Assembly (NCBI GenBank): GCA_963664815.2
Contig: CAXXHB010000003.1
Location: 1,760,001-1,824,000 of the forward strand
Direction of reading: 5' to 3'
Length of the DNA stretch: 64,000 nucleotides
Origin: Spirochaetota bacterium
GTDB taxonomy: Bacteria; Spirochaetota; UBA4802; UBA5550
The notes under the pieces were generated by a model. It worked only from the letters and a program-made list of their open reading frames with translations, was not told where the DNA came from and searched no databases. Made by a program: the position numbers and the translations under genes. Below are positions 1-64,000 of this stretch, one piece after another; position 1 is the first letter of the stretch; each line of letters opens with the position of its first letter.

Positions 1-13
1 AAACGCTGCTGAA

Positions 14-1786
14 ATGATCAACATTCTTAAAATGATCGCTCTGGCATCAGTAATAATGGTTATTGTTTTAACGCTGACAGCTTACCTGCTGTCTGAATAT
101 TTAACAAACAATGAAAGAGCTGAGTTGTATAATGATATATTGAAATCCGGTGAAATGATTAAACCTCACATCCTTTTCAGTATGAAGGTAAATTTCAACT
201 ATGTTGTTATCATTACCATTATTATTCTTTTTATATATGCTTCGTTGTTTGAGAGAATGAAGACTTTCAGCGGCAATACAATGGTTGTTTTATTATTTAT
301 TCTTTTTGCTGCCATCCTTACCACTCTGATTACACGTGTTAATACAAATTCAATACTCAGAATTTTAAATGATATGGCAAGGGTAACGCGTGATATTACC
401 GAGGGTAAGCGTGCCGGATACCAGATATTGTCTCTTGGAAAAGAGTTTTCAACAATAGAATATGCTCTGATGAAAATGGCCTGGGAGATAGATGAGCATA
501 GAAAAAACCTTGAGGTAAAAGTACAGGAACGAACGGAAGAGCTTGAGAAGGCATTGACGGATCTGAAGATTAAGGATGATCAGATTCAGAAGCAGCTTGA
601 CATGGCCAGTGTAATACAGAGAAGTATTTTGCCTACAAAAATAGATGACTGGAATGAGTTAAAATTTTCTGTCAGATACAACGCAATGGAAAAAATTGGT
701 GGAGATTTCTATGATGTTTTCCAGCTTAAGGACAATAAAATAGGGATACTGATAGCAGACGTATCCGGCCATGGAATACCGGCAGCACTTGTAACCGCTA
801 TGGCAAAAATTTCCTTTGGAAATGCGGGATTTATCTCTGATTCGCCAAAGAGAATTTTTCAGGATGTAAATAAAAACATTATCGATCACATGAAAACACA
901 GGATTATATGACCTGCTTTATGGCGGTTATTGATGATGATTACAATATAACCTATTCAAATGCGAGTCACCAGAAGGCAATTATTTACCGGAAGGAAACC
1001 GGAACTGTCGAGCTGCTGGATACTAATGGTCTTTTCATAGGGGCTCTTGAAGAAGCGCGTGATACATATGAAGAAAAAACAACTAAACTTGAATATGGAG
1101 ACAGGCTTATTCTGTACACCGATGGAATACCTGAGGCGCAGAACAGAAACAGGGAAGAGTATTCAAATGAAAATTTTGAAAAGTCCATATTAAAATACAG
1201 GGATCAGAATCTTGAAGAATTTACCGAGGCCATTCTCCGTGATGTTAATAATCATATTGGAGAAATGGGGGCAATAGATGATATATCCCTGCTCATAGTT
1301 GAACTTGTTTCAGATGAAGCTATTGACCTTATAAAAAATTCAAAGAAACTGGTTAATAATCATAAATATCTTGATGCGATAGAGCTTCTTGAAAATGGTC
1401 TTGAAAAATATCCTGAGAACCAGAAGATTCTTTATAATCTTGGAAAAAATTATTTCAGGGTGAATAACTATAATAAAGCAGTACAGATTCTTGAAAAGTA
1501 TATCAGGAAAGATAAAAAGAATAAATTTGCGTTTTATGTTAATGGCGCGTCACATTACCAGATGATGGATTTTAAAAAAGCCATAGAAAATTTTATTGCC
1601 GCAATCCAGATAGATCCCAATATGTCCAATGCACTTTTTGCACTTGGTATGTCATATAAAAACTTCGGCGATTATGATACCGCTGTTCAGACATTTGAGA
1701 GAGTCATCAATATTGATGCTGATAACAAGATGGCTCTTTTTGAAATTAAACAGATTGAAAAGCTTAAAAGTGGAACAATCGCCTGA
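14..1786 (+). CDS. Membrane PP2C/SpoIIE (RsbU-like) phosphatase with HAMP-like linker and C-terminal TPRs; may begin upstream of the window
   Basis: N-terminal TM helices; GGDFYD, IADVSGHG, LYTDGI and DDIS motifs; TPR-like helices at the C-terminus; frame open to the window edge. Confidence 0.88.
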   Translation: MINILKMIALASVIMVIVLTLTAYLLSEYLTNNERAELYNDILKSGEMIKPHILFSMKVNFNYVVIITIIILFIYASLFERMKTFSGNTMVVLLFILFAAILTTLITRVNTNSILRILNDMARVTRDITEGKRAGYQILSLGKEFSTIEYALMKMAWEIDEHRKNLEVKVQERTEELEKALTDLKIKDDQIQKQLDMASVIQRSILPTKIDDWNELKFSVRYNAMEKIGGDFYDVFQLKDNKIGILIADVSGHGIPAALVTAMAKISFGNAGFISDSPKRIFQDVNKNIIDHMKTQDYMTCFMAVIDDDYNITYSNASHQKAIIYRKETGTVELLDTNGLFIGALEEARDTYEEKTTKLEYGDRLILYTDGIPEAQNRNREEYSNENFEKSILKYRDQNLEEFTEAILRDVNNHIGEMGAIDDISLLIVELVSDEAIDLIKNSKKLVNNHKYLDAIELLENGLEKYPENQKILYNLGKNYFRVNNYNKAVQILEKYIRKDKKNKFAFYVNGASHYQMMDFKKAIENFIAAIQIDPNMSNALFALGMSYKNFGDYDTAVQTFERVINIDADNKMALFEIKQIEKLKSGTIA

Positions 1787-1925
1787 TAGGGATTGCAGCA
1801 TAAATCAGAGCAGATGTTCATAGAAACGGACAGGTTATCACAGGCTGTTGTAATTATGCTTTATTTAAGCCCTGTTTTTTAGACATTTTTATAAAAATAA
1901 CTATTCTTCAAGAACCACTGGCAAT

Positions 1926-2972
1926 ATGAAAAAAAATATAAAAGACCTTGATTACAATGAAGTTATCTCAGTAATAAATGATTTCGGAGAAAAAGAATAC
2001 AGGGCAAAGCTTCTATTTATCTGGCTTTATGAGAAAAACATTACCGATTTTGATGAGATGACAAATTTTTCAAAGGAACTCCGGGGAAAATTTGATCAGA
2101 GATATATGATATCACCATTAACTCTGGAAGACCGTAAAATCTCTGTGATAGACGGAACAGAAAAATTTCTTTTCAGGACCATTGATAATAATTATATAGA
2201 AAGCGTTTTGATTAAAAGTGATGGGAGTGACGACAGCAGACTGACTATCTGTATATCATCACAGATAGGATGTCCCATGGGATGCAAATTCTGTGAAACT
2301 GCAAAAATCGGTTATATCAGAAATCTTTCAACCGGAGAGATTCTTGATCAGATTTGCCAGGTAAGGCGTATTACAGGGTTGTTTAATAACAACATTGTGT
2401 TTATGGGTATGGGTGAACCGCTGTTAAATTATGATAATGTTTTAAAAGCTGCAGATATAATGAATTATTCCTTTGGCTTTCATTTGTCTGTAAGGAAAAT
2501 TACAATTTCTACAAGCGGCATTATGCCTGCCATTGAAAGGTTTATTGATGAAAAAAGGCCTTATAATATGGCACTGTCATTAAATGATACAGAATCTGAT
2601 AAGAGGATTATCCATATGCCTGTTGAAAAAAAATATCCTTTTAAAAGTATTGCATCTATGCTGAATAACAAATTCCCCGTATCAAGAAACAGACTGACGA
2701 TAGAATATATTATGAGAAAAGATAATATTTCAGTTGAAGATGCGAAAAGGCTGAAAAAGATGTTTAAATATGCACGGGTAAAGTTGAATCTTATAACTCT
2801 TAATCCAGGCAATCATAATCTTTCTATACCGGATAAATCGGAAATTGATGCGTTTGTTAATGAACTTGAAATAATGAATGTGCCGGTTAATATAAGAAAA
2901 AGCATGGGGAGCGATATCTCAGGAGCATGCGGACAACTGTCGGGTAAAAAATATAATCTGGGTAATCAATAG
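1926..2972 (+). CDS. rlmN: 23S rRNA m2A2503/tRNA methyltransferase RlmN
   Basis: CISSQIGCPMGCKFC, FMGMGEP and DISGACGQL motifs. Confidence 0.95.
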   Translation: MKKNIKDLDYNEVISVINDFGEKEYRAKLLFIWLYEKNITDFDEMTNFSKELRGKFDQRYMISPLTLEDRKISVIDGTEKFLFRTIDNNYIESVLIKSDGSDDSRLTICISSQIGCPMGCKFCETAKIGYIRNLSTGEILDQICQVRRITGLFNNNIVFMGMGEPLLNYDNVLKAADIMNYSFGFHLSVRKITISTSGIMPAIERFIDEKRPYNMALSLNDTESDKRIIHMPVEKKYPFKSIASMLNNKFPVSRNRLTIEYIMRKDNISVEDAKRLKKMFKYARVKLNLITLNPGNHNLSIPDKSEIDAFVNELEIMNVPVNIRKSMGSDISGACGQLSGKKYNLGNQ

Positions 2973-5227
2973 TGAAACAAACGGTAATGTTGATATTAAA
3001 GTGGGTATTAAACCATAAAAAACTTTTATTTTTTCAGCTTCCATTGACCATCGTGGTACTGATGATTTTATATTCCGGTTATATATATATACAATGGATG
3101 GGAGATAAGACAAAAGCGCTCGATAAACTTGCAAGGTATAAAACTCTGATTGATAGAACGGAGGAGATAAAAAAGGGTTATCCTTATACAAGAAACGAAA
3201 TAGAAACCGGGGCAAAAGTTGTCGACATCCCTACCCGGATTTATGACAGAAACGGTGAGGTAATAGGCGAGTTTTTTGAGGAGAAGAGAGAAATAGTCCC
3301 ATTCGATTTCATTCCTGATTCTCTTGTAAATGGTGTTATAGCAAGCGAGGACAGGGATTTTTATAATCATAAAGGTATAAGTTATACCGGTATTTTCAGG
3401 GCTTTTATAAAGAACATAATCAATTTTCATGTGGTTCAGGGTGGGAGTACCCTTACGCAACAGCTTGCAAAAGTTCTTTTTACCGACATGGAGAGAAATT
3501 TAAAGCGTAAGATATATGAGGCTTACTGTGCGGTGGAAATTGAAAAGCTTTATGATAAAGAAGATATACTCTCAATGTATCTGAATCTGATATATTTCGG
3601 GAATGGCTCGTATGGTGTTGAATCCACTGCAAAAATGTATTTTGGCAAATCGGTCAGAGAACTGGATCTTACAGAGTCGATGATGATTGTTGCTACAATT
3701 TCCAATCCCGGAATATATTCCCCGCTCACCAGCCTTAACAATTCGTTAAATAAAACAAGGAGAATAATTGAATCATACAGCGACGCAGGTTATCTGAAAA
3801 GGGAGCAGATAGATTTATTGCTCAACGAGTTCAAAAAAAAATGGGGAGTTGTTTATGAAAACAGTATGCCTGTAAAATCGAGAATCGGAAGCTTCATCTA
3901 CAGTTCGTACAGAATAAACAGATCACCTTTTTTTAATGAAAAAATCAGAAGGGATCTTGTTGAGAGATTCGGTGAGGAGAGTGTAAAGAGCGGTGGTTTG
4001 TCGGTATATACAACAATCGATCTTCAGAAACAGGAGATAGCATCAAGAACTCTGCATAAAGGAATTCTGGCACAGCGTGAATACCATATAAAAATTTCCA
4101 GGGGACTTAAAAATCTGGTTGCCGCGCGCAAAGAGTTTGAAAAATCCACAAATATAGAGGGGGCATTAATATCACTCGATCCATTCACAGGGGAAATCCT
4201 TTCATATGTAGGCGGATATGAATTTACAACGGAGAATCAGAATGATAATGTTTATCAGACAAGAAGACAACCCGGTTCATCAATTAAACCAATAGTTTAT
4301 GCCGCTGCAATAGAGGATAAGCGGATCACACCATCATCGATATTTACAGACAAACTGATTACATATAAAAACAACTATACTCCACAAAACTACAGTAATA
4401 CATTTTCCGGTGATATAATTATTCGCCAGGCTATAATAAAATCGCTTAATACAATCGCGGTCCAGGTTCTGGATAAAACAGGTTATGACAGGATCTTTTC
4501 CTATATACAGAAATCTTTATCACTTTCAGGCAGTGAAATGGATAAACGGTTCGGGAAAACATTATCATTTGCCCTTGGAGCTTATGAAATGTCGCCGCTG
4601 GAAAACGCCACACTTCAGGCCATTCTTATAAATGGCGGTGAATTGATAATACCATATGGTATAAAAAACGTGAAGGATTATAATGGAAATATTATATGGG
4701 ATAACGAAAAGGAGCATTCGGAGAAACTTGCTTCGGGAAGAGAGAATACAGGAAAAATAATCGATCCGGCTGCAGCAAGAATTACTCTTTCCATGCTTGA
4801 GGGCGTTAAAGAACCTGATTCCACGGTATACTGGCTGGTGAAAAAATATGGTATAAATTTCCCATGTGCCGGTAAAACCGGGACAAGCTCTAATTATATT
4901 GATGCATGGTTTGTGGGATATAACCAGGATATGGTAACTGCAATCTGGATCGGAAACAAGGCGGGATCCGTTTCTCTCGGTTCCGGAAGATCTGCGAGCG
5001 GTGTTGTGGCGCCGGTCTGGGCGGAATATATATCTGAAGTCTACAGAGAAAAAAAGCCTCCGAATTTTAAATCAGACATTGAGAATATAACATCTGAAAC
5101 AATATGTCTGGACAGTGGAGAAGTCGCCGGTCGGAATGGTGAATGTCCAAAGACAGCAGTTCAGCTGTTTTATTCAGGCTCAGAACCTGGTAAATTTTGC
5201 GGGATACACGTTAAGCAGAATCAGTAA
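2972..5227 (+). CDS. Class A penicillin-binding protein (transglycosylase-transpeptidase)
   Basis: SEDRDFYNHKG and QGGSTLTQQLAK (GT51); QPGSSIK (SxxK), SLN and GKTGT; GTG start. Confidence 0.92.
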   Translation: MKQTVMLILKWVLNHKKLLFFQLPLTIVVLMILYSGYIYIQWMGDKTKALDKLARYKTLIDRTEEIKKGYPYTRNEIETGAKVVDIPTRIYDRNGEVIGEFFEEKREIVPFDFIPDSLVNGVIASEDRDFYNHKGISYTGIFRAFIKNIINFHVVQGGSTLTQQLAKVLFTDMERNLKRKIYEAYCAVEIEKLYDKEDILSMYLNLIYFGNGSYGVESTAKMYFGKSVRELDLTESMMIVATISNPGIYSPLTSLNNSLNKTRRIIESYSDAGYLKREQIDLLLNEFKKKWGVVYENSMPVKSRIGSFIYSSYRINRSPFFNEKIRRDLVERFGEESVKSGGLSVYTTIDLQKQEIASRTLHKGILAQREYHIKISRGLKNLVAARKEFEKSTNIEGALISLDPFTGEILSYVGGYEFTTENQNDNVYQTRRQPGSSIKPIVYAAAIEDKRITPSSIFTDKLITYKNNYTPQNYSNTFSGDIIIRQAIIKSLNTIAVQVLDKTGYDRIFSYIQKSLSLSGSEMDKRFGKTLSFALGAYEMSPLENATLQAILINGGELIIPYGIKNVKDYNGNIIWDNEKEHSEKLASGRENTGKIIDPAAARITLSMLEGVKEPDSTVYWLVKKYGINFPCAGKTGTSSNYIDAWFVGYNQDMVTAIWIGNKAGSVSLGSGRSASGVVAPVWAEYISEVYREKKPPNFKSDIENITSETICLDSGEVAGRNGECPKTAVQLFYSGSEPGKFCGIHVKQNQ

Positions 5228-5237
5228 TGGAGATACT

Positions 5238-6095
5238 ATGAACAGTAAACTTTTATTATATTCAATAATAATTCTGGCTATATCAAACTTATCATTCAGG
5301 TGGCCGGTTAAAAACGGCATTATTACTTCAACCTTTGGTGAATCACGTGGTGATCACTTTCACGATGGAGTGGATGTTATAAGTCCTGACGATAATGTCA
5401 ATCCTGTGGATAAGGGAACGCTGCTGTATGTATGGAACAAATCATTTTTTCCGCTGGATAATTACTGGGGTGGCGGAAATTTCAAGGTATTGGAGCACGA
5501 TAACGGAATTATATCTGTTTATATGCATCTTCAGGATGTAGATAATTTAAAACAGATATATGGCGATGCCGATATAATCGGGCAGATAGGAAATACCGGT
5601 CACTCTTACGGGAGACATCTGCATTTTTCTTTACTCAACCTGCAGAAGAGAGAATCTATTAATCCTTTGACAGTAATGCCCCCCTATATCGACAGGAAAG
5701 CGCCGGAAATAATGAATTTCTACTTAAAAATTGAAAAAAGGTATATAAGGATCAATGGTAATTCAGATATACGTCTGACAAAGCATTATCCTCTTTTAGT
5801 TGAGATAAAAGATACAATAAAGGGAAATGAAAATCTTGGACTATACAGTATTAAAGCTGTATTCAACGGGAAGGAGGTATTGAACTATGATACAGGGAAT
5901 ATCGGTTATTCATCAGGTGGACTGGTTATAAAAGGAAAGACTTATAGCGAGCTGTTTGATGAAAAGGGATATTATAAAATTGATGGTATTGTATATAAAG
6001 AGGGTATTAATAATATCTCGGTTGTGGCTTCTGATTTCAACGGGAATTCTTCAGAAAAGAATTTTACTTTCAATGTAAACCTTGACATGCAGTAA
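5238..6095 (+). CDS. M23 family metallopeptidase, secreted
   Basis: HDGVD, YMHL and GNTGHSYGRHLHF; ATG 5238 follows GGAG and encodes a signal peptide. Confidence 0.88.
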   Translation: MNSKLLLYSIIILAISNLSFRWPVKNGIITSTFGESRGDHFHDGVDVISPDDNVNPVDKGTLLYVWNKSFFPLDNYWGGGNFKVLEHDNGIISVYMHLQDVDNLKQIYGDADIIGQIGNTGHSYGRHLHFSLLNLQKRESINPLTVMPPYIDRKAPEIMNFYLKIEKRYIRINGNSDIRLTKHYPLLVEIKDTIKGNENLGLYSIKAVFNGKEVLNYDTGNIGYSSGGLVIKGKTYSELFDEKGYYKIDGIVYKEGINNISVVASDFNGNSSEKNFTFNVNLDMQ

Positions 6096-6127
6096 TAATG
6101 TCATCATTTCTGCTTATCGGAGGTCGC

Positions 6128-6553
6128 ATGTTGGAAAACAAACTGTCACTATTAAGAAGGACAAGAGGCATAAAGCAATATGACCTGGCCAGAACACTGG
6201 AAGTTTCTCCTTCTTTTCTCTGCAAAATAGAGAAAGGGCTGCAGGAACCAACAGATGTTTTCAAAAATAAATGTGCTGCTTATTTTGATCAAAACGCGGA
6301 ATTGATTTTCTCGGTGCAGGAAAATAAAGATGACCTTATAAGTGGAGATGAATTCACGGCGAATAATCTCTGGGCTGTGAGATTGAAAAAAAATATCAAG
6401 CAGAATAAACTGGCTGAGCTTATTGGGTGTTCTCCGTCATATTTATCTAAAATTGAAAAAGGATTGCAGAAGCCAAACGGATTATTTAAAAAAAAATGTG
6501 CTAAAATCCTTAAGACAAAAGAGATAGAACTTTTTCCTTCTGATAAACCCTGA
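6128..6553 (+). CDS. Tandem XRE-family HTH regulator
   Basis: Two similar HTH units (SPSFLCKIEKGLQEP / SPSYLSKIEKGLQKP); GGAGG before ATG 6128. Confidence 0.85.
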   Translation: MLENKLSLLRRTRGIKQYDLARTLEVSPSFLCKIEKGLQEPTDVFKNKCAAYFDQNAELIFSVQENKDDLISGDEFTANNLWAVRLKKNIKQNKLAELIGCSPSYLSKIEKGLQKPNGLFKKKCAKILKTKEIELFPSDKP

Positions 6554-6555
6554 CC

Positions 6556-7815
6556 ATGAATTATATCTTTTTACATATCGCCTTCCTGATTATTTTTTTA
6601 TTGCTCTCTGCTTTTTTCTCCGGAACAGAAACGGCGCTTTTCTCTTTAAAAAAAGCTGATCTCCACAGATTTTCAGAATCAAAAAATAAAAGAGAAAATT
6701 TAATAGCCAGGATAATGATGACGCCTGAAAAAATACTGATTACGCTGCTTATTGGAAACATGTTTGTCAACTTTGCATTAACTGCTCTTGCAACTAATTT
6801 TATGCTGAGTTATTTCGGCCATTACGGTCACATAATAACTATAGCATTTGTTACACCCTTAATAATCATACTCTCGGAAATAACTCCCAAAATTGTAGCT
6901 ATCAATATGTATCATTCGATGAGCAAAAATTTTTTTCCATTTATAAATCTGTTCCATAACATTATATCCCCTCTCCGATATTGTATTATTTTCATTTCAG
7001 ACATTCTTATTAAAATACTTAATCTTAATCTTCAGTATGGCAATATGACTGAGGATGAACTTGGTCATGTTATAACAACCGGAGAGAAACAGGGTTTAAT
7101 AAATAAACAGGAAAGCGAGATTTTAAAAAATGTTCTGCGGTTCAGCAGAAAAGAAGCATCGAATATTATGTACCCGAGAAACCAGGCGATATTTGTTGAG
7201 TATGGTTCAACGATTATGGAGGCAATGCTTCTGATACTTGAAAATGATGTTGTAAGAATTCCGGTTTATAAAAATGATATCGATAATATAATAGGAGTTA
7301 TTGATTCAAGAGATATGATCTCCCCGTACATCGGAAGAAAAAAAATGCTGATAAACAAATATATCAGACCGATAGACTTCTTCCCTTTTTCCAGAGATCT
7401 CAATGATTTACTCAGGGATTTCTTATCAAAAAAAATACAGATAGCCATTATTGTAGATGAATATGGCGGGACAGCAGGTGTTGCTACGCTGAATTCAATT
7501 TTATCTGCATTGCTGGGTAAGGATTTCGGTAAGTGGGAAAATTTCAAAAGAGAGATGGTGAGAAATGTCGGAGAGAATAATTATATCGTTTACGGGGAGA
7601 TGCAGCTTGATGACTTTAATACCTTCTTTAATCTGAATATTTCCAGCAATAATTCTGACACTATCGGAGGGTATGTGATTGAAGAATTACTGTCAATACC
7701 TGATAAAGGGGATTCTTTGATAATTGAGAACCTGGAACTGAGAATTAAAAGTGTAGTCAAGCGAACAATTAAAACTATGGAAGTTAAACGCATAGAACAG
7801 AAAAGGAATAATTAA
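6556..7815 (+). CDS. CNNM/HlyC-CorC family (DUF21-CBS-CorC) transporter
   Basis: SAFFSGTETA, EITPK, VDEYGGTAG and TIGG. Confidence 0.9.
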   Translation: MNYIFLHIAFLIIFLLLSAFFSGTETALFSLKKADLHRFSESKNKRENLIARIMMTPEKILITLLIGNMFVNFALTALATNFMLSYFGHYGHIITIAFVTPLIIILSEITPKIVAINMYHSMSKNFFPFINLFHNIISPLRYCIIFISDILIKILNLNLQYGNMTEDELGHVITTGEKQGLINKQESEILKNVLRFSRKEASNIMYPRNQAIFVEYGSTIMEAMLLILENDVVRIPVYKNDIDNIIGVIDSRDMISPYIGRKKMLINKYIRPIDFFPFSRDLNDLLRDFLSKKIQIAIIVDEYGGTAGVATLNSILSALLGKDFGKWENFKREMVRNVGENNYIVYGEMQLDDFNTFFNLNISSNNSDTIGGYVIEELLSIPDKGDSLIIENLELRIKSVVKRTIKTMEVKRIEQKRNN

Positions 7816-9071
7816 TGTCAGGATTATTTTTTTATCAGCTGATTATTGTTATATTTGCTGTATCATCTGCATTTTTTTCATGCATAGAAACTGCTATAAT
7901 ATCATCAAGAAGAATAACCATAGAAACATTGAGCAGGAAAGGAAATACCAGTGCAACCAGAAGCTTAAAAATTCTGGATAATCTGGAAGATGCTATCGGG
8001 ATGGTGTTGATAGGGAATAATATTTCTAATATTGCGGCTACAGCTTTCATCACTTATATTATAACAAAAGTTTATTCATGTAATGATACCCAGATAATTC
8101 TTATTACAATAATCCAGACTTTATTTTTCCTGATTTTTTGCGAGATATCTCCCAAAATTGTTTCGAAGGGGAATGCAGATTCATTTTTAATGTTTTTTTC
8201 GTTACCAATACTCTGGATGATGAAACTGTTCAGACCGGTAATAAAAGTCTCCCTTTTCTTTTCAGAAGCTTTAACGGGCATATTCAGGATTAAATCGGGA
8301 GAAGTTTCACCGATTAAAAGCCGGGACGATATTGCTACATTCATTTCAATAGGGAGGAAGGAGGGGATCATCGATGAAGAAAAAAATCTTTATCTTTCAG
8401 AAATACTTTCATTTAAAAATGCGCATGCATATGAGATTATGATTCCAGCTGTTGATATAGTTTCTGTTGACGCAAATGAAACTTTAAAGAATATAATAGC
8501 AGTAATTGAAAAAACAAGATTTTCCAGGATTCCGGTCTATAAAAACAGGGAGGATAATTTTACCGGTTATATTTATTACAGGGATATTTTAAAAAATCCT
8601 GACAGTAAAATTGAAGATATCATTATTGATCCGGTATTTATCCCTGAAACAAAAAACGTTTTTGAAATATATAACAAGATGCAGAAAGAGCATATTCCGC
8701 TGTTATTTGTAATAGATGAGTATGGTAATACTACAGGAATGCTCACTTTTGAAGATATTGCCGAAGAGATTGTCGGAGAAATACAGACTGATGATCATCC
8801 TTCAGAAAATATAATTACACGGCTGAATGATAAAAGATTTAAACTAAGCGGACGTCTTGATATCGATTATTTTCAGAGATATTTCAACATTGAGATTAAT
8901 AAAAAGCATTTTGAAACTCTCGGTGGATTTATCATGAGCCTGACCGGTGATATTCCCCAGAAAGGGGAACATGTAAAATTTAAAGAGTATGAATTTATTA
9001 TTGAAGAAACCGGATTAAAAACTGTCGATAAGGTTTTATTTATCCTGCCAAAGAACAGAAGCAGGAATTAA
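7815..9071 (+). CDS. Second CNNM/HlyC-CorC family protein
   Basis: SAFFSCIETA, EISPK, FSRIPVY, IDEYG, EDIAEEIVGEI; start overlaps the upstream stop. Confidence 0.9.
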   Translation: MSGLFFYQLIIVIFAVSSAFFSCIETAIISSRRITIETLSRKGNTSATRSLKILDNLEDAIGMVLIGNNISNIAATAFITYIITKVYSCNDTQIILITIIQTLFFLIFCEISPKIVSKGNADSFLMFFSLPILWMMKLFRPVIKVSLFFSEALTGIFRIKSGEVSPIKSRDDIATFISIGRKEGIIDEEKNLYLSEILSFKNAHAYEIMIPAVDIVSVDANETLKNIIAVIEKTRFSRIPVYKNREDNFTGYIYYRDILKNPDSKIEDIIIDPVFIPETKNVFEIYNKMQKEHIPLLFVIDEYGNTTGMLTFEDIAEEIVGEIQTDDHPSENIITRLNDKRFKLSGRLDIDYFQRYFNIEINKKHFETLGGFIMSLTGDIPQKGEHVKFKEYEFIIEETGLKTVDKVLFILPKNRSRN

Positions 9072-9159
9072 TTTGAGTAATTATTTCCTGAAAAATTGTT
9101 TGATGCTTAATTAAGCAGGATTATTCCTATTTTAAAACAGGGTGTTGAAATCAGTTGTT

Positions 9160-9507
9160 TTATTCTGACAGCATAGGGCCCAGATTTTTTTTACCACCAA
9201 GAATATGAAGATGAAGATGGAATACTTCCTGCCCAGCCGCACGCCCGTTATTTATTATCAGCCGATAACCATTTTCCGTAAGATTCCTTATTTTCGCAAT
9301 TTCTTTAACTGCTTCAAACATTTCCGAGATAATATCTTTATCGGCTTGAGAAATATCTTCAATTGAGGCTATATGTTTTTTCGGGATTACAAGTATATGT
9401 TCCGGAGCAGCCGGATTTATATCATTGAACGCTGAAATAGTTTCAGATTCATATATTAACTGTGAAGGGATTTCTTTTGCAGCAATCTTGCAAAAAATGC
9501 AATTCAT
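9160..9507 (-). CDS. HIT family (histidine triad) nucleotide-binding protein
   Basis: CIFCKI and GQEVFHLHLHILGG. Confidence 0.95.
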   Translation of the reverse strand: MNCIFCKIAAKEIPSQLIYESETISAFNDINPAAPEHILVIPKKHIASIEDISQADKDIISEMFEAVKEIAKIRNLTENGYRLIINNGRAAGQEVFHLHLHILGGKKNLGPMLSE

Positions 9508-9560
9508 ATTTATATTCTCCGGTTTATCAGATTCTGGTTGTATTATATAAAATATTATAA

Positions 9561-10283
9561 TTAATTACATTTTTGATATATATAATCAATTATATCATGT
9601 TTAAATTTATCTTTCTGGTCCTGATCAAGGGTTTTTATATGATTATCAATCATCTGTTTTATCTTATCCAGTTCAGATGTATTATCAATATTTTGTTTAA
9701 AATCAGCTTCAATTATAAATGGTACAGGAGAGACTTTGTCATAATTTTTATCTTCATATTCCTTCAGGCTGTTTTGACCTGATTGAAGATGATATTTTAA
9801 ATTTTCTATAATATGATTTATTTTACCGATTTCAGTGTTATATAGTTTAAGAGTGGAATTTTCATTGTATATCCCTATGGAGAACTTCAGTTTATCGGCT
9901 TCAAAATAATCCTGTTCAAAAATTATTCTGATTCTGTTTTTATCATTACTGCTCTTTTTCCATGTATGTTTAGCAACCCTAAATGCTCCATCGGTTTCAA
10001 TTGCCGACAGATTCTTTGTTTTAATAAAGTTATTATATTCACTGATATCAATTGATATGTTATATTCAGTCGCAATCATAAACATGATTTTTTTAACCGG
10101 AAATTTTTTAAAAAAATCGTAAGCTTTTTCTTTGTCCTGTCCCATCAGTATGAAATCGAATTCAGAAAAATAAAATTTTTTATCCTGCAGTTTATTAATG
10201 TTCTCCCTGGTATTGAAAAAGCATCCTGAAGAGACAAATAGAATGAATGACAATGTAAGAATTTTAACGAATCTAGTTTTCAT
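9561..10283 (-). CDS. Hypothetical lipoprotein
   Basis: Signal peptide MKTRFVKILTLSFILFVSSGC from ATG 10283. Confidence 0.6.
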   Translation of the reverse strand: MKTRFVKILTLSFILFVSSGCFFNTRENINKLQDKKFYFSEFDFILMGQDKEKAYDFFKKFPVKKIMFMIATEYNISIDISEYNNFIKTKNLSAIETDGAFRVAKHTWKKSSNDKNRIRIIFEQDYFEADKLKFSIGIYNENSTLKLYNTEIGKINHIIENLKYHLQSGQNSLKEYEDKNYDKVSPVPFIIEADFKQNIDNTSELDKIKQMIDNHIKTLDQDQKDKFKHDIIDYIYQKCN

Positions 10284-10989
10284 AAACGTGATCACCTGAA
10301 AAATTTTATAAAAAACCGGCGGTAAAGAAAAACGCCGATAAACAAACATATGCAATGGCAGCCCGAAACTAGAAGACGAAACTCTCCGTATATTAGATGA
10401 CATTGTAGATGTCATCAGCCGGAATTTACATTGTTAATATATGGATAAACATCTTAACTGGTTACTTCTGTTTTTATGATTTATTTTTCATTGAAAGATG
10501 AAAAATAAATCAGTGAGCCATAAAAAGAGCTGACATCTTTTTAATTATAAGAAAACAATCAATGATATCATATTTTTTAATTTGTTATAATTCATATCTC
10601 TGTTTGTCAAGTTCAATGCATATAGTATCTGGTTTAATTTATTTTATTTTCAATAAAAGAAAGAGTAATTTCTGAAATATGCATTGTTCCTGTAATATAG
10701 TGTTCGGTTGCTGTTTAAATTTGATTTGATAAAAGTTTTTTGTAATTTTGTGAGGTTTCAGTGTATATGGATTAATTTTGAACACTGTTTTAAAATTATT
10801 CAGATAATAATTAATTTTATAATTGAAATTTTAGAGAATAATAGCAATATAAAAAAATTTTAAAATCAGCTCATGAGTTTTTTAGTAACAGAATTGTGAT
10901 ACATGTGATATAATTAGGAAAAGGCGGTAGTAAAAAAAGATTTAATGATGTTTCTGTATAGTATATCATTGAAATAAAAAGAGGAGATC

Positions 10990-11364
10990 ATGGAAAATAA
11001 CATTAAATTTACATCCAGCTACAATTCATCTGACAAAATACTCATTGGTAAAGTTGAATTAACATCTATTGGCAGAGAAGATGCCAGGTCAGTTTATGAT
11101 CTGACTATAGAAGGAATTAATCTTTATCCGGATTATAGCGATTATATTCTGGATTCAACTAATGTGTCAGATGTTACAACTGATTCAGTAGGGTATTTAA
11201 TGAAAGTGTTACCGTCTGTCAGAAAGACGGCCGGTTATATGATACTTGTAATGAAGGAAAATGTACTGCAAAAATTTATGATATCAAATCCTGAAATGTT
11301 TGATTTTTATGCTGTATTTTTTACAATTGATGATGCTGTGAAATACATTAAGTCAAAAAGATAA
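10990..11364 (+). CDS. STAS/anti-sigma-antagonist-like small protein
   Basis: Strong GAGGAG RBS; ILDSTNVSDVTTDSVGYL and VFFTIDDAV resemble the STAS pattern. Confidence 0.55.
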   Translation: MENNIKFTSSYNSSDKILIGKVELTSIGREDARSVYDLTIEGINLYPDYSDYILDSTNVSDVTTDSVGYLMKVLPSVRKTAGYMILVMKENVLQKFMISNPEMFDFYAVFFTIDDAVKYIKSKR

Positions 11365-11367
11365 ATA

Positions 11368-12756
11368 ATGGTAAATGACAAAAAATACATCACTATTAGT
11401 TTGGAAAACCTTAAAAGCAATTTAAATCTTATTCGAATTAATAAAATTCCGGTTTGGCGGAAAAATAAGAGCGGGCAATTCGTTATTATACCACTGGAGA
11501 GACTTGAATATTTTCTTGGTGGTAACGCCCAGAGTGAAATTATTTTTTTTATTACAGAAGAATGGGAAAGAAAAATAAATGACAATAATGCAAGATTGAA
11601 GAAAGAGGCTGTCATAAAAGAGAACAGGCAGGCTGAATCAGGAACCGATTACTATAAACAAAAAAGAATGGAGATCAATAGTATGACTCCGGAGCAGAGA
11701 GATCGTGAGTTTCAGTCAGTTCTAAGTTCGTTGCAGAAAATTGAATCATCAGAGAAAACCATCAGTGAAGATATGCTTGTCAATCTGATTGAAGTGGTAT
11801 CTGACGCATTTATTTTAAATAAAACTTCATTTGAAGAATATTTTGAAGGCAATGAAAATATATCTCACGACCATCTGAAATCTATTGCAAAAAATACAAC
11901 TTCACTTGTTCAGAGTATTATGGGTATATTTAAAAACAACAGCGCGGCAAATAATTTTATAAATATGCTGGGTGAGAAATCGACTGGTTCAACAATTGAT
12001 CATATGAATTCTGTATTTCTGATTTTTCTTCCATTCTGTTTTTTTTATAACTCATATTTTTCAAAGGGTAAAATCGCACGGATAAGATCTGATTATAAAA
12101 CAAAATATTACAGATATTATGAAAAACTTGTTCCGAATAATCCTCCTGAAAGCCTTGAAGATGTTTTCAACGGCGGGATGAGGGAGATACCTGTAGATAA
12201 ACTGCTGCAGATAAGTATAGGGGCACTGTTACACGACATAGGTAAAATAGATAACATTGACTATTTTGAGGGAACCGGGGCATATGATAAAAAAATAATA
12301 ATGAAACATGCTCCGATCAGTTATAATATGATAGTAAAAACGCGGGAATTTGATTCCGAGATAGCATTGCTGGCTGCACTTCATCATGAATATTATAATG
12401 ATGCTACCGGGTATGGAATTTCAAAAATACTGTTTCCTGAAAATTCAAGAAAATATAGATTACCGCAATACTGTATGACATATGATATTGCAGATCTTAA
12501 AAATGGCCGCGCACTGGCATATGTTCCGATTAAAATTCTTGAGATTATTGATGTCTTTGATGCTCTTACGGATAAAAACAGAAGATACAGGGAGAAAGAA
12601 TTCTCAATTGATGAAGCGCTTGAGTTAATGAAAACAAATTTTATCGATAAAAACATTAAAATAGATCCCATACTGTTTACAATTTTTCTCGATTATATAA
12701 ATACTCATTCGATTATAAAGGATAAATCGTTGTTAGAAAGGGTGATGTTAAAATAA
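11368..12756 (+). CDS. HD-GYP-like metal-dependent phosphohydrolase
   Basis: LLHDIGK, HHEYYNDATGYG and IDVFDALT. Confidence 0.82.
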   Translation: MVNDKKYITISLENLKSNLNLIRINKIPVWRKNKSGQFVIIPLERLEYFLGGNAQSEIIFFITEEWERKINDNNARLKKEAVIKENRQAESGTDYYKQKRMEINSMTPEQRDREFQSVLSSLQKIESSEKTISEDMLVNLIEVVSDAFILNKTSFEEYFEGNENISHDHLKSIAKNTTSLVQSIMGIFKNNSAANNFINMLGEKSTGSTIDHMNSVFLIFLPFCFFYNSYFSKGKIARIRSDYKTKYYRYYEKLVPNNPPESLEDVFNGGMREIPVDKLLQISIGALLHDIGKIDNIDYFEGTGAYDKKIIMKHAPISYNMIVKTREFDSEIALLAALHHEYYNDATGYGISKILFPENSRKYRLPQYCMTYDIADLKNGRALAYVPIKILEIIDVFDALTDKNRRYREKEFSIDEALELMKTNFIDKNIKIDPILFTIFLDYINTHSIIKDKSLLERVMLK

Positions 12757-12772
12757 CTATCAGGGAAAGATT

Positions 12773-13885
12773 TTGAATAGTTTTGAATCAGTTAAACTTG
12801 TACTCTACCGTGAAAATGATTTGAAGTATCCGGTTGCTTCAAGAATTCTTGATGAATCAATAAAAAAGAAAATTCAGACAGAGAGGTTTAATAATGATGA
12901 TGATCTTTCGTCTAAACTGGTGGATTTAAAAAAAAAGTATAATTCCAAAGAGATAGTAATTCTCAGGGAATTTATGGGGAGAAAATTTCAGAAATGCCCC
13001 GGTTCGCCGGGTGTTATATGCTGTAACTATTACCTGCTTAATACATGTTTTAACTGTCTGTTTAATTGTACTTACTGTTTTTTAAATTCCTATCTTAATT
13101 CCTATGGTATTGTTCAATTTGTAAACCTCGATGATCTGACTGAACTGATTAAGGCACATTGCCTTGACGCCGGTAAAGCAGTCAGAATAGGTACAGGGGA
13201 ATTTACTGATTCGCTGATGTTTGATGAAGTAACATCCATTGCCTCTCAATTGATTGAAACTACATCGGATATACCAAACCTGTTTCTTGAATTTAAAACA
13301 AAATCATCACGCATAAATCACCTGAAAGATATCAGAAATAAAGGTAATACTGTCCTTGCATGGAGTGTTAATACCCAGAAGAATATTGACCTTTACGAAG
13401 AAGGAGCATCCGGTATCATAGAGAGGATTGATGCAGCTGCTGAAGCTCAATGCTGGGGGTATAATACCGCGTTTCATTTCGATCCAATAATCATGCATGA
13501 TAATTTTCTGGATGAATATTTCAAAGTCATTGAGATGATGGCCGGGAAACTTGATGCTTCGAAAGTTATATGGATATCGCTGGGATGTTTCAGGTACAGT
13601 CAGGGATTTAAAGAGATAATAAAAAATTCATTTCCAGCAGAGCGACTGACAACTGCAGAGATGTTTCCGGGACGTGACGGTAAATACCGTTATCTGGCGC
13701 CGGAAAGAACTGAGATATTTAAAAGATTTAAAGAAAAAATTGAAATTCATTTCCCGGATGTTTTTATATATCTATGTATGGAGGATAGTGAAATCTGGTA
13801 TAAAGTTTTCTCAAAAGACTACAATAAATCTGATGATTTAGAAAATGATTTTAATATTTATTTACAGGAAAATTTCATGAAATAA
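12773..13885 (+). CDS. Spore photoproduct lyase-like radical SAM protein
   Basis: CLFNCTYCFL, GTGEFTDSL, LEFKTKS, FHFDPII and YLCME. Confidence 0.85.
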   Translation: MNSFESVKLVLYRENDLKYPVASRILDESIKKKIQTERFNNDDDLSSKLVDLKKKYNSKEIVILREFMGRKFQKCPGSPGVICCNYYLLNTCFNCLFNCTYCFLNSYLNSYGIVQFVNLDDLTELIKAHCLDAGKAVRIGTGEFTDSLMFDEVTSIASQLIETTSDIPNLFLEFKTKSSRINHLKDIRNKGNTVLAWSVNTQKNIDLYEEGASGIIERIDAAAEAQCWGYNTAFHFDPIIMHDNFLDEYFKVIEMMAGKLDASKVIWISLGCFRYSQGFKEIIKNSFPAERLTTAEMFPGRDGKYRYLAPERTEIFKRFKEKIEIHFPDVFIYLCMEDSEIWYKVFSKDYNKSDDLENDFNIYLQENFMK

Positions 13886-14083
13886 TATTTACATTCAATG
13901 TTAATTCTTTAACATATACAGGTTTAAAATAAATTGTTAAATATCTATGCTGCTAAAGACGATGTGGTGGATGAAAAAACATTTTATAATATAAAAGGTT
14001 CAGGGATTATTATTGATTTACATTAAATATTATAGTATAAATATGTCTTATAACCAGGATTTGAATATGGGGGATATTAAAAC

Positions 14084-15196
14084 TTGCAGATTAGTGATGT
14101 TAAGGAAAACCAGAGAGAATTGAATCAGCTGATTATAAAAATTAATGAATTATATGATTCAATTGGAATTGAAAAACTGATTTTTAAGCTTTCAGAAATG
14201 GAATTACTGGCGCAGAATGATGAAACATGGAAAGATCAGGTAAAATTTACTGAATTGAACCAGGAAATAAGTAAAATTAAAAGAAAAATTGACCCATGGA
14301 TATCAATTAAAAGAGAAACTGAAGAATCAATTGAACTGATAGAGATGGCTTTTGCAGAAAATGATGCTGAATTATATTCTGAGATTTCATCAAATATTAA
14401 ACTTCTTGATGAAAAATTTACCGCGCTTGAAACAAAAGAACTGCTTTCTGATAACGACGATATAAAAGACGCATTTATAACAATACATCCGGGAGCCGGT
14501 GGTACCGAATCGCAGGATTGGGCAAGTATGCTTTTTAAAATGTATACACGATGGGGGGAGAAAAACGGATTCTCCATTGAATATATAGATTATACACAGG
14601 GTGATGAAGCGGGAATAAAAAGCGGAACCATCCTTGTGAAGGGAGAATATGCTTATGGCCTTCTGAAAGGGGAAACAGGAGTTCACAGACTTGTGAGAAT
14701 CTCACCTTTTGATGCCAATAAGAGAAGGCATACATCTTTTGCTTCGGTTGAGGTTCTTCCGGATATTGATGAAACAATTGAAATTGATATAAATGAAAAT
14801 GATCTGAAAATAGATACATACAGGGCTTCGGGAGCAGGGGGGCAGCATGTAAATAAAACCGATTCCGCTGTAAGAATTACTCACCTTCCAACAGGAATTG
14901 TAGTGCAGTGTCAGAACGAAAGATCCCAGCATAAAAACAAGGCTTTTGCCATGAAGGTGTTGAAAGCCCGTATTTATGACCGCTACCAGGCTGAACAGAA
15001 TGAAAAGAAGCTTGATTTTGTCGGTGAGAAAAAAGATATTTCATGGGGCAACCAGATAAGGTCATATGTTTTTCAGCCATATACTCTTGTAAAAGACCAC
15101 AGAACTGGTGAAGAAACGGGGAGTGTTGATTTTGTTTTTGATGGAGAGCTTAACAGGTTTTTATATGCATACCTGAAAAGTAAAAAGAATTCATAA
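14084..15196 (+). CDS. prfB: Peptide chain release factor 2, continuous ORF
   Basis: GGTESQDW, SPF motif (RISPFD), GGQ and WGNQIRSY. Confidence 0.96.
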   Translation: MQISDVKENQRELNQLIIKINELYDSIGIEKLIFKLSEMELLAQNDETWKDQVKFTELNQEISKIKRKIDPWISIKRETEESIELIEMAFAENDAELYSEISSNIKLLDEKFTALETKELLSDNDDIKDAFITIHPGAGGTESQDWASMLFKMYTRWGEKNGFSIEYIDYTQGDEAGIKSGTILVKGEYAYGLLKGETGVHRLVRISPFDANKRRHTSFASVEVLPDIDETIEIDINENDLKIDTYRASGAGGQHVNKTDSAVRITHLPTGIVVQCQNERSQHKNKAFAMKVLKARIYDRYQAEQNEKKLDFVGEKKDISWGNQIRSYVFQPYTLVKDHRTGEETGSVDFVFDGELNRFLYAYLKSKKNS

Positions 15197-15209
15197 ATGG
15201 AGATATTAA

Positions 15210-16139
15210 TTGTTCTGGAATTCTGACATTTTTAAAAACTGGAAGTCATCAAAAATTAAGAATATACGTTTTGATGACTTGTTTGAGTTTGATAAAAATG
15301 ATATTGATCTGTCAGATTCAATCGATTTTATACCGGATCTCTCCGGTTCAGAAAAATTTTTTCTGGGCAGGTTCACATGTGAGAATCTCCATACTTTAAT
15401 TGATAAAATTGGTCTTACCAGCCAACTGAAACAGATGGGTTTTGAAAATCTGATTATTGACATAGACGTAGATCAGAATTGTATTAATTATATGAAGCTG
15501 TACTGGGATGAAAGAATCCCATCCAGGCAGCTTCTGGATTTAAGATTAAGCGAAACATCTTTTATACCTGATAAAAAATTTTTTGAAACAGATGTTCAGG
15601 TAACACCGTATAGTATGGTCGCAATAGAATGGCTGTCTGCAAAAAATCCGTTACGTAAATTTGACAGTAAAAAACCGCAGCTTCCGGGACAGACTTGTCC
15701 GGGTCTCGGAGTCCTTGAATATATTTTTGATATGCTTCATTTAATGACCAAACTTGTTTTTAAAGATGGATTTATGGATATCCCGGATCATATGTATGGA
15801 GCGATTATGTATTCCAAAAAATATAAATTCTTTGATCCGACACATGAGGGGATCATACGGGCTGTTGAACGTGATATGAAAAAGCACTCATTATCCGACA
15901 TATCATGGGGGGTGCTTACCGGGACTATTATTGATTTAAGCACGGGTAAGCCTGCGGTTTATGATCCGTCAGAACAGATTTACTCAGTATCGGTAAGAAT
16001 GAAAAGATATTTTGAGTCTGAAAAATATAACAGCACATTCCGGAAGTATTATGAAAAAAAGAAATATTTTCTTGATTATAACGAAATGTTGAAAAGAAGA
16101 GAGCTTATACTTCAGTTTAAGAATGTTGAAGATCTTTAG
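15210..16139 (+). CDS. Conserved hypothetical protein
   Basis: 309-aa ORF after GGAG; PQLPGQxxPGLG motif. Confidence 0.7.
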   Translation: MFWNSDIFKNWKSSKIKNIRFDDLFEFDKNDIDLSDSIDFIPDLSGSEKFFLGRFTCENLHTLIDKIGLTSQLKQMGFENLIIDIDVDQNCINYMKLYWDERIPSRQLLDLRLSETSFIPDKKFFETDVQVTPYSMVAIEWLSAKNPLRKFDSKKPQLPGQTCPGLGVLEYIFDMLHLMTKLVFKDGFMDIPDHMYGAIMYSKKYKFFDPTHEGIIRAVERDMKKHSLSDISWGVLTGTIIDLSTGKPAVYDPSEQIYSVSVRMKRYFESEKYNSTFRKYYEKKKYFLDYNEMLKRRELILQFKNVEDL

Positions 16140-16590
16140 GAATTACAATTTTTAATTTATTCATACGCTCCAGTTCGATAATATCTGTTTTTAAATCTTT
16201 CTGTTTTTTTTCCATAAAGATGAGATTCTGTTTTTTCAGGGCAATTATTCTATTAATAATCACTTCATGCAGTAAAATCTCGTTCCTGTATTTCATTATC
16301 AGAAATTCAGAGGTATGGAAACCTTCCCTGAATACTTTATTCATATCAAAATTATATTTACGGTTTATTTCATCTTTAATCTGAGAAATATTGTAGTCTT
16401 CAATATTGATTTCATCAATCAGTGAAGTTTGTGTTTCAATGATTATCAGAATATCATCTTCGGCATCATTTCTGTTTTTAAGAAAATCTGCTGTCGCCTT
16501 TTCATTTTCCAGGAGTAAATTAAGAAGCTTTTTCCTGGAATCCAGGTGTAATAAAAGATCATTAAACAGATCTTTTACATCATCCCTCAA
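16117..16590 (-). CDS. Helical hypothetical protein, possible FlgN/FliT-like flagellar chaperone
   Basis: Coiled-coil composition; overlaps the fliS stop. Confidence 0.5.
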   Translation of the reverse strand: MRDDVKDLFNDLLLHLDSRKKLLNLLLENEKATADFLKNRNDAEDDILIIIETQTSLIDEINIEDYNISQIKDEINRKYNFDMNKVFREGFHTSEFLIMKYRNEILLHEVIINRIIALKKQNLIFMEKKQKDLKTDIIELERMNKLKIVIPKDLQHS

Positions 16591-17011
16591 TACTGAAACT
16601 CCCCTTTGAGCCTATATTAATATTTTTATCAGATCTTGCCTCGTTGGATGATATCTGGTCCCATGCGTCTCTTAATTCCTTTAACAATTTAAGGACATGA
16701 TTTATAATTTCAGCATCTTTCTTAATATTAGCTTCAAGAAGCTGCCTTTTAAAATACATATAGAGGTTGAAAAGATTTTGTGAAATATCACCACCTTCGT
16801 CCATATTGAGAGAAAGGAGTAATTCGGTAATGATATCCTGTGCCTTGATGATGTTGTTATTTACAACATCGTAGCTTTTGGGCGACATATTATCCAGGGC
16901 GATATTGAGAAATTTTATAGCTCCATCATAAAGCATTACAATCAGTTTACCCTGATTTGCAGTTGTTATCTGAGTCTGTTTATATTGATTGTACGGGTTA
17001 GTATTTGGCAC
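16580..17011 (-). CDS. fliS: Flagellar export chaperone FliS
   Basis: TANQGKLIVMLYDGAI, KAQDIITEL, NLFNLYMY and LRDAW. Confidence 0.95.
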   Translation of the reverse strand: MPNTNPYNQYKQTQITTANQGKLIVMLYDGAIKFLNIALDNMSPKSYDVVNNNIIKAQDIITELLLSLNMDEGGDISQNLFNLYMYFKRQLLEANIKKDAEIINHVLKLLKELRDAWDQISSNEARSDKNINIGSKGSFSIEG

Positions 17012-17177
17012 TTACGGGCTCCAATTCTCTTATTTTATATATATGTTTATTATCGTATTAAATTGTTGCTAACTTTACTTGATTAAATAACCGGATTGCA
17101 GCAAAATTTAATTTTTACAACAGCGCCAGATTTTATTAATTATACGTCATTTATTTAAATTTTGACTGATATCAGGT

Positions 17178-18062
17178 TTAACTGAAAACATTTTCAATTT
17201 TTAACAGAATTTCATGGTATTTTTCATAAGTTTTGTTAATAATTTCCTCCGGAAGCGGTGGGGGGGGAGAGTTTTTATCCCACTCGGTTGTGTCAATATA
17301 ATCCCGAATAAACTGTTTATCGTAGCTTACAGGTGATATTCCTGTTTTATAAAGCTTGCCATCCCAGAATCTTGAACTGTCAGGAGTCATAACTTCATCT
17401 ATAAGAATTATCTCGCCATTGTCATAGCCGAATTCCAGCTTTGTGTCCGCGAGAATAATTCCGGTAGTTATAAGCTTATCTCTTCCGAACTCATAGATTT
17501 TTTTTGTGATTTCAGAAAGATATTCCGAATCTTTTTCTCCAATATTTTTTTTCATAAAATCAATGGAAATGTTCATATCATGACCGGTATCTTCTTTGGT
17601 CGCCGGGGTGAAAAGTGTTTCAGAGAATTTTTCTGCCAGTTTGAGACCGGAAGGGAGCTTAATACCGGAAATCTCACCCTTCTCCTTATATTCCTTCCAG
17701 CCGCCACCTATAATATAACCCCTGGCGACGCATTCGAAATCTATCCTTTCGGTCTTTTTTACTATGATAGATCTGTCTTTGAATATTTCAGGGTATTGTG
17801 AGTAAGGCTTGGGGAAATTATTAAAGTTGTCTTCTGCTATATGATTTCTGATAAATCCGATATGCTTAAACCATATGTTGGATATTTTATTGAGAATTAT
17901 ACCTTTGCCGGCTATCCCATTGGGGAAAATGTAATCGAAAGCAGAGATTCGATCTGTCGATACAATAAGCATATGCTTTTCATCAACAGGGAAGAGGTCT
18001 CTTACTTTGCCCTGGTATATTTTTTTAACTTCAGGAATTTCTATGGAAACTAACGGTTTCAT
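17178..18062 (-). CDS. purC: SAICAR synthetase
   Basis: GKVRD, DRISAFD, ADTKLEFG, DEVMTPDSSRFW and DKQF. Confidence 0.96.
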   Translation of the reverse strand: MKPLVSIEIPEVKKIYQGKVRDLFPVDEKHMLIVSTDRISAFDYIFPNGIAGKGIILNKISNIWFKHIGFIRNHIAEDNFNNFPKPYSQYPEIFKDRSIIVKKTERIDFECVARGYIIGGGWKEYKEKGEISGIKLPSGLKLAEKFSETLFTPATKEDTGHDMNISIDFMKKNIGEKDSEYLSEITKKIYEFGRDKLITTGIILADTKLEFGYDNGEIILIDEVMTPDSSRFWDGKLYKTGISPVSYDKQFIRDYIDTTEWDKNSPPPPLPEEIINKTYEKYHEILLKIENVFS

Positions 18063-18072
18063 ATTTTCTCCA

Positions 18073-19512
18073 TTACTGGTTTAATTTTTTAAGCAGCAGT
18101 TCATTTACAACCTGTGGATTTGCCTTTCCTTTTGATTCTCGCATAATCTGTCCGACAAGGAAACCCAGAGCTTTCTCTTTACCATTTTTATAATCGGTAA
18201 CCGACTGGGAATTGTTTTTCAATACAACATCTATTATTCCTTCAATTTCAGATGAATCACTTACCTGTACAAGACCTTTTTCATCAATTATTTTTTGCGG
18301 TGCTTCTCCGGTTTCAACCATATGTTTAAAAACAGTTTTAGCGATTTTACCGCTGATTGTATTATTATCAATTAATTTAAGAAGAGCGGCAATATCTGAA
18401 GGTTTTACAGTGAAACTGAAAATCATTTCAGGATCTTCAATCTGTGCCAGAAGTTCACTTGAAATCCAGTTTGATGCTTTTTTAGGATTAGCTCCCATGG
18501 AAACCGTTTCCTCATAATAGTCTGCAAGCTGTTTAACAGATGTAAGTATATCGGCGTCGTAATCGGACAGACTGTATTCGCGGGTGAATCGCGCTTTTTT
18601 CTCATCAGGCAGTTCCGGGAGTTGTCTCCTGAGGTTTTCAACAAAGTCTTTTGTAATAATTATCGGAGGGAGGTCGGGATCGGGAAAATACCTGTAATCG
18701 TGAGCATCCTCTTTTGATCTCATACTGTATGTTTCCTGGCGTTCTGCGTCCCACAGGCGTGTTTCCTGGATAATAAGGCTTTTTTCTCCGGATTCAATCA
18801 GTGATTTCTGTCGCTCGTATTCATAACTTATTGCTGATTTAACGGCTTTAAACGAATTGAGGTTTTTCACTTCAACCTTTTCGCCGAATTGTGGTTCGCC
18901 AACTTCGCGAACGGAAATGTTAACATCACATCTGAGGCTTCCTTCCTCCATGTTCGCGTCTGATACATTTATATATTTAATTATTGATTTTATTTTTGTC
19001 AGATAATTATAGGCTTCATCACCGGATCTCATATCCGGTTCGGATACAATTTCTGCAAGTGGTACTCCTGTACGGTTCAGATCAACAAATGATACACTGT
19101 TGGCAAAATCATCTGAATGTATAAGCTTTCCGGCATCCTCTTCAAGGTGGAGCCTTGTTATTCCGATTTTTTTTGTTACACCATCTGATAAAATATTTAT
19201 GTATCCGTTTTTACAGACAGGTTTGTCGTATTGAGAAATCTGGTATGCCTTTGGAAGATCAGGGTAAAAATAATTCTTTCTGTCAAATTTACTGTAATCT
19301 GATATGTCACAATTAAGTGCAAGACCGGCTAATACTCCCTTTTTCAGGACATTCTCGTTAAGTACAGGGAGTACTCCGGGCATTCCTGTGCAGACAGGAC
19401 AGGTCTGGCTGTTCGGTTCGGCGCCGAATTTTGTGGAGCATCCGCAGAAAATTTTTGATTCAGTATTAAGCTGGACATGCACTTCAAGCCCAATTACAGA
19501 TTCATATTGCAT
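18073..19512 (-). CDS. gatB: Asp/Glu-tRNA amidotransferase subunit B
   Basis: IGLEVHVQL, FDRKNYFYPDLPK, HLEEDAGK and YRYFPDPDL. Confidence 0.97.
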   Translation of the reverse strand: MQYESVIGLEVHVQLNTESKIFCGCSTKFGAEPNSQTCPVCTGMPGVLPVLNENVLKKGVLAGLALNCDISDYSKFDRKNYFYPDLPKAYQISQYDKPVCKNGYINILSDGVTKKIGITRLHLEEDAGKLIHSDDFANSVSFVDLNRTGVPLAEIVSEPDMRSGDEAYNYLTKIKSIIKYINVSDANMEEGSLRCDVNISVREVGEPQFGEKVEVKNLNSFKAVKSAISYEYERQKSLIESGEKSLIIQETRLWDAERQETYSMRSKEDAHDYRYFPDPDLPPIIITKDFVENLRRQLPELPDEKKARFTREYSLSDYDADILTSVKQLADYYEETVSMGANPKKASNWISSELLAQIEDPEMIFSFTVKPSDIAALLKLIDNNTISGKIAKTVFKHMVETGEAPQKIIDEKGLVQVSDSSEIEGIIDVVLKNNSQSVTDYKNGKEKALGFLVGQIMRESKGKANPQVVNELLLKKLNQ

Positions 19513-19821
19513 ATATCCCCCGGTTGTTTTAAAATACAATTAAGTTTAAAAAAATATTTAATAGAGCCCGACGATCTGTCGGAAATATAAGTCAATTTTG
19601 TTGACATTACAGTTAAAAAATTACTATTGATTATTATATCTGATTTTATAATGGATCAGTTTGTATTATTTTTTGTCAAGTAAACCAGTATTTATTAGTA
19701 AAACTATTTTTTGAAAATTTACAGGGTAACATTTATTATGCATTTTTGTATATTTACATAAGCAGTTTTACGGTAAGGTTCAGCATATGTTATTGACCTG
19801 AAGGATTGTAAAATATTATTA

Positions 19822-20265
19822 ATGATTAATATGAATATGGCCGGGAAAATGAAATTTATAAAAGATTTTTATATATTGATTATATTTATAACAATTACAG
19901 GTGTGGTGGCTGGTAAACTGACCGGAGATTATATTCTCGCCTCGGCGTTAAGGGGTAATATCACATTTCTGACATTTATTTTCTCCCCATCACAAAGTTT
20001 TATTGAAACTCATTCGCTAATAAATGAAAGCGATGACTATAAAAGGCTTGCAGGTTACTATGCTTATAAAGAATCAGGTCTGATTGATCCTGAATTTTTA
20101 CTGGAGAGATATAAAAATGAAGATTCAGATATTATTAAAAATGTTATTATCTGGATTGTTGAAGAAAATTCCGGTAAAGAAAAACTAGTGGACTTTTATA
20201 AGAAAATCTATAATTTAAGTCCGGAAAGTATCAAAAAAAAATTAATTTCAAAAATCGAAAAATAA
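19822..20265 (+). CDS. Hypothetical membrane-anchored protein
   Basis: N-terminal TM helix; first of a run of co-oriented genes. Confidence 0.55.
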   Translation: MINMNMAGKMKFIKDFYILIIFITITGVVAGKLTGDYILASALRGNITFLTFIFSPSQSFIETHSLINESDDYKRLAGYYAYKESGLIDPEFLLERYKNEDSDIIKNVIIWIVEENSGKEKLVDFYKKIYNLSPESIKKKLISKIEK

Positions 20266-20286
20266 ACTCTTCTGAAGGTGTTTTAT

Positions 20287-20649
20287 ATGAAAAAATTAAA
20301 ATTATTTGCGGTTGTATCTCTGATGCTGGCTATAGCTTCATGTTCTGTTGATCCCGGGATGAAAGTAAAATCGATGCCTGTAATTATAAGTGAAGGTTTT
20401 ACCAGCGAAACTGAATACGAAGTAGTGTGTATCGGCTATCCGAAGGATGGACTTACAGGTCTTCAGAAAGAATTAACCGCGAAAGAAGCGGCGGTTATTA
20501 ATGCTCAGTATTATTTAAAAAACAAATTTGATGATACAATACGTCCTGAAATGGATGGGGATGTTGCAGATTTTAAAATGGTTGATGATCATGCGCAGAT
20601 AAAATATGTATTAAAGAAAAGTGATCTGAAAAAGAGATTAAAAAAATAA
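20287..20649 (+). CDS. Hypothetical lipoprotein
   Basis: MKKLKLFAVVSLMLAIASC lipobox. Confidence 0.7.
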   Translation: MKKLKLFAVVSLMLAIASCSVDPGMKVKSMPVIISEGFTSETEYEVVCIGYPKDGLTGLQKELTAKEAAVINAQYYLKNKFDDTIRPEMDGDVADFKMVDDHAQIKYVLKKSDLKKRLKK

Positions 20650-20683
20650 TATTTAAATAAACAGGGATTTAATGTTATAAGCT

Positions 20684-21940
20684 ATGGAACAGGAAAACAA
20701 TTCTTACATCGAAGAGATATGCAGGGGGGCTCAAACTGCCTCTAAAACCATTTCCACTATGTCAACACTTGACAAAAACCGGATTCTGAGGAAGATAGCA
20801 GAGAAGCTGCGTGAGAAAAAAGAACAGATAATACAGGAAAACGACAGGGACCTGAGTGATGCAAAAAAGAGTTCTCTCTCCAGCGCTTTTTATGACAGGC
20901 TGCTCCTTGATGATAAAAGGATTGAAGCTATGGCTGTGTCTGTTGAGGAAATTGCCATGCTTGAAGATCCAATCGGTAAAATAAGCAATATGAAAAGCCG
21001 CCCGTCAGGAATCAGGGTGGGACAGATGAGAGTTCCTCTTGGTGTTGTTGCTGTTATATATGAATCGAGACCGAATGTGACAATAGATATAGCTGCCCTC
21101 TGTATAAAATCTGGGAATTCCGTGATTTTGAGGGGTGGGGAGGAGTCTGTCTATTCCAATATCTGTCTGAGTAATATTGTAAGAAGCGCTATTGCTGAAT
21201 TTAATCACGACCCGAATATCGTTATATTCATGAATAAATTAAACAGGTCTCTTGTGCCCATGCTTTTGAAGAGGGATGATGCAATTGATATAGTCATTCC
21301 ACGCGGTGGAGAAGGTTTAATTAAGATGGTGGTGGAGGAATCGAAAGTCCCGGTAATAAGACATGAGAAAGGCGTATGCCACCTTTTTATTGATGAAACT
21401 GCGGAAAAGGATATGGCGGAACGTATTGCAATAAACGGCAAGGTTCAGAGGCCGGGAGTTTGTAATGCCATTGAAACACTGCTGATTCATGAAAACTATC
21501 CATATAAGGAGAGCCTGATCAATGTCCTTCTGAACAGCAATGTTGAAATCAGGGGTTGTGAAAAGCTCATGGAAATACATCCCAGGGATATAGTCATGGC
21601 AACTGAAGATGACTGGTCGAAGGAATATCTTGATCTGATAATTTCAGTAAAAATTGTAGAATCTTTTGAAGAGGCTGTTAAGCATATCTCTGTTTACAGT
21701 TCGGGACATACTGAGGCTATTATTACATCCGATTATTTTAAAGCGGAAAGGTTTATGAAGGAAGTGGATTCATCGGCAGTTTTTCTCAATGCATCAACCA
21801 GGTTTCATGACGGGGGGGAGTTCGGCCTCGGTGCAGAAGTCGGCATATCCACGCAAAAGCTTCACGCAAGGGGTGTAATGGGAATTGAAGGTTTAACAAC
21901 TCTGAAATATGTAGTTTATGGTAATGGTGAAATCAGATAG
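20684..21940 (+). CDS. proA: Gamma-glutamyl phosphate reductase
   Basis: VPLGVVAVIYESRPNVT, CNAIETLL and GFGLGAE-like/ISTQKLHARG. Confidence 0.96.
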   Translation: MEQENNSYIEEICRGAQTASKTISTMSTLDKNRILRKIAEKLREKKEQIIQENDRDLSDAKKSSLSSAFYDRLLLDDKRIEAMAVSVEEIAMLEDPIGKISNMKSRPSGIRVGQMRVPLGVVAVIYESRPNVTIDIAALCIKSGNSVILRGGEESVYSNICLSNIVRSAIAEFNHDPNIVIFMNKLNRSLVPMLLKRDDAIDIVIPRGGEGLIKMVVEESKVPVIRHEKGVCHLFIDETAEKDMAERIAINGKVQRPGVCNAIETLLIHENYPYKESLINVLLNSNVEIRGCEKLMEIHPRDIVMATEDDWSKEYLDLIISVKIVESFEEAVKHISVYSSGHTEAIITSDYFKAERFMKEVDSSAVFLNASTRFHDGGEFGLGAEVGISTQKLHARGVMGIEGLTTLKYVVYGNGEIR

Positions 21941-22535
21941 AATAAAAAAAATTGGAATATTCGGGGGGACATTTAATCCAATACATCACGGGCATTTAAT
22001 AAATATTGAATTAGTAAAAGAAAACTTTCAGCTTGATCTGATACTTTTAATCCCGGCGAAAATACCGGTTCACAAGAAGATTGAGGACAGCATCTCTCCA
22101 TATGACCGATATAAGATGGTTGAGCTTGCTGTTGCCGGGGTTGACACCCTGGAAATATCTGATTTAGAGCTTAAGAGAGATTCCGCTTCATATACAATAA
22201 CCACGCTTGAAGAATTAAAATCAATTTATCCGGACTCGGAACTTTTTTTAATAATCGGATCGGATTCATTTAATGAACTTGACACATGGAAGGAATACAA
22301 AAAAATACTTAAAAATTATGCGTTAATTGTTTTGCAGAGACCGGGGGATATCCTTTTGCGGAAGGATATACAGTCGCTGGCGACTAAAGTGGAATTTTAT
22401 AATGAATCTATGATAGATATAAGCTCAACTATGATAAGAGAACGGGTAAGAAAAGGATTATCGATAAGATATTTAACCACAGACAGCGTCATAAACTTTA
22501 TCAGGGATAAGGGGTTGTACAAAATTGAACAATAA
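21918..22535 (+). CDS. nadD: Nicotinate-nucleotide adenylyltransferase
   Basis: GGTFNPIHHGH, SYTITT and ISSTMIR. Confidence 0.95.
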   Translation: MVMVKSDRIKKIGIFGGTFNPIHHGHLINIELVKENFQLDLILLIPAKIPVHKKIEDSISPYDRYKMVELAVAGVDTLEISDLELKRDSASYTITTLEELKSIYPDSELFLIIGSDSFNELDTWKEYKKILKNYALIVLQRPGDILLRKDIQSLATKVEFYNESMIDISSTMIRERVRKGLSIRYLTTDSVINFIRDKGLYKIEQ

Positions 22536-23655
22536 ATATTCAAAACTTATTATAACTGCAGTGCTAATAATAATTATTTTCCTGGGAATAAATTTTTATA
22601 AAAAGAGAAACAGGAATGTAATAGATGAAATTATAAGTATGAAGGATATGATTAATATACTGATTGCAGGGAGAAATGTTTATAATGACAATACATTTAA
22701 CTTTTTTGCCCTCATAACGATCAATCCGGTCAACAATAATATAGGTATCACATTTATACCCCCTGACTACCGTATAATGATGAATGATGATGGAACAAAA
22801 GTTAAAAAAATTTCAGAGCTGGATCTTTATTATTTCGACAGGATAAAATACACCCTGAAAAAGGACATTCAGATGAATGTACCCTTTTATGTAAAACTTT
22901 ATTCAACGGATGTAGTCAGGATAGTCGATATGATCGAGGGGATTGATCTGTTTTTTCTGGATAAAGCTGGAAATTCCCAGAAAAATAAGTTCGGATTGCA
23001 GTACCTGGATGGAGAGAAATGTGTTCAGTATATAAACAGTTCAGAGCAGAATTCCATATATATGAAGTATGACAGGATTCTCGATCTGATGCTTACACTC
23101 TATAATGATAGAGATGTAAGAAAAAAACTGTTCACTTATGAATTTATAGATGAAGTTTTCAGAAATATAAAAACAAATCTGATGCCACGGGAATTGTATT
23201 CAATCTCTGAAATAGTATCGAACAAAGGGAATGTAGATTCAACTTTGCTCCCCGGCGGATTTAATAATGGTTATTATGTTGTTGACGAGGTAAGCTATAC
23301 GACATACCAGCAGGAGTTTTTAAAAAGTCTTGTTGTTTCGACGGAATCTGAACCTAATGTGAAGATAAAGATACTCAACGGCACCAGTGTTCCGGGACTG
23401 GCCAGAAAACTCAGGAATGACCTCATCAGAGACGGCATGAATGTTGTGGAATTCGGAACTTCAAATTACCCGATAATATATGATTCAATAATAATCTGCA
23501 GAAAATCTGACACTAAATCTGTCAATAAAATTGCAGAAATGACCGGGATAGGAAAAATATATTTTGTAACTGACACAACACAGTTAAACAACATATTAAT
23601 AATTGTTGGTGAAGATATGGCAGGTGAAAAAATTGTCAAAAGTAAAACAAAATGA
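22525..23655 (+). CDS. LCP-like protein with LytR C-terminal domain
   Basis: TM anchor; IKILNGTSVPGLA and IIVGED; nadD-LytR-rsfS context. Confidence 0.8.
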   Translation: MNNKYSKLIITAVLIIIIFLGINFYKKRNRNVIDEIISMKDMINILIAGRNVYNDNTFNFFALITINPVNNNIGITFIPPDYRIMMNDDGTKVKKISELDLYYFDRIKYTLKKDIQMNVPFYVKLYSTDVVRIVDMIEGIDLFFLDKAGNSQKNKFGLQYLDGEKCVQYINSSEQNSIYMKYDRILDLMLTLYNDRDVRKKLFTYEFIDEVFRNIKTNLMPRELYSISEIVSNKGNVDSTLLPGGFNNGYYVVDEVSYTTYQQEFLKSLVVSTESEPNVKIKILNGTSVPGLARKLRNDLIRDGMNVVEFGTSNYPIIYDSIIICRKSDTKSVNKIAEMTGIGKIYFVTDTTQLNNILIIVGEDMAGEKIVKSKTK

Positions 23656-23992
23656 TGAAATTATAAAAATCGGCAAGGATTCGCTTGTACATCTTGATGA
23701 AAAAAAAGCATTGAATCCGGTATTCCTGGACCTGAGGAAGGTAAACAGCTACCTTGATTTTTTCCTTATCGCTACCGGTAATTCCCAGATACACTGTCGT
23801 GCTCTTGCCCGTGATATAGTCAGGTTTTTGAATGAAAAAGGCTTAAAAGAAAATGGTAAACATGAACTGAATTCGGAATGGATAATACTCGATTTTGGAA
23901 GTCTTATAGTACATATCTTTACCGAAGAGTTAAGGGCTTATTATCAGCTTGAAAAGCTGTGGGCTGATTCCGATAAAATAACTATTAATTAA
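23633..23992 (+). CDS. rsfS: Ribosome silencing factor
   Basis: DFFLIATGNS, WIILDFG and VHIF..R.YYQLEKLW; exact start uncertain. Confidence 0.93.
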   Translation: MSKVKQNDEIIKIGKDSLVHLDEKKALNPVFLDLRKVNSYLDFFLIATGNSQIHCRALARDIVRFLNEKGLKENGKHELNSEWIILDFGSLIVHIFTEELRAYYQLEKLWADSDKITIN

Positions 23993-24003
23993 AGGTGTAT
24001 ATT

Positions 24004-24396
24004 ATGAGTGATGCAGGAACACAGAAAGATATAACCGAGGTTTTAAAAGCGGCAGCAACTGACAATAAAATAGCCTGTTCAAGGGTTTTTGATCTTGTCA
24101 GGGAGAACTCATTTTTCCCGGATATTGCAGGTATAGCAATGGATGAGAATAAAATTAAGATTACGGTCTGTCAGCTCGGATTATTCGGATATCCGGAGGG
24201 GAAAAAAATTCCTGTCTGTGATAAGGTTTCAGAGAAGCTTGAAGATATTATATATGATAATCTTGATTCCGGTAAACTCCCATGTGCTGCAGCATGGAGT
24301 ATTGCTGAAAAAATGAAAATGAAGAAACCGGATGTTGCAGCAGCATGTGAGAAATTTGGTATTAAGATTAATAAATGCCAGCTGGGAGCTTTCTGA
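24004..24396 (+). CDS. Conserved hypothetical protein with internal duplication
   Basis: Two repeats ending CQLGLF and CQLGAF. Confidence 0.75.
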   Translation: MSDAGTQKDITEVLKAAATDNKIACSRVFDLVRENSFFPDIAGIAMDENKIKITVCQLGLFGYPEGKKIPVCDKVSEKLEDIIYDNLDSGKLPCAAAWSIAEKMKMKKPDVAAACEKFGIKINKCQLGAF

Positions 24397-24634
24397 AAAT
24401 TCCCATTTTTTGTTTTTTTATCTGATTTTTTTTTGAAATAAGAGATCTTTTAAGTGATTATTCCCCCCTGCTGTATATATTATATTCAGTATCTGTTCCT
24501 TTACCATCTTAAATATAAAATGTTCCTTTCAGCCAGCCGCCTGTGGCGTTGTGGTGAAAAGTATATGTTTTATAAGTTAAAATTCATGTTAAGGAATAAT
24601 TGCTGATAATAAAAAACAAATCAGGGGGGGCACG

Positions 24635-24883
24635 ATGAAAAAGATATCAACCTTTTTCTCTGTTTTTATAGCTGTATTTTTACTGGGAATCTCTGTTGAA
24701 ATCAGTTTCCTGTCGGCAGCTGAGGATGTATATCAGCAGAAATGTGCAAAATGTCATTCATTGCGTAATCCTGATAACTACACAAAAGATGAATGGAAAT
24801 ACAATGTTGAAAGAATGTCCGGGAGGGCGGGACTTACCGCGCAGGAAACTCAAAGTATAACAGATCTTAATAAAAAGAAATAA
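24635..24883 (+). CDS. Small exported mono-haem c-type cytochrome
   Basis: Signal peptide; CAKCH; WKYNVERM. Confidence 0.8.
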   Translation: MKKISTFFSVFIAVFLLGISVEISFLSAAEDVYQQKCAKCHSLRNPDNYTKDEWKYNVERMSGRAGLTAQETQSITDLNKKK

Positions 24884-26242
24884 TCAGTCTGAAGTAAACC
24901 TGCTCACAGTGAATATGACCATTACTACTGCCGGGAATATATATACCAGCAGGTGGTCGTACATCAGGACTTTAAACGCAATCGCCGCAGTTCCGCCGGT
25001 GATAATACCGGCCATTGCACCCCGGTGATTTAATCCGAGCCTTTCCCTGTAAAATCCGAAAATAACCGGCAAAACGATACCGGCAGTGTAGACAGTCAGC
25101 GCAAGGAGAAGCGATTTTATAATACCGTTAATATACAGAGCTATCAACAGGGAGCAGATACCGTAAAAAATTATAATTTTTTTTGTCATAAATAATTTAT
25201 GCATATCATCGAGACTGTTTTTGAATATAACAGGATTGAGAATATCATTGGTCAGTATTATCCCTGAGGTAAGCAGGCAGGTCGCAGCTGTTGAAAGGAA
25301 TGCTGCCAGTAGAGCTGTGAATACAACTCCCTGGAATGCCGCAGGAGTTGCATTTATTATAAGATACTGGAATGAAGTTTCAGGTTCAATCCCTGGAGCT
25401 ATCATTCTTGAATACAGGCCGATTGTAACAATCATTACTGCAAGTAATGCGATTGCCGATGCTGCAATAAAAACAGATTTCTGAGCCGATCTTTTATCTC
25501 TGGCTGAGAGTATTCTTGAATACATGTCCGGTCCGGCAAGAAATGAGGTTCCTACAAACATAAAGAACATCAGTATTTCAATATAACCAAGTTTCTGATT
25601 AAATGGGAAATCGAGATGTCCTGCCGGCAGGAGTGCAGCCGACAGGGGGCCGTATTTTATAAAAGCGGAAGACACGGCGACAATTATCCCGGTGAAAATA
25701 AGCAGAGACTGAAAAATGTCTGTACTTATTACAGAATTCTGCCCGCCAAGAACAGTATAAATGATAAAGATTACCGCACAGAAAATTATATAAAAATGAT
25801 AATGGCCGGGCCAGATTATATTCATAATCTTTCCTGCTGCAATAATCTGTGCAGCTATAACACCTGTCCAGGCGGAAACAATTACCAGGGAAGAGATAAT
25901 TTTTACCGATGAATTTCCATATTGCTTTTCAAGTACCTCAGGGAGTGTGTAAACTTCATAATCCCTTACCTTCCCTGCCCAGAAAATTCCAAATACAATT
26001 AATGCTATGGAGCCGCTGAAGAGCCACCAGACCGCAGGGGCGCCCTTCGCATATGCGATTCCTGACAATCCTATGGTGGCTGATCCGCCTATTGCAGTTG
26101 CTACAATTGAGCCTGAAACGGCAAATGCAGACCTGGAACGGCCGCTTACATAGTAGTTCAGAATATCCGGGATTTTCCCTCTTTTCATTATTCCGATGGT
26201 AAAGGTTACCAGAAGAAATCCGATTGTAATGCCAAGGTTCAA
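24884..26242 (-). CDS. Sodium:solute symporter (SSS) family protein, candidate biotin transporter
   Basis: YYVSGRS, ATAIGGSATIG, YTLPEVL, GGQNSVISTD and AAFLSTA; TTG start with AGGAG RBS overlapping the birA stop. Confidence 0.88.
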   Translation of the reverse strand: MNLGITIGFLLVTFTIGIMKRGKIPDILNYYVSGRSRSAFAVSGSIVATAIGGSATIGLSGIAYAKGAPAVWWLFSGSIALIVFGIFWAGKVRDYEVYTLPEVLEKQYGNSSVKIISSLVIVSAWTGVIAAQIIAAGKIMNIIWPGHYHFYIIFCAVIFIIYTVLGGQNSVISTDIFQSLLIFTGIIVAVSSAFIKYGPLSAALLPAGHLDFPFNQKLGYIEILMFFMFVGTSFLAGPDMYSRILSARDKRSAQKSVFIAASAIALLAVMIVTIGLYSRMIAPGIEPETSFQYLIINATPAAFQGVVFTALLAAFLSTAATCLLTSGIILTNDILNPVIFKNSLDDMHKLFMTKKIIIFYGICSLLIALYINGIIKSLLLALTVYTAGIVLPVIFGFYRERLGLNHRGAMAGIITGGTAAIAFKVLMYDHLLVYIFPAVVMVIFTVSRFTSD

Positions 26243-26252
26243 GAGCAGACTC

Positions 26253-27227
26253 CTATAAATAATTAATATCACCTGAATTGACCTGGCGGATACCATTCTC
26301 AGTTTTTACAACAAGGTTTCCGTCAGGAGTAACACCGGTTACTAACCCGGTGAAAACATCATCAAAATTAATAACGTTTATTTTACGGTTGATGATGGAT
26401 GATTTCTCTATCCATTTATCAAGGATCTCCGGGAAATGGCCGTCTAAAAAAAGCCGATAGTTTTTTTCAAAATTAAAAAGAAGCATGTTCAAAAACATTA
26501 TCCTGTCTGTTTCACTCCCGGTTATCTCTTTAAATGAAGTAACCGATTCTCTGATTTCTGAAGGGTAGTCTTCAGGCGAAATATTGAGGTTTATACCCAA
26601 TCCGATAATTATGAAATCTATGGAATCACAATCGGCTTTCATCTCTGTTAAAATGCCTGAAAGCTTTTTACCTCCGGAGAGTATATCATTGGGCCATTTA
26701 ATCATGTGACCTGATGCTCCGAGAGAATCAAGAGTCTCTGAAAGAGCCACGGCGGTTACCAGTGTAAGCCTTGGGGCATTGATGGTTGGTATCTGCGGGC
26801 GCAGGATTAATGATAAATACAGGTTTTTACCCGGTGGGGATACCCATTTACGGCCAAGTCTTCCCTTGCCGCCGGTCTGGCTCTCTGCGATAACAATTGT
26901 ACCTTCAGGCGCGCCGTTGGATGCCATTTTAAACGCCTGTATGTTTGAAGAATCTGTCTCTTCAAATATATGGATGTCTCTGCATCCGAAGATCTCTGTG
27001 TTCAGTTTTCTTCTGATTTCAAATTCGCTGAATGTATTTTTTCGCGAAACAAGCCTGTGGCCGTGTCTGCTTGATGATTCAATTTCGTAACCCGATTCCC
27101 TGAGAAGATTTATGTACTTCCATACTGCAGTTCTGCTTATTCCAAGAATGCGGCTTATTTCTTCGCCGGAAAGCCAGTCTGAGGGGTTTTTATAAAGGAG
27201 TTCCAGTATATGATTTTTTCTTTCCAT
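26253..27227 (-). CDS. birA: Bifunctional biotin ligase/repressor
   Basis: HTH SGEEISRILGISRTAVWK; QTGGKGRLGRKW, KWPND and KLSGIL. Confidence 0.95.
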   Translation of the reverse strand: MERKNHILELLYKNPSDWLSGEEISRILGISRTAVWKYINLLRESGYEIESSSRHGHRLVSRKNTFSEFEIRRKLNTEIFGCRDIHIFEETDSSNIQAFKMASNGAPEGTIVIAESQTGGKGRLGRKWVSPPGKNLYLSLILRPQIPTINAPRLTLVTAVALSETLDSLGASGHMIKWPNDILSGGKKLSGILTEMKADCDSIDFIIIGLGINLNISPEDYPSEIRESVTSFKEITGSETDRIMFLNMLLFNFEKNYRLFLDGHFPEILDKWIEKSSIINRKINVINFDDVFTGLVTGVTPDGNLVVKTENGIRQVNSGDINYL

Positions 27228-27255
27228 TCCTGTTACCGGAAATAAAGAATGGAAT

Positions 27256-27289
27256 ATTGTCAACCTATTAATTTATATGGGTTGACAAT
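27256..27289. promoter_or_regulatory. BirA-type operator
   Basis: ATTGTCAACC-N14-GGTTGACAAT perfect inverted repeat immediately upstream of birA, matching the known BirA operator geometry. Confidence 0.85.
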
Positions 27290-27293
27290 GAGA

Positions 27294-27458
27294 CTATCTT
27301 ATTTTTTCATCTGTTTTTATTTCAATATCTTTGAAGTCGAACTGCAGCTGTTTCCTGTTTTTAAACTCCTCCTGTTTCCCTTTATTCCATTGTGAAACAG
27401 GTCTGAAATATCCGGATACTCTTGAATAGACTTCCATGGGTATTATGGTTTTTTTCAT
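27294..27458 (-). CDS. Stand-alone NrdD C-terminal glycyl-radical domain (54 aa)
   Basis: EVYSRVSGYFRPVSQWNKGKQEEF; GGAGG RBS before ATG 27458. Confidence 0.85.
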   Translation of the reverse strand: MKKTIIPMEVYSRVSGYFRPVSQWNKGKQEEFKNRKQLQFDFKDIEIKTDEKIR

Positions 27459-27722
27459 GGGATTACCTCCGTGTATAAACAATATAAATTTATGTAAAAA
27501 ATATGTCAACATAAATGTAGTATACATGTGTTTATGCTTATAAAAATTATTTATTTCTATGTTAATTCCTTACATTGTTTTAGTATAAACAAACGATTAA
27601 ATCTCACTGCCGCTTTCGCAGCGATGAAAACAGAGCATTTTCTATAATAAAAAATTTAAGAATCGCCATTATATCTGCTTTCATCCCGATTATGCAAGTG
27701 ATATATTTTTTAGATGTACAAA

Positions 27723-27739
27723 ATTAACAAAATGTTAAT
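27723..27739. promoter_or_regulatory. Palindromic candidate operator upstream of the Fe-S gene
   Basis: ATTAACA-AAA-TGTTAAT. Confidence 0.3.
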
Positions 27740-27824
27740 ACTATGGTCAAAATCAGTAAAAAAAAGAAGATAATGTTTAACAATTAATTCAGAAAATAAA
27801 TATAACAGGAAAGATTGAATATTA

Positions 27825-28961
27825 ATGATAAATGAAGAAAATTTATACCGGGAGCTGCAGATTCACCTTGATAAACTTCCGGTAGGTTATCCCGCAACCA
27901 GGTCGGGAGTGGAGCTGGAATTGCTGAAATATTTTTTTGATACAGAAGAGGCAAAGGCCGCATTATCCCTGGGGCTTACAATTTCGCCGCTATGGCGTAT
28001 CCGGAGACGCTACAGAAAGATGTTCGGGAGTGAAATAGAACCGGGAAAAATTAGGGCCATTCTCGACGGACTGTATATGAAGGGATCAATAAGGAGGAGT
28101 GACAAGGCTCCATATGGTTATGCCAATGCATTTCTTGCCATAGGGATGTTTGAATTTCATGTTGATGACCTTACGCCGGAACTGATTAATTTACTTCACA
28201 GGTATTATGATGAAGGATTTCAGGATGAGTTTTTCAGGGCGCTTCTCCCGCAGCTCCGCACAAGCCCGCATATGAAGGCAATAGTCCCGGAGCACAGAAT
28301 TGATACATATGACAATATGCGCGCCTATGTAAAGAACACGAAAGAGATTATCGGTGTGGCAAACTGCGTATGCAAACAGGGTGAGGCCATCATTGGAGAG
28401 AAGTGTAAGGTAACAGGGGACGATATTGAGATATGCATATTCTTCGGTGAGGGGAACTATCTCGACAGGAACAGGGGGAGGGTAATTACAAAGGATGAGT
28501 GTCTTGCCCTGCTTGATAAAGCCGAGGATAAAGGGCTGGTTTTACAGCCGGGGAACTCACTTCAGGCATTCTGCATCTGTCTCTGCTGCGGCTGCTGCTG
28601 CGGAGTTCTAACCAGCGCGAAGAAATTTGAAAAACCGGCTGAACTTTTCGCCACAAACTATTATGCTGAAATTGATTATGATAACTGCACCGGCTGCGGG
28701 GTATGTATAAAGCGGTGTCAGATGGATGCAATTAAGAGAACTGATAAACGAAGGGTTGAACTCAACTACGACAGGTGTATCGGCTGCGGACTATGCGTTA
28801 CAAAATGCCCGAAGAATGGGGTAAATTTACGCAGGAAGAGTAAAAAAACAAAGCCCCCTGCAAATATTGAACTTTTATACCTTACAATATTAAAAAGAAA
28901 GGCTGGTAAAAAGAAAATGATAATCTACCTGTTAAAACTGATGTTAGGAATGCCTTTATAA
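27825..28961 (+). CDS. 4Fe-4S dicluster-binding protein
   Basis: CICLCCGCCC, CTGCGVCIKRC and CIGCGLCVTKC. Confidence 0.88.
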   Translation: MINEENLYRELQIHLDKLPVGYPATRSGVELELLKYFFDTEEAKAALSLGLTISPLWRIRRRYRKMFGSEIEPGKIRAILDGLYMKGSIRRSDKAPYGYANAFLAIGMFEFHVDDLTPELINLLHRYYDEGFQDEFFRALLPQLRTSPHMKAIVPEHRIDTYDNMRAYVKNTKEIIGVANCVCKQGEAIIGEKCKVTGDDIEICIFFGEGNYLDRNRGRVITKDECLALLDKAEDKGLVLQPGNSLQAFCICLCCGCCCGVLTSAKKFEKPAELFATNYYAEIDYDNCTGCGVCIKRCQMDAIKRTDKRRVELNYDRCIGCGLCVTKCPKNGVNLRRKSKKTKPPANIELLYLTILKRKAGKKKMIIYLLKLMLGMPL

Positions 28962-29252
28962 AACGGCCGCTGCCTTATAAATTGAACGATTAGTTAAACA
29001 GACTGAATAAATATTTAAAAAAAACAGATGAATTTATAAGATTTCAACAATAGGCTTGACACCAACAGACGAAGTTTTAATTTATCAGCGTAATTTCATT
29101 TTTTAGCAAAGATTTTACAAAAAATAATTACAAAAACAAATATAAGTCAGTAAAAGAGATAAAGGCAGAATCAGCATGAAAAAAACAGACAGACAATTCT
29201 ACCTTTTTTTGTATATACTCATTTGCTGAATAAAATAATTACGGGGGCAATT

Positions 29253-31124
29253 ATGCTTAATCCAATAGTTGACACAAGGGATGTAAAATTCGTATTGTTC
29301 GAAATGCTGGAGATCGATGATCTGCTTAAATTACCGATGTATGCAGAGTTCGATCATGATACATTTGAGGCTACAATTGATCTGGCGGAACAGATTTCTG
29401 TTGATATGATCTACCCGACCGGTGAAGAGGGGGACAAGGTAGGTGCAAAATGGGACCCTGCAACAAAACAGGTTAAACTCCCTGATGGGTATCGTCCGGC
29501 GCTTGATGCATTTTATGAAGCCGGTTTCATGGGCTTTTTCGATGAGCAGAAACATGGCGGAATGGGCCTTCCTTTTACGATAGGATTCGGAGCCACAGAA
29601 TATGTGCTGGCGTGTAACTACGGTTTATGGATGTATACAGGACTCTCTCACGGCTGCATGGAACTCATCTATGAATTCGGTACAGAGGAGCAGCATAAAC
29701 TGTATGCCGATAAAATTATGTCCGGCGAATGGGGCGGGACAATGTGTCTCACAGAGGCTGATGCCGGATCCGATGTAGGTGCCCTTAAGACAAAAGCTGT
29801 AAAACAGCCTGACGGCACATATAAAATCACAGGTCAGAAGATATTCATCTCCGCCGGTGAAAATGATTACTTTGACAACATGATTCACCCCGTCCTTGCA
29901 AGAATCGAGGGGGATCCTAAGGGTACAAAGGGTATTTCAATATTCATAGTTCCCAAATACAGGCTCAAGGCTGACGGTACAAAGGGTGAGTTCAATGATG
30001 TGGTATGTACCGGGATTGAACATAAAATGGGCCTTCATGGGCAGGCGACATCACAGCTTGCATTCGGTGACAGCGGCAACTGTACAGGATATCTTCTCGG
30101 GGAGGAGCGCCAGGGTATGAAGATCATGTTCAAGATGATGAACTTTGCCCGTATGCTCACAGGCTTCCAGGGTCATTCAAATGCCTCGGCCGCATACATG
30201 CAGGCGGCGACATACGCCAAGAACAGGGTGCAGGGGCAGGATGTAACACAGATGATGAACCCAGACGCCCCCTCTGTAACTATCAGCCACCACCCCGACG
30301 TTAAGAGAATGCTCCTCTGGATGAAGTCGCATCTTGAGGGGCAGAGAGCGCTTATGCACTTTCTGTATAAACAGCAGGATTTATACCGTGCCTCTGAAGA
30401 TGAAAAGGTTAAAAATGAGGCCTTTGCACTGATTGAAATTCTTGTGCCGATATGCAAGGCGGGATTCACCGACAAGGGTGTGGATATATGCTCCATGGCA
30501 ATGCAGACATACGGCGGGTACGGATACTGCAAGGATTATCCGATAGCAAGGTACATGACCGATTCAAAGATCCTTACAATCTGGGAAGGGACAAACGGCA
30601 TACAGGCTATGGACCTTGTTATGAGAAAGATTCTCATGAACAAAAACCAGTATAACTACAGTATACTGAGCAGGAACATGCATGAGACTGTTGACCGGGC
30701 TAAAGGTATAGTTGACGAAAAGTATCTCAATCTGTTTGATGAGTCAATAAAAGAGATGGATTCACTTATAGAATTTTTTAAGCAGTCTATGGCCGGAGGG
30801 AAATTCCTTAATATATTCGCACAGGCATATCCCCTCCTTGAAGCGCTGTATGTTGTGGCGCTGGGATGGTGTCACCTCTGGAGCCTGACATTAACTCAGC
30901 CTAAAATGCAGGCGCTTGTGGGTGACCTTAAAGGTGCGGAAAGGGAGAAATTCCTTGATGACAACTCCGAAGCGGCATTTTATACCGGGAAAGTCCTGTC
31001 ATCGCAGTTTTTCCTCGGGAATGAGCTTCCCAAGTTCTTCGGGCGTTCAAAGGCAATCATGTTTAATGAAAGCGCAACAATCAAAGCAACAGATGCGATC
31101 TTCACAGGAATGCTGCGTGAGTAG
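29253..31124 (+). CDS. Acyl-CoA dehydrogenase
   Basis: GTMCLTE..AGSDVG, GQKIFIS, IEHKMG, GGYGY and IWEGTNGIQAMDL. Confidence 0.95.
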   Translation: MLNPIVDTRDVKFVLFEMLEIDDLLKLPMYAEFDHDTFEATIDLAEQISVDMIYPTGEEGDKVGAKWDPATKQVKLPDGYRPALDAFYEAGFMGFFDEQKHGGMGLPFTIGFGATEYVLACNYGLWMYTGLSHGCMELIYEFGTEEQHKLYADKIMSGEWGGTMCLTEADAGSDVGALKTKAVKQPDGTYKITGQKIFISAGENDYFDNMIHPVLARIEGDPKGTKGISIFIVPKYRLKADGTKGEFNDVVCTGIEHKMGLHGQATSQLAFGDSGNCTGYLLGEERQGMKIMFKMMNFARMLTGFQGHSNASAAYMQAATYAKNRVQGQDVTQMMNPDAPSVTISHHPDVKRMLLWMKSHLEGQRALMHFLYKQQDLYRASEDEKVKNEAFALIEILVPICKAGFTDKGVDICSMAMQTYGGYGYCKDYPIARYMTDSKILTIWEGTNGIQAMDLVMRKILMNKNQYNYSILSRNMHETVDRAKGIVDEKYLNLFDESIKEMDSLIEFFKQSMAGGKFLNIFAQAYPLLEALYVVALGWCHLWSLTLTQPKMQALVGDLKGAEREKFLDDNSEAAFYTGKVLSSQFFLGNELPKFFGRSKAIMFNESATIKATDAIFTGMLRE

Positions 31125-31160
31125 TGATCACGATTCGGGCGTATCTTTAATAAACGAAAT

Positions 31161-31199
31161 AATAAAAAAGGCTGTTCCGGAAGGGCAGCCTTTTTTATT
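31161..31199. terminator. Bidirectional rho-independent terminator
   Basis: AATAAAAAAGGCTGTTC-CGGAA-GGGCAGCCTTTTTTATT between convergent genes. Confidence 0.85.
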
Positions 31200-31250
31200 A
31201 TATAGCCATTAAATATTCTAATATCTCCGCTGGCGGCGGAGAGATACCCG

Positions 31251-31949
31251 CTACTTTTTCAGCGATGCTCCGCAGGATTTACAGACAGTTGCAGTGGCAA
31301 CATTGAGTGTGCCGCAGTATCCGCATTTAACGGGCTGAGCAGCTTCATTTTTCTTTTTATCCGCAGCGGCTTTATCAGCTGTTAACTGGTCTGTCTTCTT
31401 TTTCTCAAGGTTTTCCCTGTCCCTGACTCTGGAAATTATTCTGTCAAGGTTTGAAACCGCAGTTTTAAGGTCCGACAGGACAAGTCCGGAAAGAGCGTCT
31501 GCATCAATTTTGCTGTTTACTGGATTTTTAAGCTTCATTTCAGAATCGTAGACAATTCTTTCAGCGTCACTTATTAACTGGTTTGAACTCATCATCTCGT
31601 TATAATCAAGTTTAAGTCCCCGTGCCTCGGTAGTCTTGGTACGGACTGAATATTTTAATGTTTTTATCTCTTTAAGGTTTCTTACAAAAGCGGAATTGAG
31701 AAGAGCGTTGGCGTCTGACATCTTCTGAATTTTCATCTTTTCATCAGAAATTGAAACAGCTTCATTCATTGCGGTTTCAGCATTTTTTATCTGCTCGTTC
31801 AGAACATTTGAGAATGAAGGATATTCATATTTCAGTTCATTGGCTTCCCTCATGTTTAAATCCCACGACTTTTTTTCCGATTCGACGGTTTTTTTACATG
31901 ATGCGAAGAGTACAAGAGATGCAACAAGCAGCAGAGAAATTTTTTTCAT
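31251..31949 (-). CDS. Coiled-coil lipoprotein with C-terminal zinc ribbon
   Basis: LFASC lipobox; CGYC...CKSC. Confidence 0.75.
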   Translation of the reverse strand: MKKISLLLVASLVLFASCKKTVESEKKSWDLNMREANELKYEYPSFSNVLNEQIKNAETAMNEAVSISDEKMKIQKMSDANALLNSAFVRNLKEIKTLKYSVRTKTTEARGLKLDYNEMMSSNQLISDAERIVYDSEMKLKNPVNSKIDADALSGLVLSDLKTAVSNLDRIISRVRDRENLEKKKTDQLTADKAAADKKKNEAAQPVKCGYCGTLNVATATVCKSCGASLKK

Positions 31950-32131
31950 AGTTTACCTCATCTGGAATAGTATTAATAGATTATATAACAAATATTTATG
32001 TGAAAAACAACACAAAAATATTTAAAATATCCGTCATGAGCGGATTTGTTTTAAAGATTTGACATGGGGGATACATAGAAGACCTTTGTACTGTTTATAC
32101 TGCCGCATCAGTTCTGTCTCAGGAGAATAAT

Positions 32132-33280
32132 ATGACATTATCGATTCCCGGCTTATCCGCGGAATTATGCCGTGCGGCTGAGGAGCTGGGCTACAGGGAA
32201 TTTTTTCCCGTTCAGATGGAGGCTATTCCTTTAATACTTGCAGGAAAAGATGTAGCTGTATCAGCACAGACCGGTTCCGGAAAAACAGCAGCTTTTCTTT
32301 TGCCGGTTCTTCAGAAGTTGTCTGAAAGGGGGACTGTAAAAAATTCAAAGGCCGCTGTTCTGGTACTGGTACCTTCGAGGGAACTTGCAGGGCAGGTTGC
32401 AGACGCGGTAAAAGCCTTCAGCCGGTACCTTCCGGGGAGAATAGAGGTTGAGGCTGTATACGGTGGTGTTGCAATAAACCCGCAGATGAAAAGCGTAAGC
32501 TCAGGCACGGATATTATTATTGCAACCCCGGGGAGACTTATTGATCTTATAGAAAGAAACAGTGTAAGGCTCTCCGGTATAAAGACACTGGTTCTTGATG
32601 AAGCGGACAAAATGCTTGATCAGGGCTTCAGGGATGAGATAGGCGATCTCCTCAGGCTCCTGCCGGCAAAAAGGCAGAATCTGTTGTTTTCCGCGACATT
32701 AAAAAGTACTATAGATATACCGGGTATGAACTTTCTGAAAGATGCGGTAAAGATCGGAATGGAGAAAGATGAAAAACCGGCAGATATTATTGATCAGTAT
32801 GTGTATGAAGTTGACAGGGAGAGCAAAGGAATACTGCTGAGGAGCCTGATAAATAAAAACGGATGGGAACGGGTGCTTGTCTTTGTTTCATCAAAGAGAA
32901 GGGCTGAAAATGTAACCCGCAAACTGAATGCAAACAATATAAGCGCGGAGTCACTGCATGGAGATAAAAGCCAGAGTGCGCGTACAGGGGCCCTGTCAAG
33001 GTTTAAAAGCGGGAAGATAAGGGTACTTGTTGCAACAGACCTTGCATCAAGGGGGCTTGATATAGAACAGCTCCCCTGTGTTGTGAATTATGAGCTTCCA
33101 AGATCGGCTGCGGATTATATACACCGCACAGGAAGGACCGGAAGAGCCGGAATGAAGGGTATTGCTGTGACTCTTCTGTCGGAAGATGAGTGCCAGCATA
33201 TGAAAATGATTGAAAAACGGATGAAGATCAGGCCTGTATATATTGATTCGGAGAGTATAACAAAACTGATGCAGAATTAA
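32132..33280 (+). CDS. DEAD-box RNA helicase (RhlE-like)
   Basis: AQTGSGKT, PSRELA, TPGRL, DEAD, SAT and HRTGRTGR. Confidence 0.95.
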   Translation: MTLSIPGLSAELCRAAEELGYREFFPVQMEAIPLILAGKDVAVSAQTGSGKTAAFLLPVLQKLSERGTVKNSKAAVLVLVPSRELAGQVADAVKAFSRYLPGRIEVEAVYGGVAINPQMKSVSSGTDIIIATPGRLIDLIERNSVRLSGIKTLVLDEADKMLDQGFRDEIGDLLRLLPAKRQNLLFSATLKSTIDIPGMNFLKDAVKIGMEKDEKPADIIDQYVYEVDRESKGILLRSLINKNGWERVLVFVSSKRRAENVTRKLNANNISAESLHGDKSQSARTGALSRFKSGKIRVLVATDLASRGLDIEQLPCVVNYELPRSAADYIHRTGRTGRAGMKGIAVTLLSEDECQHMKMIEKRMKIRPVYIDSESITKLMQN

Positions 33281-33379
33281 TTACTGGGAAAGTGGTTCAT
33301 TTCTGGAAGCCCCTTAAAAGATTTATTCCGGGCTGGACGCAGTTTTTTAAAAGCAAGTATAATAAACAGAGGATAATTA

Positions 33380-34381
33380 ATGGAAATTAAAAAAGTTTTT
33401 ATCGGGAACCTGGATTTCAATGTTACAGGGGATGAAGTAAAAAGCCTTTTGTCTGAATATGGCACCGTGGTGAATATTAAAATGCATCAGGCAAAGGGAT
33501 ATGCCTTTGTTGAGATGAGTTCGGCAGCTGAAGCGGAAACAGTAGTCAGGAAACTTGATGGTAAAAAATACAGGGAACGTGAAATGCGTATAAGCCTTGA
33601 GATGAAGGCGGGGAAGGCCAGAGCTTTATCTGTAAAAAGATATAAAGAGCGGGGGGAGAACAGATCCGGCGGGAAGCCAGCTGTATCCGGTAACAGTAAA
33701 TCTGTCAGATCAGGGGGGGAAAGAGCTGCAATGCCGCGGCCTGAGAGAGAAAGAAGGACTGCCGGAAAACCGGAAGAAAGCGCAGGAGCTGAAAGAACCG
33801 AGAGGTACGGCAGTAAATCTCCCCGGATGCGCGTCAACTCACGGTACAATGAAAAACCGGACTACAACAGGGGTGAAAAACCTGAATCAGGCCGCAGAAG
33901 CGGAGAAAGACCAAAGGCGCCGGGGAACAGGCCGCTGAGAGATTACTCAGGGGAAAGGAACAGGGGAGATGGTAAAACAGCTGAAAGAAACGGTAATAAT
34001 ATAAGAGAACGGCCAAAGAATAAGTCTGAATATCCGGAGAGAACCTTTCAGGAGAGATCTCCGCGTGAAGGTAAAAGAGCGGATTTCGCCAGGCCGGTAA
34101 AACCGGATCACGATTTCAGGCCTGGAGGAAAAAAACCCCGTACATCGTCAAAAATAAGCGACAGCTGGAGAGAAAAACCTGAGATGAAGGAGTTCCAGGA
34201 GGAGAGGCCGGGGGATTATTCGAAACCCCGTTCCCTCAGCGGTTCGCAGAACAGGTTTTCCCGATCATCAGGGGCTAAAACCGGTGACGGAAACAGAAAA
34301 AGGTCTTCAGGCGCACAGGGGCCTAAATCACGGAATACTGCCGGCGTAAAAAATACCGGAGCGCGAAGAAAGAGAGACTAA
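33380..34381 (+). CDS. RRM RNA-binding protein with long disordered R/G/E/S-rich tail
   Basis: VFIGNL (RNP2) and KGYAFVEM (RNP1), then about 250 low-complexity residues. Confidence 0.85.
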   Translation: MEIKKVFIGNLDFNVTGDEVKSLLSEYGTVVNIKMHQAKGYAFVEMSSAAEAETVVRKLDGKKYREREMRISLEMKAGKARALSVKRYKERGENRSGGKPAVSGNSKSVRSGGERAAMPRPERERRTAGKPEESAGAERTERYGSKSPRMRVNSRYNEKPDYNRGEKPESGRRSGERPKAPGNRPLRDYSGERNRGDGKTAERNGNNIRERPKNKSEYPERTFQERSPREGKRADFARPVKPDHDFRPGGKKPRTSSKISDSWREKPEMKEFQEERPGDYSKPRSLSGSQNRFSRSSGAKTGDGNRKRSSGAQGPKSRNTAGVKNTGARRKRD

Positions 34382-34394
34382 GGGATAGTGCAAT

Positions 34395-34865
34395 ATGAAC
34401 AAAAATGATATACTCCGGAGATTAAGATACGCCCTCAATATCAGTAATGCGGAGATGACAGAAATATTTAAACTTGCCGGGCATGATATCCCGGAATCGG
34501 CGATACTCAACATTATTAAAAAAGAGGAAGAAGATGGGTATATTGAATGCAGCGACAGGGAAATTGAACTCTTTCTTGATGGCCTGATTATAAAGAGACG
34601 GGGAAAAAGGGAAACGGCTGGTTCTGAACCTGTAGTCAGGGCAGAGTCGCGGATTTCTAACAATATTGTCTTAAAAAAACTGAGGATTGCCCTTGATTTT
34701 AAGGAGAATGATATGCTTGAGATGTTCAGGCTGTCTGGATTTGAAATTACCAGGCCTGAACTTTCGGCGCTGTTCAGAAAAAAGGGGAGCAAAAACTACA
34801 AGGTATGCGGAGACCAGATTGTGAAGAATTTTCTGAAAGGCATTACGGTTTATTACAGAAAGTAA
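34395..34865 (+). CDS. DUF1456 (YehS-like) protein
   Basis: NDILRRLRYAL, FLDGLI..RG, NNIVLKKLRIAL and ELSALFRK. Confidence 0.9.
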   Translation: MNKNDILRRLRYALNISNAEMTEIFKLAGHDIPESAILNIIKKEEEDGYIECSDREIELFLDGLIIKRRGKRETAGSEPVVRAESRISNNIVLKKLRIALDFKENDMLEMFRLSGFEITRPELSALFRKKGSKNYKVCGDQIVKNFLKGITVYYRK

Positions 34866-34918
34866 TGCCTTTAAATTCTGACAGGCTTAAGGGGAAAATA
34901 AACCCCGCCCTGATCAGA

Positions 34919-36013
34919 TTATTTAAACAGTTTCAGATATTTCCCGTAGCCGTTTTTCTCCATCTCCTCTTTCGGAATAAATTTCAACGATGCGGAGTTC
35001 ATGCAGTATCTCAAACCTGTCGGAGCGGGTCCGTCGGTAAAGAGATGCCCCAGATGAGAATCACCTGTTCTGCTTCGTACCTCCGTACGTTTCATGAAGA
35101 GCGAATTATCAGACTTTGTAACAATATTACCCGGTTCAAGAGTCCCGGAAAAGCTTGGCCAACCTGTGCCTGAATCGTATTTATCCCTGGAGCTGAAAAG
35201 CGGCTCGCCGGATATTATATCGACATAGATACCATCCTTTTTATTATCCCAGAATTCATTATCAAAAGGTGGTTCTGTTCCTTTATTTCTTGTAACATGG
35301 TACTGAAGTTCCGTCAGTTTCTTCTTCAGAACAGAGTCGTCAGGTTTACTGTATATCTTCAGATCTCCGGGGGTAATCTTTAAAAACTCATCCCCCCATA
35401 CTTTTTTTAAAAACCGATCCCTCCCTGAACCGGACCTGTAATTTTTATAGCCGGCAGGATTGGTGGCACAGTAGTTCTGGTGATATTCCTCCGCTTCGCT
35501 GAAGTTTTTAAACTTTGTGATTTCTGTAACAACAGGCTTGTCGAATCGTTTTGATTCTTCAAGCTGCAGCCTGGATCGCTCCGCAATCTTCTTCTGTTCT
35601 TCATTATGATAATAGATTTTACTGCTGTAGTGAACGCCCCTGTCTGCAAACTGCCCCCCGGCATCTGTAGGGTCTATATGTTTCCAGAAATAGTCGAGAA
35701 GCGATTCGTAGGTGATAATATCCGGATCATACAAAACCTGAACGGCTTCAATGTAACCAAGATCATGATAGTTTTCGTATGTGGGATTCTCACCTGTGCC
35801 TCCGGAGTAGCCTGATGTTGCCTTTATTACACCGGGGAGTTTTTTAAAGTCTGCCTCCACGCACCAGAAACAACCACCTGCAAAGGTTGCAGTTTTCAAA
35901 CGGGTGTTTTTAGCAGTTCCCGTATTCCCCTTGCTGCGGTCGGTATTACCTGTAACACCGCAGCCCAGGATAAGTGAACACAATATATGCAGAAATGGAT
36001 TTTTCATATTCAA
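34919..36013 (-). CDS. msrAB: Bifunctional methionine sulfoxide reductase MsrA-MsrB, with probable lipoprotein signal
   Basis: GGCFWC and AEEYHQNY (MsrA); [12 protein letters not shown] and RYCMNS (MsrB); LILGC. Confidence 0.93.
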
Positions 36014-36265
36014 CCTCTGTCGGAAATATATTAAAACAGGGGATGAAACGTGTTAAAATGGCTATAGGTCTGCAGTAACATCCCCTGCATGTTAAATCAG
36101 ATGTAAAAAAAGTTTTAATGTTACCGGTAAAAGCGCTGCAGCTGTATTAAAAGCAATTAAAATAAAACGGAGAGAACCATGAACCATGCAGGCATCAAGC
36201 CGTATTTTAATATCTTGACAAAAGAGAATTTATAGCAGAAAAATAGCAATAGCCGAAACCGGCAA

Positions 36266-36295
36266 TATTGAATATATTATTGAATATATTATTGA
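36266..36295. repeat. 12-bp tandem repeat, 2.5 copies, upstream of the GH1 gene
   Basis: TATTGAATATAT x2 plus TATTGA. Confidence 0.6.
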
Positions 36296-36311
36296 TATTA
36301 AAAGGTGATAA

Positions 36312-37544
36312 ATGAAAAAGTTCCCCGACAGTTTTTATTTTGGAGCATCAACATCGTCACACCAGGTTGAGGGAAACTGCCGGAATGACTGGAGTGAATG
36401 GGAAAGGATAAATGCCGGGAGACTGGCCGGAGAGTCCTCAAAGTACAGCAGCCTCTCCTCATGGGAAAGAATTAAACCTGAAGCGGAATCGAGGGAAAAC
36501 TACATATCGGGAGTGGCGGCTGATCACTATAACCGTTACGAAGAGGATTTTGATATCGCCAAAAAAATCGGTATTAATGCCTGCAGGTTTTCCGTTGAGT
36601 GGTCGCGCGTAGAACCCTTCAGCGGGATATGGGACAGGGATGAACTGAACCATTACAGAAAGATGATACGCGCCATGCACAAAAGGGGGATTGAACCCTT
36701 TGTTACAATATGGCACTGGACCCTCCCGCTGTGGCTTTCGGAGGCCGGGGGAGTTTCACATCCGGAATTCCCGGAACTCTTTGCGGAATACGCAGGGAAG
36801 CTTGCAGAGGAATTTGCAGGTGATGTAAAATTCTTTATTACGGTAAACGAGCCGGAGATATATTCCCTTAACAGCTACCTGCGCGGTATATGGCCGCCGG
36901 AGAAAAAGGGTATTTTTTCCTATATCCGTTCAATGAAATCGCTTATAAAATCGCATAAACTGGCATATGAAGAGATAAAAAAAAGGATACCGGATTCAGC
37001 AGTGGGACCTGCATGCAACATGTCGTATTTTGAACCGGGGAGGGGCTTTATCAACAGAGGCATCGCATCCCTGTCAGGGCATTACTGGAACCGTTATTTT
37101 ACAGACCATGTGAAATCAAAGATCGATTATATAGGGGTGAACTACTACTTTCATAACCGTATAAATTACGGATTCAACAGAAATGACTGTGAGTTTGCCT
37201 CCGATCTCGGGTGGGAGCTCTATCCGGCCGGTATGGAACATCTTCTGAACGCACTTTCATGCTACAATCTGCCGGTTTACATTACGGAAAACGGCCTTGC
37301 GGATGCAGGGGATGAAAGGCGCCCGTGGTTTATCGAAGAGACACTTCGAAGCGTAATGAAGGCGATGGATAACGGAGTTGATGTAAGGGGATACTTCCAC
37401 TGGTCGCTGATAGATAACTTTGAGTGGGATAAAGGTTTCTGGCCCCGCTTTGGGCTTATTTCTGTTGACCGCAAAAACCTCACCCGGAAGATGAGAACTG
37501 ACAGCTGCAGAAAATACAAAGAAATAATTAAAAAAGGAATTTAA
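36312..37544 (+). CDS. Glycoside hydrolase family 1 (beta-glucosidase-like)
   Basis: SSHQVEG, RFSVEWSR, TVNEP, ITENG and WSLIDNFEW. Confidence 0.95.
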   Translation: MKKFPDSFYFGASTSSHQVEGNCRNDWSEWERINAGRLAGESSKYSSLSSWERIKPEAESRENYISGVAADHYNRYEEDFDIAKKIGINACRFSVEWSRVEPFSGIWDRDELNHYRKMIRAMHKRGIEPFVTIWHWTLPLWLSEAGGVSHPEFPELFAEYAGKLAEEFAGDVKFFITVNEPEIYSLNSYLRGIWPPEKKGIFSYIRSMKSLIKSHKLAYEEIKKRIPDSAVGPACNMSYFEPGRGFINRGIASLSGHYWNRYFTDHVKSKIDYIGVNYYFHNRINYGFNRNDCEFASDLGWELYPAGMEHLLNALSCYNLPVYITENGLADAGDERRPWFIEETLRSVMKAMDNGVDVRGYFHWSLIDNFEWDKGFWPRFGLISVDRKNLTRKMRTDSCRKYKEIIKKGI

Positions 37545-37546
37545 AA

Positions 37547-39373
37547 ATGACAGGTGTTTCAGCGGCATTTATTGCCCAGGTGTTTTTCGGCGTTTCATTG
37601 ATTATAGATAAAATATTCTTCGGCGAGCATGGGGAGATAAAGGTTGTTCCGTACGTTTTCTGGATTACCATTATGGGAAGCTTTGGTATGGTCTTCTTTT
37701 TGTTCGGGTTCAGGCTCCCGAATATACAGACTATAGGTATAGTATTCCTTGCAGCCCTTTCATTTATACTTATGCTTATATGCTACTACCAGGTGCTCTC
37801 CCGCGGAGAGGCATCTGAAGCCGTACCTGTTGTCGGGGGCTTCGCGCCACTTGCCACATTCCTTATAGGTTCGGCTGTTGAACTGAGTTCCCTGAACACA
37901 TCGGAGGCGATAGGTTTTGTTCTTCTTCTTATGGGGGGATTTGCCCTTTTCTTCTCGGAGAGGTCGCATTTAAAAGAACTTCTCCCCTGGACGCTTATGG
38001 CCTCCCTTCTGACAGGTACAACCAATATTCTTGAAAAGCTGGTATTTGAGCATACTGCAAACTTTTCAACAGCATTTGCGCTTATGAAAACGGCAACGCT
38101 GATTCTGGGGGTCTCAATGCTGGCGGTGCCCTATCTGCGAAAAAGCATTTTCTCAACTTCACGCGGAACAACAACCGGTAACAGGATATTATACCTTACA
38201 AGCAGGGTACTTGCAGGTTCAGGGTCTGTAATGCTGTTTTATGCAATAAAACTGCAGGATCACCCTGCAGTAATTGAATCCATAAACGGCTTCAGGTATG
38301 TCCTGGTTTTCATACTTGCATTCATCATAACAAAGGCACGGCCCGACCTGCTGAAGGAATCGACAAGGGCGGGGAGGGTTATTGTAAAGGCACTTGCCAC
38401 AATACTGATTGTCGGGGGGCTTTCAATTCTGGGGGTACAGAGCTTTTATGAAAATATACCACGTCCGAGGACAACGGATGTAACATGGGGCGTTACATTC
38501 TCCGATATGATGGCTGAAGACCTGAAGCTTGACCCTGGAGAGACGCTTTATGCCATTCTTAAGGATTTAAGACCCCAGGGGGTAAGGCTGGTTGCATACT
38601 GGGACAGAATAGAGAAAAGAAAGGGTGAGTGTGATTTCAGCAGCCTTGACGAGCAGATGAGGATAGCTGCGGAATTCAAAACGCCTGTGATACTGGCGCT
38701 TGGTCAGAGGGTGCCGAGATGGCCGGAATGTCATATCCCGAAGTGGGCAAATCCGAAGAAAGACCTTCTCCCATATATGAAGAAGGTTGTTAAACGATAC
38801 AGAGGATACAGGAATATTCTCTACTGGCAGGTTGAAAATGAACCCTTCCTCCATTTCGGCGAATGCCCGAAGGCGGACAAGAAGCTGATTGTTTCAGAGA
38901 TCGATGCAGTAAGAAATCTTGATCCCGGGAGGAAGATACTTCTTACCGATGGCGGTGAGTTCGGGGACTGGTACAGGGCTGCAAAGAGAGGCAACATATT
39001 CGGCACCACTCTCTACCGCAAAGTGCACAGCCGCTTCTTCGGGGAATTTACATATCCCATTACTCCTGAGATTTACCCCCTTAAGCGTGATATAATACAG
39101 TTTCTCACAGGGAAACCGGACCAGAACTTTATAATAATTGAGCTTGGAACAGAACCGTGGGGTGATAAACAGATATTTGAAATGACCCTTGATGAGCAGA
39201 TTCAGAATTTCAGGATGAAGGATTTCAGGGATAACATCAATTACGCCCTTGACTGCAGGTATGACACCTACTACCTCTGGGGCGCAGAGTGGTGGTATTA
39301 TTTAAAGAAGAAGTATAACAAAGACGGCTACTGGCGTATAGCCGCAGATACATTCAAAAGGGAGAGAATTTAA
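37547..39373 (+). CDS. EamA/DMT-like membrane domain fused to a clan GH-A glycoside hydrolase
   Basis: About 10 hydrophobic helices, then WGVTFS, VRLVAYW, WQVENEP, ELGTEPW and LWGAEWW. Confidence 0.75.
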   Translation: MTGVSAAFIAQVFFGVSLIIDKIFFGEHGEIKVVPYVFWITIMGSFGMVFFLFGFRLPNIQTIGIVFLAALSFILMLICYYQVLSRGEASEAVPVVGGFAPLATFLIGSAVELSSLNTSEAIGFVLLLMGGFALFFSERSHLKELLPWTLMASLLTGTTNILEKLVFEHTANFSTAFALMKTATLILGVSMLAVPYLRKSIFSTSRGTTTGNRILYLTSRVLAGSGSVMLFYAIKLQDHPAVIESINGFRYVLVFILAFIITKARPDLLKESTRAGRVIVKALATILIVGGLSILGVQSFYENIPRPRTTDVTWGVTFSDMMAEDLKLDPGETLYAILKDLRPQGVRLVAYWDRIEKRKGECDFSSLDEQMRIAAEFKTPVILALGQRVPRWPECHIPKWANPKKDLLPYMKKVVKRYRGYRNILYWQVENEPFLHFGECPKADKKLIVSEIDAVRNLDPGRKILLTDGGEFGDWYRAAKRGNIFGTTLYRKVHSRFFGEFTYPITPEIYPLKRDIIQFLTGKPDQNFIIIELGTEPWGDKQIFEMTLDEQIQNFRMKDFRDNINYALDCRYDTYYLWGAEWWYYLKKKYNKDGYWRIAADTFKRERI

Positions 39374-39384
39374 AGTATAATTTA

Positions 39385-40014
39385 TTATTTTAATCTCTCC
39401 TTAATGTAATCAAGAATAAATCCGGAAGCTTTTTCAACACCGGTTTTCCCTGTATTGACAGAGAGGTCATATTTTCTGGCGTCTGTCCAGTCCTTACCGG
39501 TAAAGGTTTTACAGTAAACACCCCTGTCTTTGTCGCTCTGTCCGATCATTTTGCCGGCTTCATCTTTTGATATTCTGTAGAGTTTCTGAACACGTGCGCT
39601 CCGGAATGGGATGTCTGCATGAAGAAATATGCTTATATGCTCCGGGTATTCGCGGAAAATATGTGATCCGCACCTTCCTATAATGACTGCGGATTGTTTT
39701 TTAACAATGTTTGCAATTACCTCTGTTTCAGCCTCATATAACTCACGATCTGTAACGGGGAGCGCCTGCGGGGGGATATATATGTCGGAGCAGACCGGGC
39801 TGAACTGCATAAAAGATTCCCAGAAGGATTGTACTTTTTCATCGCGCAATTCAAGGTTTTCTTCAAATCCTGAAAGCTGCTTAGCAGCCCCGCGGATAAT
39901 CTCGCGGTCAGCATAAAAGATATTCAGTTTATTTGCAAGCTGCCGTCCGATATAAGCTCCCCCTGACCCCAGCTGGCGGCTGATTGTAACAACAAAGGGC
40001 ATATCCTGTTTCAT
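39385..40014 (-). CDS. Cytidylate kinase-like family protein
   Basis: TISRQLGSGG, VIIGRC and YDLSVNT. Confidence 0.88.
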   Translation of the reverse strand: MKQDMPFVVTISRQLGSGGAYIGRQLANKLNIFYADREIIRGAAKQLSGFEENLELRDEKVQSFWESFMQFSPVCSDIYIPPQALPVTDRELYEAETEVIANIVKKQSAVIIGRCGSHIFREYPEHISIFLHADIPFRSARVQKLYRISKDEAGKMIGQSDKDRGVYCKTFTGKDWTDARKYDLSVNTGKTGVEKASGFILDYIKERLK

Positions 40015-40201
40015 TTCAAGATCTCCTGTATTTATTGCTTTTATGTTTTTATGCTATAATATCATAATGAATGTAATAAACAATAAAAGATGTGAGATGT
40101 AAAGGAAATAATTGATTGAACCTTTAAATATCACGGTTTGACGGATACACTTTTAGTAAAGTGGGTATTTAAAGATTCATTGACCGGAAAACAAAAAATG
40201 C

Positions 40202-40231
40202 TTGACATATAATTTGATGTCAAACTATATT
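40202..40231 (+). promoter_or_regulatory. Sigma70-like promoter of marR overlapped by an operator
   Basis: TTGACA-N18-TATATT with TTTGA-TG-TCAAA in the spacer. Confidence 0.7.
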
Positions 40232-40237
40232 CGCTCT

Positions 40238-40663
40238 ATGAAGATTGACAATACATTTTTTCTTATTGGAAGAATAAAGGAACACTATACGGCTTTTCTT
40301 GAAAAGGAGCTGAAAAACAGGGGGTTGAACAGGCTGGTCACCTCTCATGCCGATATTATTGTTGCGCTGAGAAAAAGCGGCGAACTGACGCTTTCGGAGG
40401 TTGCCGACAGCATCAACAGGGATCGTTCGACGGTAACTTCACTGGTTTCAAAGCTGGAGAGTCTCGGGTATGTTCAGCAGAGAAAAAACGAGGATGATAA
40501 CCGTTCAAGCTTTCTCTCCCTGACTGAAAAGGGTATGGATCTTATTCCTGAGTTTCAGTCCATTTCAAATATTCTGTTTAAAAAAGCGGTTAAGGGCATA
40601 TCTGAAGAGGAGTGGAACGATTTCAGAAAAGTTCTTGAAAAGATGTATGTCAACTTCCGGTAA
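40238..40663 (+). CDS. MarR family regulator
   Basis: DRSTVTSLVSKLESLGYV and DNRSSFLSLTEKG. Confidence 0.92.
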   Translation: MKIDNTFFLIGRIKEHYTAFLEKELKNRGLNRLVTSHADIIVALRKSGELTLSEVADSINRDRSTVTSLVSKLESLGYVQQRKNEDDNRSSFLSLTEKGMDLIPEFQSISNILFKKAVKGISEEEWNDFRKVLEKMYVNFR

Positions 40664-40672
40664 TTTTTTATG

Positions 40673-40696
40673 GTGTAGTTTGATGTCAAACTACAC
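40673..40696. promoter_or_regulatory. Second MarR operator
   Basis: GTGTAGTTTGA-TG-TCAAACTACAC perfect arms; same core as in the marR promoter. Confidence 0.75.
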
Positions 40697-40755
40697 ATTG
40701 ATTTAATGCTGAAAATGCCAGTCTGGGAACAACTATAATATTAAGGAGGAGCTTT

Positions 40756-41145
40756 ATGCAGACAAAAACGTACCTTAGAATCGGCGGTTCTATAGTGTTG
40801 TTTTTTGCTGTCTTTCACATTTTAAGTCCACAAATTGTTTCTGCGATTTACTCGGAACCTCTTGTAAATGGCAGGGGTAAATCGGTAATGCACATTTATA
40901 CTTATTTGACGGCTTTGATATGTCTGGGCATGTCGCTTATTACATTTATATCCGGTAGTGAACTTGTTTTAACCAGGCCGGGGCGTTTTGTATTAATATA
41001 CTTCGCCTCAATAGGGCTATTCAGGGCGCTCCTAGGAGTAATATTTACAGGGATAACCAGCTCGTTATCAGTTTTCGTTATAGTTACTACATCTACCGCA
41101 GGCCTGTGCTATATACTGGCTGTAAAAAAAGCAATATCCGGTTAA
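40756..41145 (+). CDS. Small four-TM membrane protein
   Basis: AAGGAGG RBS; four hydrophobic segments. Confidence 0.7.
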   Translation: MQTKTYLRIGGSIVLFFAVFHILSPQIVSAIYSEPLVNGRGKSVMHIYTYLTALICLGMSLITFISGSELVLTRPGRFVLIYFASIGLFRALLGVIFTGITSSLSVFVIVTTSTAGLCYILAVKKAISG

Positions 41146-41210
41146 GTCTGGGTATATAGTTTTTAAGAGCAGATTAATATGAAAAAAAATTTTACTGAAA
41201 GAGGATATAT

Positions 41211-41393
41211 ATGAAAAAAGAACCGCGCTGTGCAACATGCCCTATGCGGGCTAAATATGATGCAAAACCACGTTCATTTACAGGAAGATTCTGGCGTTTT
41301 CACATCAGCTTCTGCCCGGGATGGAAATCATACATGAAATCACTCCCGGATGCTGAAAAGAAAGAGGTAAAGGCTAAATACAATCTCCGGTAA
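41211..41393 (+). CDS. Small Cys/His-containing protein (60 aa)
   Basis: GAGGA RBS; CATCP...WRFHISFCPGW. Confidence 0.7.
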   Translation: MKKEPRCATCPMRAKYDAKPRSFTGRFWRFHISFCPGWKSYMKSLPDAEKKEVKAKYNLR

Positions 41394-41491
41394 TTTTTTT
41401 AAAAATTCTGCTTGCGCCATGTCATTTATTTTTCAGCACTCGTTATAAGAGACATAAGTTACAATATAACGATAAAAAGAGGAGTAGATAT

Positions 41492-42031
41492 ATGGCAAAA
41501 GCAAAACTTCATCCGTTTTTAAGGACTATGCATGGCGGTTTTGACGGTCTTGTACTTTACCGCCGCTATGGCAAAACCTACATTAAAATACGAACAATCC
41601 CCTTTAATCCACGAACAGAACCTCAGGTGAAATGCAGGGGTAATTTCGGCGGCAGCGTAAAGGCATGGCAGAACCTTTCTGAAGAGGAGAAGTCACTCTA
41701 CAGAAACAGGGCAAAGAGAAAAAAAAGGTCGGGGTACAACCTGTTTATGTCGGAATACCTTCGCGGGATTGTTCCCGGTTCACCGGTATCGCCGTCGGGT
41801 AGCGGCGTAACAGGGGAAGCAGTTGTTGTTTCAACTCCCTGTGAAGTAGCGGATTGTACCTGCTGTTATTCTGAAAACAGCAGATCAGGGTCTGTTCAGA
41901 ATAAAATGAATACTGTAAAAGACGGGGTTACATCACTCCGGACGGGACTTAAACAGTATGATGACCCTGTTGAAAAACGTTTCAATACCGTTTCAACTCC
42001 GTTACCGACAGAGAAAAACGCGCGTTTATAG
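41492..42031 (+). CDS. Basic hypothetical protein, possible DNA-binding (HMG-box-like segments)
   Basis: GAGGAG RBS; NPRT..Q...R..F, WQNLSEEEKSLY and SGYNLFMSE. Confidence 0.65.
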   Translation: MAKAKLHPFLRTMHGGFDGLVLYRRYGKTYIKIRTIPFNPRTEPQVKCRGNFGGSVKAWQNLSEEEKSLYRNRAKRKKRSGYNLFMSEYLRGIVPGSPVSPSGSGVTGEAVVVSTPCEVADCTCCYSENSRSGSVQNKMNTVKDGVTSLRTGLKQYDDPVEKRFNTVSTPLPTEKNARL

Positions 42032-42158
42032 CTGTATGCAGCGTGTTTGAGTCGAAATTGAAGCGTAATTGACTTTTCTGTAAAGAGAGTCGGAACTTTG
42101 TCATAAATCTGACATGGTATTGCCAAAGATGCTGTTGATGCACAGCGACAGGTACGTT

Positions 42159-42700
42159 CGCCCCTATCCGCCCGATGGGCACCTTTCCCCATGGATGGGG
42201 AAAGGAGTGTAGGGAATGTTTACTGTAACCTCTCCCCCCATTTGTGGGGGGAGATGGCCGGCGGCCAGAGGGGGAGTGGCGGTTAATTGTGGCTGCTCTC
42301 CTGTACGGGAGTTTTCACGTGGTGTTATCCAGGTATTAACAAACAGGTGAAATCATCAATATAGCAGGTTACGCCCCTTCCCGCCCGATGGGCACCTTTC
42401 CCCAGGATGGGGCAAGGTGTGTAAGAAATGTTTACTGTTATTTCTCCACCCATTTATGGGGGGAGATGGCCGGCGGCCAGAGGGGGCGGTACGGTTCATT
42501 GTGGCTGCTCTCCTGTACGGGAGTTTTCACATGGTGTTATCCAGGTATGAACAAACAGGTGAAATCATCAATATAGCAGGTTACGCCCCTATCCGCCCGA
42601 TGGGCACCTTTCCCCATGGATGGGGCAAGGTGTGTAGGGAATGTTTACTGTTATTTCTCCACCCATTTAGGGGGGAGATGGCCGGCGGCCAGAAGGGGCG
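42159..42700. repeat. Tandem array of about 212-bp units (about 2.5 copies), each with an inverted pair of REP-like hairpins
   Basis: Units start at 42159, 42372 and 42584 with CGCCCCT(A/T)(T/C)CCGCCCGATGGGCACCTTTCCCC; each also has GGGGGGAGATGGCCGGCGGCCAGA. Confidence 0.92.
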
Positions 42701-42762
42701 GGCGCGATTTTTCGCAGTTGGTTTTGTAAAAAGAGATTAAATAAAGAGAGCGGCAGGAATAT

Positions 42763-43248
42763 ATGATACGTGAATTTAAACAGTCAGACATGGAGCAAGT
42801 GCTTACGATTTGGCTTGAAGCATCGATACTGGCTCATGATTTTATAGATAAAGAGTTCTGGGAATCGAAGGTCAATGACATGCGGGATATTTATATCCCT
42901 TCATCAGAGACATATGTATTCTGTACAGATGAAGCAGAGAGGGTATTGCAGTACGAAAACCCTCTCCCTGGGGAGAGGGTGCGCAGCCGCGCGGGTGAGG
43001 TCGTTAATGGTTTCATTTCGCTTGTTGACTATACAGTTGCGGCGCTCTTTGTTTCACCGGAATTACAGGGTAAAGGCATAGGGACTCAGCTGATAGATAA
43101 GGCAAAGTCAATCCGGGGCATCCTGGAACTTTGTGTTTATGAAAAGAACATGAAGAGTTTTGAGTTTTACAAAAAGTGCGATTTTTTCCCTGCCGGAGTG
43201 CAGGTTGATGAGAGGACGGGGGAAGCGGAGATTCTGATGAGGTTTTGA
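42763..43248 (+). CDS. GNAT N-acetyltransferase (YjaB/YiaC-like) with in-frame palindromic insertion
   Basis: AHDFI..EFW, ALFVSPELQGKGIG and FEFYKK; extra about 20 aa encoded by CCCTCTCCCTGGGAGAGGG. Confidence 0.85.
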   Translation: MIREFKQSDMEQVLTIWLEASILAHDFIDKEFWESKVNDMRDIYIPSSETYVFCTDEAERVLQYENPLPGERVRSRAGEVVNGFISLVDYTVAALFVSPELQGKGIGTQLIDKAKSIRGILELCVYEKNMKSFEFYKKCDFFPAGVQVDERTGEAEILMRF

Positions 43249-43434
43249 GGTTTATCAACAGATAGTTATACAGCAGATTATCCATGTTTCATTGAAAAAT
43301 AGATAATTATTAATGAATCTGGCAAAATAACGCTTTTCCCTTGACTTTATTGATTTTGTTATTAGAATATTGATACTTTTGAATATAAAATAAAAAGTCA
43401 TACAGGATGAGATAAGGATTGTGCATGGGCGTGA

Positions 43435-43602
43435 ATGCCCTCATCCCCCTGGCCCCCTTCTCCCATTTTGACGAATTGAAGAGGGCGAAGTGGTGAATAA
43501 TACGAAACCTGATGTTTAGCAGTAATAGTTCAGGATAAAGAACCCTCTCCCTCTTCTGAGCTTCAAATGGGAGAGGGTGGCCAGTAGGCCGGGTGAGGGC
43601 AT
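43435..43602. repeat. Inverted pair of REP-like palindromic elements
   Basis: ATGCCCTCA...CCCCTTCTCCC and CCCTCTCCC...GGGAGAGGG...GGGTGAGGGCAT. Confidence 0.75.
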
Positions 43603-43657
43603 GTTGATTACAGGCTTGAATACATTTATAAGAAATCATCAATAAACAGGTCAGTAT

Positions 43658-43999
43658 ATGAGTTATATTAAAAGAGCTATAAGTATACGCCAGCCATTTG
43701 TTGAAGCGATTCTTGATGGTAAAAAGACCATTGAGTACAGGTCAAGAAAAACCAATATCAGGGAACGTGTTTATATCTATGCCAGCCTTGGTAAAAGGGA
43801 CAAAGACGATTTTGATGAATATGGTTATGATCCGGATAAATGTCCGCGCGGTGCAATTGTAGGTTCAGTTGAGATTATTGATTGTACAGGCAGGGATGGT
43901 GATTACCAGATTCATTTAGCTAATCCGCAGAGGCTGGATACTTTTTTAAAGCCGGTTAATCAACCGCAGCCTATGTTCTGGATACCGCAGTTTGAGTGA
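43658..43999 (+). CDS. ASCH domain protein
   Basis: AISIRQP, GKKTIEYR, IYAS and GAIVGSV. Confidence 0.92.
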   Translation: MSYIKRAISIRQPFVEAILDGKKTIEYRSRKTNIRERVYIYASLGKRDKDDFDEYGYDPDKCPRGAIVGSVEIIDCTGRDGDYQIHLANPQRLDTFLKPVNQPQPMFWIPQFE

Positions 44000-44039
44000 T
44001 GGGTGTGGTGGCGCAGGAGTTATAACATAGACATTGAGC

Positions 44040-44234
44040 CGGGCATCTCGGTACACCGCCTTGTTGCAATTCATGAAACTAGGTGTGGTTCAAGCGGCAC
44101 TCGATGACCGGACTTGTAGTGAGAAGTACAGGTGTTGCATTTACTGGTTTTGATTAAGGCGGTCATCGAGTGACAGCGCGATTAAGTGAGGGCTATTGCT
44201 GTGAGTTTATTGCGCTGTTGTATCGAGATGCCCG
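44040..44234. repeat. Inverted pair of palindromic repeats of a different family
   Basis: CGGGCATCTCGGTACA/TGTATCGAGATGCCCG outer arms; CACTCGATGACCG/CGGTCATCGAGTG inner arms. Confidence 0.8.
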
Positions 44235-44292
44235 TATGTAGATGATGATATTGTTGTAAAGTGATGTTGTTGATTATAGGTAATTTTACTGC

Positions 44293-44500
44293 GCAAAACG
44301 TTCAGATCCAGGTTCATATGTGAAATGCGCGTAAGAAGACGATAGGCAAAATGTCGCAAGCTCCATTTTGCCTATCGGAGGCGCGGGTTTCCCCGCGATA
44401 GTCTTCGGTGGCTTGCGCCACCTTCGCCTATCTGCGGGTAAACGAAATGCTTCCGTGCTTTGCACGTCGCACGATCGTTTAACCAGCGCCTTCGTTATGT
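44293..44500 (+). other. attC-like recombination site 1
   Basis: GCAAAAC ... GTTATGT ends; several internal hairpins such as GATAGGCAAAATG/CATTTTGCCTATC. Confidence 0.6.
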
Positions 44501-45706
44501 GTAATGCCCGTTTGAATGCCGGAGACATCGGTAACACAAAATTATTAACTATAAGAGGTATTATGAAACAAGTTGAAGAAATAAAAAATAGAATTGAGAC
44601 AGGCAATTCACTGTTGTTTTGTGGTGCAGGATTTTCAACAGGATGTAAAAACTTACTTAATTCATACCCTCTTGAAGCTAAAGAGTTATCCAAAAAAATA
44701 TGTGAATTAGGGCAATTCGATCAAGACGAAGATTTAATGTATTCATCAGATTACTTAATAAATAAAATTCCAAATAAAATCAATGATCTAATACAAATGT
44801 TAAAAAATCATTATACAATCAAAGAGGTTTCTGAAGGAGTTAAGGTAATATGTAGCTATAATTGGAGAAGGATATATACAACAAATTATGACAATTCAAT
44901 ATGTTTTTCTTTTAATCAACAAAACAAATATATAGATTGCTTAACTTTAGAAGATAATCCTCAAGAATTTTATAAGAATCATAATAATGTAATTCAAATA
45001 AATGGAAATATAACAAAATTAAATAAAGAAACTTTAAATAATAGCTTTAAGCTTACTCGATCATCATATGTTTCAACAAGCAGTTTTGAAAACTCAAATT
45101 GGTATTATCCATTTAAAAAAGATTTAGAAATTTGTAACGCTATTATCTTCATTGGTTATTCATTATATGACATAGAAATCGAAAAAATATTGTTTAATGG
45201 AAATTATAAAGAAAAAACATTTTTTATAACACATCCGGATATTTCGAGTAAAGCTAAGTATACATTAGAAAAATATGGAATAGTATTAACATCAGGCTTA
45301 GAGTTATTTGCAAATGAACTTAATTATTTCGATCCCTCATGTATTAATACTAATTTCCATTCTTTGCTTTGTCTAGATTTATATAAATCGCAAAACATTA
45401 ATAAGCCAATTGATGATTTGCAGATAAATAATTTTTTTCTGCATGGCGATTTAGAAACAAGCTATATTGATCATTTCATAACTGGTAATCCTGAAGCTCC
45501 CTATTTAATTATGAGAGATAAAGTAAATGAAATTTGTTCATCCTTAAAAAATAATCAAAGTATTGTTATATATTCTGATTTTGGAAATGGTAAAAGTCTT
45601 ATCCAGGATTTGATAAAATCAATTTTAACAATAGAAGGTCTTGATCTTCCCCTGATATAGTGGACATTAAGTTAAGCCGAAAATATAATAAATTTGGAGG
45701 CTTACA

Positions 45707-45997
45707 ATGTCAGAGAGAAGTAAATACAGCCCGGAATTTAAGAAAGAGGCTGTAGAATTATTAAGAACCAGCGGAAAGACATCACTTGAAATAGCGAATG
45801 ATCTTGGGATTAAAAGAGATAATCTATTGCGCTGGAATAGGGAAATTGAAACAGAGGAAAGGAATTCCGGGACAATAACAATAAATCCTCAGGATAGTGA
45901 AGAAATTAAACGACTCAAGAAGGAAATGTTGATTCTTAAGCAGGAGCGTGACATTCTAAAAAAGGCTCTGGGCATATTCTCGAAACCACAAGAATGA
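45707..45997 (+). CDS. IS3 transposase OrfA
   Basis: YSPEFKKEAV HTH; LKQERDILKKA; A6G slippery site at 45958-45964. Confidence 0.93.
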   Translation: MSERSKYSPEFKKEAVELLRTSGKTSLEIANDLGIKRDNLLRWNREIETEERNSGTITINPQDSEEIKRLKKEMLILKQERDILKKALGIFSKPQE

Positions 45998-46863
45998 AAT
46001 ATGAATTCATCAAGGAACAGAGTACTGAATTTCCAGTATCGAGGATATGCCAGATTATGGATGTGAGTAAAAGCGGTTATTATGCCTGGCTGAAAGCTCC
46101 AAAGAGTATAAGAGGGCTTGAAAATGAAATACTATTGGAGAGGATAAAATCATCACATGAATCAAGCGGAGAGAGCTATGGCAGCCCCAGAATTCATCAG
46201 GATTTACTTGAAGAAGGTATTTTCTGCGGAATACATAGGGTTGAGAGGCTGATGAATGTGAATGGGATTCATGCAAAGACAAAGAAAAAATTTAAGGCAA
46301 CCACTGATTCGGGTCATTCTTTGCCAGTGTCTGAGAATATACTAGACAGGAATTTTACTGTTGAAGAGAAAGATAAAGTATATGTGTCAGATATAACCTA
46401 TATCTGGACATTAGAAGGCTGGCTGTATTTATGTATAGTAATGGATTTATTTTCCAGAATGATAGTCGGATGGTCAATGGCAAATCATATGAGAGCTGAA
46501 CTTGTTGAAGATGCTTTTAACATGGCCTGTATGAGAAGAAATCCGGGCCCTGGCCTGATATTCCATTCTGATAGAGGTAAACAATATGCCAGCAAATCCT
46601 TCAGGGAATTACTTGAATCAAAGAAATGTATTCAGAGTATGAGCAGGAATGGCAATTGCTGGGATAATGCCTGTGCTGAATCTTTATTTCATTCGATGAA
46701 AACAGAAGAATTTTATTTTAATATTTACAAAACAAGGAATGAGGCTAAGAGAAGTATCTTTAGATATATTGAAATATTTTATAACCGTAAAAGAAGGCAT
46801 TCACATCTGGGTTATAAAAGTCCGGAGATTTTTGAAAGATTAAATCTTAAAATAATGGCTTAA
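45994..46863 (+). CDS. IS3 transposase OrfB (DDE)
   Basis: YGSPRI, SDITYI, HSDRGKQY, GNCWDNA.AES and YNRKRRHS. Confidence 0.95.
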   Translation: MKYEFIKEQSTEFPVSRICQIMDVSKSGYYAWLKAPKSIRGLENEILLERIKSSHESSGESYGSPRIHQDLLEEGIFCGIHRVERLMNVNGIHAKTKKKFKATTDSGHSLPVSENILDRNFTVEEKDKVYVSDITYIWTLEGWLYLCIVMDLFSRMIVGWSMANHMRAELVEDAFNMACMRRNPGPGLIFHSDRGKQYASKSFRELLESKKCIQSMSRNGNCWDNACAESLFHSMKTEEFYFNIYKTRNEAKRSIFRYIEIFYNRKRRHSHLGYKSPEIFERLNLKIMA

Positions 46864-48259
46864 CAAAGTGTCCATTTTTTCGGGGGAACATCATCTAAAT
46901 GTTTATTCAGTTAACTTGGATGATATAAAATGTTTTGAAAAAGATTTTGAAAGTATATTAGATAATACAAAACAATCTATTATTTGTATTGATGGATATT
47001 CAAAATATTTAGATATATTAGATTATATTTCGAAAGTTAAATCAGATAAAATTACTTTGTGTTTGACTGAAAGAACAAATAATCATCAACATTTCAGAAA
47101 TGAACTATCAGAAAAAATTGAATTTTATGAATATAATACTGATATATTAGTTAAAGATTCTGAAATCAGAAGATTAATTGAAATTATTGACAATTTGGGT
47201 TATTGGAAAGAAAAGATAAATTGGGGTATTGAAAGAAAGAAAAATTATATTCTTAATGATTGCAAAGGACAAATTTCAAATGTATTGCTTGACGTTTTTA
47301 ACTCGCCACAAATGCTCAACAAAACAAGAGAAATTTTAGAAGAGTTATTAAATCAAGATAGTTTTAAAAAAACAGTATTTGCTATTTGCTTGGTTGAAAT
47401 ACTTGGCTATCAATGTACAGATAGTTTAATATCTTCTATTGCAGGTAATAGCGAAATTTATAATCCGAATCTTACAAATTCACAAGCTTTTCGTGAAATA
47501 TTCCACTCGCATAAAGGTAAGTTATATACAAAGTCATCTCTATTCTCTTTGTTTCTTCTAAATAATATTTTTTCATCATCATATATCGTTGAGCAGCTTC
47601 TTGAAGTAGTTAGTCGGTATAACGTACAACGTTCAGATAGTTCAGAATCGAAGTTTATTTTTAAAGAACTTATTAGATTTTCATTTGTTCAAAGAATACT
47701 ACCGGAAAAAAATAAGAAGTCGGGTTTAGTTTCTTTTTATCAAAATTTAAAAGTAAAAGTAGAATGGTTAGCAAGAGATCCTCATTTTTGGCTGCAATAC
47801 GGAATGTCTGAATTAATGTTTAATAATTTTAAAAAAGCTCAAGAATATTTGGATAATGCATATGAGCTAATTAGAAACAGAAATGACAATTATACATATG
47901 ATTCTTCATATATAGATACTCAGCAGGCAAAGCTATATTTACTAAAAAGTCTTGAAGATCAAAATGGTGAAATAATTTTTGAATATTTCCAGAAAGCTCA
48001 TTCGCTTCTTGCACATTTGCAAAATGATCAATATAAATTTCGACAACTGCTTAATTATGTTGAAGTATATAAAACCAAATTCAACTTGTTATCAAAAACA
48101 CGAAAGAAAGATTTTATTCTTGCATGTAAGTATATTGTAGATCAAATTGAAAATCAAAATCCACATTCTATAGTGACTAATGACTATATTAAGATAAAAT
48201 GTTTATCTGAAATTAAAAAAATTATCATTCAGTCAGGAATATAATACGATTAAATCAAT

Positions 48260-48372
48260 GGGCACTACACATAATAACAAAGCTCATGCGCTTCACTTCC
48301 TGGCGGTCGTTCGAGCTACGCGAAATCGTGGCGAAAAGACTACCGTGATTTCGCATCAATAAGACATTGTGC
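48260..48372 (+). other. attC-like recombination site 2 (degenerate)
   Basis: GGGCACTACACATAA(TAA)C complements GTTATGTGTAATGCCC at 44494; internal GCGAAATC/GATTTCGC hairpin; ends ATTGTGC. Confidence 0.6.
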
Positions 48373-48462
48373 AAATGTGCCGAGCATATTTTTTTCATGG
48401 GCGCTCGTCCTGTCTGCCCATTTGTGACGTAATATAATAGATTTCAAATTAGATAAATAACT

Positions 48463-50487
48463 ATGAAAAATTTAGAAAATAATAATCCAAACAAGCACAT
48501 AGAAGATTATCTCAATTTTTATTTCAAACTTTCTAAGCCTGACTTTGCTGTACTATTAACTGGTGAGTGGGGAAGTGGAAAAACTTGGTTTATAAACGAG
48601 GTAACAAAAAATTATTCAGCCACCCAAGGAAAAGAAAAAAATGATCTATTTCTTTTTATTAGTCTTTATGGGATGACTGATATATCTGAAATAGATCAAC
48701 AAATATTTGAAAAACTTCACCCTGTTATTAGTTCAAAACCTGTAAAATATTTAGGAAACATTATTAATGGTGCCCTTAAAATGGGTTTTAAATTAAATTT
48801 AGATTTAAACAAAGATGATAACGAAGAAAGTGAAATAGGCATAAATTCTGAGAGTTTAAGTTCAGTATTTAATTTATTTACAATAAAAACAGATAAGATA
48901 ATAATAATTGATGACATTGAACGATGCTTTATAAAACCTCAAAGACTTTTTGGATATATTAATACTTTCGTTGAACACCAAAGAGCTAATGTTGTTTTAA
49001 TATCTCATGAAGAAGAATTATTTGAAAAGAAAGATGAGAAAAATAATAAATTAGAAAACTCAAAACGATTTAAGGAAAAAACTATTGGTGCCACATTTAA
49101 AGTTGAATCTTGTGTAAATGAAGCTTTTAATTCATTTATTGACTTAATTGAAAGCAAAGAAAAAGATGTTCTAAATATACATAGTGACTTAATTCTTAAT
49201 GTCTATAACAGGCTTGACTATCATAATCTTCGTAATTTAAAACAAGCAATTCAAAACTTCCCATTCTTTTATAAACAATTTCCTGAAGGACTTCTTGATT
49301 ATAAATTGGAAAATTCATTGAGATATTTTATGAATGAAGAAAATAAGCATTATAGCTATATGGAAAGTACAATAGAAATGTATTTTTATCTTAAATTAGA
49401 AGGAAGCCAAGGATTAATAAATAATGAGAATTGGATAGAAGCAAAACAAATATTCAACAAGACTTATAATAATTACACAAAGCATCAACAAATTAAATCT
49501 AAAAATACAAACGATGACAATGATATACTGTTCCGTTCTATAATCAAACATGATCTTTTGGGGCTATACTGGTATAATGCAGTTATAGAAAATAAGAACT
49601 ACAGAGAAATTTTGGATGAAAAATTTTCAGAAATTAAAAAAGTTGATTCCGAAAAAGAACGCCCACTTTGGAAAATGCTTAATAATATTATAACTATGTC
49701 TGAAGAGGAAGTGAAAAGCAATTATGAAAATTTAAAACGTGATTTTGAAGAATTAAAATATACTCATCCAGGCGAAATCCTTCATATAGCAGGTTTATTT
49801 ATATTGATGTCAAATCATGGTATCATACCTTTGAAAAGTGACGAAATAAAATCTCTGGTTCTTGAAATAATACATTTATTAACACAGAAAAGTATTATTA
49901 AACATTATCAAAATTTTTATGGTCTTCGTGATTCATATGGCAGTTATATATTTTCAGCTAAAGATGATCCTGTTTTTAAAGAAATTTATGAATTAAATGA
50001 AGCAAACAATAAAATAGTAAGTGAGAATAGTAAAATTTTAAGTTTAAAAAAAGACTTAGAGCAGTTACCTAAGAATTTTACAGAGTTTTGCAATGAATTA
50101 AGATATATAAATTATAATGGTAAGTATTCTGATTTTTCAGCACTTACTTATATAGAGAATACTGACGATTTTTTTACTTTTTTAACTGATGTTCAATCTT
50201 TTAACCTATCGACTTTTCTAAGTTTTCTTATGGAACGCTACGAAATCAAATATGGAAATGGTATAATCCGCCCAATTTTCAAAGATGAATATATATTTCT
50301 TGTGAAGCTTAAGGAATTCATTGAGTCAAAAATATTATTAAAAAACCGGCTATATAATATTTCATCATTTAAGTTTGCTCAAGATATAGAAAATTTAAAT
50401 TTAATCATTACACGATTTCAAGAAACATTTATAGAATTAACAGATAATTATGAAGAAAAAGAAAAAGAATATTTTAATAAACGGTAA
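48463..50487 (+). CDS. KAP-family P-loop NTPase
   Basis: LLTGEWGSGKTW, IIIDDIERC, FKEKTIG and NLRNL. Confidence 0.88.
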   Translation: MKNLENNNPNKHIEDYLNFYFKLSKPDFAVLLTGEWGSGKTWFINEVTKNYSATQGKEKNDLFLFISLYGMTDISEIDQQIFEKLHPVISSKPVKYLGNIINGALKMGFKLNLDLNKDDNEESEIGINSESLSSVFNLFTIKTDKIIIIDDIERCFIKPQRLFGYINTFVEHQRANVVLISHEEELFEKKDEKNNKLENSKRFKEKTIGATFKVESCVNEAFNSFIDLIESKEKDVLNIHSDLILNVYNRLDYHNLRNLKQAIQNFPFFYKQFPEGLLDYKLENSLRYFMNEENKHYSYMESTIEMYFYLKLEGSQGLINNENWIEAKQIFNKTYNNYTKHQQIKSKNTNDDNDILFRSIIKHDLLGLYWYNAVIENKNYREILDEKFSEIKKVDSEKERPLWKMLNNIITMSEEEVKSNYENLKRDFEELKYTHPGEILHIAGLFILMSNHGIIPLKSDEIKSLVLEIIHLLTQKSIIKHYQNFYGLRDSYGSYIFSAKDDPVFKEIYELNEANNKIVSENSKILSLKKDLEQLPKNFTEFCNELRYINYNGKYSDFSALTYIENTDDFFTFLTDVQSFNLSTFLSFLMERYEIKYGNGIIRPIFKDEYIFLVKLKEFIESKILLKNRLYNISSFKFAQDIENLNLIITRFQETFIELTDNYEEKEKEYFNKR

Positions 50488-50537
50488 AAAAAATTCATGT
50501 ATTTTACCGAATTAATGTGATATGGCGCACTACAATC

Positions 50538-50632
50538 GTACAACAAAGCTTATGCGCTTCACTCGCTTTGCTTGTACGGGCTAAGTCGTTTTCGATTTTG
50601 CGACCAAACGATACATAAGCAAAACATTAAAA
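50538..50632 (+). other. attC-like recombination site 3 (degenerate)
   Basis: GTACAAC; AACAAAGCTTATGCGCTTCACT nearly identical to site 2; GCTTATG/CATAAGC arms. Confidence 0.5.
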
Positions 50633-50686
50633 AAATGGCAATAATACCTAGACTGAACATCTGCCGAATAGAAGGATAAAAAAATA

Positions 50687-51211
50687 ATGCAGGGAATAGT
50701 ATTCAATGTAATAACAATTATTGTAGCAATTGCTGCGTTGATTATAAGCTTCATTTCTTTATATTATAGCATAAAAGTAGCCAGAGATGAAAGAGATTTC
50801 GAAACAAAGCTCGGCATAGTCAAAGAACTACAAAAAGCAAAGCTTGCTATCATGCAAATATATTCAAGTGATGGGGAACAAACTATCAATTTAAATCGAA
50901 AATATAAGGTACCTGAGTCGCTTGATATTACAACAACTTGGTGGGATGAAAAATCTAATAACCTTTTAGAATGGAATATGTTTACAATCTATGAACTTAA
51001 TGCTGCATATGAATCAATAAGGATGATAAAAAATAAAAAAGGGCAAAGTATAACTGGAACTGATCTGAAAAAAATAAACGATAATCTGGATTTAGTTTTT
51101 AAATATAATAGTAATTGGCTTATGTTTGGAGATGACCCCCAAAGCTATGACATATTCGTGAAGAATATTCAAAAAGGTCTCAAAGCATCAATGATAAAAA
51201 AACATATCTGA
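50687..51211 (+). CDS. Hypothetical single-TM protein
   Basis: N-terminal TM helix; AAGGA RBS. Confidence 0.7.
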   Translation: MQGIVFNVITIIVAIAALIISFISLYYSIKVARDERDFETKLGIVKELQKAKLAIMQIYSSDGEQTINLNRKYKVPESLDITTTWWDEKSNNLLEWNMFTIYELNAAYESIRMIKNKKGQSITGTDLKKINDNLDLVFKYNSNWLMFGDDPQSYDIFVKNIQKGLKASMIKKHI

Positions 51212-51270
51212 ATATGAGATAATCTAAGAGGGATTATATAATAAATGACAATTATATATAGAGACCCCCA

Positions 51271-52764
51271 ATGTCCCTAATCCAATGCCCTGAATGCAAC
51301 AGCAGAATATCCGACAAAGCCGAGGCATGTCCTCATTGCGGTTTGCCTTCTACTTATTTCAAATCTATGCAGTCAAACGCCAGTTATGTTGCAGATTCAA
51401 ATATCTTCCCTGCTGTTAACATTTCAGATATAAAAGAAATCCTTCCCGGATTTATAAAAGATTATAAAAAAGTTTTCATTAAAGATAAATATATCACATC
51501 TCAGGAACAGAAGTTTCTCCTGGCCAGGTATGGCCAATGTTCAGATATTATTCCTGAAGCTGATCTATTTAAACTTATAGAAGATTTAACCACCGATCTT
51601 AAAATTGATATTGAAGATGTTAACAAATACCTCGATTGTCTGCTTAACCTAAAAGATTCAATCAGCAACCATAATGACAGATTCCTTGATTCAAAGCTTG
51701 TGGAACACAAAGATTATTTTGATACTATCCTTGCCCCCATTGATAAAACAATAACGCTTGATGACGAGCAGAGACGGGCGATCCTTATTGATGAATCTCA
51801 TTGTCTTATCATTGCCGGTGCTGGTGCCGGTAAAACCACCACAATGGCTGCAAAGGTTAAATACCTTATTGATAAGCAGAGGATCGATCCAAAGGATATA
51901 TTTGTCATATCATATACCAATAAAGCAATAGATGAACTGAAATACAGGATCAACAGACGTCTTAATCTTCCTGTTAAAATATCTACTTTTCACGCTTTCG
52001 GTTTTGAGATAATACGGGATGTAAAGCCTGTAATCCCGCAGGTCTCTTTCCAGGCATATGATATTATATATGATTATATTTATAAAAAGGTCTTTGATAA
52101 TAAAAGACTGCTTAAAAACCTGCTGCTTTTTTTAGGCTATTATTTTGATATCCCCCATGAAATGATGCAGTTCTCATCCCTGAAAGAGTATGCTATATAC
52201 AAGGGAAACCTTGATTATGAAACAATAAAAAGCAGGCTTGGCGAATATGTCTATGAAACAGCAAGTTCAAGGTCAGGGAAGAAGCGTACTATAACTGGAG
52301 AGTTTTTGAGATCAATCCAGGAAGTTCAAATAGCGAACTTCCTATACATGCACAGCATCGATTATGAATACGAGAAACCTTATCCCCATTCAATACCTGG
52401 CGCTAAAAAGAGTTATACCCCTGACTTTTACATCTGGCAGGATGATAAACAGGTATACCTTGAGCATTACGGCATATCAGAAAACTACCAGAGCGATATT
52501 TACGATAAACATCAGATAGATAAATATACAAGGGCTATTGTTGACAAAAGGAAACTGCATAGAGAAAACAATACGGTGCTGGTTGAAACATGGAGCAGGT
52601 ACAATGACGAACGTAAGTTACTTGGTCATCTACAGGAGATACTGGAAAATCACGGTTTTATTCTCAAAGAGAGGAACCACGAAGAGGTATACCGTAAACT
52701 GACCGAAACAGCACATGATAAATATGTGTATAGACTGGTAATGTTTATTTGCGTGCAAAATTAA
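51271..52764 (+). pseudogene. Zinc-ribbon plus UvrD/helicase IV-like helicase with PD-(D/E)XK-like insert, 3'-truncated
   Basis: CPEC..CPHC, AGAGAGKT, SYTNKA, STFH, YTPDF and LEHYG; Walker B and later helicase motifs missing. Confidence 0.75.
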
Positions 52765-52928
52765 AAAGCTTCATGTGCAGTTAAGTATAAAATAAAACAA
52801 AAACTTTGTCAATCCTTGATTTAATTTTCTAAAAATCCAATGCAAAACTGAAAATTCATAAAAAAATATTTACTTTTCAGAATGCTCTATATACAAATAA
52901 ACCATATTAAAAAAACGAGGATAAAATA

Positions 52929-53936
52929 ATGAAGCGGTTAACGATCATTACAGGAAATAATGCGTTCGTTAAATTTCTAGTTTTTATTGGCATGTTTTTT
53001 TGTCTTTTATTGTATGGATGTGACAATAGCTCAAGTGATAATACCTTAAGTTCTGGATATTATATTCACGGAGTTGCGGCAAAAGGAGCAGTTCTTCCAA
53101 AGGGAAGTCGGGTTGAATTAAGGTCAGCAGCAGTAGATGGTATACCTTCGGAAATTAAGAAAACTACAGTCAGTGATGACAATGGTAGTTATTCTATTGA
53201 TGTCACTGGTTTAACAAAGCCTTTTCTAATAAGAGTTCTTGATGAAAGTACAGGTACATGGTATTACAGTTATACAGAGAGTAGCCAATCAATTGCTAAT
53301 GTTAATCCCTTAACAGATGCTATAATTAAAAGTTTTTACATAAATTCATCTACAATATCAAACAGCATAGAATCTACATGGAGCACTGGCTATTATAATA
53401 ATACTGTCGATATGAATGGTAACCCCGTCCCTGCTAACACTCCAATTGTGATGCCAGACGTTAATAGTATTTTAAAAATTAAGAACATTTTGATTAATTG
53501 CGTTTCATTATGGTATGGAATAACTGTTACAGATGATTTATTTACTACCAATTGGGTAGTTGGAGAAGGTTATGATGCAATTCTTGATTCAATGGGCATA
53601 AATTCTACTTATGCCACAACAATTACCAACAATGCATCAACTTATCCAAATTATGTTTCTTCTTATTATGTGTATACAACAATTGAAAATTCTAAAATTT
53701 ATCTGAATTGCAAAATTTTAACAACTGGTTCAATTGTTAGAACTATGATCGCGAACAACGAAAGTTTGACATTAATTTCTACAGATAGTAATGGTGTTCA
53801 TACATTCACTGGTAAAATTGATATAACATCTTGGTTAAATGATTCCGGGTTGGCTGTATCGGATTATAATACTACATTTTTCGAAATTGATGGGGTTGCC
53901 ACAACTCCTTACGCATTTGTATTGTTACATAAGTAA
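52929..53936 (+). CDS. Ser/Thr/Asn-rich lipoprotein, prophage moron
   Basis: LLYGC lipobox; GVAAKGA and NVNPLT; opposite strand to the phage genes; own RBS and terminator. Confidence 0.75.
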   Translation: MKRLTIITGNNAFVKFLVFIGMFFCLLLYGCDNSSSDNTLSSGYYIHGVAAKGAVLPKGSRVELRSAAVDGIPSEIKKTTVSDDNGSYSIDVTGLTKPFLIRVLDESTGTWYYSYTESSQSIANVNPLTDAIIKSFYINSSTISNSIESTWSTGYYNNTVDMNGNPVPANTPIVMPDVNSILKIKNILINCVSLWYGITVTDDLFTTNWVVGEGYDAILDSMGINSTYATTITNNASTYPNYVSSYYVYTTIENSKIYLNCKILTTGSIVRTMIANNESLTLISTDSNGVHTFTGKIDITSWLNDSGLAVSDYNTTFFEIDGVATTPYAFVLLHK

Positions 53937-53937
53937 T

Positions 53938-53980
53938 TTAGATTTAAAAGTCCTTCATAACGAAGGACTTTTAAATCTAA
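53938..53980. terminator. 19-bp perfect hairpin between convergent genes
   Basis: TTAGATTTAAAAGTCCTTC-ATAAC-GAAGGACTTTTAAATCTAA. Confidence 0.8.
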
Positions 53981-54030
53981 TGGGTTATAACCGCATACTA
54001 TAGCAAACTATAACTAACGAAAAGTATTGT

Positions 54031-54789
54031 TCAAGAGGCTTTCCTAATAATTAATTCAGAACCAGTAGTCTTTTCTGTACCGACTGAATAATTCAGTTTA
54101 ACAGGCTTAAGCTCGAAATCCTTAAATACTTCTCTCATTTTAGGATGATCATTAAGACTTAGAATGAACGAACCTTTTATAGTTTTCAATACTTCTCCTA
54201 ATTTCACAAAATCCTCATATTCAAAATTGTGTTTATAGCATGGAGCTTCAAAATAAGGAGGATCAAGATAAAAAAACGTTTCAACACGATCATATCTTTT
54301 AATGAAATCCTCCCAAGAGAGATTTTCAATCATTACATCAATCAACCGTAAATGTACTTCTGAAAGTTCTTCTTCAAGGCGTAATAAATTTATCCTTCGT
54401 GGTCGATCAGGACTTACTCCAAAATTTCTTGATGAAACTTTTCCGCCGAAACATAGCCGTTGAAGATAATAATATCTGGCAGCTCGTTGTATATCTGTTA
54501 ATCCGGGGCCTTCCAATTGTTTTTTCCAATCGTTAAATTGTTCGCGAGATTGCAATAACCATTTGAATTGCCTTAAAAACTCTTCTAAATGATTCTGAAG
54601 TACGCGATAAAATGATATCAGGTCACTGTCTAAATCATTGATTATCTCACTTTTTGATGGATCTTTTCTAAAAAACACCCATCCGGCCCCTGCAAAAACT
54701 TCACAATAAATCTTGTGGTCAGGAATCATCCCAATAATCTGTTTTGAAAGGATACTCTTGCCACCTACATAAACAAGCGGACTTTTCAT
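54031..54789 (-). CDS. D12-class N6-adenine DNA methyltransferase (phage Dam-like)
   Basis: YVGGKS, EVFAGAG, INDLD and YLDPPY. Confidence 0.93.
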   Translation of the reverse strand: MKSPLVYVGGKSILSKQIIGMIPDHKIYCEVFAGAGWVFFRKDPSKSEIINDLDSDLISFYRVLQNHLEEFLRQFKWLLQSREQFNDWKKQLEGPGLTDIQRAARYYYLQRLCFGGKVSSRNFGVSPDRPRRINLLRLEEELSEVHLRLIDVMIENLSWEDFIKRYDRVETFFYLDPPYFEAPCYKHNFEYEDFVKLGEVLKTIKGSFILSLNDHPKMREVFKDFELKPVKLNYSVGTEKTTGSELIIRKAS

Positions 54790-54796
54790 ATATTTT

Positions 54797-54909
54797 TACT
54801 CTCCTCTTTAAGTGTAATGTGCCGATTAATACGGAGAGTAGCAGCTTGCTGTGATCCGTGCGTCTACACGGGTCGCCGGGGATCTTCGAAATCCCCGGCT
54901 GCTCACTCT
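54797..54909. ncRNA. Structured multi-stem RNA element in the methylase leader
   Basis: Stems GATCCGTG/CACGGGTC and GCCGGGGAT/ATCCCCGGC closed by AGAGTAGCAGC/GCTGCTCACTCT; GGAGAGTA/TACTCTCC covers the RBS. Confidence 0.6.
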
Positions 54910-54918
54910 ATTATTTTG

Positions 54919-55209
54919 TTACATCACTTGCTGATGTGCTTCCTTTGACATCTGTTCTTTTATTAAATAATGTCTATCCTTGCTGAATTTAAAAATCATA
55001 TTCTCTGTCGGTATTTCAACTCTCGATTCATCAAATAGAATGAACCAACGCCCAGAGTTTTGAGTTCTTGGTGTAAACATTGGCAAATTTGAACCAGGAA
55101 CTGTGCTCATAAATCCTGATGATTCATCGATCATTCCGTCACCTTTAACTTGTTTAAGTTTTCTCCAAAAAATACCATTCGTTTTCTTGTAGTAGACTGT
55201 ATATGTCAT
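54919..55209 (-). CDS. Phage hypothetical protein
   Basis: GGAGG RBS before ATG 55209; lies in the tail operon. Confidence 0.7.
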   Translation of the reverse strand: MTYTVYYKKTNGIFWRKLKQVKGDGMIDESSGFMSTVPGSNLPMFTPRTQNSGRWFILFDESRVEIPTENMIFKFSKDRHYLIKEQMSKEAHQQVM

Positions 55210-55210
55210 T

Positions 55211-55501
55211 TTACACCTCCGATGTATTTGCAAATTCTGGACGCTGCATTATTTGCTGATAGCAGATTGCAAGTATATTAACATCTGTTTTAAGTGCAGG
55301 TTCAAATATTGTATCATAGTCACTTATTTTATTCATTGAATCATTCTTTACAGTAAATCTGATATCTCGTGCAAGTATCTCTGATTTATCTGAATCTTTA
55401 TAAACGGTTAAATAATAATCGACTGTTTTTGTATCCTTCATAACATCTACCCTCTCAATACGGGTGTAGGAATCAGCAGTAATATATCCCTTAATTGCCA
55501 T
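55211..55501 (-). CDS. Phage protein, possible tail fibre chaperone
   Basis: Directly follows the fibre gene; AGGAG RBS. Confidence 0.6.
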   Translation of the reverse strand: MAIKGYITADSYTRIERVDVMKDTKTVDYYLTVYKDSDKSEILARDIRFTVKNDSMNKISDYDTIFEPALKTDVNILAICYQQIMQRPEFANTSEV

Positions 55502-55513
55502 AGATTATCTCCT

Positions 55514-56950
55514 TTATTTAATTCTCATTATATATGCAGCTGTTAGGTATTTTGGAAGAATAGAAAAAGCATTTCCAGTTCCTGATGTGATGGTAGTTCC
55601 ACTAAAACTATGTGTATGTCTGGCAGACGCACCGCCAGTAGAATACATATCTGAATATCCCTGAGTTCGGTATGGATAGCCGCTGCCCGCAGTTCCATCT
55701 GTCTCATTTGTTCCAAAACTATGTGCATGGTCTGGGCTATCTGCACCAGTAGTTCCACTAAAACTGTGTGTGTGAGCTGGTAATTCTGCAATTGTCAAAG
55801 TAACAGTATTACTTCCGCCTATAACACCGATGCCAGCGAGAGGACTTCCCATTATAAATCTTGAATCTGTTAAATTGGGAAGATATCTGCCTGAGCCATT
55901 GAAAAGTGGACTTTCAATATCATAACACAATGAGCCATTACACACTTTCCAATTATTTGGAATGGATAATGATATTGCAGTAAAACCTGCATTTGATCCA
56001 TTGGTGAAATATCCTGGTATGTAAGCAGCTATTGTGGCAATGGGAGTAATATCTGAGGAACAGTAACCATTCAGTTTTTTAGCATCATCAGATATTGTAT
56101 CCTCTACCGCATACTTCCCTCTGTTACCATAAACTTTATAAATTGAAACAACAGAAGAAGCTGATGGAATTTCAATGCTTACTGTTAGTTCTGTAGGATT
56201 ACTATTCAATAATGCAGATAATTCGATAGTTTCTACTGCACCAGTTCCAGTGAGTGTTTTTGAAGTAACATTTACTCCATCAGTCAATTTCAGAATAACT
56301 CCTGCAGGGCCTTTTACCAGAAATTTTAAAGTAAAATCAGATCCAGAAAGATATTTAGCCCAGTTAAAAAATCCGCTCAGTGTCTGTTTGAAAATACGGT
56401 TTGATGTACCATCTGAACTGCTTTGTATTTTGCAGCACAAATTGGTTGTATCATATCCGATTTTGCCGTCCGAGCCTCCATCTGTATATGCCCATTCATC
56501 AGGTATACCATAATCATACCAATTAGTAATTCCTGTTTTACTGCTGTAATATTTGAATTCACCATTTGAAACTAGATTCCTTTGTGATGCAGCATATATC
56601 CTGTTAAGTAAATTAGTTGATAGCGCAGCATCATCTCCCAAGGCGGTTGCTATTTCATTTAATGTATTTAATGCTGATGGAGCTCCTCCTATCAATGCAG
56701 ATATAACATTATCGATATATGTTTTAGCTGCTTTTTGACTGGCAATCTTCAAATCTGAATTTGATGATAAAGCTCCATCAGTATCAATAGAGGCGCCACC
56801 AAGTTTATCTATTTCAGTTTTAAGATAATTATCATTACTGTAAAGTCTGACAAACTCGCTATTAAAAGTTGATCCCCTGGCCAAGGTACCTGTTGAGGTA
56901 TCTCTGCCATCCTTATATTCTGTAATTTGATTCCCGTTAAATTCTCCCAT
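55514..56950 (-). CDS. Phage tail fibre protein with collar-like domain
   Basis: APSALNTLNEIATALGDD, WKVCNG, LPNL..RF and HTHSFSGTT repeats. Confidence 0.85.
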   Translation of the reverse strand: MGEFNGNQITEYKDGRDTSTGTLARGSTFNSEFVRLYSNDNYLKTEIDKLGGASIDTDGALSSNSDLKIASQKAAKTYIDNVISALIGGAPSALNTLNEIATALGDDAALSTNLLNRIYAASQRNLVSNGEFKYYSSKTGITNWYDYGIPDEWAYTDGGSDGKIGYDTTNLCCKIQSSSDGTSNRIFKQTLSGFFNWAKYLSGSDFTLKFLVKGPAGVILKLTDGVNVTSKTLTGTGAVETIELSALLNSNPTELTVSIEIPSASSVVSIYKVYGNRGKYAVEDTISDDAKKLNGYCSSDITPIATIAAYIPGYFTNGSNAGFTAISLSIPNNWKVCNGSLCYDIESPLFNGSGRYLPNLTDSRFIMGSPLAGIGVIGGSNTVTLTIAELPAHTHSFSGTTGADSPDHAHSFGTNETDGTAGSGYPYRTQGYSDMYSTGGASARHTHSFSGTTITSGTGNAFSILPKYLTAAYIMRIK

Positions 56951-56956
56951 ATATTT

Positions 56957-57583
56957 TTATTCCTCCGTTCTGATCCTGAATTTTATTCCTCCTCCTTTGC
57001 AGGAGTTTATGATCTCTGAAATGAAAGTTAAAGTTGTGTTTGAAAGTGTATTTGAAAATACTACTTCAAAAAAACGCGGCTGGCATATATCTCCGGCAAG
57101 ATAAAAACTGCCATTCAGATATTCCTCACCGTTTAAATAAACTGAATCCGGATTGTTGATATCACCGGAAATGTATCCTGATCCATCAAGATATACACTC
57201 CCATCCAGCCAAAATGCATCTTCAAGTTCTGGCTCATTCATGTCTCGAGTATATTGGAATTCATCCTCAGCGAGTAGCCGGCATATCTCATTCAGATCAG
57301 GTATTGATCCGCTGCATTGATATTTACGTATTGCGACAAACAGATACAGTATATATTTGTCATCACCCCATCCCTGACGTTTCTGTCTGAGTATCTTGCC
57401 GATCATATCAAGAACAGCACCTGAGTTGCTTTTTATATCACTCATAAGTTTGAGCTTTGCAAAAACTTCATCAAGTTCATCCATGAAATATGAAAACAGT
57501 TTCCAGAATTTATAGTTATTTGAACTTGAACCAATTGCGAATATCGAATCTGGTAATTTTTCTATGAGGTCAATATTACTCAT
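56957..57583 (-). CDS. Baseplate wedge protein (gpI/DUF2612-like)
   Basis: GAVLDMIGKIL and LDGS..LDGS repeats; follows baseplate J. Confidence 0.7.
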   Translation of the reverse strand: MSNIDLIEKLPDSIFAIGSSSNNYKFWKLFSYFMDELDEVFAKLKLMSDIKSNSGAVLDMIGKILRQKRQGWGDDKYILYLFVAIRKYQCSGSIPDLNEICRLLAEDEFQYTRDMNEPELEDAFWLDGSVYLDGSGYISGDINNPDSVYLNGEEYLNGSFYLAGDICQPRFFEVVFSNTLSNTTLTFISEIINSCKGGGIKFRIRTEE

Positions 57584-58733
57584 ATACAATAACCACCTTG
57601 TCAGATGTAGTTTTAAGTATCTGCCTGACACCTGGTGCAATTTTATCTGAGGAAGCTGTTGAAGCAGAAAGCCCTAAATATGCCTTAACGTTTTCAAGTC
57701 CTTCTATATCTTGAAGTAAACTGCAGAGTTTCCATCCGTAAGCTGTACCGGCAATTATAAGATTATTGATATATTTAACCGCATCAGATTTGATATTGCT
57801 TTCATAGGTATTGTCAAATTTAGAATTTACTGAAAGCACATACTTGATATAAACCTGGGCTTCTTCCGGGCGTGAAAACTTTATAGTATGATTTTTGCCC
57901 TGGGAATCAGCTACTGTTTTTGAAACATTTCCATATGTATTAATCCCTGCAGATTTCTGTGTCATTATTGTTTCTGCAATTGTATCTTCATCTCCTCCGG
58001 ATACTATTAACTCTATAGCACCTGCAGGGAGCCCGTTTGCATCGGTATAATTTTCAACATTTTCATAACCAATGGCTTCAGAGACTTCAGATATATTAAG
58101 TATTTCAGCCCGGATAGCTTCGAGCGCAGATCCCGAAGCAAGTTGTGTGGAGTCATATCTGTCTTTAAGTTCATAGTCAGTTTCTACAACCCGGCCGCCT
58201 GTGAATGCCGATGGATTTGTTACAGAACTTATTCCTGATACTGGTGTTTTAATTTTTATAATGCTGCCGGCAGGAACATTTCCGGATGTTCCTTCTACAG
58301 TACATACTGCAGCAATAGTTACATTTCCCTCACTGTCTGTAGTCCCGATAACTGTAGTCTGAAAGATAATACCTTGTTCTGTCTCGGCCTGGGTTCCTAT
58401 GGAGACCGGTGAATATGGATCTCCTGTAAATTTTAGATATCCACCAGCTGCCTGTTCATCTTTTCTTGTGACCAAGCCAAGCTTTGTCAGTCTGTTTAAT
58501 GGAACGCCCTCTGCAACATCGATGTCAAATGAATAATAAACATCCTCAGCAAGCTGCCACTGATTACTCAATGCCCAGGCCATGAGTTTTACCTCTGCAC
58601 CTATAGGACTTTCATCTGAAAGATCAATCGACTCTCCAAAATATTCTGCAGACTGTGCCTTTGCCTGCACTTCAGACAGAAGTGTATCATATGTTTTGCG
58701 GACAAATCCCGCTGCTGTTACTCCATAGCTCAT
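57576..58733 (-). CDS. Baseplate J/gp47 family protein
   Basis: YGVTAAGF, AEGVPL, GNVPAG, GGRVVETD.EL and AGINTYG. Confidence 0.92.
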   Translation of the reverse strand: MSYGVTAAGFVRKTYDTLLSEVQAKAQSAEYFGESIDLSDESPIGAEVKLMAWALSNQWQLAEDVYYSFDIDVAEGVPLNRLTKLGLVTRKDEQAAGGYLKFTGDPYSPVSIGTQAETEQGIIFQTTVIGTTDSEGNVTIAAVCTVEGTSGNVPAGSIIKIKTPVSGISSVTNPSAFTGGRVVETDYELKDRYDSTQLASGSALEAIRAEILNISEVSEAIGYENVENYTDANGLPAGAIELIVSGGDEDTIAETIMTQKSAGINTYGNVSKTVADSQGKNHTIKFSRPEEAQVYIKYVLSVNSKFDNTYESNIKSDAVKYINNLIIAGTAYGWKLCSLLQDIEGLENVKAYLGLSASTASSDKIAPGVRQILKTTSDKVVIVYE

Positions 58734-59077
58734 ACCGTTCCAGATACCTCCCCATAAATTGAATCAACCTTAAAATCAACTGTCATGGTTCTTTCCGATC
58801 GATCTGCAGTTATTTTTATACTCTCAACTGCTTTCACTTCTGAATCACTCTGAAGAATGTTCAAAATTCTGGAATATATTGCTCTTTTCGAAACTGACTT
58901 ATATTGTAATATCTCCATCCATTCTATACCTTTGTCAGTATCAAGAAACCATGAACCTTTATCCAGACGAATCGCATTCTGAAGCCTCTGTGCAAGACAA
59001 TTCCCATCAGACACCATTACAGCACTGCCCGAGGTTATTATCCTGTCACCATTTGCATCGAGTTTAAAAGTCATCAT
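58730..59077 (-). CDS. Baseplate wedge/sheath initiator (gp46/W-like)
   Basis: KGSWFLDTDKGI and DSIYG. Confidence 0.75.
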   Translation of the reverse strand: MMTFKLDANGDRIITSGSAVMVSDGNCLAQRLQNAIRLDKGSWFLDTDKGIEWMEILQYKSVSKRAIYSRILNILQSDSEVKAVESIKITADRSERTMTVDFKVDSIYGEVSGTV

Positions 59078-59778
59078 GATATTTTGACCTTCTCAGCTTT
59101 GATGGATGAGAGCTGTGTCTGGAGATTTGCAGCAGCAGTTTTAATTGCTGTCAGAGCTGTAGCATTTTCATCAACTGCACCAGGTATGATAGATGATAAT
59201 GCTGCGCAAAAGGTGTTTAGTATAGTCACAAGAGTATTTCCGAGCACTGCAGGCTCAGTTGCATTTAATATTTCAAACATACCATCCCAGGATATCTTTG
59301 TCCCTTTACCAATTATATCAGCTTCAGTGATCTGGAGAGTTAAACCACTATCTTTGTGACCTATAAGTAGCCCTGCATCATTGAATGAATCAGGTGCAGT
59401 CCAGTTTTCTGATGCAATACCATGTGATACACTTGCGTTTTCCCGTGAAAAAATACTGCTCGATGTATTGTCATAACCTTTACTTAATGCATTTTCTATA
59501 CTGAAAGTTGAATATGAAATCCACACCAAATCACCTTTAACATAATTTGGTCTGATGTAAAATCCTCCGGAAAAAAGAAATTGAACCGGGATATCTCCTA
59601 CAACTGCAAATTTTGTGGATGTAGATGCACCAGTAACAGTATATTCAAGTAGAGGTTGTATATCGGCTCTCATCTTTACTTTATCAAATGATTCAATCTT
59701 ACCGATGCATCCGACAATTATATCACGGCTTCTTTTATCCCAAAAACGGTTAAAGAGGTCTATTATTCTCCTGCTCAT
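59074..59778 (-). CDS. Baseplate spike (Gp138-like N-terminal OB domain)
   Basis: GKIESFD, DIQPL, DIPVQF and KGDLV; position in the module. Confidence 0.75.
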   Translation of the reverse strand: MSRRIIDLFNRFWDKRSRDIIVGCIGKIESFDKVKMRADIQPLLEYTVTGASTSTKFAVVGDIPVQFLFSGGFYIRPNYVKGDLVWISYSTFSIENALSKGYDNTSSSIFSRENASVSHGIASENWTAPDSFNDAGLLIGHKDSGLTLQITEADIIGKGTKISWDGMFEILNATEPAVLGNTLVTILNTFCAALSSIIPGAVDENATALTAIKTAAANLQTQLSSIKAEKVKIS

Positions 59779-60569
59779 ATTTTAACCGCCTCAAACTCTG
59801 TACCTGCTTGATTTTTTGATGAAAATTTATGCTTTCCTGAAACTGCCTTGAAAAGCCCCTGAACTTCGTCTCCGTCAACTTCCACAAGACTCCCGGCTCC
59901 AATCTTATACATGAACAATGTTTGAATGCTGTAACCTTTGTCTGTTTTCCTGGCTGATAAAAGACCAGTTCCGGGAGATAAATAAAACGCAGATACAGTG
60001 GAAGAGGATTTTTCTTTAAGAAAATATGCCTGACCATTTTTGAAAAAGAAATCAGACTTAGTGTCATGTTCAAGCTTCTTCATTGCTGTCCGCAGCGGGA
60101 CTCCGGAAAATGAAATACCCCTGCTGTATATTTTTTCTACTTCGAGATCAATTTTAGCTGCTGTTATCCCTACCAGACTTAAACACTGTTTAATTACATC
60201 CCGGGAAGATACTGAACCTTTCCATGACTTATTGATCATAGCTGATGTCCATAAAGATGTTTTATCGGAGATTGTCAGTGAAAGGGTTTTATCAATTCCT
60301 TTGGCAACTTCAAATTTAATTACCTCTCCGGTTACACATGTACCAAAATCCGATTCATAACCTGCATCAATGACTATAGGTGGATAAACGCCTTTTTTCT
60401 TTTCGCAGGCTGCAATAGTTTCGCCTGATGGATTGTATATCACAGCTTTTGTCTGGTTTGAAGATTTTACTGAAAAATCCGTTTCAAATTCCAGTGTAAA
60501 GGGAGGCCCAGTGAGCACCCTCCCGTTAATATCAAATTCGCAATATCTTTTATATAAAGCGTCAGTCAT
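59775..60569 (-). CDS. Baseplate hub protein
   Basis: IYNPS, DAGY and LSPGTGLL; position in the module. Confidence 0.7.
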   Translation of the reverse strand: MTDALYKRYCEFDINGRVLTGPPFTLEFETDFSVKSSNQTKAVIYNPSGETIAACEKKKGVYPPIVIDAGYESDFGTCVTGEVIKFEVAKGIDKTLSLTISDKTSLWTSAMINKSWKGSVSSRDVIKQCLSLVGITAAKIDLEVEKIYSRGISFSGVPLRTAMKKLEHDTKSDFFFKNGQAYFLKEKSSSTVSAFYLSPGTGLLSARKTDKGYSIQTLFMYKIGAGSLVEVDGDEVQGLFKAVSGKHKFSSKNQAGTEFEAVKI

Positions 60570-60895
60570 ATTATACAGATCCTCATTGTATCGAAGTTTT
60601 CAATACTGATCCTCTCAATTGCCGGGATCTCACGCAATGCATCGGAAAGGTTTAATGTTATTATCTTCTTCCTGAGGCTTAAACCAGGGACTACTTCCTG
60701 CAGGGAATTACCAAGATATGCGAGTTTTGAAGAATAAAGAGGAGTTTCATTTTCGTCGAGAATTACAAAGGTATAAAAATCACCAATGCTGTTATAATCG
60801 AAGTTAAATATATAGTTCTCCCCATCAATTTCAAACACCTTCTGAACCGGGAGTTCATCATGTTTTAGCTGGATATATTCAAGATCAATTTGCAT
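60566..60895 (-). CDS. Small baseplate protein
   Basis: Position between the tube-initiator-like gene and the hub. Confidence 0.6.
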   Translation of the reverse strand: MQIDLEYIQLKHDELPVQKVFEIDGENYIFNFDYNSIGDFYTFVILDENETPLYSSKLAYLGNSLQEVVPGLSLRKKIITLNLSDALREIPAIERISIENFDTMRICII

Positions 60896-60897
60896 AA

Positions 60898-61521
60898 TTA
60901 AAATCCAATATTTTCGATTCTATATAAAGTTGATGACTCTTTAACTTCAACTTTTTCAGTTTTTGTTGAAGCCTGGCCTTTTTTTGTCCGGCTTTTTGCT
61001 GCTGTAGGAAGTTTTGCGTTTTTCATCATTGCTTCAGCAATGACTATTTGACGGAGTCCTATACTTACATCAACTCCGCTTCCCGTATCACTTCCCCTGG
61101 TGACATCAACCTTGGTTATTACCATGCTTTTAGCCATGATATCGTAACCGACAGTGATTATTCCTGAAAATACAGGGCCACTGTATGTCACAATCTCACC
61201 GTCATCCCGCCAGTTTTTAAGTCGTTTGATTTTATCCTTAACAGTCATGGTATCTACGGTTAATCCCGAAACAGATTTAGCCGCATTTGCAGCCGTCGCC
61301 ATGAGGTCATTCGCATCGGATAAAAATGTTTTCACTTCCACAGATTCGGGATCTTTGCTTATATGATCGCTGATGATAGTACCATCTTCAACTGCATTGT
61401 CAGTGATCTTAATTGATCCGGATTCAGATTCCGAGGTTACTGGCCCGAGAATCACCGTTTTACCTGATTCTTCTGAAAAGATGCATGGTTTCTCGTTTTT
61501 AAAAAAATCTGCGAGTGACAT
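60898..61521 (-). CDS. Tail tube initiator/Dit-like baseplate protein
   Basis: ITDNAVEDGTIISDH; directly after the tape measure gene. Confidence 0.75.
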   Translation of the reverse strand: MSLADFFKNEKPCIFSEESGKTVILGPVTSESESGSIKITDNAVEDGTIISDHISKDPESVEVKTFLSDANDLMATAANAAKSVSGLTVDTMTVKDKIKRLKNWRDDGEIVTYSGPVFSGIITVGYDIMAKSMVITKVDVTRGSDTGSGVDVSIGLRQIVIAEAMMKNAKLPTAAKSRTKKGQASTKTEKVEVKESSTLYRIENIGF

Positions 61522-63461
61522 TATCCCACCTCAAGACCAAGTTCAGCTTCAATAACAGGTATAAGCTCTTCAATTTTTCTCATAACCAAAGACGCGATTG
61601 TTTCAGGATCGGAAGCTCCGGAAATATTAAAAACGGGGGCAATTGTTATACTGGCGCTTCGTTTTCCTCCTGACAGGGCATGGTTAGGTACAATTTTACC
61701 AGATCGATCAGATTTAAACAGTTCAGGGCCTCTCTCCCCAACTAAATATTCATCTCCGGCATTAATGTCGCCGCCGCCGGCGCGTGCTTCAACGGGGCTC
61801 GAGTCACTGCTGACATTTATCTTTCCCAGGAGGTTTACAACTGCATCTGGTAGTAAATCTTTAAGAATGTCTTTCAATCCGGATAATAATGCCTTGATTC
61901 TGTCAGGTATGGATTTAAAAAAGGAAACGACTCTGTCTGGAATAGATTTGAGGAATGCAGCTATCTGATCCCAATAAAAGTATATTGCACTTATTGGAAA
62001 TATTGCCATTACAAAATACTTCCCATACTGTTTAAAGAACTCGTAAATTGTTGAAAAGAATCCTTTTATTTTCCCAAAGACTCCTGCAATGATAGAGGGG
62101 CCTCCGTTGAAAGCATTCCATATATCCTTAACAACCCAGACCAGAAGCCGCATTGGTGCGGTAAGTACTTTAATAGTATTTCCCAGGACTCCGCCTTTGT
62201 TTATCCAATTACCAAGTAATGATTCCCCGCCATTCATCCAGACCCACAAATCTTCAAAGACAAGCACAAGAGCTGTGATTATTGCAATCACTGCATAAAC
62301 AGGTAAAAAGGCTAAAACCATTGAAGCAGCAAATTTCAATGTTTCAATTTTTAATAATCCCATTGTTTTGATTGCATTAACAAGTACACTACCAAAAAAT
62401 ATGATTGCAACTGGTGTTAATGCAAGTACTGCTCCTTTGACAACATTCATTGCCCAGGGTGTTTTTATTAACCAACCTAATACTGAATTCCCGACATTTG
62501 CAAGTGGTCGTAGAGCTTCGTTAATCATATTTCCAATAGATATTTTAACAGTATCAACATTTCCGCTGAAAGTTGAAAGCACACCTGATGTGGTCATTGA
62601 GCGTTTATCCATTGTTCCAAAAAACAATCCACCGGCTGATGTTAAATTCTCAAATCCCTGTTTCAGTATATCGAATGAAATTTCACCTTTTGATGCCATA
62701 TCAAAAACCTGTTTTTCACTCTTGCCGATTGATCTTCCAATTGCCCCATATAAAACAGGAACCTGCTGCAGCATCTCATTATCAGCTTTCTTAAGTGCAA
62801 ATGCTTTGCCATATAATTTTGACATTTCAGCAAAATCTTTATCTGTTCCTGCAGATACATCACCCACCATCTTCATATGTTTCATCACATCTTTGGCAGC
62901 AATACCATATTGAAGCATTGCTTTTCCTGCCTCATTAACCGGGCCCGGTTCAAAGGGAGATATATCAGCGAATTCTTTAAATCCCATAAGAGTTTGTTTG
63001 GCAAGGTTTGCATCTTTCAGCATTATTTCAAGAGACACAGACAAATCTTCAGTTTTCATGGCCAGCTTTGACATCTCACCCGCTTCACCCATAAGTTTGG
63101 AACCGATTCCTGCAGCAGCAAGTGCTGTCATTGCATCAGAGAGCCCGCCAACCGCTTCTTTTGTCTCTTTTGTTTTCTGCTGAACCTCACTCATTGAGAG
63201 ACCATACTTCTTCGCAAAATCGCCCATATCACGGTTCTTTTTTGAAGTTTCCTGAAGCTCTCTCAATTGTTCTTTTGTAAGACCGATTCTTTTAGCATAA
63301 TCGCGCATTTCACGGGCCATGTCATCAACGCCGTCAACATAATCATCAGCCAGTCCCAGGGCTTGTCGTACCTCCCTGTTCCAGTCGGCAAGATCGTCCT
63401 TGGCCTTTTTTCCGGAAAGGTCTATTTCAATCCCCAGCATTCTTAATGGTTTACCGCTCAT
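61521..63461 (-). CDS. Tail tape measure protein
   Basis: FADISPF, GDVSAG, GGLFFG, ARAGGG and YLVGERGPELF; central hydrophobic region. Confidence 0.92.
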   Translation of the reverse strand: MSGKPLRMLGIEIDLSGKKAKDDLADWNREVRQALGLADDYVDGVDDMAREMRDYAKRIGLTKEQLRELQETSKKNRDMGDFAKKYGLSMSEVQQKTKETKEAVGGLSDAMTALAAAGIGSKLMGEAGEMSKLAMKTEDLSVSLEIMLKDANLAKQTLMGFKEFADISPFEPGPVNEAGKAMLQYGIAAKDVMKHMKMVGDVSAGTDKDFAEMSKLYGKAFALKKADNEMLQQVPVLYGAIGRSIGKSEKQVFDMASKGEISFDILKQGFENLTSAGGLFFGTMDKRSMTTSGVLSTFSGNVDTVKISIGNMINEALRPLANVGNSVLGWLIKTPWAMNVVKGAVLALTPVAIIFFGSVLVNAIKTMGLLKIETLKFAASMVLAFLPVYAVIAIITALVLVFEDLWVWMNGGESLLGNWINKGGVLGNTIKVLTAPMRLLVWVVKDIWNAFNGGPSIIAGVFGKIKGFFSTIYEFFKQYGKYFVMAIFPISAIYFYWDQIAAFLKSIPDRVVSFFKSIPDRIKALLSGLKDILKDLLPDAVVNLLGKINVSSDSSPVEARAGGGDINAGDEYLVGERGPELFKSDRSGKIVPNHALSGGKRSASITIAPVFNISGASDPETIASLVMRKIEELIPVIEAELGLEVG

Positions 63462-63712
63462 TCTCCTGGCCTTCTTTTTCTCTCTTTATAGCTTCCCTTC
63501 CAAGCTGTGATCTGTAATTCATTGCCGCATTGAGTTTCATTAAAAATAAAGGCCCTTCGCGGTCATAATCGGACTTATCAATCTTAACAAGTCCGGACGC
63601 AATGGGCCTCCAGTATTGCCAGTTTTTCTCTACCTGCCTACTTATCTTTTGAAGATACTCTTTGGGTTTCTGTTTTTTCCGTTCCTGTGGGAATAGCAAT
63701 ATCCCCGCGCAG
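63451..63712 (-). CDS. Frameshifted extension (T-like ORF) of the tail assembly chaperone; start approximate
   Basis: Overlaps the chaperone in the +1/-2 frame; ends at the tape measure start; no clear RBS of its own. Confidence 0.55.
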
Positions 63713-63994
63713 AAACCGGCGCAGGAGTTTCTGCCATACCTCCAGTTCTGCAGGTTTAACATTATCTATAGTAGGTTTAAAATCATGATTTTCAGGGATA
63801 ACACAGTGTTCGAAGGCATTATCCATAAAACTTACAGTATCAAGACCCTTCTCAAAATCGAATGATTCCTGGTTCCACTCCATATACGTCCTGTTTCCCG
63901 GATGCTGGAGCTTGTAATTACGGCCATCAATGAACTTAATAATTACGATCTGGCCGTCTTTTTCAGATGAAATGATAACTGGATTCTTTTTCAT
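63638..63994 (-). CDS. Tail assembly chaperone (G-like)
   Basis: AGAGG RBS; YKLQHPG; immediately upstream of the tape measure gene. Confidence 0.75.
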   Translation of the reverse strand: MKKNPVIISSEKDGQIVIIKFIDGRNYKLQHPGNRTYMEWNQESFDFEKGLDTVSFMDNAFEHCVIPENHDFKPTIDNVKPAELEVWQKLLRRFLRGDIAIPTGTEKTETQRVSSKDK

Positions 63995-64000
63995 ACCTCT

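Follow-up and report, generated by a model that had tools for sequence, protein, structure and literature searches.

The window, by which we mean the whole 64,000-nucleotide stretch of DNA analysed here, carries a cassette array that we read, with a probability of about 0.7, as a satellite array, now decaying, of an integron-like system of non-canonical type. Two of its recombination sites belong to a family found in other genomes; in this family the stem of the site covaries, the cassettes have cognate ends, some of the arrays adjoin a tyrosine recombinase, and that recombinase lacks the I2 insertion. A recombinase without I2 beside related arrays points to a second, overlooked route of gene capture. 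The copy in the window is a decaying remnant, and its value lies in the family that was exposed through it.

Organization of the array

The five motifs reported by the first-pass annotation, at 44494, 48260, 48366, 50538 and 48276/50542, are all present, and its description of a cassette array with attC-like sites and no recombinase in the window holds. The genes of the array are co-oriented, of low GC content (0.25–0.26 in the cassette region against 0.38 in bases 1–44000) and separated by conserved intergenic motifs (sites 2 and 3); all features described below are on the + strand. The presumptive primary (attI-like) site is located at 44284–44343 with a probable crossover after G44341, and its positions 44326–44347 are identical at 20 of 22 nucleotides to the first site of an integrase-less array (L005), in which the ends of the first cassette are cognate. 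Its hairpin is weak (fold z -0.2), as in sites beside co-oriented recombinases. The search for promoters and terminators in 43900–44600 stayed at chance level. The primary site is followed by an ORF-less mini-cassette with a body of 36 bp (44341–44376), which has a perfect 13-bp terminal inverted repeat and the ends GAT/ATC in place of GTT/AAC. The same architecture, a short perfect inverted repeat plus a symmetric site, occurs three times in a Chryseobacterium locus (L036), with no similarity between the compared sequences. Site 1 (44374–44496, crossover GTT at 44494) is a branched hairpin that folds strongly on both strands (z -6.1); with its symmetric offset-0 fold and left end ATC, and with no match to the covariance model of the family, it is of a different type from sites 2 and 3.

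Site 2 (48276–48368) and site 3 (50542–50628) both have the crossover ATT and match the covariance model with E values of 1e-14 and 4e-11, and besides these two the model finds nothing at E <0.5 over the 64 kb. Site 2 differs from one intact relative by 14 changes, of which C>T and G>A account for 10, and folds at the level of shuffled sequence (z 0.1), while the minimum-energy fold of site 3 (z -2.8) is an alternative structure that differs from the family stem. The two sites thus no longer fold as their relatives do, yet are clear members of the family, and the earlier claim of three hairpins stands fully for site 1, fails for site 2 and holds for site 3 only in that some structure is formed. 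The same annotation took the loss of the crossover G at sites 2 and 3 as a sign that the cassettes are fixed. The G-to-A change is real, but alone it does not prove fixation, because it is accompanied by many other decay changes, and A|TT is what 5 of 5 sites read in a rAID-like Parabacteroides array (L038). The array as a whole is nevertheless probably frozen, given that the 64 kb contain no recombinase, that decay has reached sites 2 and 3 and that one cargo gene is disrupted by an IS3 element, all in line with the decay already proposed. No remnant of an integrase was detected in the window, either by a search with 15 recombinases (best E 0.012) or by a Pfam scan of 67 ORFs.

The first large cassette (44494–48278, about 2.53 kb without the IS) has cognate terminal repeats and a 3-nt duplication at its right end. 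Its SIR2 gene had been described as bracketed by near reverse complements, which is borne out: the ends agree at 10 of 11 positions after skipping the TAA duplication, and a score of at least 10 is reached by 0.3% of 1240 non-cognate pairs. The bracket of the following 2.18-kb cassette (48366–50544), with the KAP gene, is there as motifs, but its complementarity of only 6/11 is reached by 33% of non-cognate pairs, so that taken alone it is not above chance. Downstream of site 3 an ORF encoding 174 residues (50687–51211, GC 0.30) belongs to no family of Pfam, PADLOC or NCBIfam and matches only unnamed Atlas clusters. It is possibly the remains of a last cassette; no convincing closing end for such a unit is found in 50700–64000, the best one (8/11) being located far inside a prophage. 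The GNAT and ASCH genes upstream had been suggested as older cassettes. They have no flanking sites, with no family half-site at a weight-matrix score of at least 9 and no model hit, and a host-like GC content of 0.45 and 0.40 against 0.25 in the cassette genes, and were rejected. Rfam (gathering threshold) and ARAGORN gave nothing in the window, and none of the 34 loci collected initially is a syntenic relative, with homologues only for MsrAB, an IS3 and one small ORF.

Cargo genes

Both large cassettes carry genes of anti-phage type, as first proposed. The interrupted gene at 44563–48244 (808 codons without the IS) encodes SIR2, a STAND NTPase and a C-terminal sensor in this order in one protein of about 800 residues, although it is now broken by the IS3. 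Its two halves match PDB 9JAP with E values of 1e-64 and 4e-62, aligning to residues 44–414 and 426–831, and 9JAP is EfAvs5 according to the accessible text of PMC11897194. One homologue of 806 residues (P0001) covers both halves with 72–74% identity. The gene therefore resembles the SIR2-STAND-sensor family of Avs5 (AVAST type 5; PMC11897194, accessible part), but differs in being IS-broken and in having Gln at the position occupied by His in 113 of 117 motif-bearing homologues. The inserted element, which was absent from the earlier reading, is a member of the IS3 family (45642–46893, 1252 bp; NF033516, E 1e-105) with a TCT target duplication, orfA at 45707–45997 and orfB at 45994–46863. The second gene (48463–50487) encodes a KAP-family P-loop NTPase (Pfam PF07693) that resembles PADLOC PDC-S49 (E 1e-108), itself only a candidate defence system. 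Judged from its sequence, it is probably the sole intact defence candidate in the array.

The site family

Members of the site family are present at 23 GTDB loci, distributed over 18 assemblies. These remained of 34 loci after 8 chance pattern matches and 3 overlapping duplicates (11 in all) had been dropped before counting. Most are from Spirochaetota (18 of 23 by record title), which makes the spirochaete setting assigned to the window probable. Of 42 sources covered, 22 hold the 74 matches of the covariance model, while the 8 chance loci, 7 Bacteroidota/Acinetobacter loci and 4 canonical integron loci hold none; blastn of a family site against phage and plasmid collections, with one query each, gave no match.

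Each site can fold to give an R box of 3 bp, an asymmetric 3/5-nt spacer and a continuous L stem of 9 bp. In the L stem 96% of the cells are paired and 18 are compensatory, a level reached by none of 500 shuffles and compared with 24–35% pairing in slid controls, and the right end is GTT in 50 of 51 sites; since the sites were chosen by a model trained on the same family, both the GTT count and the stem conservation are inflated. Pairing occurs only at offset 2 (29 distinct end pairs), and the covariation spans 60–150 nt. The extrahelical base of the L box is absent, the 9-bp stem being unbroken across all 29 end pairs, whereas position 9 is unpaired (0% pairing) in nine canonical control sites, which have a bulge there. 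Intact sites fold only modestly (z -1.3 to -3.0 in four folds), and folding is equal for top and bottom strands.

The cassette ends form inverted repeats of about 20 bp that are specific to the cassette and match over distances of 0.2–4.8 kb. Position 11 is mismatched in 46 of 46 cases (37 of 37 intervals and 9 of 9 first cassettes), and the mean end score is 9.05/11 for cognate against 4.85/11 for non-cognate ends; scores under 8 in nine of the 37 intervals are probably due to sites that were missed. The G|TT junctions are free of target duplications, and the terminal repeats differ from cassette to cassette. One cyclic contig of 2248 bp (L003) contains two cassettes with cognate ends, although the circle could also have arisen in assembly from a tandem repeat. 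The median cassette is about 0.9 kb and 6 of 37 are 2.0–4.8 kb, so the cassettes in the window, previously called unusually large, are not so within their family. They are large compared with canonical integrons, in which defence cassettes tend to be small (bioRxiv 2024.07.02.601686, available part). The cargo of the family arrays includes phage-defence, restriction and toxin-antitoxin genes of up to 4.8 kb, IS elements are frequent, and 25 of 81 array ORFs tested match PADLOC, as a raw count with no background control.

The recombinase without I2

In 8 of the 23 loci a gene, full or partial, for an IntI-like tyrosine recombinase is found at a distance of 69–141 bp from the first crossover, in two fixed layouts. 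In 13 loci it is absent from the fetched DNA and in two there are only fragments, many loci being cut by contig ends or by the 10-kb flank; two arrays without an integrase (L005 and L007) come from assemblies that also contain complete arrays (L030 and L012). All recombinases beside related arrays lack the I2 insertion of about 40 residues. The seven longer ones match TIGR02249 in two pieces with 185–215 bits (cut-off 265), the I2 region amounts to 13 profile positions compared to 55 residues in 2A3V, and the K-to-H spacing is 65–69 against 106–107 in three IntIs. None of the 23 loci yielded an integrase with I2. The enzymes carry PF00589 and PF13495 and group with IntI against XerC/D, but score slightly higher against archaeal XerA than against IntI, and a tree of 22 rows with two outgroups and a midpoint root does not resolve whether they are ancestral or derived. 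Because relatives without I2 are also found as neighbours of IS91 transposases where there is no array, the missing I2 is not diagnostic of cassette capture; the array-adjacent recombinases have no transposase partner. The N-terminal domain of one subgroup may be weakly HARP-like (Pfam HARP below cut-off; Foldseek E 0.18; best Z 5.6, which gives no clear match by fold), and a word search with the N-terminus returned the protein itself only.

Proposed mechanism and alternatives

In an intact system of this kind, a recombinase of the IntI-related group without I2 would adjoin the primary site, and cassettes would enter that site at the G|TT crossover, each bringing its own foldable site downstream. 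Excised cassettes would then be circles whose long hairpin is completed by the two cognate ends, and recombination may take place on the folded strand with one strand exchange. The mismatch at position 11, possibly together with the HARP-like domain in the one subgroup, could substitute for recognition of the extrahelical base by I2. The array in the window would have gained the KAP, Avs5-like and ORF-less cassettes in this way.

The strongest competitor, which we consider unlikely, uses the same parts in double-stranded recombination of the Xer/dif kind, each site being a pair of simple inverted core sites, and the hairpin either incidental or active only as a cruciform. The left-end consensus CGCATAA-N6-TTATG (alignment A2) occurs once, exactly, in E. 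coli K-12 next to hipA, at what we take to be dif, and in none of 200 shuffles; the missing I2 and the slight preference for XerA agree with this. Against it, two strand exchanges normally require identical spacers, but the crossover spacers differ between sites; the L stem also covaries over 60–150 nt, and cassette-specific ends match across 0.2–4.8 kb with a fixed mismatch. Much less probable is the ordinary decayed CALIN of a canonical integron, as the first-pass annotation had it, with IntI elsewhere and the I2-less recombinase a bystander. The AAC...GTT R boxes, the co-oriented low-GC genes and the toxin-antitoxin and defence cargo would suit it, and Spirochaetota do have canonical IntIs (PMC3607928 and PMC4889954, accessible parts). 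Against this assignment stand the unbroken stem, a distal arm that canonical cassettes do not have, and the I2-less gene abutting the first crossover in 8 loci with no I2-bearing integrase within the 23. That the units are small transposons or MITE-like elements built up at a hotspot by a transposase (e.g. of IS91 or IS110 type) is very improbable, for despite the long terminal repeats, the IS91 partners of related recombinases and the many ISs, the junctions have no target duplication, every cassette has its own repeats, each unit has a conserved downstream hairpin site and the recombinases next to arrays are not paired with a transposase.

Starting from the integron-like system preferred here, a wider conjecture can be offered, to which we give somewhat less than even odds. 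Spirochaetota and Bacteroidota, rAID included, would share a second widespread class of integrons, missed by current integron finders, whose integrase never had the I2 helix and which captures genes through folded, bulge-free hairpins of dif-like half-sites, with the part of the extrahelical base and of I2 taken by the fixed terminal mismatch and, in some lineages, by a HARP-like domain that binds junctions. Such a class would be a living intermediate between Xer/dif and IntI/attC, bank defence systems of 2–5 kb and have provided the route for the first capture of tet(X3). A cassette system whose neighbouring recombinase has no I2, with sites lacking the base that I2 binds, opens the origin of integron recombination to a direct standard assay; if the reading is true, rAID gains a concrete site anatomy, an unsurveyed store of defence genes is opened, and the packaging of some Bacteroidota resistance genes may be accounted for.

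Comparison with known systems

Canonical integrons and CALINs (PMC4889954, PMC7790495 and PMC8618304, accessible parts) share with the family the AAC/GTT R boxes, a hairpin site 3' of each gene, a primary site beside the recombinase, ORF-less and toxin-antitoxin cassettes, defence cargo and the domains PF00589 and PF13495. The family differs in having no I2, no extrahelical base in the L box and a 3/5-nt spacer, and its cassette ends are complementary over about 20 bp with a fixed mismatch, compared with about 8 bp in canonical integrons. The I2 domain has been held necessary for cassette capture, with evolutionary intermediates lacking (PMC7790495, accessible text). In the part of Smyshlyaev 2021 (PMC8138268) at hand, the "integron-like" subgroup of tyrosine recombinases has an I2 insertion termed essential for integron function, and cassette arrays are not assigned to members without it. 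Rows for Leptospira*, Flavobacter* or Bacteroides are missing from the element tables in supplement files 11 and 12 of PMC4889954 (11 of 16 files covered).

Of the known systems, rAID of Bacteroidales comes closest (Ross et al., bioRxiv 10.1101/471110; PMC12247911). It combines, by the available descriptions, a XerD-like recombinase with co-oriented low-GC genes downstream of it, whose intergenic regions hold repeated motifs described as integron-reminiscent. These descriptions define it by immunity cargo (orphan T6SS immunity) and at least 44% recombinase identity to a B. fragilis protein, and in their accessible parts give no site structure, primary site or rule for cassette ends. The spirochaete family differs from rAID in its G|TT crossover, its distal arm, its probable host and a cargo that extends to phage-defence, restriction and toxin-antitoxin genes, and the window in carrying SIR2-STAND and KAP genes in place of T6SS immunity. 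The Bacteroidota plasmid arrays, including a rAID-like one, share the anatomy of the spirochaete arrays, and the rAID-like Parabacteroides array encodes an I2-less recombinase 34–43% identical to the spirochaete ones, together with hairpin sites that have cognate cores.

Gene content of the window

Housekeeping genes extend to about 41 kb (Pfam, window ORFs). Next come the GNAT and ASCH genes and the array, and after it a helicase fragment and genes for phage tails. An unknown 179-aa ORF (41492–42031) has a homologue with 45% identity that lies upstream of the L020 array, at a distance of about 1 kb. A GC-rich palindromic repeat of 212 bp in about three copies (42159–42700) is located upstream of the GNAT gene, and the ASCH gene is flanked by two long GC-rich, REP- or MITE-like stem-loop elements (43420–43605 and 44040–44235), unrelated to the cassette sites. 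GNAT and ASCH, which the first-pass annotation had proposed as older cassettes, are judged not to be cassettes by a half-site scan, the covariance model described below and GC content. The five motifs it had claimed are all present at their positions.

The SIR2 gene is split by an IS3 element of 1252 bp (45642–46893) with a TCT duplication, and has a frame of 808 codons once this is removed. Both halves are covered by an 806-aa homologue (72–74% identity) and each matches PDB 9JAP, which is EfAvs5 according to part of the text of PMC11897194. The KAP NTPase matches PADLOC PDC-S49. GC content of the SIR2 and KAP genes is 0.25–0.26, versus 0.38 for bases 1–44000. No tyrosine recombinase or remnant was detected in the 64-kb window, by a Pfam scan of ORFs or with related recombinases as queries. 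The helicase IV-like gene (51271–52764) matches its homologues, which are about 947 residues long, over their first 493 residues only, and the remainder is absent from the window; since the gene is cut off and phage tail genes come next, a prophage insertion near 52750 is suggested.

Anatomy and decay of the array

A putative primary-site region (44326–44347) shares 20/22 positions with the first site in an integrase-less array (L005) whose assembly holds a complete element on another contig. It is followed by a 36-bp perfect-repeat body and the symmetric site 1 (44374–44496). Site 1 is of a different type from the other two sites; body and site 1 together resemble an ORF-less unit present in three copies in the Bacteroidota locus L036. 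The Avs5-like cassette lies between site 1 and site 2 (48276–48368), with ends agreeing at 10/11 positions past a 3-nt duplication, and the KAP cassette between site 2 and site 3 (50542–50628), with ends agreeing at 6/11, not above background. A 174-aa orphan ORF after site 3 has no closing site.

Hairpins had been claimed for all three sites; site 1 does fold strongly (z -6.1), but in computed folds sites 2 and 3 no longer adopt the family fold. Compared with chosen intact relatives, site 2 has 14 differences and site 3 has 25, and the array, a real remnant that is decayed as the first-pass annotation had held, is for these two reasons probably frozen. The loss of the crossover G at sites 2 and 3 had been taken as a sign that the cassettes may be fixed; an A at the crossover is by itself no proof of this.

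The site family and its stem

GTDB was scanned once with the motif common to sites 2 and 3, giving 34 loci; with 8 chance matches and 3 duplicates removed, true sites are present in 23 loci from 18 assemblies, 18 of the loci having Spirochaetota-type titles. A covariance model built from 25 sites of the 23 loci returned 74 matches, spread over 22 of 42 sources; the chance loci, the Bacteroidota loci and the canonical integrons among these gave no match, and in the window the model recovers only sites 2 (E 1e-14) and 3 (E 4e-11). An intact site starts with AAC and a 3-nt spacer, followed by the first arm of a 9-bp stem, a branched middle part that varies, the second arm, a 5-nt spacer and GTT. 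The stem covaries, with 18 compensatory cells (0/500 shuffles; slid controls 24–35% paired), a count of the kind that kinship of the sites inflates, but five of the nine pairs change on both sides.

Cassette ends and a possible mechanism

For 37 intervals bounded by neighbouring sites, the beginning of each unit was compared with its reverse-complemented end: the mean agreement is 9.05 of 11 scored positions, versus 4.85 for non-cognate end pairs (n=1240). The cognate match reaches about 20 bp, with a mismatch at position 11 in 37/37; nine intervals score below 8, where an intermediate site was probably missed. First cassettes (n=9) follow the same rule, including the mismatch, and Bacteroidota cassettes (n=21) show a weaker form of it, with a match of 14% at position 11 and 62–76% at 12–14.

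An excised cassette would form a circle, and its two ends would together complete a long hairpin. Within the array, a site would instead pair with a foreign end and be weaker, a difference that would favour integration. The main rival is a double-stranded, dif-like recombination: the left-end consensus of the family has one match in E. coli K-12, beside hipA, at a position that we take to be dif. Because the spacers vary, we infer a single strand exchange instead, and the fixed position-11 mismatch may select the strand. A cyclic contig binned with a Patescibacteria MAG (L003:1–2375) holds 2248 bp with two cassettes and cognate ends; it could be an excised circle, or alternatively an assembly cycle.

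Cargo across the family

The cassettes had been considered unusually large, but 6/37 in the family are 2.0–4.8 kb, whole restriction systems included, and such sizes are normal here. PADLOC matches were obtained for 25 of 81 array ORFs tested, from 312 called, a figure without background control. Transpeptidase/beta-lactamase-like and erythromycin-esterase domains occur in spirochaete-array cassettes (L013:5318–6118; L030:196–1500), and in one array a diversity-generating-retroelement-like set of reverse transcriptase, bAvd and Lcl_C genes lies immediately downstream of a family site (L015:6218–8796). ORF-less cassettes recur (L016:6847–7100, 16144–16400 and 17613–17818; L036:8925–9101 and two further copies), some as near-identical copies inside one array.

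Recombinases beside related arrays

A tyrosine recombinase is located 69–141 bp from the first crossover in 8/23 loci; it is co-oriented in five of them and divergent in the other three. Fragments are present in another two loci, and the remaining 13 contain none within the DNA fetched. The proteins all carry PF00589, and the seven longer ones also PF13495. These seven match TIGR02249 in two pieces, under its cut-off, and about 40 residues present in VchIntIA and three other IntIs are missing from them. A 22-row tree groups them with IntI against XerC/D, with branching within the group not settled, and IS91-associated recombinases without arrays fall on the same side. The N-terminal domain of the co-oriented subgroup has a weak convergent resemblance to HARP/UvsW-N, a lead only.

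Homologues on Bacteroidota plasmids stand at the head of arrays made up of small co-oriented genes in 5/6 loci examined; in one of these, a rAID-like immunity array, the crossovers are A|TT. Two Bacteroidota arrays of this class (L036, L041) contain antisense reverse transcriptases of group II introns. On an Acinetobacter plasmid (NZ_CP045136.1; L050:2537–4720), tet(X3) is directly preceded by a shortened recombinase belonging to this I2-less group and by a hairpin-GTT primary site much like that of L016, and its unit ends with an AAC-type site showing the position-11 pattern. Here tet(X3) has the appearance of a cassette of this class in first position.

Comparison with known systems

Our literature search, which covered neither most subscription journals nor bioRxiv supplements (including the rAID motif figure), found no description of this site anatomy or of such arrays in Spirochaetota. 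The class is not described in the parts covered of PMC2426708, PMC8618304, 10.1101/2022.02.06.479319, PMC3607928 and PMC11523902. Partial texts note integron-like recombinases without the full insertion (PMC8138268), call I2, the IntI-specific insertion, necessary for cassette capture (PMC7790495), describe integron defence cassettes as mostly small (10.1101/2024.07.02.601686), and dismiss I2-less recombinases near attC (PMC4889954), the two element tables of which hold no elements under names of the form Leptospira*, Flavobacter* or Bacteroides.

The first-pass annotation had proposed a decayed CALIN, an attC cluster without integrase. The array is indeed decayed, has no recombinase within the window and would work as integron cassette arrays do, but on two defining tests it falls outside the canonical class. 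Canonical sites have an extrahelical base at position 9 (nine control sites), whereas family sites have an unbroken 9-bp stem, with no bulge among 29 distinct end pairs; and IntIs have the roughly 40 residues of I2 that recombinases beside family arrays do not have. The end match of canonical cassettes is gone after about 8 bp (11 cases), compared to about 20 bp with the position-11 mismatch in the family. The array is best filed as a new variant related to rAID, in which a XerD-like recombinase goes together with intergenic repeats resembling those of integrons, as given in parts of Ross et al. (10.1101/471110) and of PMC12247911.
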